Source: Prorocentrum cordatum (Eukaryota). Taken from it: a stretch of 64,000 bases of DNA. This document shows, one piece after another, positions 1-64,000 of this stretch. The position numbers and the translations under genes are program-made. Every line of letters begins with the position of its first letter. The first letter of the stretch is position 1. Below the pieces are notes generated by a model that was not told the origin of the DNA, searched no databases, and was given only the letters and a program-made list of their open reading frames with translations. The stretch covers positions 1 through 64,000 of the forward strand of contig CAUYUJ010000312.1 in NCBI GenBank assembly GCA_963575745.1. Direction: 5' to 3'.

Positions 1-999
1 TTTCGCTATACTTCATTCGTCGTCGTATCACCAGACGTGTCAATGGATCCCAGCGTTTCGCCTGAGGTTTTCTCACTCAGCACACCAAAGCTGGACTTTC
101 CAACATAGAGGGCGTATCGTTTCCATAACTTGGCTTTCGCCTGATCGCTGCGCACATTCGTCTTAAAGTTCCCAAGTGTTCTACGGATGGAGGGCGCTTG
201 TTGTTTAAATATGGATCTTGCCCTACTGCGGATCTGGGCCTCAGCTACAAGGATGGAGGGCGGTTCTTTTCATGACCAGGATTTGAGCTTTGTGCCGAAA
301 TTTCACGGATAGAGTTCGACTCCTTTTCAACACGGGGCGCTTGCTGGAGACGTTTTCAATTTTCATTCCCGTCGGCAAGACCAGAGCGACGTTTTCGGGG
401 ATGGTGGGCGATTCTTCCTCATCGCCAGGACTTTTCTGGACATCCAGGTAGCAAATCACGGGAGACTTCTGTACCCTCGTAATTCTTTCTTTGGCGTCGA
501 TTCGCGTCGATTAGTGTCTGGGAGTCGATGAGACAGCGCCGATTTTGCGTCGGCTAGCGTCGATTAGCGTCGATTCAGCGTCGATCAGCGTCGACATAGC
601 GTCGACTTACCGTCGAATGTCATGGCCAGGGCCATGATATCTCTCCAGATCTCCCTCCATAACACCATAGCCCCATCGCACTATAGCCCAATAGCTTCAT
701 AGCCCTATAGCCCTAATAAGACTTCGACTGGGGGTTTTCTCCGGTATCATAGCCTTCTTCTTCTTCTTCTTTCGAGACGTCCTTTGGTCCTTCCCATCGC
801 CCGTGCACGGCCAGGACCTGCGACCAGCCCCTCTTGGACGCTCCCCCCCCCTTGCGATCCTGCCCCGTGTTGCCGTCCCAGGCAGGAGGCTCGGAGGACG
901 GCTGCTCTTCTGCTGGGGGCCCTCGCCTTGGCCTCGAAGGGGGCAGCCCCCCCCGAGCACCTGATCCTACCCCGTGTTGCTGTCCTGGCCAGCTACAAG

Positions 1000-1170
1000 G
1001 GAGGAGGAGGAGGAGGAGGAGGAGGAGGAGGAGGAGGAGGAGGAGGAGGGAGGAGGAGGAGGAGGAGGAGGAGGAGGATGGTGGTGATAATGATGACGGT
1101 GATGGTGATGGTGATGGTGATGGTGATGGTGATGGCGATGATGATGTTGTCGATGATGATGATGATGATA

Positions 1171-1202
<32 letters not shown>

Positions 1203-1364
1203 GATGTTGATGATGATGATGATGGTGCTGATGTTGATGATTATGATGATGATGCTGATGCTGGTGATGATGACGATGATGATGATGATGGTGATGATGA
1301 TGATGATGAGGATGACGATGATGATGATGAGGATGACGATGATGATGATGATGATGATGCTGAC

Positions 1365-1398
<34 letters not shown>

Positions 1399-1463
1399 GT
1401 GGTGGTGATGATGATGATGCTGATGATGCTGATGCTGATGAGGATGACGATGATGATTGATGC

Positions 1464-1516
<53 letters not shown>

Positions 1517-1533
1517 GTGATGATGGTGATGAT
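1000..1533 (+). repeat. (GGA)n followed by imperfect (GAT)n microsatellite
   Basis: Direct inspection. Confidence 0.97.
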
Positions 1534-4500
1534 GTCGCCTTTCCTTCGCCTTGTCTCCCGTTTTGGAGGGGGCTGCTCGCAGGGATCCGCCTGTGATGGG
1601 AGAGGAATATCCAAAGGCAGAACAATCCCGTTTTTCTGTTTTCTGCCCTCGGTTTTTTCTGCCTTCCGTTTCCGGGAGGGGGGGCCTCCCGTCTTGGAGG
1701 GGGCTGCTCGCAGGGACTCGCCTGTAATGGGGGGGAGCTCCATCCTTGCCCCTTCGTGGCCGTCTCGTTCGTTTTGCTCCCCCGTCCTGCACGCCGGCCA
1801 GTTCGCGCATCGGTTGCCCCGGAGTGCTGCTCGCTGGTGCAGTTCTGCCTCGCCGCCGACGAGAAATGGTGATGGGGGGGGGGCTTCAGGGCCCACTTTG
1901 ATCCGATCGATCTGATTCGGCAGCCCTTTTGGCCAGATCGATCCGATCCGATCGGATTCCGAATTCCCAGCGATCCGATGCGGCCCGATGCTTACAGGGC
2001 GCTGCTGTGCAATTTGGTGCAGCCGATCCGATTCGATTTCGACTCTGTGCCGATGCAGCCCGGTCCGACGCACATCCCGATCCGATCCGCTTTTCCGATT
2101 TGATGCCGACCGATCCTGGGCTTGAGACTCGTGGGCGAAAAACGCCTCCTCCCCCTCCTCGTCCTCGTCCTCGTCCACGTCCTCGTCCTCGTCCTCGTCC
2201 TCCTCCTCCTCCTCCTCCTCCTCCTCCTCCTCCTCCTCCTCCTCCTGTGTGCTAATGTCTTAAGTCATCCAATTCGCTGCAACCGAAGACGCCAGTGTGC
2301 GATTCTTACTGGCGCCGGTGTTCGGTGCTTCAGTTTCCGCACCACGTGCACACTGTAATGCGAGCTGGCCTTTACCCATGGGGGGACCCCTACCAGAGCG
2401 CACAGCTGCCAAATTTGCCCTGTTCGACCCCTCACCCACAGGCATCAGGAGAGTGGTCGCAGCGTTTCATATCCACAGGATTGCTCGCGTTTGCCCCAGG
2501 CTTCCGCCTACCCCAACGCCTCCAGGAAATCTTTGAAGCGGCGCGGGCCGCCGTCGAACTCCCCCTTGGGGGGGTACCTCCAAGAAGCTCGATTTGCGGG
2601 CTCGGCTTTAAACGCCTGTAAGTCCATCAGGCACGCATCGTTCATGTGGTCGACAGTTGCCCGGGCAACATTTGTCACAGGTGGCCCCCGTCATCGAAAA
2701 TTGTAAGACTGTGTCGTACAAGCTTGAGTGAAACTTTCTACACCACCTGTACTTTAATACTTTCCTTACAGGTCTTCGCCCTCGGTCCCTGTCCATGGCG
2801 TACCTTTTCCTGCACATCCACTTCGGCACCGCCTGTTCCCCGGGCCCCGCCCGCTCCGGCCGCCTGAGGCCCCGCCTTCTGTGCCCTGTCTCCCTAATTA
2901 AAGCTGTGCGTAGCCCGCTTAGCTTTTAGCGGAAGAGGTTCGCTCTCGCCCCGCAGATCAAAAAAGCATCTTAATACTTTCGATCGGCACGATGAAGTTG
3001 CTCATCAGCACGACGTGTGGGGTACGTCTCTCCCAGATTCGGTCGCTGCTCACCCTTGCGATTTTTCGTGTGCTCTCGCCCCTGGGTGGCTGGTCAGGAT
3101 GCTCGGCTTTTAGGCTCGGCTGGTGGCGTCCGTGGCAATCGGGTCACGGCCTCTTCAGAAAAGGGCCCCAGCGCAACCCAGTCGGAGCCCACAGACACAG
3201 GAACACCTCATGTAACGCTTGGTCCTCCTCCTCCTCCTCCTCCTCCCTGCCTCTCATCCTCATCCTCCTTTTCCTCCTCCCCTTCGCCCTCCTCTCGCAG
3301 TCCCCGAGGAGAGAGACGGCGAAACGGGGGACGAGGAGGTGGAGGTGGGCGAGAAGGCAGGAGGGAATCCGTGTTCGCGGCCTCGCGGGCTGGGCACCTG
3401 GGCTGCGACCTGCGGGGCGTCTGTCTCGGATGCCCCGCGCGGAGCGCGTCTTCGTGCGGCCGCGCTGCCGCGGGACGTCGCTCCGGAGTCCGGACCGCGA
3501 GTGCGCGGCTGCGGACAGGTTCGCCGCTCGAGAGGCGGGCGGCAGTAAAACGGCGCGAAGATCGGGACAAAATTGGACCGGGATAACTCGAAATCTCTGA
3601 GAATCGGCGGGTTTGGAGGATGTATTGGGCGCCGCGGCCGCTCCAGAGCGTTCCGGAGCGCTCTCAGAGCGCTCCGGAACGCTCTGGAGCGATTTATCCC
3701 GATCCTAGCCTTGTTTTAGGCAGGGCGTGCTGAAGTGCTGCTGATGCACCCTGTGCTTAGTCTGGTCCTCCATCCCTTCTCCTGGTGGACGGTTCCTCCT
3801 TCGCGCGCCCCTGGGCGTCTCGGTAGGGCTGGCAGGGCGTCTCGAGTGAGATTTCCCCACGCTCGTCATTTGCAACAATCACGCGGATGGAGGGTCCGCT
3901 TTCAAGATTGAAGATTGGGTTGTCGCTTTAGCGCCGCGACCATTCGTCCGAGAACGTTGCAACACTTACACTGGTGGAGAGGCGGGGTGTTTTCAGGGGA
4001 TCTCGTCCTGGCTCCGTGGGGCTGGAGCGGATGGGGTCGGAGCATCGCGTCGCATCGCCGACGTGTCGGCGATGCAGCGTGATTTGGAGTTCGATCTTAT
4101 CCGTCCCGACGCTGCTGGTGCAGCACTAATTCGGCGCGAGCCTCTGGGACCCCATCTGCTCCAGCCCCTATACCACGAGGCCTCCACACTCGCGAAAGCC
4201 GACCACCAAGGGAGGGAGCCAGGGGAGGGGCAGATCCTTCCCTCACCGTTGCGCGGGAGGTGGGCCGGCGAGCGTGTTGCCCTCCCCAGGGCTTCCGATC
4301 TTTCCCTCGTCCCCCTATCGTCGCATCGTGCCACCATCGTTTCGGGGGTGGACAGAACCCCCAACCTGACACGTCGATTCGCGAATTGTCCGTTTTCGGT
4401 TCTCGAGAGGGCGCCGCGGCCGTCATTTTCCAGGCTTGCGCCCGCCAGGTTTGGGCCCGAGGTCGTTTTCACTGAACCACGTTGTGCTAAAGGGGGTTCT

Positions 4501-4699
4501 GTCCGTCCCAGATCGTTGCCCCTCGTTGCTGCTGGCCTGAGCTGGTGCTGGGCCGCCTCGGCGGCCCCCCTGGGCGGCTCCAGCTCTCCGGGCCGCTGCG
4601 GCCCCGCACGCCCAGAGGCGCCCTTCCCGAAGTACGCGACGGGCGCGTGTGTGATCCTGGGTGTCATCGGCTACGTTGGAGGTCACCGCGGCCTGAGAT

Positions 4700-4874
4700 C
4701 GGGCGACGAAATCCATACATCTCCACTGCCCCCTGGCCGGGCCCTTCCTGGGTGCAGGTGCTGTGCGTACGCCCTGCTGGCCAAGCCAGGAGGGCGTGGC
4801 GTAGACACCGCTGCTGGGTGCAGGATGGGCCTGGCCAGGGAGCAGTGGATACAAGTATAGATTTCGTCGCCCCG
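4700..4874. mobile_element. Short TIR element with flanking direct repeat
   Basis: CGGGCGACGAAATCCATAC / GTATAGATTTCGTCGCCCCG inverted termini; TGAGAT duplicated at 4694-4699 and 4875-4880. Confidence 0.65.
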
Positions 4875-6125
4875 TGAGATCGGGACGATCGACACGGGAA
4901 CGGACAAGAGCTGGTGCAAGGTCCGACAGCACCTTCTGGTCGCTTCGAGCAGGGCTCCCCGTCGGTGCCGCCGCGGACGGTGTGTCCACCCGAGGCGACA
5001 GGCCGCCTGCCCCCAGGTGGCCGCTGCCGGTTTTGGACAGCACTTGTTGTTGGGCATCCTACGCTTTTTTGTCCGCTTTGTTGCGCTTCCCCCTTGATTG
5101 TAAATTGTTTTACACATTTGTCCGCGCCGAGGCGCGACCGCCCCGCCCCTCGTACGGCCGTCCCTCGTGACGTGAGGGCGCAGTGTCAGTGTCAGTGTCT
5201 CGGGCGCCCATACGAGAGACGACAGGCAGGGTCCGCTTCGATCCGATATGTTCGGGTGCAGCTACCGGGAGGTCAAGCTCGGACTTTGCCCCGGTGCGAA
5301 ACCCGGGCCTGATCCCGCTGCATCCGGCTCAATTTCGCCTACTCCCGCTCAACCCGCTTCACCTGAGGCCCACTCCGGCGTAACGGCCCCCGAATGGGGC
5401 TTAATCCTCCTTACTCTTTTCGAGTGACAAGACCTCCCAGTAGCTGCCTCCTAAGATCTGTCCGACTCGATATCGACCCCAGCCGGCTCGATCCGGTGTG
5501 ACTTCGGCATTCGGCCGATCCAGGGCGGCACGCTGCCTCCACGGCCGGGTTTTGTACCCTGGCGCGGCTGATGCGAGCCGACTTCGACTCCGTGCCGATG
5601 CAGCCCGATCCGACGAGCATTCCGATTGGACCTGGTTTTTCGATTCGATGCGGACAGATGTTGCCTTGTTCCCTCACCTCTCTTGAGACTGCTTTTTTTA
5701 AAGGGTCGGGCGATAAACCGGGTTATCGGGCTTGCCCCCCCTCCCCCCCCAGGATAACCTAACCTTGCCGGTTGTGCAGGTCCGCGGGAGGGGGGGCGCG
5801 GGCATGTGCAGGGCTGCCCACAGCGCGAGGGTTAGGTTATCGGCCGGCCCCCTCCTCCCCTCCCCCCGTGATAGCCCGGGTTATCGCCGATTCAAAAAAA
5901 CGGTCTCCTTCCTTCCTCACAGGTGTATGTATGGTCGGTGCGATCGGAAGGGTTACGGACATACTGAGGACGAAGACCGATGGCAGTTCCGAGCATGTGT
6001 GTGTGTGTGTGTGTGTCGCTTCTCGTTCCCCGTGGAATAGCGATCACAAAGAGGCTTTGCCGTTTGTCTTCTTTACGCCTGGCTGCAGTTGCCCACCCGC
6101 GTTTCCGCCTCGTTGTTTGTCTCGG

Positions 6126-6312
6126 TATCGTTTAACCGACCCCCATCCCCATCTCCATCCCCTTTGAGACTCCCACCAAATGACCCCCCCAGTTGGGGAT
6201 ACACCCCTCGAAACCCAAAGGGAACGGCCTATATCCCCATCTAGGGGGGTAAATCGGCCAGTGGGTGGGGCCCAGCCCACGCCGCTGGGGATGGGGATCG
6301 GATAAACGATAC
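6126..6312. mobile_element. MITE family D; second copy ~15919-16099
   Basis: TIR TATCGTTTA(A/T)CCGACCCC…GGGGATCGGATAAACGAT. Shared interior CCCCAGTTGGGGATACACCCCTCGAAACCC. Confidence 0.72.
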
Positions 6313-6405
6313 TCACGTTCTCCGGCCCTGCCCGAGTCTGGGGCCACCGCCGATTTTCGGGCCCATGGCTCAGTTCCCCGACTCGTGGGCCACATTCCTC
6401 CTCCC

Positions 6406-6581
6406 TCACCACCCACCAGGCCACCCCAACCCAGCCCGAAGGCCTCAGATTGACCTCCATCTCCAGTGGGGGGGGGGGTCGGGGAACCTCGAGAAAACAC
6501 GCATGGAACCCGTACCCCCCCCCCCCAACCCGAAATTCGTGTCTTCGGGTTTTGGGTTGGGGTGGTCTGGTAGGTAGTCAC
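6406..6581. mobile_element. MITE family E; second copy ~33493-33664
   Basis: TIR CACCCACCAG.CCACCCCAACCC / GGGTTGGGGTGGTCTGGTAGGTAG. The two copies align over their full length. Confidence 0.72.
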
Positions 6582-6683
6582 TCCCCCCCTCGACCGCTCG
6601 CCCGGGGCAAGATCTGTCACTGGCAGCTCCCTCTCTCAGCGCCTGCCTGCGCAGGGCGGCAGGCCGCGTTCGCCCAGGCTGCG

Positions 6684-7384
6684 GCCCCCACGGCACGCAC
6701 CAGCATGCCCGCGGCAGCACCCCTGGAGCATGGCGGCTGCTCTTCGCCCTGCCTCCTCAGGACATTCTTGCCTGCAGTTCTGGGCTTCGTAGACGGGGTG
6801 GCCCCCACGGCACGCACCAGCGTGCTCGCGGCAGCACCCCTGGAGCGTGGCGGCTGCTCTTCGCCCTCCCTCCTCAGGACATTCCTGCCTGCAGTTCTAG
6901 GCTTCGTGGATGGGGTGGCCCTCACGGCAAGCACCAGCATGCTCGTGGCAGCACCCCTGGAGCGTGGCGGCTGCTCTTCGCCCTCCCTCCTCAGGACATT
7001 CCTGCCTGCAGTTCTAGGCTTCGTAGATGGGGTGGCCCTCACGGCAAGCACCAGCATGCTCGCGGCAGCACCCCTGGAGCGCGGCGGCTGCTCTTCGCCC
7101 TCCCTCCTCAGGGCATTCTTGCCTGCAGTTCTGGGCTTCGTAGACGGGGTGGCCCTCACAGCAAGCACCAACATGCTCGTGGCAGCACCCCCGGAGCGTG
7201 GCGGCTGCTCTTCGCCCTCCCTCCTCAGGACATTCTTGCCTGCAGTTCTAGGCTTCGTAGACGGGGTGGCCCTCACGGCAAGCACCAACATGCTCGCGGC
7301 AGCACCCCTGGAGCGTGGCGGCTGCTCTTCGCCCTCCCTCCTCAGGACATCCTTGCCTGCAGTTCTAGGCTTCGTAGACGGGGT
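6684..7384 (+). repeat. Six tandem copies of a 117-bp unit
   Basis: Unit starts at 6684, 6801, 6918 and so on. Copies are highly similar and translate as a 39-aa repeat (APTARTSMPAAAPLEHGGCSSPCLLRTFLPAVLGFVDGV). Confidence 0.95.
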
Positions 7385-7594
7385 CGGAACAGAGGGGACC
7401 GAAGGATCGCGACGCATCGCCGATGCATCGGCGATGCGGCTCGATGTGGGGCCCTGTGTTCTCCACGCCGACGTCGCCGATGCATCGTCGACGTCGCCGG
7501 TGCATGGCCGATGCATCGCCGAGGTATCGGCGATGCATCGCCGATGTATCGGCACTGCGGCGAGATCCTCCGACCCTATCTACTCCGACCCCAT
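7378..7594. mobile_element. MITE family F with (GCATCGCCGAT)n palindromic interior; second copy ~61042-61250
   Basis: TIR GGGGTCGGA…TCCGACCCC. Repeated CATCGCCGATG / CATCGGCGATG units. Confidence 0.7.
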
Positions 7595-8760
7595 GGAGGA
7601 GGCCTCCAGCAATCGCCCAGCAGAACAAGGCCTCTGCCCGAGCGGCACTCGCCACAAGCGCGCGCGCCCGCGGCTCGCGCCCGCGGCTCCCGCCCGCGGC
7701 TCGCCCCCGCGCGTGCCCACCGGTGACCTTGGCGCAGCGCCGCGTGTCCCCAGGGCCGCCGGGGAGGAGGGGGTAGAGAAGAACATGCCCGGCGGTCTTC
7801 TCAGTCCCCTCTTCCTCCTCCTCCTCCTCCTCCTCCTCCTTCGCCCTTCTTCCCCTCCTTCCTCCTCCTCCTCCTCCTCCTCCTCCTCCTCCTTCTCTGC
7901 CTCGTCCTCCTTTTTCTTTTCCTCCCCCTCCTGAGTCGGCCCGAGGGTGGGGGCCTGGCACCTGTTCCCACGGTGTCAGCGCCACACACACTTCGGGGCA
8001 CACCGTCAGAGTCGACTGCATACGGCGACATGGGGCAGCTAAACTGACTCGCGCCTGTTGGAACCAGCCACGTGGCACAGTGCCCGTGGCAGCGGCGCTA
8101 GTCACGCTGCGTGACCTGGGTACCAAGCGCGGGGTATTGCGCACTGGTTGAGAGGCGGGGCCATGTGGCCCGTAAGTCCCACGGTGGCTTTGTGCCCGCT
8201 CGCCCTGGGGAACAAACCCAACTGCGCGTGCCAGGTGATCGGGCAGGGGTTTGTAGTCGGGAAGTATCTCGCAGTAGCGAGATGAAGCGACGGTCCCCCT
8301 ACGCACCACGCTCTTTCGGCTGGAGTCAAGTCGCTGGGCGACGAGGTAGCTGCCTATCCCTTGTTCGTCGGTGCGCGCGCCTCCAGGCCCGCTGGGGGAG
8401 GCCGCGGCGGGTGTCGGTTGCTTGCAATTGCGGCCCGCCTGCGTGCAGCGTGCACCGCGCACTTCCTGGATCCATGACCCCATGACTCCCCATCCTGCCT
8501 TCCACCCTTCCACTTCCTCGTCTTCCTCCTTTTCCTCGTCGTTGTCCTCCTCCTCTCCCCCCTCCTCCCCTTTTTCCTCCTCTCTTTCCCCCTCCCGCAC
8601 TTTCTCTTCCTCCTCCTTTTCCTCCCCCTCCTCTTCCTCTTCTTCCTCCTCGAAGAGTCCGATTCGATCCTCTTGGCCCGATCGTCCTGTCAGGCCCGAT
8701 CCTTTTCTTCCAGTCCGCTCCTGAGTCCCACTTGTTCTCAATCCTTCCCTGTCTCACCTC

Positions 8761-10490
8761 AGGGCGTGTCGGCAGAGCGCGCTGTGCGTTTCGCCAGAGA
8801 CTGCTTCGTCATGTGTGGTCTTCAACTTGCGAGTTCGCAGTAGCTTCACGAAAGGAGGGCGGGTCGTTTTCAATCTGTGGCTCTCGCATTAGCGCCGCGC
8901 GCATTCTTCTCAAACAACTGCAAAAGTTCAGCGGGTGGAGGGCGGGCCGTGTTCAACCTGTGGCTTTTGCTACAGCGCCGTGCACACTCGTCTTAGACAG
9001 TTGCAAGAGTTTCACCACTGGAGGGTGGTTCCTTTTCAACATGTCGCTCTCGCTTTAGCGCCGGGCGCGTTCGTTTTCCACAGTTGCAATAGTTTCACGG
9101 ATGGAGGCCGGCTCATTTTCAAAACGCGGTTTTCGTTTTAACGCAGCGCGCATTCGTTTCAGAGTTTACAACATTTTCAAGGATTTTCATGGCCATCGTT
9201 CTAAACATTATGTTTCGGCCCGATGTTGGACTGCCGTGACGCGACAGTAACGGTGATTCGCTGCGCTGAAATCCCAGAAGTGATGTTCTGGCACATTTGA
9301 GGATTTTCAAACGGTTGTCTTCCAACGGGGCCAATCCCTGTGTGAAGGTGAATACTTGTGCGGGCTCCTCTGGGGCCTATGATTGCAGGAGGAACTTGGA
9401 GGGAGGGTTCATTCCAATATCGTTGATGAGTCTTGGGTTTGCACTGGTCCTCTTCCTTTTCCTCTTCCACCTCTTGCCCCTCCTGTGTCCCACTCCTTCT
9501 CCCCCTCCTCCTCCTCCTCCTCCTCCTCCTCCCCCTCCCCCTCCTCCTCCTCCTCCTCCTCCTCCTCCTCCTCTTCCGCTTCCTCCTCGAAGTGTCCGAT
9601 CCTCTCCTCTTGACCCGATCCCCCTGTCGTGCCAGATCGGCGCAACGCCTCGTGCCCCCCAGGGCTGCTGGGGAGGAGAGAGGGCGGGATTGACAAATGC
9701 TCGGCGGCCTTCCAAGTCCCGTCCTCCTCGTCCTCGTCGTCGTCGTCGTCGTCGTCCTCTTCCTCCTCCTCCTCCTGAATTCCACTCGTCCTCCTCTTCT
9801 TGCTCCTCTTCCTCTCCTCCTCCCCCTCCTGAGTCCCGCTCCTCCTCCTCTTCCTCCTCCTCCTCCTTCTCGTCCTCCTCTTCGAAGTGTCCGATTCGAT
9901 CCTCCTGTCAGGCCCGATCCTCCTCCTGTCCGATCCTGAGTCCCACTCGTCCTTAATTCCTTTTCTTTATAATTCACTCCTCCCTGCCTCACACCGTGGC
10001 GTGTCGGTACAGCGCGTTGGCGTTTCGCCAGAGACTCCTTCATCATGTATGTTCCTTAATTGGAAAATTCGCACGAGCTTCACGGATGGAGGGCGGGTCG
10101 TTTTCAACATGTGGCTCTCGCCTGGGCGCCGCGCAAATTCGTTTCAAAGAATTACAAGAGTTTCACTGATGGAGGGCGGGTCGTTTTCAAAATGTGGTTC
10201 TGGGTGGAGGGAGGTCCTTTTTCAACATGTGGTTCTTGCTTTAGTGTCGCGCACACTCGTCTTAAACATCTGCAAGAGTTTCGCGGATGGAAAAGGTTTC
10301 ACGGATGGAAAAGGGTTTCACGGGTGGAAGGCGGTTCCTTTTCAACAGGTGGCTCTCGCTTTAGTGCCGCGCACATCTTAACCATCTGCAAGAGTTTCAC
10401 GGATGAAGGGTGGTTCCCTTTCAACATGAGGTTCTCGCTTTGGTACCGCGCACATCCGTTCAAAGAGTCTACAGCAGTTTGAAGGATTCT
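8761..10490 (+). repeat. Dispersed composite repeat containing ~83-bp tandem units (two copies here; inverted copy 61840-62610; degenerate copies ~50-360 and ~3830-3990)
   Basis: Common start GCGTTTCGCCAGAGACT, units TTTCACGGATGGAGGGCGGGTCGTTTTCAA, and common end GGGAGGGTT.ATTCCAATATCGTT…CACTGGTCCTC. Confidence 0.8.
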
Positions 10491-10514
10491 CCGCCCCCTC
10501 CTGAATCCCACTGG

Positions 10515-11277
10515 TCCTCCTCTTCGTCCTCTTCTTACTCATTCTTTCACTCCGTCTCCCCCTCCTGAGTCCCACTCCTCCTCCTCCTCCTCCTCGTCCT
10601 CCTCCTCCTCCTCCTCCTCCTCCTCCTCCCCTTCTCCTCCTCGTCGAATTGTCCGATCCGATCCTCCTGACCCGATCCTCCTGTCGGGCCCGATCCTATT
10701 CCTCCTCCTCCTGTCCGATCCGATTTGATGCTGTCCAGTCCGATCCTCCCCCTCCTGTTCCTCCTCCCTCCTCCTCCCTTCTCCTCCTCCTCCTCCTCCT
10801 CCTCCTCATCCTTCCTCCCCTCCTTTCCTCCTCCGTCTCCTCCTCCTCCTCCTCCTCCTCCTCCTCCTCCTCCTCCTCCTCCCTCCTCCGCCTCCCTCCT
10901 CCTCCTCCCCCTCCACCTCCTCCTCCACCTCCTCGCGCCCCTCCTCCGCATCCACATCCTCGCGCCCCTCCTCGACCTCCCCCCTCCTTGGCGTCCCTCT
11001 TCGTCGCTCTGTACCTCCGCTGCGGGTCCGTGGCGGTCTCAAGAGGCTCTGGCTGGGGCCCGCGGGGGCGCCCGTGGGCCCCGGGAGAGCTGGGCGGCCG
11101 GGGAGTTCCCACGCTCCCCGCGGGCCTGCGGAGGAGGAGGCGGAGGAGGAGGAGGAGGAGGGGGAGGAGGGGGGGAGGAGGGAGGAGGAGGAGGAGGAGG
11201 AGGAGGAGGAGGGGGAGGAGGAGGAGGAGGAGGTGGAGGAGGAGGAGGGGGAGGAGGAGGAGGAGGAGAGGAACAAT

Positions 11278-11308
<31 letters not shown>

Positions 11309-11318
11309 ATGATGATGC

Positions 11319-11377
<59 letters not shown>

Positions 11378-11796
11378 ATGATGATGATGATGATGATGAT
11401 GATGACTATGCTGATGACGATGCTGCTGATGATGATGATGCTGATACTGATGATGATGAGGAGGAGGAGGATTTGGAGGAGGAGAAGGAAAAGGAGGAGG
11501 GGGAGGAACATGATGATGATGATGAGGCTGCTGATGATGATGCTGATGATGCTGAAGATGATGATGCTGATGATGATGACGATGCTGATGATGATGCTGA
11601 TGATAACGATGATGATGATGAGGAGGAGGAGGTGGAGGAGGATGAGGAAAAGGAGGAGGAGGAACATGATGATGATGATGATGATGACGATGATGATGAC
11701 AATGCTGATGACAATGATGAGGCTGATGATGCTGATGCTGATGCTGATGATGATGATGCTGATGATGATGATGCTGATGATAATGATGATGCTGAC

Positions 11797-11833
<37 letters not shown>

Positions 11834-11965
11834 CTGATGATGATGCTGATGATGATGCTGCTGAGGATGATGATGAGGATATGATGACGATGACGATGAC
11901 GATGACGATGATGATGATGATGATGCTGATGATGATGCTGATGATGATGATGATGATGACGATGC

Positions 11966-12000
<35 letters not shown>

Positions 12001-12009
12001 CTGATGATT

Positions 12010-12042
<33 letters not shown>

Positions 12043-12052
12043 CTGATGATGC

Positions 12053-12131
<79 letters not shown>

Positions 12132-12153
12132 CTGCTGCTGCTGCTGCTGATGC

Positions 12154-12221
<68 letters not shown>

Positions 12222-12451
12222 CTGATGGTGATGGTGGTGGAGGTGGTGGAGGAGTAGGAGGAGGAGGAGGAGGAGGCAGGAGGAGGAGGAGGAGGAGGAG
12301 GAGGAGGAGGAGGAGGAGGAGGAGGAGGAGGAGGGAGGAGGAGGAGAGGAGGAGGAGGAGGGAGAGGAGGAGGAGGAGGAGGAGAGGAGGAGGAGGAGGC
12401 GGAGGAGGAGGAGGAGGAGGAGGAGGAGGAGGAGGAGGAGGAGGAGGAGGA
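10515..12451 (+). repeat. Compound (CCT)n / (GGA)n / (GAT)n / (GGA)n microsatellite block
   Basis: Direct inspection; the GAT portion is ~11276-12230. Confidence 0.97.
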
Positions 12452-15400
12452 CTGGCCGTCGCGGCGGGAGGCGAGACCTCCCGGCCGCTCGGGGGTTCCC
12501 GTGCCCTTGCAGGGCACACATCGATCCGATCGATTCGAGCCGATGTCGAGCCCATGCGGCTCGATCCGACCAGATGTCGAGTGTCGGCCGATCCGATGAG
12601 GCCCGATGCTTGCACAGTGCTGCCGTGCATCCCGGCGCGGCCGTTTCGATCAGATTTTGACCCTTTGCCCATGCAGCCCGATCCGACGCATATCCCGATT
12701 CGATCCGGTGCCCCGCTTCGATGCCGACTGATCTTGTTTTTGCTTCCTTCCTCCGTCCTTTCATTCCTTGTCTCATCCAGCGCTCTCGCACACCGCGAGC
12801 GCCCCGCGCTACCACCGTCGCAGGTGGTACGCAGTTGGCCTTAGTGCTGGCATTGGTTGGCTGGGCGTTCGGGCCCGCCGCGTCGCGCTGCCCCGTGCCT
12901 TCCATCTTGCTGCCTCTCTGGCCGTTGGCGCGCCAGGCCGAGGGAGGTACGGAGCAGCAGCACGATGTCGTCTTAGCCCTTTCGTCCGCGGTTGCTCTTA
13001 TTGAGAGCGTGGTTCATGGGCTTCCAGTGCCGCAGTGTCGCAGGCATAGGCTGAGAACGAGAGGGGGAGGATGGCGATGAGGAGAGCGAGGAGGAGGAGG
13101 AGGAGGAGGAGGAGGAGGAGGAGGAGGAGGAGCAGGAGGAGGAGGAGGAGGAGGAGGAGGAGGAGGAGGAGGAGGAGGAGGAGGAGGAGGAGAGGGAGCA
13201 AGAGCAGGGAGGAGGAGGAGGAGCAAGAGCAGGAGGAGGAGGAGGAAGACGCATACGGTGGGTTCGCGTCGTGTCGACCTGCGGCGACCCCGCCGCAGGC
13301 GTTCAACGTTGGACGCCGCCAGCGACCCGAATCGGTCGATGTTGAACGGTCTGACGTTTCGGTAACGGCCGATGGGTCAAGGTTGAACGATCCCCGCGAT
13401 GTGAGGAAGCAGCGCCAGGGTGGACACGACACGAGCCCGTGGTAGGCATGTGCATGTGGTCCTCGAAGAGCTGGAGCGAATTGAGGGCGACAAACAACAG
13501 GAATAGGGGAACGAACAATGACATAAACATAAAAAACTCGGAGGTGCCCGTGCACCTCCCAATTTGTATGTCCATGTCACTTGCAGAGGTCCGGAGCCGG
13601 ACCCCCCCTCCTTCCCGCCCAATGTCGAAACGCCGAATCAGAAAGCGCCGAGGTCTTATGTTTTGTGCCAAAGCGCCCCATACGTCCGAACGCCCAGTGC
13701 CGAAACGCCGAATGTCGAACTGCCCGGTGTCGAGTCGCCCGAGTTTTGACGCCCAGTGTCGAATCGGGGGATGAGAAGACGTTGACGACGGGGTGGAGGC
13801 CAGGGGCCCACGCTGCTCGGCCTCGCGCGCTCCGCGGGCCCTCCGCCCGCGGGCGCCGCGGCTCTCCTTGCGCCCCCTCGGGGCGCACGGGAGCCGCCGC
13901 CCTCCCTCCTCGCTTGGCCGGCAGGGGTGAGCACGCCTGGAGGGTTTCCCCGAAGGGCTCAGGCGACCCGTCCTCCTCCTCCTCCTCCTCCTCCTCCTCC
14001 TCCTCCTCCTCCTCCTCCTCCTCCCCCTCCCCCTCCCCTCCTCTCCTCCTCCTCCTCCTCCTCCTCCTCCTCCCCCTCCTCCTCCTCCCCCTACTCCTCC
14101 TCGCCGTCCCCACCTCGGGTCGCCTACGGCCCCGGGGGAGACCGTCGAAGCACGCTCCCTCTTGCAGGACACCTGCCAACACGACACCAACCGACACCGG
14201 CGAAGGCAGCACACCCCGCAGGGAAGCACGCCGGTGCTGTTTGGCCTCTGCTTGTCCCGGCGCGTGTGCGCACAGAGAGGTTACGGCCTCCACGCTCCGA
14301 CCCAAGGAGGCAAGGACCTTTTTTTTTGTTTTTTGTTTTTCATATATTTATTTTTTAAAAAGAACTCGGATAACCTTCTTGGGGCAATAGCTGCGCAACG
14401 GCACAATGAAACTGTCACGGATACCTGATGAGAGTGCGTGTGCGAGTGCGAATGCGAATGCCCTCCTGCAGGAGGGCCTGCCTCCCTCTCCCCCATCCCC
14501 CTTCCGGGAGGAGAGCGGTGCCGCGCGGGGGCGTCGCTCCGAGCCTGCGGGCACCGCACGAGCCGTGCCCCGAGCGTTTTCCCCGAAGACTCGGCATCGC
14601 TCCGCCGTGTGCTGCCTTTTCCCTGGGCCGAGGGCCGTCGAGGAGAGCCCTTCGGTCCTCGTGTGGAGCACACGGCCCACGGGGCCGAGGCACGCCCGGG
14701 CGGCGTGGGCGCCCGAGCCGACGGCAAGAGCAGAGGGGGCAGAGCTGCGCGCGTTTTTCAGCAGCAGGGCGAGGGGGCGGCGGCCGCTCGCACCGCCGGC
14801 ACCCCCCGGGAGCGGCCACGGCGTGGAGGCCTGCGCTCCTCACCTCTTGGGTGCTCCGACGGGGGCCCGCCGCCTGCTCGTGCCTCGTGCAAGGTCTGCG
14901 CTGCGCCGGGCCGTCTCGAGGTCCTGTTGGCGAGCCTCGCCTGGGGGCTTCGGGAGCCACGCGGAGTAATGAGAACAGGCGGGCTCTCGTTTTGAAAGGC
15001 CGTCACCCGAAGCACAAAGGTGTTTCGTTGGCAGCCGACGACCTTGCTTTCGAGTGATCTTGATGGCAGGGGATTGGTCATGTAAAAAACTCAAACCTGA
15101 GAGCCCAGGGCGTCCGCTGACTTTCGGCGTGGGAGCGTCACGCTCGTGATCGCTTTTTTATTCCTTGCCTTGCCGATCGGCGCGGGCCCTCTCGCCCCCC
15201 CCTCCCTCCCCCCCCCTATGGGTAGATCTTGGCTGCTTTTGGCGCCTGTTTCGAGCAGGTGGAGCCTCCCCCATGATGGACGCACTGCTGCAAACAGTCG
15301 CACTAAGCAGAGGTCCAGAGTCAGACCCCCCCCCTCTGCCCCCCCTTCCTCCCAATGTCGAAACGCCGAATAAAAAAAGCTCACGTGGAGGCCTGTCCAC

Positions 15401-16674
15401 AAGAAGCCCTCCGCAAGAAACCCAACCCTGAGACCCCAGGGCGTCCATGGACTTTCGGCGTGGGAGCGTCGCGCTTGCCGTCGCAAAACCTTCGATGCCC
15501 AAGAAGCCCAGGGCACCCTGGAGGCGAGCAGGCTGCTTCTTGGCGCGGGTCTCCACTGCAGCAGGGTTGCTGGGCGGGCGAGGGGCGAGGAGGAGCCAGT
15601 AGGAGCGAGAGGAGGCAGGGTAGTAGCAAAGCCCCAGGAGCCGGCTGGGGGTCTGAGGTCAGTATTCGGGAGCCTTGAGACGGGGGTCACTGCAAACGGG
15701 GGTCAGCCAGGACACTGGATCCTGCAGGATCCTGCGAAGACCCCCTCTGGCTGACCCGGGTTAGCGAGCCGCTCGTGGCCGCGAGGCGGCCGCGCATATT
15801 GGCTGACCCAGGTTTGCGAAGACCTGCGTTGCAGTTTTTTTTCCCCCCCCTGCATTGCAGTTTTCTGGTTTCCTGCTGACCCGGGTCTGGATTGACCCAG
15901 GTCAGAAGATCCACGAAATATCGTTTATCCGACCCCCATTCCCATCCTCATCCCCGTCGAGACCCCCGCCAAATTACCACCCCAGTTGGGGATACACCCC
16001 TCGAAACCCGAAGGGGACAGCCTGTATCCCCATCCAGGGGAGTAAATCGGCCGGTGGGGCCCAGGCCACGCCGCTGGGGAGGGGGATCGGATAAACGATG
16101 CTCATGAGGTGGCATAGCACTGGTTCCGGCCAGCAGGAAGGGGGAGCGAGGCTCCAGGTTTCTGGGTTCGGGAAGGTTTTTTTTGCCCTTTTGGCCTCTG
16201 GGGGCTGTCCTCGGGACCTGGGGCCGTCGAAACCGGATACGGAGTGGAAAACCGCACCAGGTGGACTCCGGGAGGGGTCCAGGCCACGATTTCGAGAGCT
16301 TTTGGCTTCACCCCCCCCTTCCTGGTCGTTTTTTTTGGGGGTCCCAACGAGTTCACATCAAACCCCAGACCCTCCGGCCGCCTCCAATGAGGAACCAGTG
16401 GACACGAAATATGGCAGGGTAGCAGCAAGACCTAGTAGACGTCGCGATGGTATCACGCGCCTCGGAGACGCGACTACAGTTCCTTCTGCGCCCTGTGTTA
16501 TTGCCTCTGAGAGGCTGTCGCCTGGGCATTGTCAGCGAATGCGTGCGAGATGAGTTTTTCCCAACCATCCTGTGGTGCTGGGTCCTCGTTTTGAGGCGAT
16601 AGCGCCCCGCGTCTCCCACCTCTCCTCCCCCTCCCTCCCTCCTTCATCCCTGCTGCTCTCCGCATGTCTCTCTG

Positions 16675-18230
16675 TTTCGGCACCCCCTCTCACACGTTTC
16701 GTGGCCCCATGGGGAGCTCCATCCGAGGCCCCCGTGGCAGAGTTCGCATGGCACCGCCGCCTCTTTCTGGCACTCCCTCGCACGTTTCGGGCCCCACCTG
16801 AGGCCCCAGTGGGAGGGTTCGCATGGCACCGCCGCCCCATTTCGGCACACCCCTCACACGGTTCGCGGCCCCCTAGGGAGCTCCCACTTGAGGCCCCATT
16901 GGGAGGGTTCGCATGGCACCGCCGCCCCATTTCACATGCATGGCGGCCCTGGCCCATCTCGGCGCACCCTTCGCGCGCTTCGGGGCCCAATGGGGAGATT
17001 CACCGCAGGCGAGACTCCCAACGACGGTACTTACAACTGCAGATGGTTGGGTCCTTCTCCTCCTCCTCCTCCTCCTGCTCCTCCTCCTCCTCCGCCAGGG
17101 TAATTTCATGTGGGAGTCGTATTTCTTTCATACGGATGCCTTTCTGTTATCATACGAGACCCTTGTGGTTTCTCGTGGGAAGAATCTTTCTATCCTTTGC
17201 AAGCCATGCGGCTTTTACATGGCAAGCGAGTTTATTCCCAACTATCCTGTGGTGTTGGATCCTCGTTTTGAAGAGACAGCGCCCGCGTTCCTCCTTCTTC
17301 CTCCTCTCCCTGCTCCCTCCTCCCATCCCTGCCTCTGCCTCGAAGGCCCCAGTAGCAAAGTTCGCATGCGGTTCCCCGCACATTTCGGCACACCCCTTAC
17401 ATGTGTCGTGGCCCCGTAGAGAGTTCCACCGAAGGCCCCAGAGGCAAAGTTCGCATGCGGTTCCCCGCCCATTTCGGCACACTCCTCACGTGTTTCGTGG
17501 CCCCATAGGGAGCTCCACCGAAGGGCCCAGTGGCGAAGTTCGCATGCGGTTCCCCGCCCATTTCGGCACACACCTCACATGTTTCGTGGCCCCATATGAC
17601 ATATGGAGCGCCACCGAAGGCCCCAGAAGCAAAGTTCGCATGCGGTTCCCCGCACATTTCGGCACACCCCTCACATGTGTCGTGGCCCCGCAGAGAGTTC
17701 CACCGAAGGCCCCAGAGGCAAAGTTCGCATGCGGTTCCCCGTCCATCTCGGCACATTCCTCACGTGTTTCGTGGCCCCATAGGGAGCTCCACCGAAGGCC
17801 CCAGTGGCAAATTTCGCATGTGTTTTCCCGCCCATTTCGGCACACCCCTCACATGTTTCGTGGCCCCATCTGGAGCGCCACCGAAGGCCCCAGTGGCAAA
17901 GTTCGCATGTGGTTTCCCGCCCATTTCGGCACACACCTCACACGTTTCGGGGCCCCATAGGGAGCTCCAACGAAGGCTCCAGTGGCAAAGTTCGCGTTCG
18001 GTCTCCCACGCATGTCTGCACACCCTTCACACGTTTCTTGGCTCCGCCGATGGCCCAAGTGGCAAAGTTCACATGCGGTTCCCCGCCCATGTCGGCACAC
18101 CCCTCACACGTTTCGCGGCCTCATGGGGAGCTCCACCGTGTGCCTGAGTGGCAGGGGTCGCATGCGGTTCCCCGCCGATTTCGGCACACTCCTCACGCGT
18201 TTCGTGGCCTCATAGGTAGCTCCACCGAAA
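16675..18230. repeat. 89-bp minisatellite in two blocks (~16675-17010 and ~17341-18230), each preceded by a shared ~65-bp unique segment
   Basis: Unit GAAGGCCCCAGTGGCAAAGTTCGCATGCGGTTCCCCGCCCATTTCGGCACAC…GGAGCTCCACC with period 89. Shared leader at ~16550-16610 and ~17226-17290. Confidence 0.9.
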
Positions 18231-18439
18231 GCGGTGCCACCACGCGGTAGTCACAACTGCATATCGTTGGGTCTGTCGTTCGGATCATGTTTTTTTGGTG
18301 GTTCTCGGGTTTGATCGGCGGCCGCCCACCGCATGTAACCCCCACCGGCCTCCCGTCCTGCCGCGCACCACATGATTACAGCAGCCAGAGTAAGGCAAGC
18401 CCCAATCGTAAGTTTCAGCAGGGTTGGAGGGATGGTCAT

Positions 18440-19876
18440 CATGACGACGATGATGAGGAGGGCGACGATGACGACAACACCGACGACGACGACGCGGACG
18501 ACGACGACGGCAGTGACGACGACGACGACGATGGCGACGGCGACGGCGACGGCGACAGCGACGGCGACGACGGCGACGGCGACGACGACGGCGACGGCGG
18601 TGGCGGTCGACGACGATGACGGCGGCGGCGACGGCGACGGCGACGGCGACGACGATGACGATGATGAGGATGAGAACGAGGACGAGAATTTCATCATGAG
18701 GACTAAGATGAGGATGAGGATGGAACGAAGGATGAGGACGATGATGAAGATACTGCTGATGATGGTGCTGATGATGATGACGACGATGATGATGAGTGTG
18801 ATGATCATGATGCTGTTAATGATGCTGATGATGAAGATTATGGTGATGATTCTGATTATGATGATGATGATGACGACGAGGATGAGTATGATGATGATGA
18901 TGGTGATGATGACGACGACGCTGAGGATGACGATGCTGATGCTAATGATGATGATGCTGATGATGATGACGATGATGATTATGCTGATGCTGATGAGGAT
19001 AATGATGATAATGGAAATGATAATGGTATGGTGGTTGCGGTGATTATGATGATGCTGATGATGGTGGTGATGATGATGATGACGGTGATGATGTTGATGC
19101 TGCTGATGGTGATGATGATGGTGGTGGTGATGTTACTGATGATGACGATGTTGCTCGTGGTGGTGATGTTGATGGTAAATGTCCTGATGACGGCGATGAT
19201 GGTGATGATTCCGATTCTGATGATGACGACGACGAGGATGAGGATGATGGTGATGCTGATGATGGTGATGATGACGACGGCGACGCTGAGGATGACGATG
19301 ATGCTGATGATGATGTTGATGATGATGATGACGATGATGATGATACGGATGCTGATGAGGATGATGATGAAGATTATGATGATGATGCTGAGGATGATGA
19401 TGAACGTGCTGATGATGATGAAGACGATGGTGACGATGATGGTGGTGGTGGTGATGATGATGAGGATTGTGATGCTGATTCTGATGATGCTGCTGATGCT
19501 GATGCTGATGGTTATGGTGATGCTGATGCTGATGCTGATGATGATGCAACTGCTGACGATAATGATGATTTTGATGATGATGCCGATGATGATGATGAGG
19601 ATGATGATGATGATGATGCTGATGATGATGGTGACGATGATGGTGATGATGAGGATGTTGATGATGATGCTGATGATGCTGTTGATGATGATGAGATGAT
19701 GATGGCGATGCTGCTGATTATGATTATGATGGTAGTGATAATGATGATGATGATGAACATGATGAGGATGATGATGATCATGATGATGCTGCTGATGATG
19801 ATAGTGATGGTGATGATGATGACGATGCTAATGTGGATGCTGCGGGTGATGATGCTGATGATGAGGATGACGGAAC

Positions 19877-19920
<44 letters not shown>

Positions 19921-19935
19921 TTGATGCTGCCGATT

Positions 19936-19968
<33 letters not shown>

Positions 19969-20151
19969 CTGATGATGATGATGATACTGATGCTGATGCT
20001 GCTGCTGATGATGATGATGATGATGAGTTGGTGATGATTATATCATGATGATTATTATGATGGTGATGGTGATGGTGATTGTGATGGTGATGGTGATGCG
20101 GGTGACGATGATGCTGATGATAATGATGATGGTGATGATGATGATGATGAC

Positions 20152-20184
<33 letters not shown>

Positions 20185-20204
20185 AATAATGATGATGCTG
20201 ATGC

Positions 20205-20262
<58 letters not shown>

Positions 20263-20431
20263 GACGACGACGACAACGACGACGACGATCACGAGGTTGA
20301 CGACGACGACGATGCTGATGCTGCTGATGATGACGGGAGGAGGAGGAGGTTTATGACGATGCTCCTGCTGGTGGCGGTTCTGATGCAGCTGACGAGGACG
20401 ACGACGATGGTGAGGACGATGGTGTTGGTGG

Positions 20432-20475
<44 letters not shown>

Positions 20476-20530
20476 CGGAGGAGGAGGGGGAGGAGGAGGA
20501 GGAGGAGGAGGAGGAGGAGGAGGAGGAGGA
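18440..20530 (+). repeat. ~2.1-kb degenerate (GAC)n/(GAT)n array ending in (GGA)n
   Basis: Direct inspection. Confidence 0.97.
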
Positions 20531-20537
20531 GGGGCGC

Positions 20538-21839
20538 CAGGCACGAGACAGGCCTGGACGGTTTGAGTTTTTTCTGACGGAGCAATGCACGATGTCTTCT
20601 TACAATCCGCCACGCAGGGAACCTATGTGTATTGGGATCTATAAGAAACCTTTTCTCATTTCACTCAAATGACTCCTTTTGTATTCCACCACAAAAGGAA
20701 GCACTTTGAAAGGCGCCAGCCCCTTGGACGGCGGAAAATCGAGTTCGGATTGCAAAGGGCTTCTTTTGCGGCGGAATGCAAGAGGACTCCCGCTGTTGCG
20801 GAGTGCAAGCGGATTTCACAAAAGGGTTTCATGTTGTGGCAGAATACAATGGAAGTGGCCGGCTACGAGAGGGTTCTCCGTGTGGCGGAATACAAAAATG
20901 ATTCTCTGTGTGCCAGAATCCTAAGGACTCCTGTTGTGGCGGAGTGCTGAGGGATCCCTGTGAAGCCAGAATGCAGAAGGAATCTTTCTGTGACTGATTA
21001 CCAAGGGGTTCCTTATGTGGCGGCGTACAAAAGGAATCTTTTTTGGGCCGAATACAACAGGTTTCCCCCGTGTCGCGGAATACAAGCCGATTCCCTTGTG
21101 GCAGAGTACACACTGGTCTCTTGAAGGGGTTCTTGTCTGGCAGAATATAAGAGGAATCCTTCTGTGGTTGATTACCAAGGGGCTCCTTATGTAGCGGAAT
21201 GCGATGTTTGTTTTGCGGCCGAATGCAAAAATAGTTTTTTCGTAGCAGACTGCAAAAGGACTCCTTCTGTGGGGGAATAAGAACTCCTTTTGCGGCGGAA
21301 TGCAAAAGGATTCCTTTGAAGGCGACATGGGAGGATAACCATTGAACACAAGAGAAACAAACACAACCATGATTTCGGGCAAATCTCCTTGGGTATTACA
21401 ATTCTGCTGGCACCATTTTTCTTTAAGCGGTTTTTCTCCCCCTCCCCTCTCGATGAAACCCTTCTGCATTCCGCATTACAAAGAGTCTCGATGCATTCCG
21501 CCGCAAGAGGATCCCGATTTCAATCCGCCACAACAGAATCTTGGTGTATTTTGCCAAGACGGGAATCCTTCTGTACCCGGCCAAAAAAGGAATCCTGTTG
21601 CATTCAGCGGCGTAAGGGATCATGTTGCATTCAACCGCAAAAGGGGTTGTGTATTATTATTATTATATGAGCATTCCGTTTGTGGTAGGATAGTACAGGA
21701 TTCATGTGAATGGAATGGAAGAAGGCTCTTTCTGAGTGGAATACGCATCGATTCCTTGTGGGGCGGACTACAGGAAGATGTCTTTCGTTCTTTCCTCTGA
21801 AGAAAGACGCCCAAACCGCCCAGGCCCGCATCGTGCCTG
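20538..21839. mobile_element. 1.3-kb non-autonomous TIR/foldback-like element with internal degenerate short repeats
   Basis: ~35-40-bp imperfect TIRs (CAGGCACGAGACAGGCCTGGACGGTTTG / CAAACCGCCCAGGCCCGCATCGTGCCTG). Interior made of GGATTCC…GTGGCGGAAT units in both orientations. Sits within a (GGA)n tract. Confidence 0.7.
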
Positions 21840-22212
21840 TTGCGGGAGGAGGAGGAGGAGGAGGAGGAGGAGGAGGAGGAGGAGGAGGAGGAGGGATGAG
21901 AGGGATGAGAGGGATGGGGAGGAGGGAGAGGAGGAGGAGGAGGAGGAGGAGGAGGGAGGAGGAGGAGGAGGAGGAGGAGGAGGAGAGATGAGAGGATGAG
22001 AGGGATGGGGGGGAGGAGGAGGAGGAGGATGAGGATGAGGATGAGGATGAGGATGAGGAGGAGGAGGAGGAGGAGGAGGAGGAGGAGGAGGAGGAGGAGG
22101 AGGAGGAGGGATGAGAGGGATGGGGGGGTGGAGGGATGGACCTGGGACGCCAAGGGAGGCTGCGGCCCAGGAGGGCCGCGCCCGCACGGCGCCGCGCGGG
22201 CGCCCTGCGGCC

Positions 22213-22392
22213 ATGCCGGCGGCGGCGGGGCCCTACGGCAGGTGGGTGTCGCAGGGGCCCGCGGTGCACGAGTCGGGGCCGCAGCCGCCGCCGCTGGAGG
22301 CCGTCCGGCTGCGGCTCTTCTGCGTGCCGCCGGCGGGCATGGGCGGGCAGGCCTACCACGGCTGGACCAGGCGCCTGCCAGAGGGCGTGGAG
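22213..22392 (+). CDS. Type II thioesterase (GrsT/RifR-like alpha/beta hydrolase), exon 1 (MPAAAG...RLRLFCVPPAGMGGQAYHGWTRRLPEGVE)
   Basis: RLFCVPPAGMGGQAYHGW matches the TEII N-terminal motif (RLFC.P.AGG....F..W...LP..IEV). ATG is in a GCC-ATG context, codons are GC3-rich, and the exon ends GAG|GC (phase 0). An upstream AG|G at 22153-22155 could be the trans- or cis-splice acceptor, so the start codon is tentative. Confidence 0.88.
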
Positions 22393-22883
22393 GCTCGGCG
22401 GCGTCAGAGCCTCACCCGCCCAGACCCCTCGCGCCGCAAGAGAGAGCTGCACTGCGGACGTTTCTGTTGTTGTTGCCGTTCTCGGCCTCTGGGGGCCCAC
22501 GTCGGGAACAAACATGCACGACGTCATGGGTCATGGCAGCTCTCCGACGACATGGTTTCCTCAAACACGGTGCTTGTCCTCGATCTGGGCACCTGGGGCC
22601 CGTTTTCGGGCCCCGGGATCATCAGAGCTGGGGCTCGACGAATGAAAACGACTCCTGGGGGAGGGTCGGGACGTCTAGCGGCTGCGAGCGAGGGGGGAAA
22701 GTGAGAAGGGGCGGGCCTTCTCAGAAGGCTCGGAAGTCCTCGGGCCTTCGGAGGAGTTTTCTGAGCCTTCCCCGAAGACAGAAAACTTCTCGGAAGGCAC
22801 GAGGGCTCCTGAGCGGGCCCTCTCCTTCTCGTTTCCCCCCTCGCTCGCCGCCAAGTCCAGGCCTGCGCATGGAAACCATGATA

Positions 22884-23048
22884 CACCATAGGCGATGCTT
22901 AAGAAAACCCAAGTTGTCGGCCAGAGTCTCGATTATTCTTAATGTTTCAATGTAAATCCTAAGATTTGAATAGACGTTCTGGGTTTTCATTCAAATTCTG
23001 AGACTATGAATTTCTTAACCCATGATTTCTAAAGCATTTCGCAGGGTG
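22884..23048. mobile_element. 165-bp AT-rich MITE family B, copy 1
   Basis: CACC…GGTG imperfect TIRs flanked by TA/TA; highly similar to 55224-55388. Confidence 0.8.
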
Positions 23049-23198
23049 TATCGTCGCGTGCCTGGGTCTCCCCGTCGCCAGTGTGCCAGGGCCCCTCGGT
23101 GCCCCCGGGCCTGCCCGCTCGAAGGGGTGGTGGTGGTGGGGCGCGGAGCCCGGCGGAGAGGGCGCGGGCCCCAATCCATGGGGCCGTTTTCGGGTATG

Positions 23199-24422
<1,224 letters not shown>

Positions 24423-24911
24423 CGAGGCGGGGGGAGGAGGAGGAATGGGCGGGCGGAGGACGAGGCCGGAGTGGCCTTCGGTGCGGGCCCACTGGGCCCC
24501 TCCCCGGTCGCTCAGCGCCATGCGACGTTGGCTGCTTGCGCGCTTAGATTTGGCTACCTTGCGCCCCCTTCGTCCGCGCACCAACGGCCGCAGCGTGCAG
24601 CCGAAGAGGGGAGTGACCCTTGGCCCGGTTGACCTTGAGTGCGGGCTCATCGGGGTCCCTTCGATTGCTGAGCGCGATGCGACACCAGCTGACTGCGCGA
24701 TTGGGTTTGGCCACCGTGCGCCCCCCTTCTTCCGTGCACCAGAGGTCACTCTTGCTTAGGGTCACTCCTTGCGTGTAGCCGATGTTCGACGGTCCCAAGG
24801 CCCAGTAATAGGCCCCCAGAGGCCCGAAGCAGCGAAAGACTTCCCGTCGTGTTTTTTGTCCTTGGTCACAGGGGGGTCTTGGACGTGGGGTGGGCCTGAA
24901 GCTGCCGAGAG

Positions 24912-25036
24912 GTGATGCCGCTGGAGCTCCCCGCCAGGGGGCTCCGCATGGGCGAGGAGGTGCCCTACGCCTCGTCGCTGGCGGAGCTCGCGCGCGGGGT
25001 CCTCGACGGCGTCGGCCTCGCCGTGTTCGCCGCCAG
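24912..25036 (+). CDS. Thioesterase exon 2 (VMPLELPARGLRMGEEVPYASSLAELARGVLDGVGLAVFAA-R)
   Basis: AG|G acceptor, AG|GC donor, phase 0 to 2. Matches the TEII V..V.LPGRG.R..E motif and joins exon 1 in frame. Confidence 0.9.
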
Positions 25037-25911
25037 GCCTCGCCACGAAGGGAAGGGGCTCAACGAGGAGGGAAAAATAGAAGCAGCAAAGTATGCTGCA
25101 GGCTTGGCACCTGGAGTCCGCCCAGCCCCAACAAAAACGAGGGTGAAAACAGGTGCCCAGGGACCCCAGGTGATCGTTTTTTAATTCATTGTTTTGCCGA
25201 GCGGCGCGGGCCCCCTCCCCCCCCTCCCCTCCCCCATGGAGCAGATCTTGGCTGTCTGGTGCGCCTGTCTCGAGCAGGTGGAGTCCCCCCCCCTCATAGG
25301 ACCCCGTGCTGCAACACAGTCGAACTAAGCAGAGGTCCGGAGCCAGACCCCCCCCCCCTGTAAGGGTGACTTTTAAGACTATGTGACGTGATGTGTCTTC
25401 GGTGCATGCGTAGATTAGCGTTGTGTTTTTCATACACGTGTTGATGTAGTTGTATATGTAGATGCTGATGCAGACGTTGACGATGATGCTGGTGTAGCTG
25501 TTGTCCTCTCGGTTTCCCCATTGTCTCTTGTCCTCTTGGTTTCCCCATTGTCTATTGTCCTCTTCGTTTCCCCATTGTCTCTTGTCCTCTTGGTTCCCCC
25601 ATGTCTTGTGGACTCTTGGTTCCCTATTGTCTCTTTTCCTCTTGGTTCCCCTAATTGTCTGCTGACTGAGTGGGCGGGAGATCCTCCCAGGAGTGCGATT
25701 GCCGAAACCTATTAAAAAACAATGGAAACGCGTCTTGGAGCCGCGAAACCTGTCAAGGCCTGGGGCCTGCTAGAACAATCGCGCGCGCGAAGCGCGCGCG
25801 ATGGTTCTAGCACATATATATATAGATGTATATCGCCCAGAAAACGCCTGTAGGGGGACATGCCCGACCTAAGCCTCGCGGTGCGAGGAGAGGTCCGGGC
25901 CGCCCGCCCAG

Positions 25912-25968
25912 GCCCTTCGTGCTCTTCGGCCACTCGTTCGGCGCGTGGGTGGCGTACGAGATGCTCAG
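25912..25968 (+). CDS. Thioesterase exon 3 carrying the catalytic Ser (PFVLFGHSFGAWVAYEML-R)
   Basis: CAG|G acceptor, AG|GT donor, phase 2 to 2. GxSxG nucleophile elbow in the canonical P(F/Y)..FGHS.GA..AYE context. Confidence 0.93.
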
Positions 25969-26079
25969 GTCCGAGGCGGGGAGATGTCCATGACCACCGC
26001 TTGGGGGATCGAACTTCAGAGACCTCGGCAGGCGGTGGACAGGGGTACATTGGGGCCACCCTGGGGCCAACACGCACAC

Positions 26080-27310
26080 ACATATTTATATATATATATA
26101 TACATATATATATATGTACACATGCACACATCATAATACAATTCAATGTACATATCTTTGTGACATGTGTATGTGTATATGTATACTCATATGAATTAGG
26201 CATATATACATATATGTATGCGCATGTACATGTATATGTATAGTATGTATGTATATATATTATATATATATATAATTATATATATATATATATATATAAA
26301 AAAGTTTTGATTTGTATAGGTGTTTGTACAAACGTACGTGTACATGCCGATTTGGTGGCCGGCGGCCGGGATCCCGGGTGCCCAGGGGTGCCCGTGAGTG
26401 CCCGGTGCCCCAGGAGTTCGGTGGCCGGTGGCCAGGTGCCCGGGTGCCCGTGGGTGCCCGGGTGCCCGGGTGCTCGGGGGTGCCCAGAGGTGCCCAGGGG
26501 TGCCCGGGTACTTTATAGCCATGTAGCCTTATAGTCTTACAGCTCTATAGCCCAATAGCCCAATAGCACATATATCCCATATGGCCTTATAGCCCAATAG
26601 CCCTATAGCCCTATAGCCCTGTAGCCCTATAGTCCTATAGCCCCTATAGCCCCATAACACAATAGACCTACAGCACTATAACCCCATAGCCATACAGCCC
26701 TATAGCCCCATAGCCCTATAGCCCTGTAGTCCTAAAGCCCCGCAGCCCCAACAAAAAACAGTTTTTTTTTCTCCGGTATCATTTTTGTATAGGTGTTTGT
26801 ACAAACGTACGAGTACATGTGTATGTATTCGTGTATGCATAGACATCTGCATATGCATACGTATATGTATCGATATCTATGTCTATATCTATGAATATGT
26901 ATATGTAAACCTATTGTATACGTGTATCATACATGTATATGCGTACTTATGTGTATTGGTGCATGTATCTGTATATGTATATGTATTTGTATATGTTTAT
27001 GTCTAGTTATGTGCATATGTATGGGTATCTGTATAGCTGTAGATATGCGTATGCCTATGCGCATTTATTATATATTGTCCAGGGCTTGGGCCCCCCCCCC
27101 AATGCTGATGCCATTGGGCCCCCCCCCGCGCGATGGTCCCCCCCGCCCCCCCCTGTGGGCGTGGCGTGGTGCTGCGCTGCGGTGCTCCCCCCCCCCTGTG
27201 GATGTGGTGTGGTGCTGTGGTGGTTCAGAAGTGGGCGTGGCGTGGTGCTGCGCTGCGGTGCCCCCCTCCCCCCCCCTGTGGATGTGGTGTGGTGCTGTGG
27301 TGGTTCAGAG

Positions 27311-27346
<36 letters not shown>

Positions 27347-27355
27347 CTCGTCGTC

Positions 27356-27395
<40 letters not shown>

Positions 27396-27540
27396 TCGTC
27401 GTCGTCGTCGTCATCGTCGTCGTCGCCGTCGTCATCGTCGTCATCGTCGTCGTCGCCGCCGCCGCCGCCGGCGTCGTCGCCGCCGCAGCCGTCGTCGTCG
27501 TGGTCGTCGTCGTCGTCGTCGCCGTCGTCGTAGTCGTCGC

Positions 27541-27595
<55 letters not shown>

Positions 27596-28260
27596 TCTGG
27601 GACCATACCATCTGGGGGGGGGGTGGGGCGAGGAATCCTGGGACCATACCATCTGGGGGGGGGGGTCGTGAACCCTCGACCCTGGATCATATATGTGTAT
27701 GCGTACATGTATGTGTATAGCGACATACATACAGTGTGTAATGTATGTATAGAATTGTGTGTACATGTATATCTATATGTAGATGTATTTGTGTATATGT
27801 TTTTGCATCGATATCTGAATGTGTAGATGCTATGTATATTAGTGTGACTTTGTGTATGCATATTTATATATTTGCATCTATATAGCTGGGTAGATGCATG
27901 CACGCACGCATGCATGCATGCATGTATGTATACCTACATACATCTATGTATGTAGGTATACACGTGTAGACATTTTCATGCATGTATGTATGTATGCATG
28001 CATGCATGCATGTATATATGTATGCATGTATGCATGTATGCATTCATGTATGTATGCATGCATGCATGTATGCATGTGTGTAGGCATGTATGCATGTCTG
28101 CATGTATGCTTGTAGGTAGATATGTAGGTAGACATGTATGTATGTATGTATACATATATGTATGTATATGTATGTATGTATGTATGCATGGATGGATGCA
28201 TGCATGCATGCATGCATGCATGCATGCATGCATATAGATCTATACATGCTTTTCATAGAT
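26080..28260. repeat. (TA)n/(TATG)n/(CATG)n low-complexity region with nested GGTGCCC, ATAGCCCT and (GTC)n arrays
   Basis: Direct inspection; the (GTC)n block lies inside an element with TCCAGGG / CCCTGGA inverted ends (~27078-27687). Confidence 0.9.
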
Positions 28261-28551
28261 CTATCTCCACCGCCCGCCGGGGTCTCAGGACGTCGGCGCC
28301 CCAGGCGGTGGATCCCCCAGCACCGCACGGGGTGCTCTAAGCTAGCGCTGTCTTCTCGGCTTCCCCTCCTTCCTCCCTCCTCCCTCCTCCCTCCGCCCTC
28401 TCCCCCTCCCTCCCTCCTCCCCTCCCTCCCTCCCTCCCTCCCTCCCTCCTCCCCCTCCTCCTCCCTCCCTCTCCTCCTCCTCCTCCTCCTCCTCTCCTCC
28501 TCCTCCTCCTCCTCCTCCTCCTACCGCCTCCTCCACCTCCTCCTCCTCCTC

Positions 28552-31500
28552 CTTGAGGACATGAGCAACGCGTTCGGCTCCTCCGACCTGGGTGCCCTGC
28601 GGCAGACGGTCGAGGCGGCGGTGCGCCCCGAGGACGCCGACTACTTCCACCAGCGCCACGAGCTCAGCACCTTCCGCGTCGAGGGCGCCGACGGCGCTCA
28701 GGACCTTCACAACCGCTGCGGGGCCTTCATGGGCGACACGCCCGCAGCGCTCTTCTTCGCGAGGACCTTCCGCCGTCGCATCGCGACGTGGCTTCGTCGT
28801 CTTCGCGCCGCCGCCTGGGCCACCTTCGAGCTTCCCGAGCCCCCGACCACCTACGAGGAGTGGAAGAACCAGCCCCTCTTGCCGCCCGTGCCTCGGGTCG
28901 ACATCGACACGACGATCTGGCCGAGCGAGTCGATTTGCACAGCGTGGTGTCCGCTACTTGATGCAGCTGTTCCACTTGGCACGAGGATCTACGCCGACGA
29001 CACCAACCACACGAGCGTCGTCACCTCCGCGCGCAACGCGGGCTTCGTCTCGCGCCACTCACACTACGAGCTGAAGCGCGCCTTGCAGCCCTACGGCTAC
29101 ACGCACAACCCGACCAAGAGTTCGGTCTCGCCGTGCTTCCTCGGGGCTCTTAGCACGAGGCGCGGATGCTCTTCAGCGGTGCGGAGTCCATCGAGGGCGT
29201 CGTGCAGTACGACAACGTGGCCCTCGGCCCGAGTCCATTTCGGGCAGCGCGCAGGCCGAACTTCGGCGACGTCTGCAAGCTGCCCGCAGGGGACTTTACT
29301 GCATGGGGCGCTTCTGGGCTCGCAGCCGCGTCTGGCGCCTCACGCGCATCGTGTTCGGCGCGGTGGTGAAGGAGGCGGCGCTGAGCGGCATGAACGTGCT
29401 CGTGCTCAGCGAGTCGCAGCAGCTACAGATCGACAAGGTGCTGGCCAGCCTGGGGCGCCGCATGCTTGCGGGAGCCGCCTGCCAGAATATCCCGATCCTC
29501 ATGGATGACGGCCAGCAGGCGCTGGCTGACAACGGCAGGCCCCTCCTGCGCTACAAGGCGATGACCGACGTGGCGGTGCTGAAGAAGCTGGGCATAGCGC
29601 CCGCGCGAGTTGAACTTCGAGTTCGTCGCCTACGCCAGTATCGTCGATGGCTTCGTCTACCTGATGAATACCCTCAGGAGCTCGCGGTGGTCTTCGGCGA
29701 GTTGCCGCTGGAACCCGTCCCCACCCTCGATGTCGACGTCTCGGTCCTCGTCGGCGCCAACCCGTACGCGCTGCGGTTCGTCGCGGACGTGGAGGCGTTG
29801 CTGGCGATCGCGAAGGACACCGCGCTGCTGGAGGACCTCCAGACTCCGCGTGGCGCCCTGAACGTAGTCGCGCTGTTCGGCAACGAGGAGCTCCGCGAGC
29901 GCAACCTGACGCTGGACCCTGGCCTGCTGCGGGCGCAGGCTCGCACGGTGGCGATCCCGCCGCCTGGCTGGCAGCCGCCCCCCGCTGCCGAGGACGCGCC
30001 CCCGCCGCCGCCGGCGCTGTGGCGCTGCGAGCTGCTGGGGCCTGGGGGCTCCCCGCGCGGGCGCGAGTTTGCGACTCGCCGTGCGTTGCTCGCGCACCAG
30101 AGGTTTCAGAAAGATGCTGGGCATGGGTGTCGTTCTATCGTTCACGCTATCGTCGTCGCCAATCGATGTCTGTGCTGGGCTAGCGCTTTCAGAACTCGTC
30201 GAATAGCCCAAGAACGCGCGGTGACAGCCTGCCTGGCTCGGAGATGCCCAGCTCAGCGGTCCCCGTGCCACCACCAGGTCATCGAGCCCCCGTCTTTGGT
30301 TTGCCCCTTGGCCTCGATCGCGGTGTCAGCCTTGAGCGGCCTCTCGACCGGCCTGGAGTCGCCTGTTCGGTCGGGGGGCCCCTCGAAACCCTCGATGCTC
30401 TGCAGGCGCATTTGCTCGAACAGCACGCGCCGCAGCCCGCGCCTCGGCTGGCCCCCGCTGGCGGCAAGCGTGGCCTTCCGCCTGAGCTCGCAGGCGCTGG
30501 AAACCGCCAAGGGCCGCTCCCGCCCCCGCAGCCGCCGAGCCGCGCCAGCGCGCGGTGGCCGAGATGGCTCTGCGAGTGCCGGCCGTGGCGCTCGCTCACG
30601 CCGCCCGCGCGGAGGCGGCGGCCGCGGCGGCGATCCCCGCGGCGCCGCGGCAGCGCAGTCAGCCGCCGCGGGCGCGACGCTGCCAGCTGGCGCAGCGGCG
30701 CCCCGCCGGTGAGGCAGGCGCGCCGACGCCCGAGACGCTCAAGTGAAGAGCTACGGGCTGCCGCCAGACGCCTTGGACAAGCTGCCCGCACTGGAGGTGC
30801 AGATGGTGCTGCGCCTGGCCCCCGTTCGCGCTCGCGCTGTTCTGGGGGGCAGCTTCAACGTCCGCCAGCTGATGGCGACCAATTACCGCGCGCTGATCAT
30901 CGCTGAGGACTCGTGCCTGGCGTAAGCTGGGTTCACAGCGGGCAAGGCGTGCGCCATCGAGGCGCAGCGCCTCAGGGGCCAGCGCATGGACTACCCGACG
31001 GGGCACAAGGCGCCCGAGCTGATCATGGGGCCCGCTGGCTTTCAGGCGTTCCTCGCGGTCGCGCGCGCGATCAAGGGGGCGGGCGACAAGGTCGGCGTGG
31101 AGAACGCAACCGCGTGGCTGGAGGTGTGGAACAAGCTCGAGCCCATGCCCATCGACGAGCTGACGTTCCTGGTGAGGGGCTTCAGGACCAGCTCCTGCTA
31201 CAACGAGGGCAACGCCAAGATCGCGCTGTGCATCAGCGACGCGTCGACCGAGAAGACGTTCTTGGCGTGCGCGGAGCAGCTGGGCGCGGAGATGAAGCCT
31301 GGCGTGGGCCCGCGCGGGCATCAGGAACGCTAGCTGCAGCTGGCGCTGGACGAGATGGCGCTGCAAGCAGCGTGCTGGCGGAGGCAGCTGGTGCAGTGCG
31401 CAGCAGTGCGGAGGGGCCGCCCCGCTGGCGCGCCGAGAAGGGCTGGCTCGGAGGGGGCCGCGTCTGGGCCTGCGGTGCCGGGCACTGCGGCCGCGACAGG

Positions 31501-31984
31501 CGCGGACGAGCCGCTGGCCACCGTTGCTGCAGCGCTGAAGGTGAGCGCTCGGAGCGACACCGCCGAGAGCGGCACATCGAGAGTCGGCGCAAGGCGCCAG
31601 GTGAATGATCCTGTTCCCGTCTCCTTCCTTCGGCCGCCGCAACACCAGCCATTTTCATTCCAAAGTGGTCGGTTTCTGCCCGCTTCTCCGCCGACTTCGG
31701 CCCCTCCCTCCATTCATTTCCCGAGCAGCGTGCAGCATAATATCCAGGAGCGACGCAAGTTAGCATCAGCTGATTTATCACGCTTTTCGAAACTTAGCCT
31801 GACCGAGCAAATCAAATTTCTCGAGTCAAGCCGCAGATGGTAGAGCGAAGACAATTCGGGGCTCGCATAGGGGAGGACACGTTCTAATTTCGTATCGTGC
31901 GCGCACTGCAGGTCGTACATATCGCATGCTTGCTTTTGATATGTTTCAGCGGTTGCACTCATAAATTTGAGGCCCAATGCAGAA
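28552..31984 (+). mobile_element. Degenerate 5'-truncated non-LTR retrotransposon (RT, C2H2 zinc fingers, downstream second ORF) in thioesterase intron 3
   Basis: RT motifs in order: DMSNAFGS (28558), GAFMGDTPAALFF (~28720), IYADD (28987-29001). Then, across frameshifts, C2H2-like WRCELL…FATRRALLAHQRFQKDAGH and CPL…ALQAHLLEQH. Both ends abut (CCT)n. Confidence 0.82.
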
Positions 31985-32280
31985 CCTCCTCCTCCTCCTC
32001 CTCCTCCTCCTCCTCCTCCCCCTTCCTTCTCCCCCTTCCTCCTCCTCCTCCTCCTCCTCCTCCTCCTCCTCCTCCTCCCTCCTCGCCTCCTCCTCCTCCT
32101 CCTCTCCTCCTCCTCCTCTCCTCCTCCTCTCCTCCTCCTCCTCCTCCTCCTCCTCCTCCTCCTCATCCTCCCTCCTCCTCCTCCCTCCTCCTCCCTCCTC
32201 CTCTCCTCCTCCTCCTCCTCCTCCTCCTCCTCCTCTTCCTCCTCCATTCCAGGAGAACTAAACTCCCCGCCTCGCACCAG

Positions 32281-32370
32281 GGAGCTGGCCCGGCGCGCGG
32301 AGCACGGGTGGCCCCTGCCGCTCAAGCTCTACGTCTCGGCCTGCCGGCCGCCGCACCTCTCCGACGTCCG
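32281..32370 (+). CDS. Thioesterase exon 4 (ELARRAEHGWPLPLKLYVSACRPPHLSDV-R)
   Basis: CAG|G acceptor, CG|GC donor, phase 2 to 2. Matches the TEII P..L.VSA...P motif. Confidence 0.88.
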
Positions 32371-32475
32371 GCGCTGCGGCGTCGGTCGCCGTCGATTTTT
32401 GGCGGCGGCGGCGGCGACGGCGACGACGACGACTGCGACGACGACGACGGCGACGACGGTGACGGCGACGACGGT

Positions 32476-32568
<93 letters not shown>

Positions 32569-33723
32569 CCCAAGACCACGACCACGATGACGACGACTGG
32601 GGTCCTCCGGGCACCTGTCTGGGCCGCTGGAGCGCGGTCCGGCCAGGGCGGCACAAGCACCGTTCGATGGCCTGCTAAACGCCATCTTGGGCTGGCGAGG
32701 GCACGGCGCCTGCTCGGAGTACCTCGACCATCCACCTCGCCGATCCTGGCCAGCCGATCTCGGGCCAGGGATCGGTGCACACGCCCTCGTGGCACCGATC
32801 TTGGGCCCAGGATGCCAGGATCGGTGAGGTGGATAGTCGACTCCCCCCGATTTGCCCTCAGCGGCCCGCTGGCGTCGGTGGCGAGCATGGGGCGTGGGTG
32901 GAAGTGAGAAGGGGCGGACCTGCTTAGACGGCTTGGAAGTCCCCCCACCCTTTGAGACGATTTCCGAGCCTCCCGCGAAGGCACAGGAAACAGCGCAGAA
33001 GGCCAGAGCGCTTCTGAGCAGTCCCGCTGCTTTTTGAGAAGGCCTCCTCCTCCTCCGTTCCCCCCCTCGCTCGCCGCCAATACAGCCGGGGCCCTGAGGA
33101 AGGAACCCTTTTCGTTGGGGAGGGGCTCGGTGTTCCTTGATTGTTTCGCAGCTTGCCTCAGGGTTTCCATATGTTTTCGATGGGAAATCGAAGTTTAACT
33201 TATGGAAAAAAGGGGCCTCGTTTCTTATTTAGGGTTCCTTAGGTCAAGGCCCCGACTGTAGAGGACTCCTCTGGGGGCGTCTTGGGGGCGTCTTGGGGCT
33301 TGCCTCTTCTGGGCCTTCCTGGGCGGCCGTCGAGGGCCCTCGTCGGCTTCATGGGGGCCCTCTGGCGTGGCCTGCCAGACTCGCCTCGCGCGCCGCCGAT
33401 GGACGTGCTCGCGCCGTGGACAAGAAGCACGGCGGCGGTCTTGGTGGCCGCTGTCGAGCTCCGGGGGCCCCCGCTGGGTCCCGGGACCGTCATCACCACC
33501 CACCAAACCACCCCAACCCAACCCGAAGGCTCAGATGTACCGTCGATTTCCAGTGGGGGGGGGGGGGTCGGGAAACATCGAAAAAGCACATGTGGAACCC
33601 TTACCCTCCCCGACCCGAAATTCGGGTCTTCGGGTTGGGTTGGGGTGGTCTGGTAGGTAGTCACGTCACAGAGCGACCTCGGGACGAAGAGCCTGTCTTG
33701 GGGAACGGATCCCGTCTTGTTAA

Positions 33724-34884
33724 GTCGGGCCTGTCGTTCTACAGGAGGAATATCGCGAAGGCCTTACGGCCGGTGTCGCCGACCCTGCATGGCGGCGACA
33801 ACCACGACAACAACGACGAAGCTCTCGGGGGCCTCCTGGGGGTAGTTTTGGGGCCTCTTGGGAAGCTCTTTGGGGCCGCTTGGGAGCCTCGTGGGGGCCT
33901 CTTTGGGGCTTCCTGGGGGTCTCTTGGGGGCCTCTTGAGGCTTCTTGGGGGCCTTTTAGGGGCTTCTGGGGGTCTCTTGAGAGCTTCTCAAGCCGAGGGC
34001 TCGAAATGTCCGTTCGGGTCCGCCGTCTGGGCTCCCTCTTACAACCGTCTTGGGAGCCTCTTCGATTGTCTTGGAGGCCTCTCGGACGGTCTTGGGGCCT
34101 TCTTGGGTCGTTTTGGGGCTCTCTTGGGCCCCTCTTGGGCCATCTTGGGGCAGTCTTGGGGGCCTCTTGGGTTGTCTTGGAGCGTCGGGAAGCTGACAAG
34201 GCGAGAATGCCAAAATCTTACAAAAAGCTAAGGGAAATCGATGGTTTTTGTTCCTTGGTGCCCTCCTTGAAGTCCTCTTGGGGGCCTCTTGGGACGTTTT
34301 GGAAACCTTTTGAGCCGCCTGGAGGCTACTTTGGCTTCTTGGACCGATACTTCGGCGATTCGGGGCTCTCATGGACCGTCTTGGCGGCATCTTGGGGCAT
34401 TTTTGCCGCGTCCTGGGTTTTTTTCCGGGCCCCCGAACCGCTCGGGGGGGAGTTGTATCTGACCCAGGACGTCCCCAGGACTTCCCGGGGACCCCCCCCC
34501 GGCGGGGAAGGGATCAAAGGGAAGGGGCTTCCTTTCGACTCCACTACAACACTGCTCAATCCCGCTGTGGCTGGCGCGCTCGACGACGACAGCGACCACG
34601 ACGACGACGACGACGAGTCAAACGGAACAGCCTCTTCCACACGCAGACAGGGTCGGCGGATTCGAAAATAGTAGAAAGTAGCCTGGGGACGATGTATTAT
34701 TCAAGAAGTACATTATTGAATTACTTCTTGGATTTTTATTGCGATTATTCCTTTCGATTATTACTGGATCATTCCTTTTGAATGCATCTTGAATATTAAC
34801 GTAATTCTTTCGATTATCTCTTGCATTTTTCTTGAATTCTTAATTAGAGTCTGCCTGCAAGGCCTGTAGGGGGACATGCCCGAC
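33724..34884. mobile_element. TIR family C element (GTCGGGCCTGTC…TACAG termini) containing a nested Helitron2-like element; shorter members at 36909-37081, 40777-40937, ~58869-58993
   Basis: Left end GTCGGGCCTGTCGTTCTACAGG, right end CCTGTAGGGGGACATGCCCGAC. The same termini recur around other interiors, and a further right end lies at ~25847-25868. Confidence 0.65.
33752..34662 (-). mobile_element. Putative non-autonomous Helitron2/Helentron-like element with GGGGCCTCTT-rich interior; related partial copy ~35683-36465
   Basis: Perfect 11-bp asymmetric inverted repeat CGCCGACCCTG (33777-33787) / CAGGGTCGGCG (34648-34658), plus a GGCC-TTAC-GGCC hairpin outside one repeat. Confidence 0.5.
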
Positions 34885-37800
34885 CAAACTCGGGGATCGT
34901 CGTCCACTGGTCGTGCCTGAGATCTGGGCGAGGATCGAGGGTGTCGGCGTTGACGTCGACATCGCCGGCGTCTTCTCGCCTGAGATTATGCTGCTCCCGT
35001 CGCACTTGAGGACCACATCCCAGACATGATTTCGAGCACCCGGAAAAGCGTCGAAAGAGTGGCGAAGGAGTGTCGAAGCGGTGTCGGACGAGAGCCTCCC
35101 AGGGCCCGACACGTGAAAACCCTCGAGTTCGTGGGCGCTCTGCTGGTGCTCGAAGTTCCCTCTGCCGATCAAGTCTTTGAAGTAGGCTGGAACAGCACAG
35201 GCCCAGGAGCGGTCTGGGCGTCGCCGGAGGCTCTCGTCGCCACGGCGGGGCGCGGCTCGGAACGCGGGCCAGGAAGGCCCCCGGGAGGGCCCATGGGGCG
35301 GAGGTTTGAAGGGACCGTCTCTGAGACCCTCAGGGGGAAGCAGAATCTGCAGAAACGCACGGGCACAATCATCGTCGACCCCCCGGGAAATACAGCGGGG
35401 GCGCGCATCAAGAAACCGTATGCTTTTCGTCAGGGTATCCTTGGTGTCTTCGCTCCTCGCGCTGCGCGGTGACTTCCCGCAGCCGTTGAGGGGAGCTGCT
35501 GCGTTCAGGGTGCTCCGGGTCTCCCCTCAGGTGTACCTCGCGCGCGGGTTCTCAGGGTTGGGTTTTTTACGAGGGTTTCTTGCGGCCGCCCCCGCACTGT
35601 ATGGGAAACTATGGGAAGTGGGGGGGGGAACGAGAATCCAGAACATCTGGAAAATAGGGGGATCCCGGGGATTGGCGTCTGTTGCGAAGGCCTTGCGGCC
35701 AGTGCCGCCGACTGAAGGGGAACGACGACGACAGCGGCGGCGGCGACGACGACGACGACGACGCTGACGTAGGTCAGAGTCCTCATGGATGCTTCTTGGG
35801 GTCGCTTCGAAGCGCTCCCAGGGGCCTCTGGGGGACAGTTAAGGGGCCTCTTAGGAGCCTCTTGGGGGCCTCTTGGGAGTCTCTTGGGGGCCTCTCGGGG
35901 CTTCCTGGGGGCCTCTTGGGGGCCTCTTGGGGCCTCTTGGGGGCCTCTGGGGGGCCTCTGGTTCCTCCTTGGAACCTCTCGGGGCCAACGGGGCCAAGGA
36001 CTCAAAATATCCATTCTGGTCTCGCCTGGGCACCCTCTTGGAGCCGCTGTCTTGGGGGCCTCTTGGGCCGTCTTGGAGGCATCTTGGGCCGTCTTTGGGG
36101 CCCTCTCGGGCAGTTTTGGGTCACTCCTGGAGCCCCCTGGGGCCGTCTTGGGGCGATCTAGGGGACTTCTTGGGCGTCTTGGAGCGTCGGGAAGCGGATG
36201 AGGCGAAAACGCCGAAATGCTTCAAACACCAATGGGAAATCACTGATTTTTCCTCTTGGGGCCCTCTTCGAAGTGCTCCTGGAGGTCTTTTGGGCCGTCT
36301 GGAGGGCGTCAAGGCGTCTTGGACAGATCGTTCGGCGATTCGGGCCCCCCTTGGACCGACTTGGGGACCTCTTGGGGCACCCGTGGCCCGTCTTGGGGCT
36401 TTTTGGGGCCCGGGACCCCCCGGCGGGGAGTCGTGTCTGACCCGGGACCCCCCCGGGATCCTGGAATTTGTGTATCTTTACTTGTGTGTCCTGGGCTCAC
36501 GGGACCGAGTTTGAACGGACTGTCTCTGAGATCCTCGGGGGCGAACAGAAACACACAGACACAAATCATCGTCGATCGCCCGGAACAGATGGGAAATTAT
36601 GGGAAGTGGTGGGGGGGGGGGACGATGATCCAGATTTTCTGGAAAAATAGGGGGGATCTTGGGATTTGTGCCTATGTTCGGCGTCACCCCAACATACTTG
36701 TACTATATGTGCGTCGCCCCCCCAGGGGCGACGCGCGCACCGAGAAATCTTATAGCATGTGCGTGTTGGCGGGCGCTTTCTGGCCACATCGCTCGGGAAA
36801 CGATATATTGCAAGATGGGTATACTATATGTTCGGGTCGGACGCGCGCCTCCAAGGAGAACATTTAATAGCACTAGTACGTCTTTGTGCGTCCCATGTGC
36901 ATATTTAAGTCGGGCCTGTCCCCCTACAGGGGGATTTTCGACGAAAAGTTAAACATACCCCAAACATAGTCAAACGATAGTCCAAAAGTGGCCTGGGTGA
37001 GCATTTTCTGATCATTTTTTTTTTTTGTTTGTTTGTTGTTTTTTTCGTCGAAACTCCCTCTGTATAGGGGACAGGCCCGACACAGGTGTATATTTGCGTG
37101 CCCCTGGGCCTCTCTGGGCCCAGGCGCCGCAGTGCCTGCACCGCCGGACGCCTCGCCCCGCCTCGGGCCCCGTGGCCCTCCCGGAGCCAGCCGGCTCGAG
37201 AGGGAGAGAGAGAGGGAGAGAGATGCCGCCGCACGCTGGGGTCCCCAGACCCCCTCGCGTCGTGAAAAAGCACGACGGGAGGTTTTTCGCAATTCTCGGC
37301 CTCTGGGGGCCCTCGCTGGGCCTCGGGACCGTCAAAGAACTACTCAGGGTGAGAAACCGGTCCCGGGGAATGGGTCCAGACCTCTGGGGGTCGACGTTGT
37401 GAACAAATCACGACGTCGGGGGTCTGGGTCTAGGGCTCCGTGCGTTGTTTCGCACGGCCCTGCTTTTCGGCGTGCCGATGGATCTCCTCAGGGGTCAGGG
37501 GAGGAAAGGGAGGGTACCGATACCGCTACCCTTCCTTCGTTGTCTCCCTTTTGGGCCTCCTGTGAGGCCCTCGTCGCCACCGCTGGATTCGCCTCGGAAT
37601 CCTGGTCAGAACGCGCCCCAGGAGAGGTCCGGGGAGTATCAGTACCAGTACCTTGTGGTTTCCCTATCTCAGGGGTCGTCGCCGCCGATGTTCAAGGATC
37701 GAGGTTTTAGGCATCTCTGGCGCCTCTTGATGCCCCTAGAGGCCTCTGGAGGCCTCTAGGGGCTGGAGCTCGCCGTCGTCGTCGTTGTTGTCTGTCGATC

Positions 37801-40330
37801 GTCGGTCGCCGGCCAGCCCGCCGTCGGTCGTCGTCCGTCGTCGTCGTTGCCTTTCGTCGCCGTCGGTCGCCGGTCGCCAGTCGCCGGTCGGCAGTCGCCG
37901 GTTGCCAGTCGCCGATCGCTGATCGTCGGCCGCCGTCCGTCTTCGTTTGCGTCGTCCGTCGTGCGTCGTGCCCCGTCCGTCTGCCATCCGCCGCCAGTCG
38001 TCCTTGATCCGCTGTTGGGTGTCGGTTGAATGCGCCCACAAAATAGAAGAGGAAGAGATGGTGGAGAGGGGGGAGGGGGATGCGCGGGGGGGGGGGGAAA
38101 GGGAGGGGAGAGGGAAGAGGTGGGGGCAGAAATTGGATGGGGGGAGAGGGGAGGGGGGGGGCAGGGGTAAGGCGGTAGAAGGGGGGGCGGAGAGGGAAAG
38201 GGGGGGGGACGGGGGGGAGGAGGAGGGGGAGAGGGAAAATGAGGGGGGGAGGAGGGGGGGGGAGGGGAGAAAAGGGAGAGGGGGGGAGGAAGTGGGGCAG
38301 GAGGAGGGGAACGGGGACGGGGGGAGAGATGTAGCGGACGTGCGCCAGCATGACGGCGAGGAGGGAGTAGATGGGGGGAGGGGGAGGGCGGGGAAAGGAA
38401 GGGGAGACGCGTTCTTGCTGGGGCAGTAGTTACTCGGTTGATGCTTTTTTTGGACTTGTTGAACTTTTGTTGGTTAATTTGCGTTGTGCTAGCGTTCTTT
38501 ACTTAAGAGATTTTGTGCCATCTTGGAGGCCACTTTGTGCTATCTTGGAGGCCTCAGCTGATATTTGTATCCTGTATATCTATATATATACACATCTTTT
38601 TCCTCTCTCTCTCTCTTTTTCTCCTACCGGGGGGAACGGTGCGTCCGTCCATCTTGGGGCCTTCTGGGAACCCCTTGAGACACCGCGTGCTCTCGCCGTA
38701 ACCTCATGTGCTAGCCGTACCATTGCGCAAGGTCGTCCCGAGCCATTGCGTAAGGTCTCCGTGTCGTGTTGCGCAAGCCCTCGCGCGTTGCCAGCGGTTC
38801 CCCGCTAGGACAGCGCATTGCGGAATCCCTTTCCACGCTGGTGCCTTTTAGTTCGTGCCTGGTTGATTGCTTGTATGTGCACTTGGCGTAAATCATACTC
38901 TGATCACTGTCCGCGTCGGCGTCACCATTTGCCGCTGCCACTTGGGCCCAATATTGGTCATGTAGACCGTACCCCCCTCTACTCCAAGATTGCCCATAAG
39001 CTTGTAAAGGCCGATGCATGTCTGGAGCAGCCAGCCTCTTGTTGCTGGCGCCCCAAAAGCTCGGGGTGATCGCGCCGCGTCGTTGCTCCCGCCAGGCATC
39101 CCCCCTGGCCCTTTGAAAGGAAGGAACAAGAAGCGAAGCCACAAATTTCATGTTGAATCCCGCAGTCAGTTTTTGAACTGCTTCGCTGTTGCGGGGCGCA
39201 ATAAACGAGCCATCCAAGCTGAGAGAAGAGAAACCCCAGCTGAAGTCAGAACTCAAACATCTGCGGGCGCATGGGACATCGTCCAGAATCGGTATCGTGA
39301 TAGAGCTGCAAAGGCCAAACCTGCCCGCCATGTGGAGAACAAACAATTGACAGATTTCGGGGCCATGCGCAGTGTCGTCGGCTCCCATGCCAGCCATGGC
39401 ATCCACTGCGTCCATCGCGAGCGCATTCGGGCTGGCGTAGTCCATTTCCACGCAGCGCGGCAGATTGAAATGATCAACCAGCGCCTTCATGCCGCTATTG
39501 GAGTTTTTTTATCCCCCCTCGCGGCGTTGGGACGAGACGCCTTTGCACCGTTCTTTCGGCGAGCTGCAGGTAGGTATTGCCCCAATGGCGCAATAGTGGG
39601 TGCCACCTCATTTGAAGACTGTTTTCTGCCGCTCGCTTGCAAGTTTCAAAGAGCACGCGGGTTTCTCAATGGAGCCTTCGACCCGTGGAGTCGTGGATGT
39701 GTTCGCCCAGCGCGTCGTCGTCCACGTGCGCAATGCCTCTTAGAGTTCTGGGATCGGAGCGGGCGGGCTTCGTCTTCCAGGCTGTGGACCAGCGTGTGCG
39801 CGGTTGTTTTTTTCCATCGATCGGTTCAACAATGAATGGTCGAAAACGTTCGGCTTGATATCCAATCGCTTCGCGCGCTCCGCCGGCCCATCTTGCGTCA
39901 TCGTTGCCACTTTCCCTTTTGATCGGGGGGGTTCAGAAATTGTCGGGCGGCGCTCGTTTCCCTGAGCTGTCGCGGGAGCCGTGCGCGGGGGCAGGGCATC
40001 TTGGGAGACGCAGGGGCGTTCGGAGCTTGAGGCCGTCCTGAGCGTTTCTGAGTTGTTCGGGAAATTCCCTGGGGCCGTCGTGCGCCGCGCCAAATGCACC
40101 GCATGGCGTTCCTTTGCGCTGCTCCGCACTGCGCTGCGCTGCGCTGCGTTGCTCTGCGTCGCTCTGCGTGGCTTGGCACTGTCTCGCGCTGCTCTGCAGC
40201 GCTCGGCGATGCCCTCGTTGCCTGGCGTTCCCTGGGCCCCCCCCCTTCCTCCTCCTCCTCCTCCTCCTCCTCCTCCTCCTCCTCCTCCTCCTCCTCCCTC
40301 CTCCTCCTCCTCCTCCTCCTCCTCCTCCTC

Positions 40331-40364
<34 letters not shown>

Positions 40365-43300
40365 GGGATAGCCCGGGTTGTCGCGGCTGCAAACACAGAA
40401 CGGCCTCGTACGGCGCAGCGAACCGCTCGCCTGCCCGCGGCGCCGCCGCGGCCAGCGGGCGCCTCCGTGCGGCCCGCCCTGCGCGCGACGGCGGCGGCCT
40501 CCGACCCGCAGTCCCCGAGCGCCCCGCGGCGCCCGCCGGGGGCCCCGCCCGCGGCCGTGCGCCCGCGCCCCGCAGCCGACCCTTTGCCTTTTATCATCGC
40601 TCGGACGTGTGCATTTTTCCTCCGGCGAGGACCATCGAGGAGCATCCTTGATCATTTGGCGAAAAGCACACGCACGAAACCGAAACCAAAACACACAGGG
40701 AGTGGACGTCCGAGCGATGCCCAGTTGCGCGAGCACCGCGCGTCGCGCCACCATCGCTCGGGCAGGAGCAGGTTCCGTCGGGCCTGGCCCTCTGCAGGGG
40801 GGATCTTCGAAGATCATCAAAATAATGGTCGGGGGACGATTTTGTTTGGTTTTGTGACTATTTTTGATCATGTGGGAGCATGTTCTGAGTATTTTTATTT
40901 TTCGCCCAAAATCCCCCCGTTGGGGGGCACGCCCGACTTGAGGATGAGGCGTCCTCGTCGACATCCCGCGCGCCTCGCACTCGGTGCTTCGGCCGTCCAG
41001 AAGGTCGCCTCCAGCGCGCGCGCGCGGCGCCTCGGTGTCCTCTCCTCGGACTCGCCGCAGGCTCGCGCGTCCGCGGGTGTGATCGGTCCTCGGCCCTCCC
41101 GTTTTATGACGGAAGGCAGGGCGGGCTGCGTCGGGGGCCTCTTGGGCTGCATTGGGACTGTCTGGGGACGTCGTGGAACGAATCTGGGCTGTCTTGATGG
41201 CATATTAGGGGCCATCTAGGGCCGTGTTGGAAGCGGCTTCACCGAGCTGGGGGGCCATTTGGGTGCCGTATTGGGGCCATCTTGGGTCGACCTTGGGGTC
41301 GGCGTGAGGCCTGCCGCTGTTTTGCCCGCGCCCTTGGCGGGCTCTTTGGGGATTGTCGCCCGCTCTGGGCGGGCTCCGGGGGCGACTTCGGCCCTGGCTG
41401 CGTCCGCGGACCCCCCGAGCCCGCCTTCGCGCGCGCGGGCTAAACAGACGAACGATTCGACTAGGCTGCCAGGGCGAAGGGCCTAACATGCTATTGGCCC
41501 GTTGGACCAGCGAATTGATGCGTGACGTGGCTGATTCGGCGTCCCCGAACTTGAAGTACATCGCTGGACCTCAGTTGAGGTCGCGCGCGCTAACGTGCTG
41601 CGCTGGTGCCACCGTTGCCTAATGCATCAGATCTTCCGTTTGATCGCCAACTCGAGCGGTCTGGTGCCATCGGCGAACTTTTCTGCCTCGGCGACGTGAC
41701 CCGCTCATCTCAAAGCGGCGGTCGCTCGCCCAGGCCATCGCCTCCAATGCGCGCAGTGGCTTGGCGTCGGGTTGCGTCGATGCCCCATCGCCGCCCGACC
41801 CAGCTGCTCGCGATCGCGCGCGAGCGCTGCTGGTCGAGCTGCGCCTCTTCCCACGGCTGCGCGATGATGTCGGGGGAGTGTTCGAGGCAGTCGGCGACGC
41901 GGAGCGTCGGGGATGGGCCGAGCGGCGCTGGACCTCCTGAGCGGCCCTTAGCAGGGTAATCGCATCAGACATTGCTGTCGCGGAGGGGGCCGCGCCCGTG
42001 TGGGGCCCCGGTGCAGCGCGGCGCAGAAGATAGCCGACGCGTTTTTTTTTGGGGTCAAACAAATTGTAAAGTATAGAAACATAATAAAAATGATATGTGT
42101 GTATATATATATATATCTATGTTTTAAACAAACCCTTAGTCGCGGCCTGACAGGCCAGCGTTTTAAAGTTGGACTTCAGCGGCTCCTTTCCCGTCCTGGT
42201 TCGCGCAGGGCGCGCGCGGAATCATGCAGGGGGCTTGGGTCGCAGCAGGTCGCGAGGATGAGGGTCGACACAGGGTTGCGGCGCAGACCTGGGCAACCCC
42301 CGTTTGAACGATTTGGCCGAACTCGTCGCGAGTCGCGCGTCGCGCGTTCCGCCCGCCCATCCAAGAATGGTCGCCGGGTGAGTTGCCGCTGTCGGAGCAT
42401 TTCGAGTGTTCCTGGAAGCAATCCTGGGCTTTCTTGGGCTCTCTTCGGGCCGCCGTGAGCTTCTATTCAGTGGCGTTCGTACGCGTCGCGGCGCGCCCCC
42501 TCCAGGCCCGGGGGGGCGGGCTTCCCTGAAGGGGTGGGCGGGGGTTGGGGTGGCGAACTACTCGAGCCACTCGCGCCCGGAAGGGCAGGTGACATTGCGT
42601 ATCGGGCGCTGTTGCCGTGTGGGCGGCGTTGGCGGCGGCGGCCTTGGTATCTCGTCCGGCGGAGGAGTTCGCGCGCCAGCTGTTGAACTGCGATGTTTGG
42701 GGTCGACTGATCACGGACTTCTCGGCCGCTCGAGGTGCCGCGTCTTCGTCGCGATCCGCGCGGCGCGCCGCCCCCGCGTGTTTGAGGCCGCAATCCATGG
42801 TCGTCGACATTTTCGGCGCATTCTTTTACTCCCCCCCCCTCGCTAGCGGGGGGGTGCTCGGGCCCCGGTGCCGGAGCGCGCGGGGGGCAGTGCTGGGGAT
42901 GAGCGGTGTGCTTTGGTTGCGTGGCGACGTGCAGTGACAAATGTGGCCGTTCTTTCTCGTTGACCCAGCCGCGCGCGCCGCCCCGCGCGTCCGCCCGCGC
43001 GATCGGGCGGGCGCCCAGGGGGGCGGGGGCCCCGGGAAAACCAGGGCGGCGCCCGCGGGGGGCGGGGGGGGGGCGGCGACGGGGCCCGGCACCGGCGAGC
43101 GCGCAACCGGCGCCCCGCGTTCGCAAGAACAGAAGCGGCGCCCCACTTCACAGGGGCCCGCGAGTGAGAGTCGAAGGTCCAGCTGCAGCGCGCCGCAGCG
43201 ATCGCGGCGGCGGATTGCCCGGCGCGGGCCCGCTGCGCGCTGAGCGGTCAGCAGTGGCGCGGGCGTTCTCGAAAGGGCGCGCTTGCGAGGTGGGCGAGGC

Positions 43301-45419
43301 TTCATCTTTGAACCTGCGCCGGCGGCTCATCGCCAAAGCAGGGGGCGCGGGAATTCCGCCCGAGGCTCTGTTGAGGCGCGCTGTCGTTCCAGTCAGTCAG
43401 ACGGTGGTCGACAAGGGGGGGTCGCCATGGCGCGCGTGGAGCGGGGCCGCGCAATCCGCGCCGACGATATCTTCCGCGCGAGGAAGGGGCGTCTCCCAAC
43501 TGTCGAGTGTTCCGTCTGCAGGGCGCAGAGCCTGAAGCCCATGAAACAGCACTGCGCGCGTGGCGGCGTGGATCTAAGCCGAGGGCGCAGTCTCCTCTAT
43601 CTCGGTGAGACGGAAGGCATGGCGCTTAGGAAGCGCTCGCACAATGGCGCGCTGAGACAGCGCGCCCCCCTCGAACCGAGCGGGCGCGGGAGATGGCGCT
43701 ATCGGGGCGGGGCCGTTCAGCTGGCAAGGGGGGGTGGGGGGGCGCAGTTAATGGTCTTTCACGCATCGAGTTGATGTGTCTGTCGAGGCGGGCCTCTGCT
43801 GGGATCGAACGAGTAGTGGCGCCCAGAGAGATGGATTCGCGCCCGCGTGTGATCGGCGTTGCCGCGAACGGGGCCGCCGCGCCCCCCGTTGCGCAGTCTG
43901 TCAGGCAACGGGGGTCTTCGCCGCGGTGCCTGGGGGGCCGCGTCTGGCGCATTGACGCGGCCGCTCTTGGCGCGCGCCTGGCAGGTCTTCGCGCGAAGAG
44001 TTCCGTCAGGGACGTCGGCTTCAGCTCGGGGCGGGGCGGCCGCGGCGACTCTTCGGGGGTAGCTGCGTCGCGAGATGGTGGCGTGTGACAGCTCGCCTAG
44101 AGTTCCCAGCGGGCCCGTGGTATTGCGAGCGCCGTGCCCGTCGTCCACCCTGGTTTGCGCGCAGCCTGCCCGCTCTGGGTTGCGCTTGAAGGCTTGCGCG
44201 CTAGCCAGTCGAATGCGGGCTGTCCTCGAGATGTGCAAACACGACTCTGGCCGCTGTGTCTTCGCGTGTCGAGGTTGCGCAGATATTGGCAGTGTCTATT
44301 GCCTTTCTTACGTCGGCTTCACGACAACCCCGTGGCTGTTCTGTCCCGGTGCGATGTCGCCCTGGCTCCCGATGGAGACGCTCGGAGGGTTCAGCTCCGC
44401 AGCGTGGGTGACTGGTTTGTCTTCGGGTCTCACTGCAGTATCTGCGCGGACTTGGCCACGGCCGAACAAATCATTCTGGAGTTCTGGAGGTCGCCGACGT
44501 GTCCGAATGGGTCGGGGTGCTCAGCGAGCCTCGGAATCCAGATGACGAGTCCACATATGATGGACGATGCGACGCACCCGCGCTCTCGGCGGCCAGGCGC
44601 GGGGTCGGTGCCGCGGTGGCCCCGATCGCTTTGGGCAACTGGACTTGCTGGGGCTACTGCAGCCGTTGCGTCGCCTTGGCGGAGGCTGCCATGGCGCGAC
44701 AGGGCGGTGCGCGGTGGTTGCGGCCCCTGCGATGGTTGCGGCCCCGCGCCAGGGCCGCGGCTGCCAGCAGGGCCGCCCGTTTTTCCATGAACAAGTTATG
44801 GCAGTGGCGGCAGCGACGACGAGGGCGCTGGGAGCTCTGCGGCCGATTCGGAAACCCATCTCGTCGACGCGCTCGGCGGCGATGATAACCATGGCGAGGG
44901 CGGTCGCGGTGAAGACTCGGGCGCGAGCTCTGGCGGCGATGCCGCTGCGGGCGGCGGCGTGGCAGTCGCCGCTGGCGCTGCGCGCGCGGGCGGGGGGCGT
45001 GGGAGATGGAGGTGTGCGCCCGGCGGGGATGCGGCAGGCGGCCGCCGTGCTGGAAGCCTGGCCGGGCAAGACGGCGGGGGCGACGCTGGCGGTCCAGGGC
45101 CTTCCAGCGTTCCGTTGGGAGCTCATCCAGCGGAGGCCCTGGCGGGCCGCCGCCCCTTCCCCTCCAGGGCCCCGTCCTGGAGGCAGCGGCGGGCCTGTCC
45201 GACCGGTGCCGCCTGGCCCGCCGGCCGCTGTCTTGGTTCATTCTATGCTGCAAAAAGGAGGGTGCACTCACGGTGTCGGTCCTCGGACGTCGGTCGTCGG
45301 TCGTCGGTCATCGGTCGTCGGTCGTCTGTCGTCGTCGTCGTCGTCTTCGTCGTCGGTCGTCGGTCGTCGGTCGTCGGGCGTCGGTCGTCGGCCGTCGGTC
45401 GTCTGTTGTCGTCCTTGAG

Positions 45420-45524
45420 GCACGACCCGGACGCCCTGAACCCTGCCATCGGCTCCCTCGGTGAGGCGGACTTCTGGGAGGCGTTCGAGGCGCGGTACGG
45501 CTGCAACCCCGACCTGGCGTCGCC
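45420..45524 (+). CDS. Thioesterase exon 5 (HDPDALNPAIGSLGEADFWEAFEARYGCNPDLAS-P), lid region
   Basis: GAG|G acceptor, CC|GT donor at 45525 (alternative GC donor at 45517). GC3-rich island among repeats; phases are compatible with exons 4 and 6. Confidence 0.8.
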
Positions 45525-47593
45525 GTGTCCGCCCCAGCCGGGCCGCGGGGCCGCCTTCCTCCCTGTTCCCCTCCTCGTCCTCCCCCCTCGCCTTCCCTCC
45601 TCCTCCTCCCTCTTCCTCCCTCTCCTGTTCCTCCCTCCTCATCCTCTCTTCTACTGCTCACTCCTTTTCTTCTTCTCTCTCCTCTCCATTATCCTCCTTC
45701 TCGCCCTCCTCCTCGTCCTCGTCGTCGTCCTCCTCCTCCTTCGGCTTCTCTTCGGTGCCGCCCGATGGGGGCAATTCCCTGCGGTGTTTGCCGCTGCGGG
45801 CCCGAATGGGTTTCTTCCCACTGTGAGGGTGGTGGCGCGGAGTCTTCGGGATAGGGCGTTTGACGCCTCGCAGGATCTTCGAAGTTGGGACCAAGTGAGT
45901 CTGCTTGTCGCCCCGCAGCACGTTTTTTCCGACAGGCCTCCGCGTTTCGCGGGTCGTAGGACGCAAATCTTTCTCCTCAGTGAAGCTGGAGGGCGCGACC
46001 TGTTTTCACACGCGAGGTTGAGCAATGTGCACTGCAACCTCGTGCCAGCGCGCACGTAAAATATGAACTTCATGCTCACGTCCTCCTCCACTCAGATTTA
46101 TCTCTTTCCCACCTTGCCAAAGCTTCGGGCTGCGTGCAGATAGTCCTACCAGATACCAGCTAGTTCCCGCTGGCCTCAACAGGCCCCCGGAGTAGTCCAG
46201 GGCGTTCTCGACACCCCAACCCTGGGCGAAGCGCCCCAGGGGCGCCGCCGGAGGCGGTTCCAGGGTCGTGTGATCCTCAGTCTTACCATGTCCTCTACCT
46301 CTTCCTTCCACTAGGATGTAATTCCTCTGATGTTGAATTCTGAGTCGGCGCTGGTACATCCCATGGTCGACGGCTTACCTAATGCGGCTACGTCCCAGTT
46401 AATGTGGCTTGATCCCGCTAAATCCGGCTTAATCATCCAGCTTCATCTCGGGTTTAATCTGACTTAATCCTGCTCATTGGCCCTAGAGTCTTGCTGAATA
46501 GCATTCGCTCGTTCTGACGAAGACCTCATTCTCCCAATGTTTTCCTGGTTTTCCCAGGCGGGGCTAGGACGAGGATGAATCCGTTCCAGAACGTTCCGGA
46601 ACGTTCTCAGAGCGTCCCAGAACGTTCTGAGAAGCCTGCGACGCCCGACGTTTTCCAGAGCCGCCAGATCTCAGAGATTCTCGATCTATCCTCACCCGAA
46701 TTCATCCTCGTCATGGCTTCGTCGTAGGCTCAGGGGGGACGCATCGACCCCCAAGGACAGAGGGGGGATATCGTGGCGTCCGGCTCCCATCAGCCCACAA
46801 GGTGCGTGAGCGAAAGAGATGTGAGCGAACGCGTGCCCAGCATTGTGACCGAGAAGGCAGTGTGACCGGAGCAGAGAGCACGAGACGAAGCCGGTGGCTT
46901 CGTCTCCTGTTCTCTGCGCCTACACCGCCTCGCCTTCCCCTCCCTTCCCTCGCCTGTCCGTCGGCGCGCTGCCCGCGCCCGCCCGGGCGGCCTGCTGCCG
47001 CAGCGCTCCTCCGGGGTCGCCTGCCCGATCGAGCTCTCCTTCCGGAGGCTGATAGGCCTCCGACCCTGACGCGTCGATGAGCGAAGTGGCCGTTCTCGGT
47101 TCGCGGGGGGGGGCGTCGCGGCCGCCGCCGTTTTCTCGGGTCCAGGTCCGTCGGTTTCGGCCCCGGGCTGTTTTCACTGAAGGGAGGTTTACCAGAGGGA
47201 GGTTAGTGCACCGCCGATTCTTCCCATCATCCGGGAGACGTGGAGCTCCTCCCCCCTCCTCGCCTTCCCGCCCTTCTCCCCCTGAGATGCGGGCGTTACC
47301 ACTTCTTCACACCGGGTGTGTTTTCGCCCGGTTCCTGGACCCAGGGCCACCGTCGAAAAGTGCCACGGAAGGGTGGGGTCTGGAGCTCTGGTCGTGACTT
47401 TTTCTGATGTTGCAGTTCTTTCACAAGGCCGGATTTCACAGGACCCTCGGACCTCACGCATCTTGGCCACGAAGTCGAGGCGGACCTAGCCGTTGCGATG
47501 ACTGTCCCCCCCCCCCCCCCCTCTCGTGAAGGCCCAAATCCAGGCCTTCCGACTCGGGCACATTGGGTCGGAGGAGCGCGCCACCAGAAGCAT

Positions 47594-47659
47594 TCCGTAG
47601 CCATTATGGCTCAAGCCATTTGACTCAAGCCATTCGGGCCGAATCCATCCTGGCTTAAT
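47594..47659 (+). other. Genomic dinoflagellate spliced leader (DinoSL) plus three tandem relic SLs
   Basis: 47594-47615 TCCGTAGCCATTATGGCTCAAG has 1 mismatch to DCCGTAGCCATTTTGGCTCAAG. It is followed by CCATTTGACTCAAG, CCATTCGGGCCGAAT and CCATCCTGGCTTAAT, decayed copies of the 15-nt relic unit CCATTTTGGCTCAAG. The stack ends ~30 nt before an ATG. Confidence 0.93.
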
Positions 47660-47688
47660 CAGCGCTTACGTCCTGCCGTGCTGCACCG

Positions 47689-49147
47689 ATGATGCGCTGC
47701 CAGGGGCTTGCCGCAGGCTGCATCGGCACATACGTTGCCATGGATTTCCAGAGGTGGAGGGCGCATGAGAGGCGAAGAGGGCGGCGCGACGAGATACAGC
47801 AGGCTCTGTGGTACAGGAAGGCAGAGCTCTTGGAGCATGGGGCCCAACAGTATACACCACCACCATTTTCATCATGCCCTCCCTCCTCCAGGAAAGAGGA
47901 GAGGAGGATGAGGGTGGAGGAGGGAGGAGGAATCGACGCGGTGGTGGTGTATATTCTCCTCCAGGAAAGGGGAGAGGAAGAGGAGGGTGGAGGAGGGAGG
48001 AGGAATCGACGTGGTGGTGGTGTAGATTCTTGGGGCCCGCGGGAAGCACTGGCACGACTTCAAGACAGAGATGCAGCGGCAGGGGGCGATGCAGCTCGCC
48101 ACCGACTCCACGAAGCTGGTGCTGAGCGTGATTCCGGGTGCCGCGGTGCTGGGGGAGACCGCGGACACCGTGAATGATGCGGCCAACCTGCACGATCTGT
48201 ACGAACTGGTGAGCGAGATGAAGGATGTTTCCGTTCTGCACTGTGACGAAGAAGCAGGGCTCATGGATGTTCTGGCGAGGAACGATTCTGGAAGGCGGGC
48301 AATCCAGAGCAAGTTGGAAATTGCGCAGTTGGAGAAGGAGCTGTCGATACTGTCATCCGACTTCTGGTCTGGGCACCCACACTTGGAGTCAGGGTGGATA
48401 TGGCACAAACCGTTGACGTATTGCAGACCTTTGTTCAGATTAATACAGCCTTTCATGACCGAGGTGTCTGGCATTTGCAGCGCTGCTCCGCAGGAGTCTG
48501 ATAGATATGCAAAGGTTTTCGCTCTCGTGGACAAGGACTCAGACGGTTCAATCAACAAGGCTGAATTCAAGAGAGCGTTGTTAGCGTTGGATTCTATAGA
48601 TGGAGAGTGGAGAGATTTGCTTCAAGGAGATCTTACATCATTTTTTCTTTGGGCTGATGCAGATGGCGACGGCAAGATTGAAGCGAACGATTTTATCCTT
48701 TGGGTCCAAACCACAAGAGCGCTCATAGCATGTTTCAAAGCGATGGACCGTAATGGTGATGGATTGATCGATGCGGCTGAATTCAAGGAAGCCGTGCACA
48801 GGTTGTCTGGAAGCTTGCAACAGATCAGAGCTATCGGTGCCGAGTCGGGACAACGTAACCACTCTGAGGTGGAGGCAGAGTTCAACGACATCGATCGGAA
48901 CAAGGACGGCCGAATCAGTCTTCCAGAATTCGTTGGGTGGATGCACAAGTCCTCTCCAGAGAACGGCCTTCGCGCCGTCCTGATGCGTGTCGTCAATATG
49001 AGTATGGCCCACACCGTGAGCTTTCAAAGTGTAGGATCCCAGGGTCTGCAAGGCCTGAAGGGTCAGATCGGCTATTTGAGCGAGGCAAGCGTGGCAGGTG
49101 TGCAAGACGCGAAGCGGCGTGTCAGCAGTTTTTTTTTCCCGTCTTGA
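47689..49147 (+). CDS. Intronless EF-hand Ca2+-binding protein retrogene (four EF-hands); 421 aa after removing a 193-nt insertion, uninterrupted part 48071-49147 (358 aa); possibly a pseudogene
   Basis: Four canonical loops: DKDSDGSINKAE, DADGDGKIEAND, DRNGDGLIDAAE, DRNKDGRISLPE. No introns, preceded by SL relics. Frames of ORFs 47689 and 48071 join (…LLEHGA-RGKHWHDFKTE-MQRQG…) when the insertion is excised. Confidence 0.88.
47846..48030. mobile_element. MITE-like TIR element inside the EF-hand ORF
   Basis: Flanked by direct repeat TGGGGCCC (47838-47845 and 48031-48038). Termini (CC)AACAGTATACACCACCACC and GGTGGTGGTGTAGATTCT(TGG) are inverted repeats. Internal ~75-bp tandem duplication. The TSD/TIR boundary is ambiguous (3, 5 or 7 bp). 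Confidence 0.85.
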
Positions 49148-49769
49148 AGATAGGACGCCACGTCCGTCCTCCTGTAAACTTTGGGATCTGCAGTACCCAT
49201 CGACGGGCCAGAGAGGCCGTCATCATCTTGGCCCCCTGTCGGCTCAGGCTCTGCCAGGGTTGATGCCTTCGGAGCCGCATGGGGGCCTTTCTGTTGAGGC
49301 GTCTGGAGATGTCTTGAGAAGGTCCTGGCTCTGCTTTTTCAACCCTCGCTGCTTTCCCTAGCTCTTGCGTTCTGGATGCGGATGTTTCGTCCTCGAACCT
49401 GTTGTGTTCTTCCTTTCTGTGTGGTGGCTTCCGCATTTCGACCTCTTCGGCCATACTCGAGGACGCCGGCGGCGCATCACCGGCCGCTCCCTGGGAGTTT
49501 GCCGAAGTGGTGCGCAGCATCGAAAGTCGTGACGCGGCGCGTATGCCAGCTATCAAATGGCCGTCGCCCCATCCCGCGACCGTGCTTGGGTTTTGGGTCG
49601 AGTCCTCATGGACGCTTCTTGGGGTCTCTCGAGAGGGCTCTCGGGGGCCTCTGCGGGGAGTTTAGTGGCCTCTTGGGGGCCTCCTGGGGGCTTCTTGGGA
49701 GCCTCTTGGGGCCCTCTTCGGGGCTCTTGGGGGCCTCTTGGGGCCTCTTGGGAGCCTCCTGGGGGCCTC

Positions 49770-50275
49770 GTGCGAAGTGCGTCCCAATGGGTGCGTGCGA
49801 AGCACATCCCAAAGGGTGCGCGTACTACACGTGTCCCAGCGGGTGCGTGCCGGAGCACGTCCCGCAGGGTGCGCATGTACTATACTGTACGTGTCCCAAT
49901 GGGTGCGTGCGAAGCACGGCCCAAGGGGTGCGCGTACTACGCGTGTCCCAGTGGGTGCGTGCAGGAGCACGTCCCAGAGGGTGCGCGTGTACTATACCGT
50001 GCGTGTCCCAGTGGGTGCGTGCGCAGCACGACCCAAAGGGTGCGCGTACTACACGTGTCTCAGTGGGTGCCAGGCGGAGCACGTCCCAGAGGGTGCGCGT
50101 GTACTATACAGTGCATGTCCAAAGCACGTCCCAAAAGGTGCGCGTACTACACGTGTCCCAGTGGCTGCGTGCCGGAGCACGTCCCAGAGGGTGCGCGTGT
50201 ACTAAACCGTACGTGTCCCCATGGGTGCGTGCAAAACACGACCCAAAGGGTGCGCGGTTTACACGTGTCCCAGTG
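49770..50275. repeat. ~52/59-bp tandem repeat (GTGTCCCAGTGGGTGCGTGC…GCACGTCCCAGAGGGTGCGCGT)
   Basis: About nine imperfect units directly visible. Confidence 0.85.
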
Positions 50276-52284
50276 GCTCCCATCAGGAGGGGTCCCCGCT
50301 CGAGATTGCCTCGTGTGTCACTCACAGACGAGGCCCCAGCTGGAGACTTCTAGCATCTTCAGGCCTCAGGAGCCCAAAAGTGACGACGTTTACAGAATTC
50401 GCATGGCCGCGCTCGGATTACCAAGCGCGTGCCCCATGGGGAAGGGGCTCCCGCCTGAGATTTCCTCGCAATTCACTCACAGGCGAGGCTCCCACCTTAG
50501 AATTCCTCCAAATGCAGGCCTGAGGAACCCAAGTTGAGGATGACCCGCTCGGATTGCCAACATGAAGTGTGGGACCCATAGGGAGGGGGCTACCGCCTGA
50601 GACTTTCTCACAATTCACTCACAAACGAGGCTGCTGCCTGATACTTCCTCCATATTGAGGCTTCAGGAGCCCAGAAGTGACGACAGTTACAGGGTTGACG
50701 ATGATCGCTCGGACTACCAACATGAAGTGCGGGACCCAAAGGGGGGTCAGCCAGAGCGCCCGATCTTGCAGGATCCTGCAAGAACAGAGTCGCATTGACC
50801 CAGGTTTGGGTGCAGGATCCTGCAGGATCTTGCAGGATCCTTCGCATTGCACCCAGATTTGGGTGCAGGATCTTACAGGATCTTGCAGGATTCTGCAAGG
50901 CCTGGCTGACCCAGTGTTGGATTGACCTGGGTCAGACGATCCCCGAACATGATTGTATTTGGTTGTTGCATGTTATGGGCGCGCTCCGCGTTCGTATCGA
51001 CTGCGTTAGCCACTGCAGGTGATGCGCACCACGTACGTTTCACAGCTTTGCTGCCCCGGTCTTCCCCCTCGTCCTCTGGGTGCCCGTCGCACTCTGTCTC
51101 CCCTCGCGTGCTCTCAGTCTGATCCACATTGACAGTGGTAGCGGTGTTTCAATCGCTACGGCTGCGCACGTGTACGACGTCAGTCGGATGATCGCGTTGT
51201 CTGCCTTCGCCTCGTGCTGCTTGCTGAAAACACGCTTTCGGCGCTGCGCGGCGCTCGAGGAAACGGGGGGGAGGTCGCCTCGTCAATCTCGGCCCCCCTT
51301 ATTGGCCGCCCCCCCAGAGCAGCTGTGCTCACGTGCTCTGTTAGGCTGAGCACTGGGGAGTCATCGTCGCCTTCAGTGCTCCACCCTTGGCGGTGCCTGC
51401 GATCCAGGTTTCCCCTCGACGATTCGGTGGCCGGGGTTCAAGGGCGAGCCACGGATCTAGGTCTCGATTCAAGTCTTTCGCCTCTTTTCCTGTGCCCCCC
51501 CCCCATCCGCAGCCCATGGTAGTTTGCGCGTGCTCGCGCAATTCCCTCTCCCCTTCCCCAGGTGCCCGCGGCGAGCCCAGCCGCCGTAGAAGCGCAGCAC
51601 TCTGGCTGGCGAGGCTTTGAGCACCGCAGGCCTTCCCGCGTGGCACCTCTCGCGCCCGCTTGTTGAGGAGCTCTGGTGAAGCTGGTTTGCTGGGCCGTCT
51701 TGTGGCTGCCTCGTGCCCCCGCCGGACAGTCTTGGGGTCCCTTGGGGCCCTCTTGGGTCATCTTTGGGCCCCTCGGCTCTCGTGGGCCGTCTTGGAGTTG
51801 TCTTGGCCGTCTTGGAGCCCTCTTGCCAGACAGCACATGGCATTCGACCACGCCTTGACGTACCACGGGGGCACGGGGGCGGACACATGGGGGGGACGTC
51901 TACCAGCCACGTCGCCGATCCTGGCCAGGCCGATCCTGAGCCCAGCATCGGTGCATTCGCATCCCCACAGCCAGGTCCGGAGGGCGTGGACACGGAGTCG
52001 GGGATCGCCAGGATCGGTGAAGTGGAGGAGGAGGAGGAGGAGGAGGAGGAGGAGGAGGAAGAGGAGGAGGAGGAGGAGGAGGAGGAGGAGGAGGAGGAGG
52101 AGGAGGAGGAGGGAGGGAGGGGGAGGGGGGAGGGGAGGGGGAGGGGGAGGGGGAGGGGGGAGGGGGAGAGTTGACGTCCCCAGGGCAAGCCTTTGAAAGC
52201 GGGAAGCGCTTCCCGATGTGGTAGCCTCGGGTTTCGCGTCTCCTCGGGGGGGGGCGCCGGGCTGCGCCGGCTCTTGCAGCCAAG

Positions 52285-52372
52285 GCTCATCAAGGGGATG
52301 GTGCGCAAGCTCCTCCAGGCCGACTTTGGCCTGCTGGAGTCGTACGTCCCGAGCAGCCTGGAGCCGCTGGAG
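52285..52372 (+). CDS. Thioesterase exon 6 (LIKGMVRKLLQADFGLLESYVPSSLEPLE)
   Basis: AAG|G acceptor (alternative CAG|C start at 52280), GAG|GT donor. LLQADFGLLESY matches the TEII L(R/Q)AD..L.E.Y motif. Confidence 0.88.
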
Positions 52373-53050
52373 GTGGGAGGAGGAGGAGGAAGAGGAGCAG
52401 GAGGAGGCGGCGGATGAGGAGGGGGATACTAGCAAGAAGAAGACGAATACGACTCACAGTAATGAGCATAATACTGATACCAATAATAATATTGGTAGTC
52501 GTACCAATAGATGCGGTGCTAATACTATCACTACTACTAATACGGATATGAATAATACTCGTCTACAACAACTAAGATGGGCAATCATAGCAATACTAAT
52601 AAAAAAGTGCACATACGAGTAAAACCATTGATAATAGTAAGCAGAGTAATACGAGCAATACTAAGACTACTAAGGACAACACGAATACGAATACGACAAC
52701 ACATGATATGATTCAGAATCGTGACATTCATATTGCTATTATTGAACTACGAGCATTTAGAATCATACTATCCAGAATATTAGGTTTACTAACACTACGA
52801 ATGCGACTTTTACTACTTAGTATGAATAACAATAAGAATGACACTGAGCATGAGGATGATGACTAGGAGGAGGAGGAGGAGGAGGAGAAAGGGGATAAGG
52901 AGAAGGAGGATGAGGAGGAACAAGTGGAAGAGGAGGAGGAGGATGAGGAGGACGAGGAGCAGGAATAAGAGAATGTCAGAGTGAGGGGGCCGAACGGTCA
53001 TTCACTGTCCCTGGGTGCGTGGCTGATGTGGAATTCCGCGGTGCGGATTC

Positions 53051-53102
<52 letters not shown>

Positions 53103-53213
53103 GTTTGTTGTTTGTTGTTTGTTGTTTGTTGTTTGTTGTTTGTTGTTTGTTGTTTGTTGTTTGTTGTTTGTTGTTTGTTGTTTGTTGTTTGTTGTTGTTG
53201 TTGTTTGTGTTGA

Positions 53214-53273
<60 letters not shown>

Positions 53274-53975
53274 GTTGTCGTCCTCCCACCCGCAACCCGC
53301 CCCGCGACCCACCCGCGACCCACCCCGCGACCCACCCCGCGACCCACCCGCGACCCACCCGCGACCCACCCGCGACCCACCCCGCGACCCACCCCGCGAC
53401 CCACCCCGCGACCCACCCCGCGACCCAACCCGCGACCCACCCCGCGACCCCCCCGCGGCCCACCCCGCGACCCACCCGCGACCCACCCGCGACCCACCCG
53501 CGACCCACCCGCGACCCACCCGCGACCTACCCCGCGACCCACCCGCGACCCACCTTCGACCCAAACCACGTTCAAGGTACAAACCACAATTTTCGGCGCC
53601 TGCGGCGGGCTTTTTTGCATTCCTTCCAAGTGGAGAGCCCGCGACACATCCCGTGACCAACTCGCGACCAACCCGCGACCCAAACCACGTTCAGGGTACA
53701 AACCACATTTTTCGGCGCCTGCGGCGGGCATATTTTGCATTCGTTTCAGGTGGAGAGCCCGCGGCCCACCCGCGACCACGTTCAGGGTACAAACCACATT
53801 TTCGGCGCCTGCGGCGGGCATCCTTTGCATTCGTTCCCTGTGGAGAACCCGCGGCCCACCCGCGACCCAAACCTCGTTCCGTGTACGAGCCAATTTTTTT
53901 GGCGCTTGCGGCGGGCTGCTTTTGCATTCCTTCCAGGTGGAGGTGGAGAGCCCGCGACCCACCCGCGACCTAAAC
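53051..53975. repeat. (GTT)n microsatellite, then 11-12-bp CCCACCC(C)GCGA array, then ~105-120-bp tandem repeat
   Basis: Direct inspection. Confidence 0.9.
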
Positions 53976-54754
53976 CACGTTCACTGAACAAACCAATGCC
54001 GCACAAGCGCGGCGGCGGATTCTTGCATGCCGTCTGAGCCCGCAAGGACCTCTTCACGCCCCGCACATCCACGCCAGCCCGTCCAGCAACTTTGCCCTGG
54101 CGAGTTGCCTTGATCAGAGAAGGCGGGGAGCATAAAGTGGAAAAAAGGATTGCGTTGCAGTTATCTTGGGAAAGGAGGGGGAGGCAGGATGAGTAAACAG
54201 GGGACGAGGAGAACGTGGAAGAAGAGAGGATGTAAGGAGAACGTGGAGAAAGAAAAGGAGGAGGAACAGGAGGACGAGGGGGAGGAGGGGGAGGAGGGGG
54301 AGGAGGAGGACGAGGAGGGGGAGGATGGGGAGGATGATGATGATGATGACGACAATGGGAGGACGATGATGGAGGCCGATGAGGGGGAGGACGACAATGG
54401 GAGGACCATGATGAAAAGACGAGGGGGGGAGAGGGAGGACGAGGAAGAAGAGGAGGAGGAGGAGGAGGACGAGGTGGAGGAGGAGGATGACGATGACGAT
54501 GAGGACGAGGAAGAGGAGGAGGAGAAGGAGGAGGAAGAGGAGGAGAAGGAGGAGGAGGAGGAGGTGGAGGAGAGCGCCATCGACAAGGAAGGTGGGGGCC
54601 ACGAGGTCCGCCGGCTCGACGACGCCCGTGTCGCCCGCGCCCGCCCCCTCACTCTTATCCGCAATTGCGGGGTTCTACGTAATATAATCGAATACGCAAT
54701 GGAGCTCCAGATCGTGACAGGGAGACGACTGCGAGCAGGAAAAAAAGGAGGAAC

Positions 54755-54821
<67 letters not shown>

Positions 54822-54919
54822 GGAAGAGAAACATGAGGAGGAGGAGGAGCAGGAGGATGAGGAGGAGAGGCAGGAGGATGAGGAGGAGAGGCAGGAGGAG
54901 GAGGAGGAGGATGAGGAGG

Positions 54920-55019
54920 NNNNNNNNNNNNNNNNNNNNNNNNNNNNNNNNNNNNNNNNNNNNNNNNNNNNNNNNNNNNNNNNNNNNNNNNNNNNNNNNN
55001 NNNNNNNNNNNNNNNNNNN
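54920..55019. other. Assembly gap (100 N) inside a (GGA)n tract in thioesterase intron 6
   Basis: Run of N. Exons 6 and 7 join in frame across it, which supports the scaffolding. Confidence 0.99.
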
Positions 55020-55139
55020 GGAGGAGGAGGAGGAGGAGGAGGAGGAGGAGGAGGAGGAGGAGGAGGAGGAGGAGGAGGTGGGCCAGGGGGACGTGCACGA
55101 GGGGCAGTGCGGCGGGATTCCCGCTCCCGCGGCCGACAG

Positions 55140-55177
55140 GTTCCGCTCTGCGCTCTGTGCGCCGAGGGCGACAACAG
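55140..55177 (+). CDS. Thioesterase exon 7 (VPLCALCAEGDN-R); gene continues beyond the window
   Basis: CAG|G acceptor, AG|GT donor, phase 0 to 2. Fits the TEII beta-strand and conserved Asp region that follows PL. No exon with the catalytic His was found downstream in the window. Confidence 0.78.
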
Positions 55178-55223
55178 GTGCCTGCCCGCTCCCGTCCATC
55201 CAGGGGTCCATGGCTTTGCCACA

Positions 55224-55388
55224 CACCTCGGGCGATGCTTAAGAAAACCTAAGTTTTCGGCCAGAGTCTCGATTATTCTTAACGTTTCAATGTAAATCCT
55301 AAGATTTGAATGGAAATTTTGGGTTTTTATTCAAGTTCTGAGACTATGAATTTCTTAACCCATGATTTCTAAAGCATTTCGCAGGGTG
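55224..55388. mobile_element. 165-bp AT-rich MITE family B, copy 2
   Basis: Same length and highly similar sequence to 22884-23048, flanked by CA/CA. Confidence 0.8.
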
Positions 55389-55624
55389 CACGCCGTCCCT
55401 AGGTTCTCCCCCGGGGGCGCGAAGATAGTCGTGCTTCGTGCACCGCGGCCTGGGTCGGAGAGGCGTCTTTCTCCAGGGTGTCGGCGGCCGATCGGCGCGA
55501 GTGCGCGAAGACAGCCGCGCGTCACGCATCGCTGGGCGCGATGCTGGAAGTTTGGTGACCTAGCATCCAGAGGGTGGAGGGTCCCCACCACCACCATCCA
55601 GAAAGTGGAGGGTGCCCTGAGCGC

Positions 55625-55660
<36 letters not shown>

Positions 55661-57780
55661 CTCCTGGACTGTAGACTCTGGTGGCATCGGAGGCCCCGAG
55701 AGAGCTGCCATCCCCGCCCAGCTGTTGTTGCCGCCGGGGGGGAAGGGGTGGGATCAAACTAGTTACCTATAGCGTAAATAGCGGAAAAGAAACCCGGCGG
55801 ACAGAGGCAAAACTCTCCCGGGGGCGGTGCAGTTGGGCCCCTCCAAAGAAGGAGGTCGTCGTCGCCGTCGCCCTCCTCCTCCTCCTCCTCCTCCTCCTCC
55901 TCCTCCTCTCTTCCTCCTCCTCCTCCTCCTCCTCCTCTTCCTCTTCCTTCTCCTCCTCCTCCTCTTCCTCCCCCTCCTCCTTCTCCTCCTCCTCTTCCTG
56001 CTCCTCCTTCTCTTTCTCCTCCTCCTCCTTCACCCCACCACCTCCTCCTTTTTCTCCTCCTCCTCCTGCTCCTCGCGACACGTCGCGACCATGTTTGTAC
56101 AGTGTCCGTGGTCGTTCTTGTACGGCGTGCGTCTGGAAGCAGTCTGTCATGGCGGAGTGTCTGGCACTTCTACTTGACATAGAGAAGGCCTCCGAGAACG
56201 TGATGTCTTACATTTTGGCTCCAGGGGCTCTCGAGTTGGGCTTCCATCCTGTTCTTGTACGATTTTTGGTCGAGCTGTATCTTGGCCCGCGCTTCGTTTC
56301 CGATCAGGTCATTCCTGGAGGGGGCGCGCGGGCGACCCGCACCATCGTGGCGGGGCGTGCATTCGCAGACCTCCTGATGAGAGCAACGCTACTACGTGGC
56401 ACGGACCAGCAGGTAGAGAAGTGTTCCGTTATTCTTACTGCGGTTTAGTAGCCGATGATCCTTATTGTTTGCTTGTTGGAACTACTAAGTTTCTTCTTGA
56501 ACAGGCGCTAGGTGTCGCGTCGTCACTCCTGACCGCGTTGTCGGTGTTTGCTCAGCTGCCAGTTTCTGTGTAAGTCTGACACGTCTACGCAAGGCTGGGG
56601 CTTGCGTGGGGCGTCTTGTCCGTTCTGATATCCAGCCGGTTGCTTTTTCTGGGTCTGGAGTTAAGGTATGCATTTTCAGCAAATCCGGTCTGCTTATCGT
56701 GTCTCTATGTGTTCACGTTCTCATCGTTGTGTTACCATGGCCGTAACTATTGAACAGATCGTACATCCTGCGGTTCCTGCTCGTACTGATGTTGTTATTA
56801 CTTATCATGCTTCTTATGGGATTCCCTGGTGCCTCAGCACCTCGTGGACGAGGCTTTTCAACGGGCCATTGACAATATTGGTATAGCCACCTGCTGGGAC
56901 AGCCTTCGTGGCCCGGCGTCGTCTAATGTGGCTACACTCTTGCATCTTGGCTGGAGCTTCCAATCCACCACTCTCTGGCTTGCACATTGGTATTTCTGTC
57001 GTTTCCCCCCGCGTTGTCGAGAATATGGTGGCGTTGGACGCGGACGTATGGGGATGGCAGCAAACTGCCCGTCACCACCCCGCGCTGTCCCACCTCTCCG
57101 GTCCATTTCATTTACCACCACTTCGTACTATCGGCATGTCTGCGCCTGCGTGGGGGAGGCCTCAAGGTGTGGCACTCAGATCCGTCATCGGGGCCGTGCG
57201 TTTGGTTATCCCCTGTTCTTTGTGCGGGGCTACCCATGCTGATGACATTTCTGCTATGCGTCACCTTCTTTGGGATTGTGGTGGCACGCAGGCTGCTCGA
57301 CAAGGTTACGGTTTGCCAGCTCACGTGGAACATGTTCGAGCTCTCCTTCCTGATGATCCGCTCTGGTACCCCGCTTTGGTCCCTGATCCAGAGCGGTTGT
57401 ACTTCCAGCTATGGAGTTGGACATTTTGTGGTTCTTTTTCGGTGACCCGCAGGGTTTGCCTCTACTTGCGTCTCCTGTCTTTGGCGACGGTTCAGGTCTC
57501 TATGGCCCTTCACCGAGAGCATTGCGCTGCGGCTTCTCTGCGGTTGCTGTGGGGCCATCCGGCGGTGCGCGCGTCTCCGCCCACTGTGCTCACCCTGGTG
57601 CTTATTAGTGTCTGCCTTGTGCGGAAGCTTTGTCGTTGCTGGTCTTCCTGCTGCATGCGTTGCCAGATTCAAGCGGCATGTTTTGTACGTGTCTATTACA
57701 GCGACGGCCAGAGGGTGGTGGAATCTTGGCACGCCCCATCTTCTCATCTTGTCTCCGGTTGGAGCCCCCACTCGGGCATA

Positions 57781-58190
57781 CAGTCAACCGTGATGGTAAG
57801 GACGGAGCAGCTTTCCAAGGCCACCCTTGCATCCCTGCCCCTTCGGTATTCGGCATCCTTCGGCATCCTGCTGCGCTCCGCACGGAAAACGTTAACATGG
57901 CGTTCCAAGGTCCTTGCGTCCTTACCGCGCATCCTCACTTCGGACACTGGAACATGTACATTATCAGTGGCGGGCTGTTTTGCACTCCCAGGACTTCTTG
58001 AGGATCGGGGACGACGCTGGGGTGGTGTGTTGTATATTTGTTTCCCCGATGTCCCGGGGAAACAACGAAACATGTATACACCAGGGTCTTGTATACACCA
58101 GGATCCGCTCTCCAGGGCAAATTTCAATGCAGGGCCGGAAAAAGCGTCGGTGTATAGATATCGGCTCCCTATTGCTATCTTGGTCGAGTG
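57781..58190. mobile_element. 410-bp Tc1/mariner-type MITE inserted in the RNase H region of the LINE
   Basis: Imperfect ~27-bp TIRs (CAGTCAACCGTGATGGTAAG… vs reverse complement CACTCGACCAAGATAGCAAT…), flanked TA / TC. Removal restores PHSGI-WARINAKSADIGCDGVRVRKAKAH. Confidence 0.75.
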
Positions 58191-58569
58191 TCTGGGCTCG
58201 CATTAATGCGAAATCTGCCGACATCGGTTGCGATGGCGTTCGAGTTCGCAAGGCGAAGGCCCACCTCGCCGTGTCACTCCTTTGTCCAGGCCGCCTGGCC
58301 AACGACAGGGAGCGACCACGCAGGACGAAAACCCAAGAAACATGGGAAACTATTGGGAATCCTGTTATTTGTATCTATTCATTTGTGTGTCCCAGGGCCC
58401 CTTCATCATCACGTTGATGCAGCTGCTGTGGAACGTGTGAGCAGGTCGAGTATTGTAGTGGAGCGCGCAGGCAGACACATGGACTTTATAAGGTCTCGTG
58501 TTTTTTTTTGTCCGCGCCTCGACGAGGTTCCTCGCCCTCCCTGGGCCGTTGGCCCTCCTTTGTCTGCAC

Positions 58570-58770
58570 CTCGGCGGCGAGCGAGGGGGGTAAGTGAGAA
58601 GGAAAAGGCCTTCTCAGAAGGCTCGGAAGTCCCCCGGCCTTCTCAGAAGTTCTCTGAGCCTTCCCGAAAACAGAAGAGACTACTCAGAAGGCGCGAGGGC
58701 TTCTGAGAAGTCCCGCCGCCTTCTGAGACTGCCTTCTCCTTCTCATCTCCCCTCCTCGCTCGCCGCCGAG
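58570..58770. mobile_element. MITE family A (GGCGGCGAGCGAGG termini); other copies ~22676-22854, ~32876-33080, ~59965-60171, ~61263-61427
   Basis: Perfect 17-bp TIR CTCGGCGGCGAGCGAGG, flanked by CAC (or GCACC) direct repeats. The internal GAGAAGG/CTTCTCAGAAG sequence is shared with the other copies. Confidence 0.8.
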
Positions 58771-61700
58771 CACCCCTCCAGCAGCTGTTTGTGACGCCGC
58801 CTGCGGGAATTCCACGCGAGCTTCGCGTGGGACTCTTCCGTGCAGCGGTTGAGGTGCATTGCCTCAACTCGGGCCTATAGTCAAAAAACAGCCTGGGGTC
58901 GATTTTTGGACAATGTTTTGCCATTTTTGGGGTATTTTTTGACTACCTTTTTATTTTTCGCCCAAAATCTCTCCGTAGGGGGACAGGCCCGGCCTAGGCA
59001 TAGCCTGTCGGGCCTCCAGCTAGTGCAAGTTCGAGCTGTATAGGGCCCCTTTGTCCAGCCCCCCATGGGTTCGGCCATGCAGTCGTGCGTGCTGGTAGGC
59101 CCGTCTTCTGGAAACAAAATGTGGCTCGTACTCGTCCGCGAATGTTGGGAACCTTCACAAACTGTAACAGGCGTCCTGAATCGTCCATCGGCAAGTACAG
59201 GTTCGGTAACTTGATGCAGGGACTGGACCAAAAGAGTAATCAGTCCACTGGCCCTGCTTTGCCAGCAATGGCGCGGCTATATGATGAGCTGGGGGACCTA
59301 ACAGTGGTGTCTCCTGGTCTGGCATTGGTCCCCCATCTTGTGCGCTAGTGCTCGCTCCTGCGGGGGAGACTCGGCAAGCGCATCTCAGCAGCGCCTTTTT
59401 AGCAGGATTGCTCTGCAGCCCTGTCTTATTATTTTGTTGGGGTATCTCTTGCGCGCTGGCTGTTCTGTGTTCTCTGGGCTGAGCGACACGCGTCAAGCGC
59501 GGTCGCCCCTTTTCCTTGTTCTGCCCTCTTTTCTTGGACCTGCCTCTTCGGAGGCATGCCACCGTCCTAGTCCCTAGTCCTAGTCCTACTCCTCCCGTTC
59601 CCCCTCCCCCTCCCCCTCCTCCTTCCCTTCCCCCTCCCCCTCCCCCTCCCCTCCTCTCCTTCTCCTCCTCCTCCCCCTCCTCCTCTTCCTCCTCCTCCTC
59701 CTCCTCCTCCTCCTCCTCCTCCTCCTCCCTCCTCCCTCCTCCTCTCGCCTCCCCGCTGCGGGGTGGCATGTCTGCTGGGAGTGCCGCAGCGGACGGGGTG
59801 CGCTCGGGGACGCGATTGGCGCACCCGCCCGTACGCGAGTGGCGCGCGCGCCGTGCGCCGAGGAGCCGCGGGCGTCCGCTCGGGGCGCGTCACGTGCGGC
59901 TGTGGCCGGCGGCGCCATCCGGACACTGCCCTCGCCGACCAACACCTCGGGCAAGCCAGTGCCGGCGGCCAGCGACGGGAGGAGGAGACGTCCTTCTCAG
60001 AAGCCGGCGGGGCTCCTCGGAGGCCTTCGGGGAGGCTTCGAGGAGGAGGAGGAGGAGGAGGAGGAGGAGGAGGAGGAGGAGGAGGAGTTGCATTTCTCAG
60101 AAGGGCCCGGGGTCTTCCGCGCCTGCCGAGGAGGCCCGCTCCTGCTCACTTCCCCCCCCAAAGGCTCGCCGCGGACCTGCCCGTCGCCGAGCAGGAGTGC
60201 AGGCAGGTCTTCGGGAGCTCGTCGGGCGCGTGGCCAAAAATCAGGAGGGGAAAAACATACAGACACAATTAATCGTCGATTCCCCGAAAATATGGGAAAA
60301 TAAGGGAAGAAGGGGGGAAACAAAAACTCAGAAAATGTAGGAAACCATTTGGAATCCCGTTCTTTGTGTCCATTTATTTGTGTGTCCCAGGGCCCCTTCA
60401 AAAAGTCCGAGCCCCACCCCGGCCTCCCGCCGATGCAGGGAGGACTCGATGGCCGTTGGTGGTCGGCTTCGGGTGTCGCCCCACCTGCGTGGGGGGGAGG
60501 AGGGAGGAGGGAGGCGGGAGGAGGGATGGAGGGAGGAGGGAGGGAGGAGGGAGGGAGGAGGGAGGAGGGAGGGAGGAGGGGGGGAGGAGGGAAGGAGGGA
60601 GGCGGCGGCGCTTTCCTGGGGAGGGGGGGGAGAGTCCTCTCGCTGGGCATCCCGCCGCCGAGGCGCCGGAGAGCGGGAGCCGCCCCCGGGCTCGGGAGGC
60701 GGCTCCCCCGCGCTCGGGCCGCGGCCGCGGGGGCAGGCCGTGGGGGGCCCCCCGGGCGCGTGGCCGAGGCCTCCCGGGGCCCGGAGGGGGCGGCGGCGAG
60801 CGCGGGGGGGCGGAAAAGAGGGGGGTGATGACTAGGGGGGGTGGATATCATGGCGGGGGCCATGATATTTCCCCAGATTTCATGGCGCCCCTTCTTATTT
60901 CATTACGTCCCCGGCCCCCCCGCTGGGCCGCGCACATGCCGCCGGTCATGATTTGCACCCCCCCCCCTCTTGGACACCCCCCTCTTTGCCGCTCCCGAGA
61001 GCGCGGGGGGGCAGGGAGTGAGGATCTCTAGGCCTCCCAGGTGGGGTCGGAGTGGACGGGTTTCGAAGGATCGCGCCGCATCGCCGATGCATCGCCGATG
61101 CATCGCCGATGCATCGACGATGCATCGGCGATGCGGAGCCCGATTTCTCCACGCCGACGTCGCCGGTGCATCGCCGATGCATCGCCAGTGTATCACCGAT
61201 GCATCGCCGATGCGGCGCGATCCTCCGACCCCATCTACTCGGACCCCATCTAGGAGGACTCTAGAGAAGGAGGAGGCCTTCTCGGAAGGCGCCGGGACTT
61301 CAAGACTCCCTCGAGCCCTCCGGCAAGTTTTCTCTGCCTTCGGGGAAGGCTCAGAACACCTCTCAGGACTTCCGAGCCTCCTGAGGAGGCCCGCTCCCTC
61401 TCGCTTCCCCCCCGCGCTCGCCGCCAAGAGAAGCCCCACCGTTCTTTATTATTTGGTGTTGATTCTGACAGCACCATGTTTGTGCACAACCGGTATGGCA
61501 CGGTTCTGCAAGCCCCCCCTGGTGGATGCGGTGGTGGTGGTGGTGGTGGTGGTGCGCGTCTTTTTCCCTGATGTCCAGAGGCCCCATTCGTCGTTCCTCC
61601 TTGATCCACGTCCTCCTCCCTTGGCGTCGTCGTCTTCCTCCTCGTCGTCGTTCTCCTCCTCCTCCTCTTCCGCCTCCCTCCTCTTTTTCCCTCCCTCGAG

Positions 61701-63192
61701 ATGGAAGGGCAGGAGGATGACGACGGAGGCAAAGGGGCGAGGAGGAGGAGGCGGAGGAGGAGGAGGAGGAGGATCGAGGAGGATCCAAGAGGATCCAGGA
61801 TCGAGGAGGAGGAGGGGGAGGAGGAGGAGGTGGAGGAGGACCAGTGTAACCCCAAGAGTCAGGAACGATATTGGAATTAACCCTCCCTTCAGGCTCTCTC
61901 TTCATATGCCCCTACAACGTTCATTTCCATTGAGGGAACTGCCTCGTTGGAAGATAACCGTTTAAGGACCCGGAGGCATGTCAAAACATGGTTCTCGGGA
62001 TTCCAACGCCACGGATCAACCTGACTGTGGCGTTTTGACACTCCTGAATCGTGCCAGAACGCCATTCCCGGGACTCCAGCACAGCGAAACAACGTTGTTG
62101 CGCCCGCATAATCCTTAATCCTTTCAGCACATTATTTCTGGTACGTTGATGATGGGAATCCGTGAAGCTCGTGCAATTTGTGTCAACGAATGTGCGCGGT
62201 GCTAAGGTGAGAGCCACAGTTTGAAAAGGATCTGCCCTCAATCCGTGAAGCTCTTGCAAAGTTTTAAAACGAATGTGCGCCCCAATCCGTGAACATCGGG
62301 CAACCTTTAAAAATGAATATGCGCCGCGCTCAGGCGAGAGCCACACTTTGAAAACGGGTCGCCCTCAATCCGTGAAAGTCTTGCACATTTTTAAACGAAT
62401 GTGCGTCGCGCTCATGCGAGAGCCACATTTTGAAAACGACCCGCCCTCAATCCGTGAAACGCTGGCAATCAAAAGCGAAGTTGCGCCGCGCTCAGGCGAG
62501 AGCCACATTTTGAAAACGACCCGCTCTGCATCCGTGAAGCTGTTGCCAATTTTCAAGCTTCAGAGTCATAAGTGGTGAGGGAGTCTCAGGCGAAACGCCC
62601 GGCGCGCCCTAAGCACTGGTCTCGGGGTACTACAGGGAGAGACTATTTACAAGGAAAAGGAATGGAGGGAGGAGGGAGGCCGGAGGAGGGAGGAGGGAGG
62701 AGGGAGGAGGGAGGAGGCGGAGGAGGGAGGAGGAGGAGGAAGAGGACGAGGAGGAGGACGAGGAGGAGGAGGTGGCGGAGGAGGAGGAGGAGGAAAAGGA
62801 GGAGGAAGAGGGAACTCTTAACAAGAGTTATACGTATAACAAGAATAGTGTCAATACTAATAATAATACGATGAAGGATAGTACGAAAATGGTTATTGAT
62901 AAAAAGATCCATGCTAATACTGATAATCGTACAACGACTAAGAACACATATGAACACAATAAGCATACTAATACGACTAATACTAATCGTATTCGTAGTA
63001 AGGAAAAGCATACTGATAAGAGGAAGATGAGTACTAATAGGAATGCCACTGTTAATTTAGATATTACTCGGACGACTATCTCGAAACATATTAAGAGTAC
63101 GATTGAAACATAATGAATGCTGATAGCACTAATCTTAATATTATGATTAATGTTTGTAAACTTATTAGAACTAATACTACTAGTACTCGGAC

Positions 63193-63580
<388 letters not shown>

Positions 63581-64000
63581 ATACTCATGCTAATACTAAC
63601 CGTCGTAATACTAATAGCAACACTAATAGTAACACTTATACTAATAGCAGCACTAATCGTAACACTTATACATCGTAGCAGTAGTAATAATATTCTTAAT
63701 GCTACAAACAATAAATGCTATGAGGAGGAGGAGGAGGATGAGGAGGATGAGGCGGAGGCGGAGGCGGAGGCGGAGGCGGAGGAGGAGGAGGAGAAGGAGG
63801 AGGAGGACGAATCACATTAATAATAGTATGAAGACGACTAGGGTTACTATGACGAATCAATATAATAACATTTTTGTAATAGTAGTAATAATCATATGAA
63901 TAATATTGATATTAGAGAGAACAATAATACGAGTAATACTAAGGGTAATAAGAAGACGAACACAAGCATACATACTATTACTTTTAGTATTAGTCATAAT

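What the first reader, a model, noticed from the sequence alone, without database searches (positions are those of the whole stretch)
45525..52284. Gene within a gene: SL-headed EF-hand retrogene nested on the same strand in thioesterase intron 5
Seen: the retrogene lies between exons 5 and 6, co-oriented with the host, and uses visibly more A/T-ending codons than the host exons. No poly(A) tract or clear TSD was found. Inference: it could be expressed without its own promoter by trans-splicing out of the host pre-mRNA, since its SL supplies an AG acceptor. This would compete with or couple to cis-splicing of the thioesterase.
Basis: inference. Interest (0 to 1): 0.72.

Follow-up and report, generated by a model that had tools for sequence, protein, structure and literature searches.

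The report
Expressed retrogene nested in thioesterase intron
A calcium-binding-protein gene copied back from mRNA sits inside an intron of a thioesterase gene in a dinoflagellate and both genes are expressed, an arrangement that is common in these algae, although this copy has also gained an odd hairpin-shaped intron of its own.

Summary
Window 45525-52284 is exactly intron 5 (GT..AG, 6,760 nt) of a PF00975 thioesterase gene. Its exons match an NCBI protein annotated as Prorocentrum cordatum, and exons 5 and 6 are joined in contigs of 4 of 4 runs laid. Inside, on the same strand, a DinoSL relic (1 mismatch in 21) plus one or two truncated relics heads a four-EF-hand gene. GC3 is 0.64 against 0.98 in the host. 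No poly(A) tract or TSD was found.

Corrections:
- The gene is not silent: near-full-length transcript contigs occur in 4 of 4 runs.
- It is not intronless. A 211-nt hairpin element with 27-nt inverted arms, a 4-nt border repeat and no GY-AG border is absent from all transcripts. Its removal restores a 415-aa ORF that is colinear with a 41%-identical homologue.
- The best contig leaves the genome at the AG inside the relic SL, which fits trans-splicing there.

The precursor must therefore start upstream, in host-intron DNA. Whether it is the host pre-mRNA or an intron-internal start is unresolved, because only contigs and no DNA run were available.

Nested same-strand genes and SL-tagged retrogenes are already well documented in dinoflagellates. 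This is a new member of a known kind, with a noteworthy non-canonical introner-like intron.

The parts
45420..45524 (+). Host thioesterase exon 5 (…HDPDALNPAIGSLGEADFWEAFEARYGCNPDLASP)
   Evidence: tblastn of P0030 and the boundary fit. Contig pieces 45419-45524 occur in 4 of 4 runs.
45525..52284 (+). Host intron 5, 6,760 nt, GT..AG followed by G. It contains the nested gene.
   Evidence: Joint 45524->52285 in 4 of 4 runs. No significant inverted repeat at its ends: 130 of 200 shuffles did as well.
52285..52372 (+). Host thioesterase exon 6 (LIKGMVRKLLQADFGLLESYVPSSLEPLE)
   Evidence: Contig pieces 52285-52362 in 4 of 4 runs.
47505..47525 (+). Pyrimidine tract (T C16 TCTC), 74 nt upstream of the presumed trans-splice acceptor
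   Evidence: Read directly from the sequence. A role in trans-splicing is inference.
47594..47615 (+). Newest DinoSL relic, full length (TCCGTAGCCATTATGGCTCAAG; one T-to-A change in the TTTT box)
   Evidence: 1 mismatch in 21, and 0 of 100 shuffles matched.
47599..47600 (+). AG inside the relic SL, the presumed SL trans-splice acceptor of the present-day mRNA
   Evidence: The X1 contig (1,682 nt) aligns from 47599 with 0 other letters and has 5 unaligned letters beyond it. The letters themselves were not shown, so this is an inference.
47616..47644 (+). Older truncated relic CCATTTGACTCAAG (47616-47629), then a possible third, more decayed one (CCATTCGGGCCGAAT)
   Evidence: TRF 14-nt period, 2.5 copies, 90% matches at 47599-47634. 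Sequence. The third relic is a weak reading.
47689..47835 (+). Nested gene CDS part 1 (MMRCQGLAAGC…AELLE), 49 codons
   Evidence: 100% identical to the N-terminus of transcript-derived proteins P0027 and P0028. Conserved in homologue P0035.
47835..48045 (+). 211-nt introner-like element absent from all transcripts. The border is ambiguous over 4 nt (AGCA): the possible ends are AG..GA, GC..AA, CA..AG, AT..GC and TG..CA, none of them GY-AG. The coordinates given are the GC..AA placement.
   Evidence: Joint 47833->48045, 'both' = 4, in 4 of 4 runs. Its removal restores the ORF. P0035 aligns across the junction without a gap.
47839..47865 (+). Left inverted-repeat arm of the element. The right arm is 48012-48038. 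An internal 73-nt tandem duplication lies at 47883-48028.
   Evidence: the repeat finder: 27-nt arms, 85% complementary, and D1 2 x 73 nt at 93%. RNA fold -95.7 kcal/mol, z -3.24, with 2 of 200 shuffles as good.
48046..49147 (+). Nested gene CDS part 2, including the stop codon. EF-hand loops at 48530-48565, 48656-48691, 48746-48781 and 48893-48928.
49148..49503 (+). Proximal 3' UTR. Contigs end at 49442-49503. From 49457 on it is a dispersed repeat shared with other transcripts.
   Evidence: Contig pieces, and loose ends at 49457 in X1, X5 and X11.
49504..51039 (+). 1,536-nt repeat-rich segment (11-, 53- and 112-nt tandem arrays), skipped in the X9 contig only (ends GA..TT, no border repeat). 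It could be a strain indel or an unusual intron.
   Evidence: Joint 49503->51040 in 1 of 4 runs. X5 and X11 have contigs colinear across 51040. Arrays.
51040..51230 (+). Probable distal 3' UTR ending at a poly(A) site within GAAAAC
   Evidence: The X9 contig continues 51040-51230 and then has 21 A as a loose end. Separate contigs 50986-51203 (X5) and 51023-51219 (X11). The genome has only AAAA here. An AAAAG/C motif at dinoflagellate poly(A) sites is described in PMC2488372 (passages).
22213..22392 (+). Host exon 1 (start codon). Further host exons lie at 24912-25036, 25912-25968 (GHSFG), 32281-32370, from 55140, and about 60661 in one isoform. The host gene spans more than 38 kb of the window.
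   Evidence: Donors are GC, GC, GT, GC, GT, GT, all with AG|G acceptors, and each junction has 1-8 nt of repeated border sequence (2-9 equivalent placements).

Best explanation
This is a real, expressed nested gene. It is a DinoSL-tagged, repeatedly recycled retrogene encoding a 415-aa protein with a conserved N-terminal region and four canonical EF-hand Ca2+-binding loops. It lies in sense orientation inside the 6.76-kb GT-AG intron 5 of a type-II-thioesterase-like gene of a Prorocentrum cordatum-type dinoflagellate.

Shown:
- The host splices exon 5 to exon 6 across the nested gene.
- The nested gene yields an mRNA of about 1.65 kb or more that contains genome-encoded relic-SL sequence.
- That mRNA lacks a 211-nt hairpin element and keeps an ORF that evolves mostly by synonymous change.

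Inferred:
- The mRNA 5' end is made by SL trans-splicing at the AG inside the newest relic SL (47599/47600).
- The precursor therefore starts upstream of the relic, in host-intron DNA, and not at the relic's own 'TTTT' box.
- The 211-nt element is an introner-like insertion with a 4-nt border repeat and 27-nt inverted arms. It entered the coding sequence and is now removed as a non-canonical intron.
- Polyadenylation occurs downstream, probably at the GAAAAC at 51230.

The host polymerase must read through this sense-strand unit every time the host gene is transcribed. Host pre-mRNA is therefore the simplest source of at least part of the precursor; I put that at about 0.4. An intron-internal start is not excluded.
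For: - Intron 5 joint, GT..AG, in 4 of 4 runs.
- Host identity and thioesterase domain.
- DinoSL relic with 1 mismatch in 21 and 0 of 100 shuffles matching. Tandem truncated relics. The relic ends 74 nt before the ATG, inside the -50 to -100 range given for conserved relics in PMC6050394 (passages).
- Nested transcripts in 4 of 4 runs. The X1 contig covers 47599-47833 and 48045-49486 with 0 other letters over 1,677 nt, including the relic's T-to-A variant at 47606.
- Transcript-derived proteins P0027 (an MMETSP transcript by its source name) and P0028 are 100% identical to the two window ORF parts joined.
- Full-length homologue P0035 (41% identity, E 9e-101) aligns through the junction without a gap. 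The 211 nt are therefore an insertion into an older ORF.
- Between the window and the X9/X11 contigs, 7 of 9 CDS differences are synonymous. The binomial p is about 6e-4 against a 0.22 synonymous-site share.
- Inverted arms and fold of the element.
- Poly(A) loose end after 51230 in X9.
- No other protein above 44% identity was found in two large protein searches, and no NCBI gene model sits in the query's 90% cluster. This is weak support that this locus is the expressed one.
Against: - All four runs are assembled contigs. They cannot show transcript starts, strand or level. No DNA run of the organism was among the 24 runs offered.
- No whole genome is held. A second identical copy lacking the 211-nt element cannot be excluded. 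The genome paper reports 64.8% of P. cordatum genes as dispersed duplicates (PMC10666404, passages).
- The 5 contig letters beyond 47599 were not displayed, so trans-splicing at that AG is inferred from where the alignment stops.
- None of the five possible border placements of the 211-nt segment has the GT/GC/GA..AG ends used by annotated P. cordatum introns.
- The classical retroposition marks are absent: no poly(A) tract, no TSD and no identified parent.
- No listed contig links host exon or upstream intron sequence to the nested gene.
- Contig depths of nested against host are 238 vs 8.9 in X1, but 14.9 vs 23.9 in X9. Taken at face value this would not suggest tight coupling. The tool warns that these depths do not rank genes.
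Confidence: 0.7

Rival explanations
1. Strict form of the first reader's model. The nested gene has no start of its own. All of its mRNA is cut out of thioesterase pre-mRNA by SL trans-splicing at the relic AG plus polyadenylation. Each precursor then yields either thioesterase mRNA or EF-hand mRNA, as mutually exclusive outputs.
For: - Same strand, inside an intron that is demonstrably transcribed and spliced (4 of 4 runs).
- The mRNA contains relic sequence downstream of the AG, so the precursor starts upstream in intron DNA.
- A pyrimidine tract lies 74 nt upstream of the AG.
- No promoter-like feature could be assigned, though dinoflagellate promoters are undefined in any case.
Against: - No bridging or chimeric contig is listed.
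- Polycistronic expression is called rare in dinoflagellates in a 2024 review that cites Beauchemin et al. 2012 (PMC11453091, passages).
- In A. carterae, nested genes average 2.07 times the host FPKM with a wide spread (PMC12584245, passages).
- Here the contig depth ratios range from about 27:1 (X1) to 0.6:1 (X9). This is a poor measure by the tool's own warning.
Confidence: 0.3
2. Independent unit. Transcription of the nested gene starts within intron 5, somewhere between 45525 and about 47590. The host gene merely surrounds it, as for the many nested genes of dinoflagellates.
For: - Nested genes are common and differ in expression from their hosts: 25.2% of A. carterae genes (PMC12584245) and 6.5-8.4% of P. 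glacialis genes (PMC7245778), passages seen.
- The depth ratio varies across runs (weak).
Against: No start site or promoter motif can be shown. The relic's own TTTT box, proposed as a promoter in PMC6050394, is mutated to TTAT and lies downstream of the acceptor, so it cannot be the start.
Confidence: 0.4
3. The window copy is a disrupted, silent duplicate. The transcripts come from a near-identical copy elsewhere that never received the 211-nt insertion (nor, in the strain of X9, the 1,536-nt segment).
For: - No border placement gives a canonical splice pair.
- P. cordatum has many dispersed duplicates (PMC10666404, passages).
- No DNA run was available to test whether the joined form exists as DNA. 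Table 5b was not given.
Against: - The X1 contig has 0 differences in 1,677 nt, including the mutated relic and the older relics. The other copy would have to be an extremely recent duplicate.
- No second protein cluster above 44% identity was found in 5.8 billion or 1.84 billion proteins.
- The inverted-arm plus short border-repeat layout is the one described for introner elements that are spliced (PMC7789003, PMC10666404).
Confidence: 0.15
4. The 211-nt skip is an artefact: reverse transcriptase jumping across the hairpin between the AGCA repeats, or a mis-assembly.
For: Strong hairpin (z -3.24) and a 4-nt direct repeat at the borders, which is the classic setting for template switching.
Against: - The same junction appears in 4 of 4 runs from 4 studies, and no contig covers 47834-47964 in X1.
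- The junction restores, in frame, an N-terminal region that is conserved and colinear in a 41%-identical homologue. The element is therefore a true insertion, and the functional message must lack it.
Confidence: 0.03
5. Not a retrogene at all. The SL-like head arose by chance or is a fragment of an SL RNA gene.
For: No poly(A) remnant, TSD or parent gene. The gene has an intron.
Against: A 20-of-21 match, with 0 of 100 shuffles matching. It is followed in register by truncated copies starting exactly after the SL's internal AG, which is the signature of recycling. No Rfam family was found in 44000-54000. Intron-bearing SL-tagged retrogenes are accepted in the field (PMC6050394, passages).
Confidence: 0.03

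Closest known systems
DinoSL-tagged 'recycled' retrogenes of dinoflagellates (Slamovits & Keeling 2008 as cited in, and Song et al. 2017/2018 as read in, PMC6050394; survey in PMC12014239)
   Same: A genome-encoded full SL followed by truncated relics that begin after the SL's internal AG. Older relics are more decayed. The relic lies about 74 nt before the ATG. The gene is expressed. EF-hand domains are among the frequent retrogene domains, and Prorocentrum minimum is reported with 477 transcriptome retrogenes (PMC12014239, passages).
   Different: No parent gene, poly(A) remnant or TSD could be shown. It carries an intron with non-canonical borders. GC3 is 0.64, whereas the survey reports a high GC3 of about 75% for retrogenes and normal genes alike in the three other species analysed there.
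Nested genes in long introns of dinoflagellate genes (Polarella glacialis, PMC7245778; Amphidinium carterae, PMC12584245)
   Same: A complete gene inside an intron of a multi-exon host with short exons and long introns. Both genes have transcript support. Genes in these genomes, P. cordatum included, are mostly unidirectional (PMC10666404), so same-strand nesting is the default expectation.
   Different: Here the nested gene is additionally marked as a retrogene, and its trans-splice acceptor can be placed in the relic SL. Those papers, in the passages I saw, do not say where nested-gene precursors start.
Introner elements and non-canonical introns with inverted plus direct repeats (Amoebophrya, PMC7789003; searched for by the same pattern in P. 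cordatum, PMC10666404; Symbiodinium/Polarella introner-like elements with a 4-nt GHNN TSD, bioRxiv 10.1101/2020.10.14.339549)
   Same: Inverted repeats at both intron ends that can pair. A 3-5-nt direct repeat overlaps the borders, here AGCA or GCAY. Under the GHNN model the first repeat copy GCAT would supply a GC donor. The size is short, and removal is precise and restores the ORF.
   Different: Under the GHNN placement the 3' end is AA, not AG, and no placement gives GY-AG. The arms are 27 nt, longer than the 8-20 nt of the published pattern. Seven extra nucleotides separate the right arm from the border repeat. Membership of a multi-copy family was not shown.
Identically repeated intron boundaries (IRIB) of dinoflagellate introns (Crypthecodinium cohnii, PMC5032977)
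   Same: The same 2-9 nt at both intron borders, present once in the mRNA. Seen at all six host junctions fitted (1-8 nt of repeated border sequence) and at the 211-nt element (4 nt).
   Different: Published IRIBs contain GG or AGG. The 211-nt element's repeat, AGCA, does not.
SL-resolved operons of nematodes and polycistronic units of trypanosomes (recalled knowledge; the trypanosome comparison is also drawn in PMC2488372)
   Same: A downstream coding unit would be freed from a longer precursor by SL trans-splicing at an AG coupled to upstream polyadenylation.
   Different: Here the downstream unit lies inside an intron of the upstream gene, so the two outputs would exclude each other. A shared precursor has not been shown.

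Membership tests
DinoSL-tagged retrogene | DinoSL or its relic encoded in genomic DNA upstream of the coding sequence | tested here: met
   47595-47615, 1 mismatch in 21, sole hit in 64 kb, 0 of 100 shuffles matched. It ends 74 nt before the ATG at 47689.
DinoSL-tagged retrogene | Tandem truncated relics that start after the SL's internal AG (recycling) | tested here: met
   CCATTATGGCTCAAG then CCATTTGACTCAAG. TRF 14-nt unit x 2.5 at 90%. A third relic is doubtful.
DinoSL-tagged retrogene | Relic sequence present in the mature transcript behind a fresh SL | tested here: inconclusive
   The X1 contig contains the relic from 47599 with 0 mismatches plus 5 unaligned letters. The fresh SL itself was not seen.
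DinoSL-tagged retrogene | Classical retroposition marks: poly(A) remnant, target-site duplication, intron-bearing parent gene | tested here: not met
   No A-run of 5 or more in 47594-52284 and no shared word of 9 nt or more at the flanks. A parent could not be sought because no genome is held. The field does not require these marks (PMC6050394).
Nested (intronic) gene | Flanking host exons joined in transcripts across the nested gene | tested here: met
   Joint 45524->52285 in 4 of 4 runs.
Nested (intronic) gene | Nested gene has its own mature transcript | tested here: met
   Contigs of 1,614-1,867 nt in 4 of 4 runs. Proteins P0001, P0027 and P0028.
Introner-like element / non-canonical intron with IR + DR | Inverted repeats at both intron ends | tested here: met
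   Arms 47839-47865 and 48012-48038, 27 nt, 85% complementary. 0 of 200 shuffles reached the end-to-end match.
Introner-like element / non-canonical intron with IR + DR | 3-5-nt direct repeat overlapping the exon/intron borders | tested here: met
   4 nt (AGCA) fit either side of the joint in 4 of 4 runs ('both' = 4).
Introner-like element / non-canonical intron with IR + DR | Removed from RNA while present in the DNA of the same locus | tested here: inconclusive
   Absent from contigs in 4 of 4 runs and present in the window. No DNA run or genome was available to exclude an element-free copy.
Introner-like element / non-canonical intron with IR + DR | Multi-copy family in the genome | tested here: inconclusive
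   Within the window only low-complexity GGA-rich matches were found. Contigs with loose ends at 47982 and 48040, and extra depth in bin 47965-48199, hint at other copies.
Canonical dinoflagellate spliceosomal intron | GT/GC/GA donor and AG acceptor | tested here: not met
   The five possible placements give AG..GA, GC..AA, CA..AG, AT..GC and TG..CA. All six host introns fitted do have GY..AG|G.
Thioesterase (PF00975), host gene | Domain match above the curated cut-off and a GxSxG nucleophile | tested here: met
   P0033: E 6.7e-20, 72.7 bits against 26.4. GHSFG in exon 3. Other catalytic residues were not examined.
EF-hand Ca2+-binding protein, nested gene | Paired EF-hand motifs with canonical 12-residue loops | tested here: met
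   EF-hand_1 E 1.1e-25, 4 stretches. EF-hand_7 E 7.6e-24. Loops DKDSDGSINKAE, DADGDGKIEAND, DRNGDGLIDAAE and DRNKDGRISLPE. Ca2+ binding itself was not tested.

The most novel reading that the evidence does not exclude
The thioesterase gene and the nested EF-hand retrogene form one transcription unit with two mutually exclusive outputs. The retrogene survives without a promoter because the AG of its own relic SL lets the trans-splicing machinery cut it out of the host's intron 5, at the cost of the host mRNA. After landing there it also acquired a hairpin introner that is removed without GY-AG borders. That would mean core dinoflagellates, and not only the parasite Amoebophrya, can splice structure-defined non-canonical introns.
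Probability: 0.25. Interest if true: 0.6.

Novelty: new member of a known kind. Interest (0 to 1): 0.4.

Why it matters
How dinoflagellate genes get transcribed is still open: no promoters are defined, every mRNA is trans-spliced, and polycistrony is disputed. A sense-strand nested retrogene whose acceptor can be pinned to its relic SL, inside a host intron that is demonstrably spliced, is a clean single-locus test case. A few long reads or a nascent-RNA assay would show whether nested genes ride on host precursors.

The arrangement itself is not surprising. Nested genes make up 6.5-25% of genes in the two genomes where they were counted, genes are unidirectional, and SL-tagged retrogenes number in the hundreds per species.

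The more unusual item is the 211-nt hairpin element. It is precisely absent from the mRNA and has no GY-AG border. If it is truly spliced, it documents intron gain inside a retrogene and non-canonical, structure-associated intron removal in a free-living bloom-forming dinoflagellate. Gene-prediction pipelines restricted to GT/GC/GA-AG would miss such introns. No NCBI model of this gene was found in the query's protein cluster.

Tried and rejected
- Whole-genome search of the window's own assembly: none is held. Copy number, a parent gene and genome-wide orientation bias therefore could not be tested.
- Pfam on 126 + strand open frames of 38-62 kb, to locate host exons: no thioesterase hit, because the exons are too short. 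Solved instead through a protein search with the exon 5 stretch and tblastn.
- Pfam on 113 of the 165 long open frames of the whole window, both strands (52 left out to shorten the call, most of them overlapping or already scanned): no domain at E 0.001 or better except one sub-threshold holin hit. No reverse transcriptase or transposase lies next to the nested gene.
- Rfam over 44000-54000: nothing.
- Scan of metagenome contigs for DNA encoding P0027, in the hope of reading the mRNA's 5' SL and 3' end: 40 pattern matches, none a relative.
- The search of earlier findings by place, sequence and words: nothing.
- TSD and poly(A) search at either candidate 3' end (49.5 kb, 51.23 kb): nothing.
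- A second SL-like word at 56210-56224 (2 mismatches in 15) is at chance level: 47 of 100 shuffles give 2 or more matches, and it lacks the CCGTAG part.
- Parts of intron 5 without contig cover (45.6-46.5 kb, 49.8-50.5 kb, 51.3-51.7 kb) say nothing about transcription.
- Short contig pieces at 46655-46699 and in bin 47025-47259 look like repeats and were not used.
- Contig depths of nested against host were not used to rank expression.
- Treating 48071 as the start codon, as in the first ORF list, was dropped once the transcript-derived proteins showed the upstream 50 codons.
- My recollection that repeated intron borders were described in Amphidinium was wrong. The paper is on Crypthecodinium cohnii.

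Full report
**What is there**

The window is GC-rich dinoflagellate nuclear DNA. It is 340 aa, named by NCBI 'unnamed protein product [Prorocentrum cordatum]', and carries a precomputed PF00975. Its cluster holds four annotated isoforms and one 327-aa protein from an 1,105-nt Logan contig.

tblastn and a boundary fit place the exons on the + strand at 100% identity:
- 22213-22392
- 24912-25036
- 25912-25968 (GHSFG)
- 32281-32370
- 45420-45524
- 52285-52372
- from 55140 onward

The donors are GC, GC, GT, GC, GT, GT, and every acceptor is AG followed by G. Each junction has 1-8 nt of identical repeated border sequence (2-9 equivalent placements). Isoform P0033 scores PF00975 at E 6.7e-20.

**Transcript evidence for the host**

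The look-up of sequencing runs offered 24 runs, all kept as assembled contigs. The best held 0.81 of the sampled words, and none looked like a DNA run of the organism. I laid four runs from four studies (X1, X5, X9, X11) on 45380-52420.

In 4 of 4, a contig joins 45524 to 52285, skipping 6,760 nt with GT..AG ends. The exon 5 piece is preceded by a loose end that reads like the end of exon 4. Exons 5 and 6 are therefore in one transcript.

**The nested gene**

CCGTAGCCATTATGGCTCAAG at 47595-47615 differs from the DinoSL core at one position. It is the only hit in 64 kb, and no shuffle gave a hit. It is followed in register by CCATTTGACTCAAG and perhaps by a third, decayed copy. This is the layout expected when an already relic-bearing mRNA is copied back into the genome. 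The definition and the recycling logic are given in PMC6050394 and PMC7245778 (passages).

The first ORF list gave a 358-aa EF-hand ORF from 48071. A protein search then found a cluster of four transcript-derived proteins: P0001, P0028, P0029, and P0027, which its source names an MMETSP transcript. P0027 and P0028 are 100% identical to two window stretches joined: 47689/47692-47835 and 48046-49144. The true product has 415 aa, with four canonical EF-hand loops.

**Expression and processing**

In 4 of 4 runs a contig of 1,614-1,867 nt covers the gene and skips 211 nt. The joint is 47833->48045, and 4 nt (AGCA) fit either side.

The X1 contig matches the window with no other letter over 47599-47833 and 48045-49486. 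That span includes the relic's T-to-A change. The contig has 5 further letters beyond 47599 that do not lie on the genome. A fresh SL joined after the relic's internal AG (47599/47600) would match the genome only in that AG, and would mismatch in 4 of the next 5 letters. The alignment therefore stops where trans-splicing at that AG predicts. The letters themselves were not shown, so this is an inference.

Because genome-encoded relic sequence is in the mRNA, the precursor starts upstream of the relic. The relic's own TTTT box, proposed as a portable promoter in PMC6050394, is mutated here. It also lies downstream of the acceptor, so it cannot be the start.

At the 3' end, contigs stop at 49442-49503, inside a stretch from 49457 that many other contigs share. 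That stretch is a dispersed repeat. Only X9 goes on: it jumps from 49503 to 51040, runs to 51230 and then carries 21 A. X5 and X11 have separate contigs colinear with the window over 50986-51219.

The genome reads GAAAAC at 51230. This fits the AAAAG/C motif reported at dinoflagellate poly(A) sites (PMC2488372, passages). The unit therefore probably extends to 51230. The repeat-rich 1,536 nt in between would be either part of a long 3' UTR or a strain indel.

**The 211-nt segment**

The segment has 27-nt inverted arms (85% complementary) that begin right after the left border repeat. It also has an internal 73-nt duplication and a stable fold with z -3.24.

None of the five possible border placements gives GT/GC/GA..AG. 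Placed as GC..AA, it follows the Symbiodinium-type introner model, with a 4-nt GHNN target duplication whose first copy is the donor, except for the last base pair (bioRxiv 10.1101/2020.10.14.339549, passages).

The only full-length relative found among 1.84 billion representatives is P0035, at 41% identity and E 9e-101. It aligns straight through the junction (…LLEHWHDFK… against …LLEQFHDFK…). The segment is therefore an insertion into an older ORF, and the functional message must lack it. That rules out a reverse-transcription artefact as the main explanation.

Inverted repeats of 8-20 nt plus direct repeats of 3-5 nt at the borders of non-canonical introns are described for Amoebophrya (PMC7789003, passages). 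The same pattern was used to report introner elements in P. cordatum introns (PMC10666404, passages).

I could not show that the element-bearing copy is the transcribed one. No genome or DNA run was available. The zero-mismatch X1 contig, and the lack of any other close protein cluster, argue for it.

**Is the gene under constraint?**

Between the window and the X9/X11 contigs, 7 of 9 coding differences are synonymous. The share of synonymous sites is 0.22, which gives a binomial p of about 6e-4. The gene is a functional one, not a decaying copy.

Its GC3 is 0.639 (266 of 416), dipping to 0.40 in the EF-hand region. The host has 0.981 (211 of 215).

**Mechanism**

Shown:
- Both mRNAs exist.
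- The host splices across the nested gene.
- The nested mRNA starts in or at the relic SL and lacks the 211 nt.

Inferred:
- SL trans-splicing at 47600/47601.
- A precursor starting upstream in intron DNA.
- Polyadenylation at 51230.

Open: whether that precursor is the host pre-mRNA. The host polymerase must traverse a sense-strand acceptor and poly(A) site each time the host gene is transcribed, so some processing of host precursors into nested mRNA is the simplest expectation. On the other side, a review calls polycistronic expression rare in dinoflagellates (PMC11453091). Nested genes elsewhere differ widely from their hosts in expression (PMC12584245). No bridging contig was listed here.

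**Comparison and novelty**

- Nested genes: 25.2% of A. carterae genes and 6.5-8.4% of P. glacialis genes.
- Orientation: P. cordatum genes are mostly unidirectional and have long introns, 4.7 kb on average.
- Retrogenes: SL-tagged retrogenes, with introns and with EF-hands, are documented, including 477 in P. minimum transcriptomes.

My searches for a paper linking nested genes, SL relics and host precursors found none. These were word searches of open-access text only.

The finding is thus a well-resolved new member of known kinds. Its most unusual part is the non-GY-AG hairpin intron inside a retrogene.

Noticed in passing
window 25969-32280 (host intron 3): The first 17 nt of the intron (GTCCGAGGCGGGGAGAT) and the last 20 nt form a 15-of-17 inverted repeat starting at the very ends. 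0 of 200 shuffles did as well. This is the introner-element layout reported for P. cordatum introns. Introns 1, 2, 4 and 5 show nothing comparable, and intron 6 is borderline (9 of 200).
   Followed up: partly
window 49457-49550: Contigs from X1, X5 and X11 with unrelated upstream sequence all begin to match at 49457 (loose ends 'before' 49457). This is a short dispersed repeat shared by several transcripts, and it is where the nested-gene contigs break.
   Followed up: no
window 49504-51039: The X9 contig skips these 1,536 nt (ends GA..TT, no border repeat). The segment holds 11-, 53- and 112-nt tandem arrays (49638-50276) and 53-nt repeats at 50790-50891. It may be a strain-specific insertion in the 3' UTR or an unusual intron.
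   Followed up: partly
window 56887-58203 (+), in host intron 7: A 439-codon open frame without a Pfam hit even at E 1. The protein-atlas feature search gives only weak leads (0.83-0.81, under the 0.9 level) to reverse-transcriptase zinc-binding and RNase H clusters. It may be the tail of a degraded LINE-like element.
   Followed up: partly
window 22213-60700 (host gene): All six fitted host junctions have 1-8 nt of identical sequence at both intron borders (2-9 equivalent placements), as described for Crypthecodinium (PMC5032977). The four annotated isoforms differ by a 12-aa insert (RRRAGAAPGLGR, near 60661) and by alternative C-termini.
   Followed up: partly
window 48500-48800: Within the nested CDS, GC3 falls to 0.40 over the first EF-hand pair and is 0.78-0.88 in the first 100 codons. 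This is a strong internal composition gradient that I could not explain.
   Followed up: no
window 54920-55019: A 100-N assembly gap flanked by long GAG/GGA and CCT simple repeats, about 120 nt upstream of host exon 7.
   Followed up: no
window 45271-45411 and 52024-52168: Long simple repeats sit close to both ends of intron 5: (CGGTCGT)n just upstream of exon 5, and (GGAGGA)n then (GGGGA)n about 120 nt before exon 6. Read laying skipped these as repeats.
   Followed up: no

What the first reader, a model, noticed from the sequence alone, without database searches (positions are those of the whole stretch)
47594..47659. Four stacked spliced-leader copies: a record of repeated mRNA-to-genome recycling
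Seen: one full 22-nt DinoSL (1 mismatch) directly followed by three 14-15-nt relics; the two 3' relics are much more diverged. Established: dinoflagellate mRNAs are trans-spliced to DinoSL, and a retroposed SL is re-spliced at its internal AG, leaving CCATTTTGGCTCAAG relics. Inference: this gene lineage has been expressed, reverse-transcribed and reinserted about four times, and the present copy is the latest, still 5'-complete insertion.
Basis: partly seen in the sequence, partly recalled or inferred. Interest (0 to 1): 0.82.

Follow-up and report, generated by a model that had tools for sequence, protein, structure and literature searches.

The report
Repeatedly recycled dinoflagellate EF-hand retrogene
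A calcium-binding-type gene of a dinoflagellate carries four stacked, decaying copies of the leader that these cells splice onto their mRNAs, the well-known footprint of genes copied back from RNA several times; the odder feature is a hairpin insert in the gene that its transcripts lack although it has no normal splice signals.

Summary
The array is real: a full 22-nt DinoSL with one change (47594-47615), then three in-register relics with 2, 5 and 4 changes. Chance for units 3 and 4 together is about 1e-7. It heads a 415-aa EF-hand gene. One assembled contig, inferred to be RNA, matches 1677 nt with no difference, keeps the genomic leader's private change, and stops matching at the AG at 47599-47600, as re-trans-splicing there predicts. 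This is the published mRNA-recycling footprint: leader plus four relics is reported in 1 of 238 Alexandrium ESTs, up to eight relics in Symbiodinium, and 4 of 117 metagenome loci fetched here have three or more. Four rounds is the likeliest count; three plus a duplication is not excluded. No parent, target-site duplication or poly(A) was found, and no DNA read spanned the junction. All 4 runs laid skip it exactly, yet no cut position gives GT/GC/GA..AG. It argues against cDNA contamination and is the more unusual feature, though earlier scan notes report similar cases. Verdict: known kind, low interest.

The parts
47594..47615 (+). Unit 1: full-length genomic DinoSL, one change (T>A at 47606); 5' end of the last retroposed mRNA
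   Evidence: consensus
47599..47600 (+). Internal AG of unit 1, the likely trans-splice acceptor in use today
   Evidence: Inferred; the letters are not shown
47616..47629 (+). Unit 2: 14-nt relic, one deletion and one substitution
   Evidence: present in contigs of X1 (whole), X5 and X11 (from 47619)
47630..47644 (+). Unit 3: 15-nt relic, 5 changes, terminal AG lost
47645..47659 (+). Unit 4: 15-nt relic, 4 changes, terminal AG lost; run X11 has the canonical C at 47656 (and a non-canonical A at 47655)
   Evidence: table 3
47660..47688 (+). 29-nt remainder of the 5' UTR
47689..47835 (+). Coding exon 1 (the 3' border can lie anywhere from 47833 to 47837)
   Evidence: exon 1 + exon 2 translate to exactly P0002, an MMETSP protein
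47836..48046 (+). 211-nt insert absent from the assembled transcripts; 4-nt direct repeat at its borders; five possible cuts AG..GA, GC..AA, CA..AG, AT..GC, TG..CA; drawn here in the CA..AG phase
   Evidence: table 5 (4 of 4 runs)
47839..47865 (+). Left arm of the insert's 27-nt inverted repeat (23 of 27 complementary)
   Evidence: (I3); fold z = -3.7
48012..48038 (-). Right arm of the inverted repeat; other contigs share about 47990-48040 at roughly 90% and then diverge, so this end belongs to a repeat family
   Evidence: tables 7 and 8
47883..48028 (+). Two tandem 73-nt units inside the insert, 93% alike
   Evidence: (D8)
48047..49147 (+). Coding exon 2 with four EF-hand loops (about 48530-48928) and the stop codon
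   Evidence: Pfam EF-hand_1 E 5.7e-26, 4 stretches
49148..49456 (+). 3' UTR region; the gene's contigs reach 49416 (X5; X11 goes on with 191 unlaid letters), 49454 (X7) and 49486 (X1); no poly(A) tract in the DNA

Best explanation
This is an expressed dinoflagellate retrogene whose lineage passed through mRNA about four times. In each round a leader-capped mRNA was reverse-transcribed and inserted; the new copy was transcribed from upstream and a fresh leader was trans-spliced at the AG inside the old one, which left a 15-nt relic. The newest leader is 5'-most, whole and nearly unchanged; older ones decay. Today the locus is trans-spliced again at 47599-47600, so its mRNA should carry a leader plus four relics. 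A MITE-like hairpin element sits in exon 1/2 and is most likely removed from the RNA as a non-canonical intron. Shown: the array, its non-randomness, the reading frame, transcripts that match the locus and lack the insert, an excess of synonymous change. Inferred: the identity of the 5 unlaid letters, the number of rounds, the reverse transcriptase, that the insert is spliced from this very copy, and that it came after the last retroposition.
For: Array and chance level. Published model and the same pattern. X1 record 1: 1677 nt, 0 differences, including the private T>A at 47606, which a trans-spliced leader RNA of consensus sequence would not carry; laid from 47599 with 5 letters left over. 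Joined exons equal P0002. Run X11 against the window: 6 synonymous and 2 non-synonymous coding changes listed, one more change not listed; dN/dS about 0.09-0.14, P 0.002-0.005. One full-length homologue, P0005, 41% identical and without a gap at the insert. Natural control: 4 of 117 distinct metagenome loci have three or more relics behind a full leader; in 15 adjacent relic pairs the 3' one is more diverged in 6, equal in 9, less in 0. The insert and the changed leader show that the window is not a mis-assembled mature cDNA.
Against: No laid run covers 47525-47592, so the junction to the upstream flank is unconfirmed; none of the 24 listed runs is on record as DNA. No parent or sister copy could be sought; the protein search of metagenome contigs found none. 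No target-site duplication or poly(A) tail. Decay is not monotonic between units 3 and 4. X1 has no library record; RNA is inferred from a depth of 238 with only 141 million contig letters and from the exact skip. X5 and X11 start at 47619 and do not inform on the splice site.
Confidence: 0.88

Rival explanations
1. Three rounds, not four: units 3 and 4 come from one old relic that was duplicated in tandem (slippage or unequal crossover) and then diverged.
For: Units 3 and 4 share two derived changes (position 6 T>C, position 15 G>T). Under independent decay this has a chance of 4-16%, depending on the mutation model. Locus L076 has two adjacent relics with the same single change, so such sharing occurs in nature.
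Against: The two units differ at 4 of 15 positions, a 4-16% coincidence is unremarkable, and arrays of this length are reported from ESTs and genomes.
Confidence: 0.2
2. The transcripts come from an identical, insert-free copy or allele elsewhere; the copy in the window was disabled by a MITE insertion and nothing is spliced here.
For: No cut position is canonical. Contigs cannot tell copies apart. X11 goes on with 191 unlaid letters after 49416, where X5 also ends, which could mean a second copy or a strain polymorphism. Without removal, the reading frame from 47689 ends at 48177.
Against: Non-canonical hairpin introns with 3-5-nt direct repeats are described in Amoebophrya.
Confidence: 0.2
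3. The insert is an ordinary GC-AG introner intron and the assembly lost one G at the donor, so the non-canonical ends are an artefact.
For: One more G after 47835 would give AG|GC...AG and exactly the observed mRNA (by inspection). GC is the commonest donor in P. cordatum, 51.4%. Introner classes recruit splice sites from 4-nt target duplications.
Against: X1 shows no other assembly error in 1677 neighbouring bases. The 4-nt direct repeat is perfect as assembled and an extra G would break it. Unchecked earlier notes report the same oddity at other loci of this genome (a lead only).
Confidence: 0.12
4. The array is an artefact: a cDNA or library chimera assembled into the genome, or chance UTR sequence.
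For: No DNA read across the 5' junction was available.
Against: The window holds 211 nt that every laid transcript lacks, the leader is changed, the sequence runs on into genomic repeats, and chance is about 1e-7.
Confidence: 0.02

Closest known systems
Relict spliced-leader arrays of dinoflagellate retrogenes ('mRNA recycling'). Jaeckisch et al. 2011, PMC3229502 (passages and section 6 read; alignment file S1 unreadable); Song et al. 2017, PMC5585692 (passages); Song et al. 2018, PMC6050394 (passages); PMC12014239 (passages; supplements unavailable). Slamovits and Keeling 2008 seen only as cited in these.
   Same: Full leader followed by abutting relics cut after nucleotide 7, decaying towards the 3' end, just upstream of a reading frame. 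One of 238 Alexandrium ESTs has a fourth truncated repeat; Symbiodinium genes carry up to eight relics (four in 7 of 8,564 and 6 of 9,339 retrogenes, mostly not abutting). EF-hand domains are named as frequent among retrogenes.
   Different: Only in degree: four abutting units lie in the tail of the distribution. The P. cordatum supplement counts 2,793 transcripts with one relic, 200 with two, 1 with three (PMC10666404, supplement passages). Here the genomic copy and a matching transcript contig are both in hand.
Non-canonical introner elements of Amoebophrya A25/A120 (Farhat et al. 2021, PMC7789003; passages read)
   Same: Short direct repeat (3-5 nt there, 4 here) over the exon borders, inverted repeats forming a hairpin, no GT-AG ends, exact absence from RNA, length near the 240-nt mean of A120.
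   Different: Host is apparently a free-living core dinoflagellate; the inverted repeat is 27 nt (8-20 there) and set back 1 and 6 nt from the direct repeats; splicing from this copy is not proven.
Introner-like elements of Polarella and Symbiodinium (Roy et al., bioRxiv 10.1101/2020.10.14.339549, parts 1-2 of 4 read) and of P. cordatum (PMC10666404, passages and supplement file 1 part 1 of 3)
   Same: Non-autonomous inverted-repeat element with a 4-nt target duplication inside coding sequence.
   Different: In the parts read, those classes form GT/GC/GA donors and AG acceptors from the element or the duplication; no cut position here gives such a pair.

Membership tests
DinoSL-relic retrogene | Genome-encoded copy of the 22-nt leader upstream of a reading frame | tested here: met
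   47594-47615, one change, ending 73 nt before the ATG at 47689
DinoSL-relic retrogene | Relics start at leader nucleotide 8 and abut each other | tested here: met
   three relics in register, joint chance about 1e-7 for units 3-4
DinoSL-relic retrogene | Conservation falls from 5' to 3' | tested here: met
   1, 2, 5, 4 changes; overall fall, last two out of order
DinoSL-relic retrogene | New leader is trans-spliced at the internal AG of the genomic leader | tested here: inconclusive
   X1 record 1 fits this exactly, but it is one contig and the 5 letters are not shown
DinoSL-relic retrogene | Parent copy with fewer units and more introns | not testable with these tools
   no genome held; none in metagenome contigs; PMC6050394 says over 90% of such retrogenes have no identified parent
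DinoSL-relic retrogene | Few or no introns | tested here: met
   one skipped segment in the whole gene against a mean of 9.8 introns per gene in P. cordatum (species assignment is inferred)
LINE-type (target-primed) processed copy | Poly(A) tail and target-site duplication | tested here: not met
   no A-rich tract until 52595; best flank matches are 5-6 nt at chance level. The tail may have been lost to the repeat at 49457
Canonical introner intron (Roy et al.) | Terminal inverted repeats and short target duplication | tested here: met
   27-nt arms, 23 of 27; perfect 4-nt direct repeat
Canonical introner intron (Roy et al.) | GT/GC/GA donor with AG acceptor | tested here: not met
   none of 5 cut positions, if the assembly is right
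Amoebophrya-type non-canonical introner | Hairpin with direct repeats, exact absence from RNA, non-canonical ends | tested here: met
Amoebophrya-type non-canonical introner | Removal from the transcript of this copy (no insert-free DNA copy) | not testable with these tools
   no DNA run among those listed; joined form in other runs not given
Amoebophrya-type non-canonical introner | Member of a repeated family | tested here: inconclusive
   other contigs share about 50 nt of the right end at about 90%; no second copy in the window or in viral contigs

The most novel reading that the evidence does not exclude
The 211-nt hairpin element entered the gene after its last retroposition, which the leader with a single change dates as recent, and is cut out of the mRNA to the base although no border pair is GT/GC/GA..AG. 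A free-living core dinoflagellate would then splice newly arrived hairpin elements without the normal signals, as described for the parasite Amoebophrya, and this short single-intron gene would be a clean test substrate with a built-in relative date. I did not find this described for Prorocentrum in searches (open-access library only; listings, not all papers read). Unchecked notes of this scan report several like cases, so it would not be the first seen here.
Probability: 0.4. Interest if true: 0.6.

Novelty: new member of a known kind. Interest (0 to 1): 0.22.

Why it matters
As a leader array it adds one long, tidy example to a process described since 2008, with a transcript that supports re-splicing at the predicted AG. 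The private change in the genomic leader makes it a convenient marker for telling genome-templated relics from trans-spliced leader. What could matter more is the insert: if it is truly spliced without canonical ends, gene models of this genome built on GT/GC/GA-AG rules will be wrong at such sites, and the question of how dinoflagellates recognise introns becomes testable on a one-intron gene.

Tried and rejected
Whole-genome search for parents: no genome held. Rfam on 46500-49500: 20 weak matches, none at gathering score. First guess that the insert is 193 nt between 8-nt repeats: wrong, transcripts skip 211 nt. Splicing from the GC phase to the AG phase would remove 212 nt and shift the frame; not what the contigs show. 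Idea that long arrays survive because old relics lose their last AG: no signal among 41 diverged ungapped relics (AG kept in 17 of 21 against 15.4 expected, 6 of 20 against 7.6; small and selected sample). Target-site duplication and poly(A): none. The gene in metagenome contigs: 40 pattern matches, none confirmed. Insert motif and leader tandem in viral contigs: 0 and 0. Earlier notes near the locus or alike in sequence: none. N-terminal 195 aa: no Pfam family, no usable Atlas hit, only generic helical folds. Other genes in the window: 25 of 263 long frames scanned, no Pfam family. Lack of cover at 47525-47592 in four contig sets is no evidence against the junction.

Full report
Observation. 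At 47594-47659 the + strand holds a full 22-nt dinoflagellate spliced leader with one change, followed without spacer by three relics of 14, 15 and 15 nt with 2, 5 and 4 changes. The consensus is the one printed in PMC5585692 and PMC12014239. Unit 1 is the only site in the window within 5 mismatches of the leader. Units 3 and 4 are weak alone, but 87 and 18 of 127,970 positions are that close to the relic, so both in exact register has a chance near 1e-7.

The gene. The long frame at 48071-49147 carries four EF-hands but is not the whole gene. A search with its first 140 residues found one cluster of four proteins. The MMETSP member P0002, 415 aa, equals the translation of 47689-47833 joined to 48045-49147. 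A search of 1.84 billion representatives gave one other full-length relative, P0005, 41% identical and without a gap at the joint; the other listed hits match the EF-hand part. The N-terminal half has no family. The organism is probably Prorocentrum cordatum: G+C of the window's 2-kb bins (0.43-0.68) suits the 59.7% of PMC10666404 and earlier scan notes name it. I did not test this.

Expression and the splice site. Of 24 runs listed, 20 hold the stretch or part of it and none is on record as DNA. I laid 4, from 4 studies; all are assembled contigs, and only X5 is on record as RNA. It therefore carries the A at 47606, which marks the genomic unit 1. Unspliced RNA or DNA would have matched on to 47594; a new leader would match only 1 of these 5 letters. 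X1 is taken as RNA from its depth of 238 with 141 million contig letters. Run X11 differs from the window at 6 synonymous and 2 non-synonymous listed sites, with one change unlisted (dN/dS 0.09-0.14; P 0.002-0.005), so the frame is under purifying selection. No contig covers the upstream flank, so the 5' junction is untested. Tables 7 and 8 were cut (9 and 84 rows not shown).

How unusual is the array? Jaeckisch et al. found among 238 full-leader ESTs 61 with one relic, 11 with a second, 5 with a third and 1 with a fourth (section 6 read), the structure this mRNA should have. Song et al. report up to eight relics, four in 7 of 8,564 and 6 of 9,339 retrogenes. The P. cordatum supplement lists 2,793, 200 and 1 transcripts with one, two and three relics. 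After dropping 2 duplicates, 9, 81, 23, 3 and 1 of 117 had 0, 1, 2, 3 and 4 relics within 5 edits, and 85 of the 92 with at least 30 nt upstream start with the complete leader. The pattern selects young copies and the loose threshold may overcount. Four units is uncommon and well within the known range.

How many rounds? The model gives four, as a minimum, since splicing at a unit's last AG erases the record (inference). Against a simple count, units 3 and 4 share two derived changes; simulations put this at 4-16% under independent decay, so three rounds plus a duplication keeps about 20%. X11 has the canonical letter at one changed position of unit 4 and a new change beside it, as expected of a freely decaying relic. 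No target-site duplication or poly(A) tail was found, so the enzyme is unknown; PMC6050394 suggests Ty1/copia. A repeat begins at about 49457 and may have overwritten the 3' end.

The insert. All 4 runs join 47833 to 48045, skipping 211 nt with 4 ambiguous letters. The segment has a perfect 4-nt direct repeat, 27-nt inverted arms (23 of 27), two internal 73-nt units, and folds better than 199 of 200 shuffles. Its right end is shared with other contigs. The five possible cuts are AG..GA, GC..AA, CA..AG, AT..GC and TG..CA; none is a GT/GC/GA..AG pair. The introner classes of Roy et al. use canonical pairs in the half of the text I read; the repeated borders of Crypthecodinium introns always contain GG (PMC5032977, passages), which these do not; Amoebophrya has non-canonical hairpin introns of this build (also the review PMC11453091, passages). 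PMC12130899 does not mention Prorocentrum in its main text. I rate real non-canonical splicing near 0.6, an insert-free twin 0.2, an assembly slip of one G 0.12. Gain after the last retroposition is likely but not shown, because retrogenes can keep parental introns. Earlier scan notes describe like inserts in this genome, one with CA..AG and one set in a retrogene; they are unchecked leads and I did not test them.

Verdict. The finding is real and correctly read, but it is a further example of a described process. Supplements that I could not read (the Alexandrium alignment, those of PMC12014239 and of the bioRxiv preprint, the P. cordatum tables) may list this gene or such introns.

Noticed in passing
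window 49457 onward: A repeat starts at about 49457: several contigs in three runs match from there, and the consensus loose ends before it finish in TTA (table 7), which recalls the 3-nt target of PIF/Harbinger elements (recalled, not tested).
   Followed up: no
window 47619 and 49416: The gene's contigs in X5 and X11 both start at 47619 and both stop matching at 49416; X11 goes on with 191 unlaid letters. Could be graph branching, a strain polymorphism, a poly(A) site or a second copy. Unexplained.
   Followed up: no
window 47595-47637: Three short contigs (X1, X11 record 8, X7 record 22) match only the leader array; the X1 one has other sequence on both sides and goes on with further relic-like text, so other multi-relic loci exist in these organisms.
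   Followed up: no
L076 (and L044, L005): L076 has a full leader plus four little-diverged relics, two adjacent ones with the same change; L044 and L005 have three relics, one preceded by an extra G. Near-identical units suggest tandem duplication of relics can inflate counts.
   Followed up: partly
L001-L119 upstream flanks: Many leader-headed insertions sit directly behind simple repeats such as (TA)n, (TCA)n, (TG)n (by eye, not counted).
   Followed up: no
window 46868-46920: 25-nt inverted repeat with a 3-nt loop (I4), inside a stretch of which 47037-47181 resembles window 4337-4476 at 70%; probably a decayed repeat.
   Followed up: no
window 49622-50906: Satellite blocks downstream of the gene: an 11-nt array, a 112-nt-period array and a 10-nt palindromic array.
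   Followed up: no
window 56887-58203 + and 24765-25769 -: Long stop-free frames of high complexity (439 and 335 aa) with no Pfam family.
   Followed up: partly
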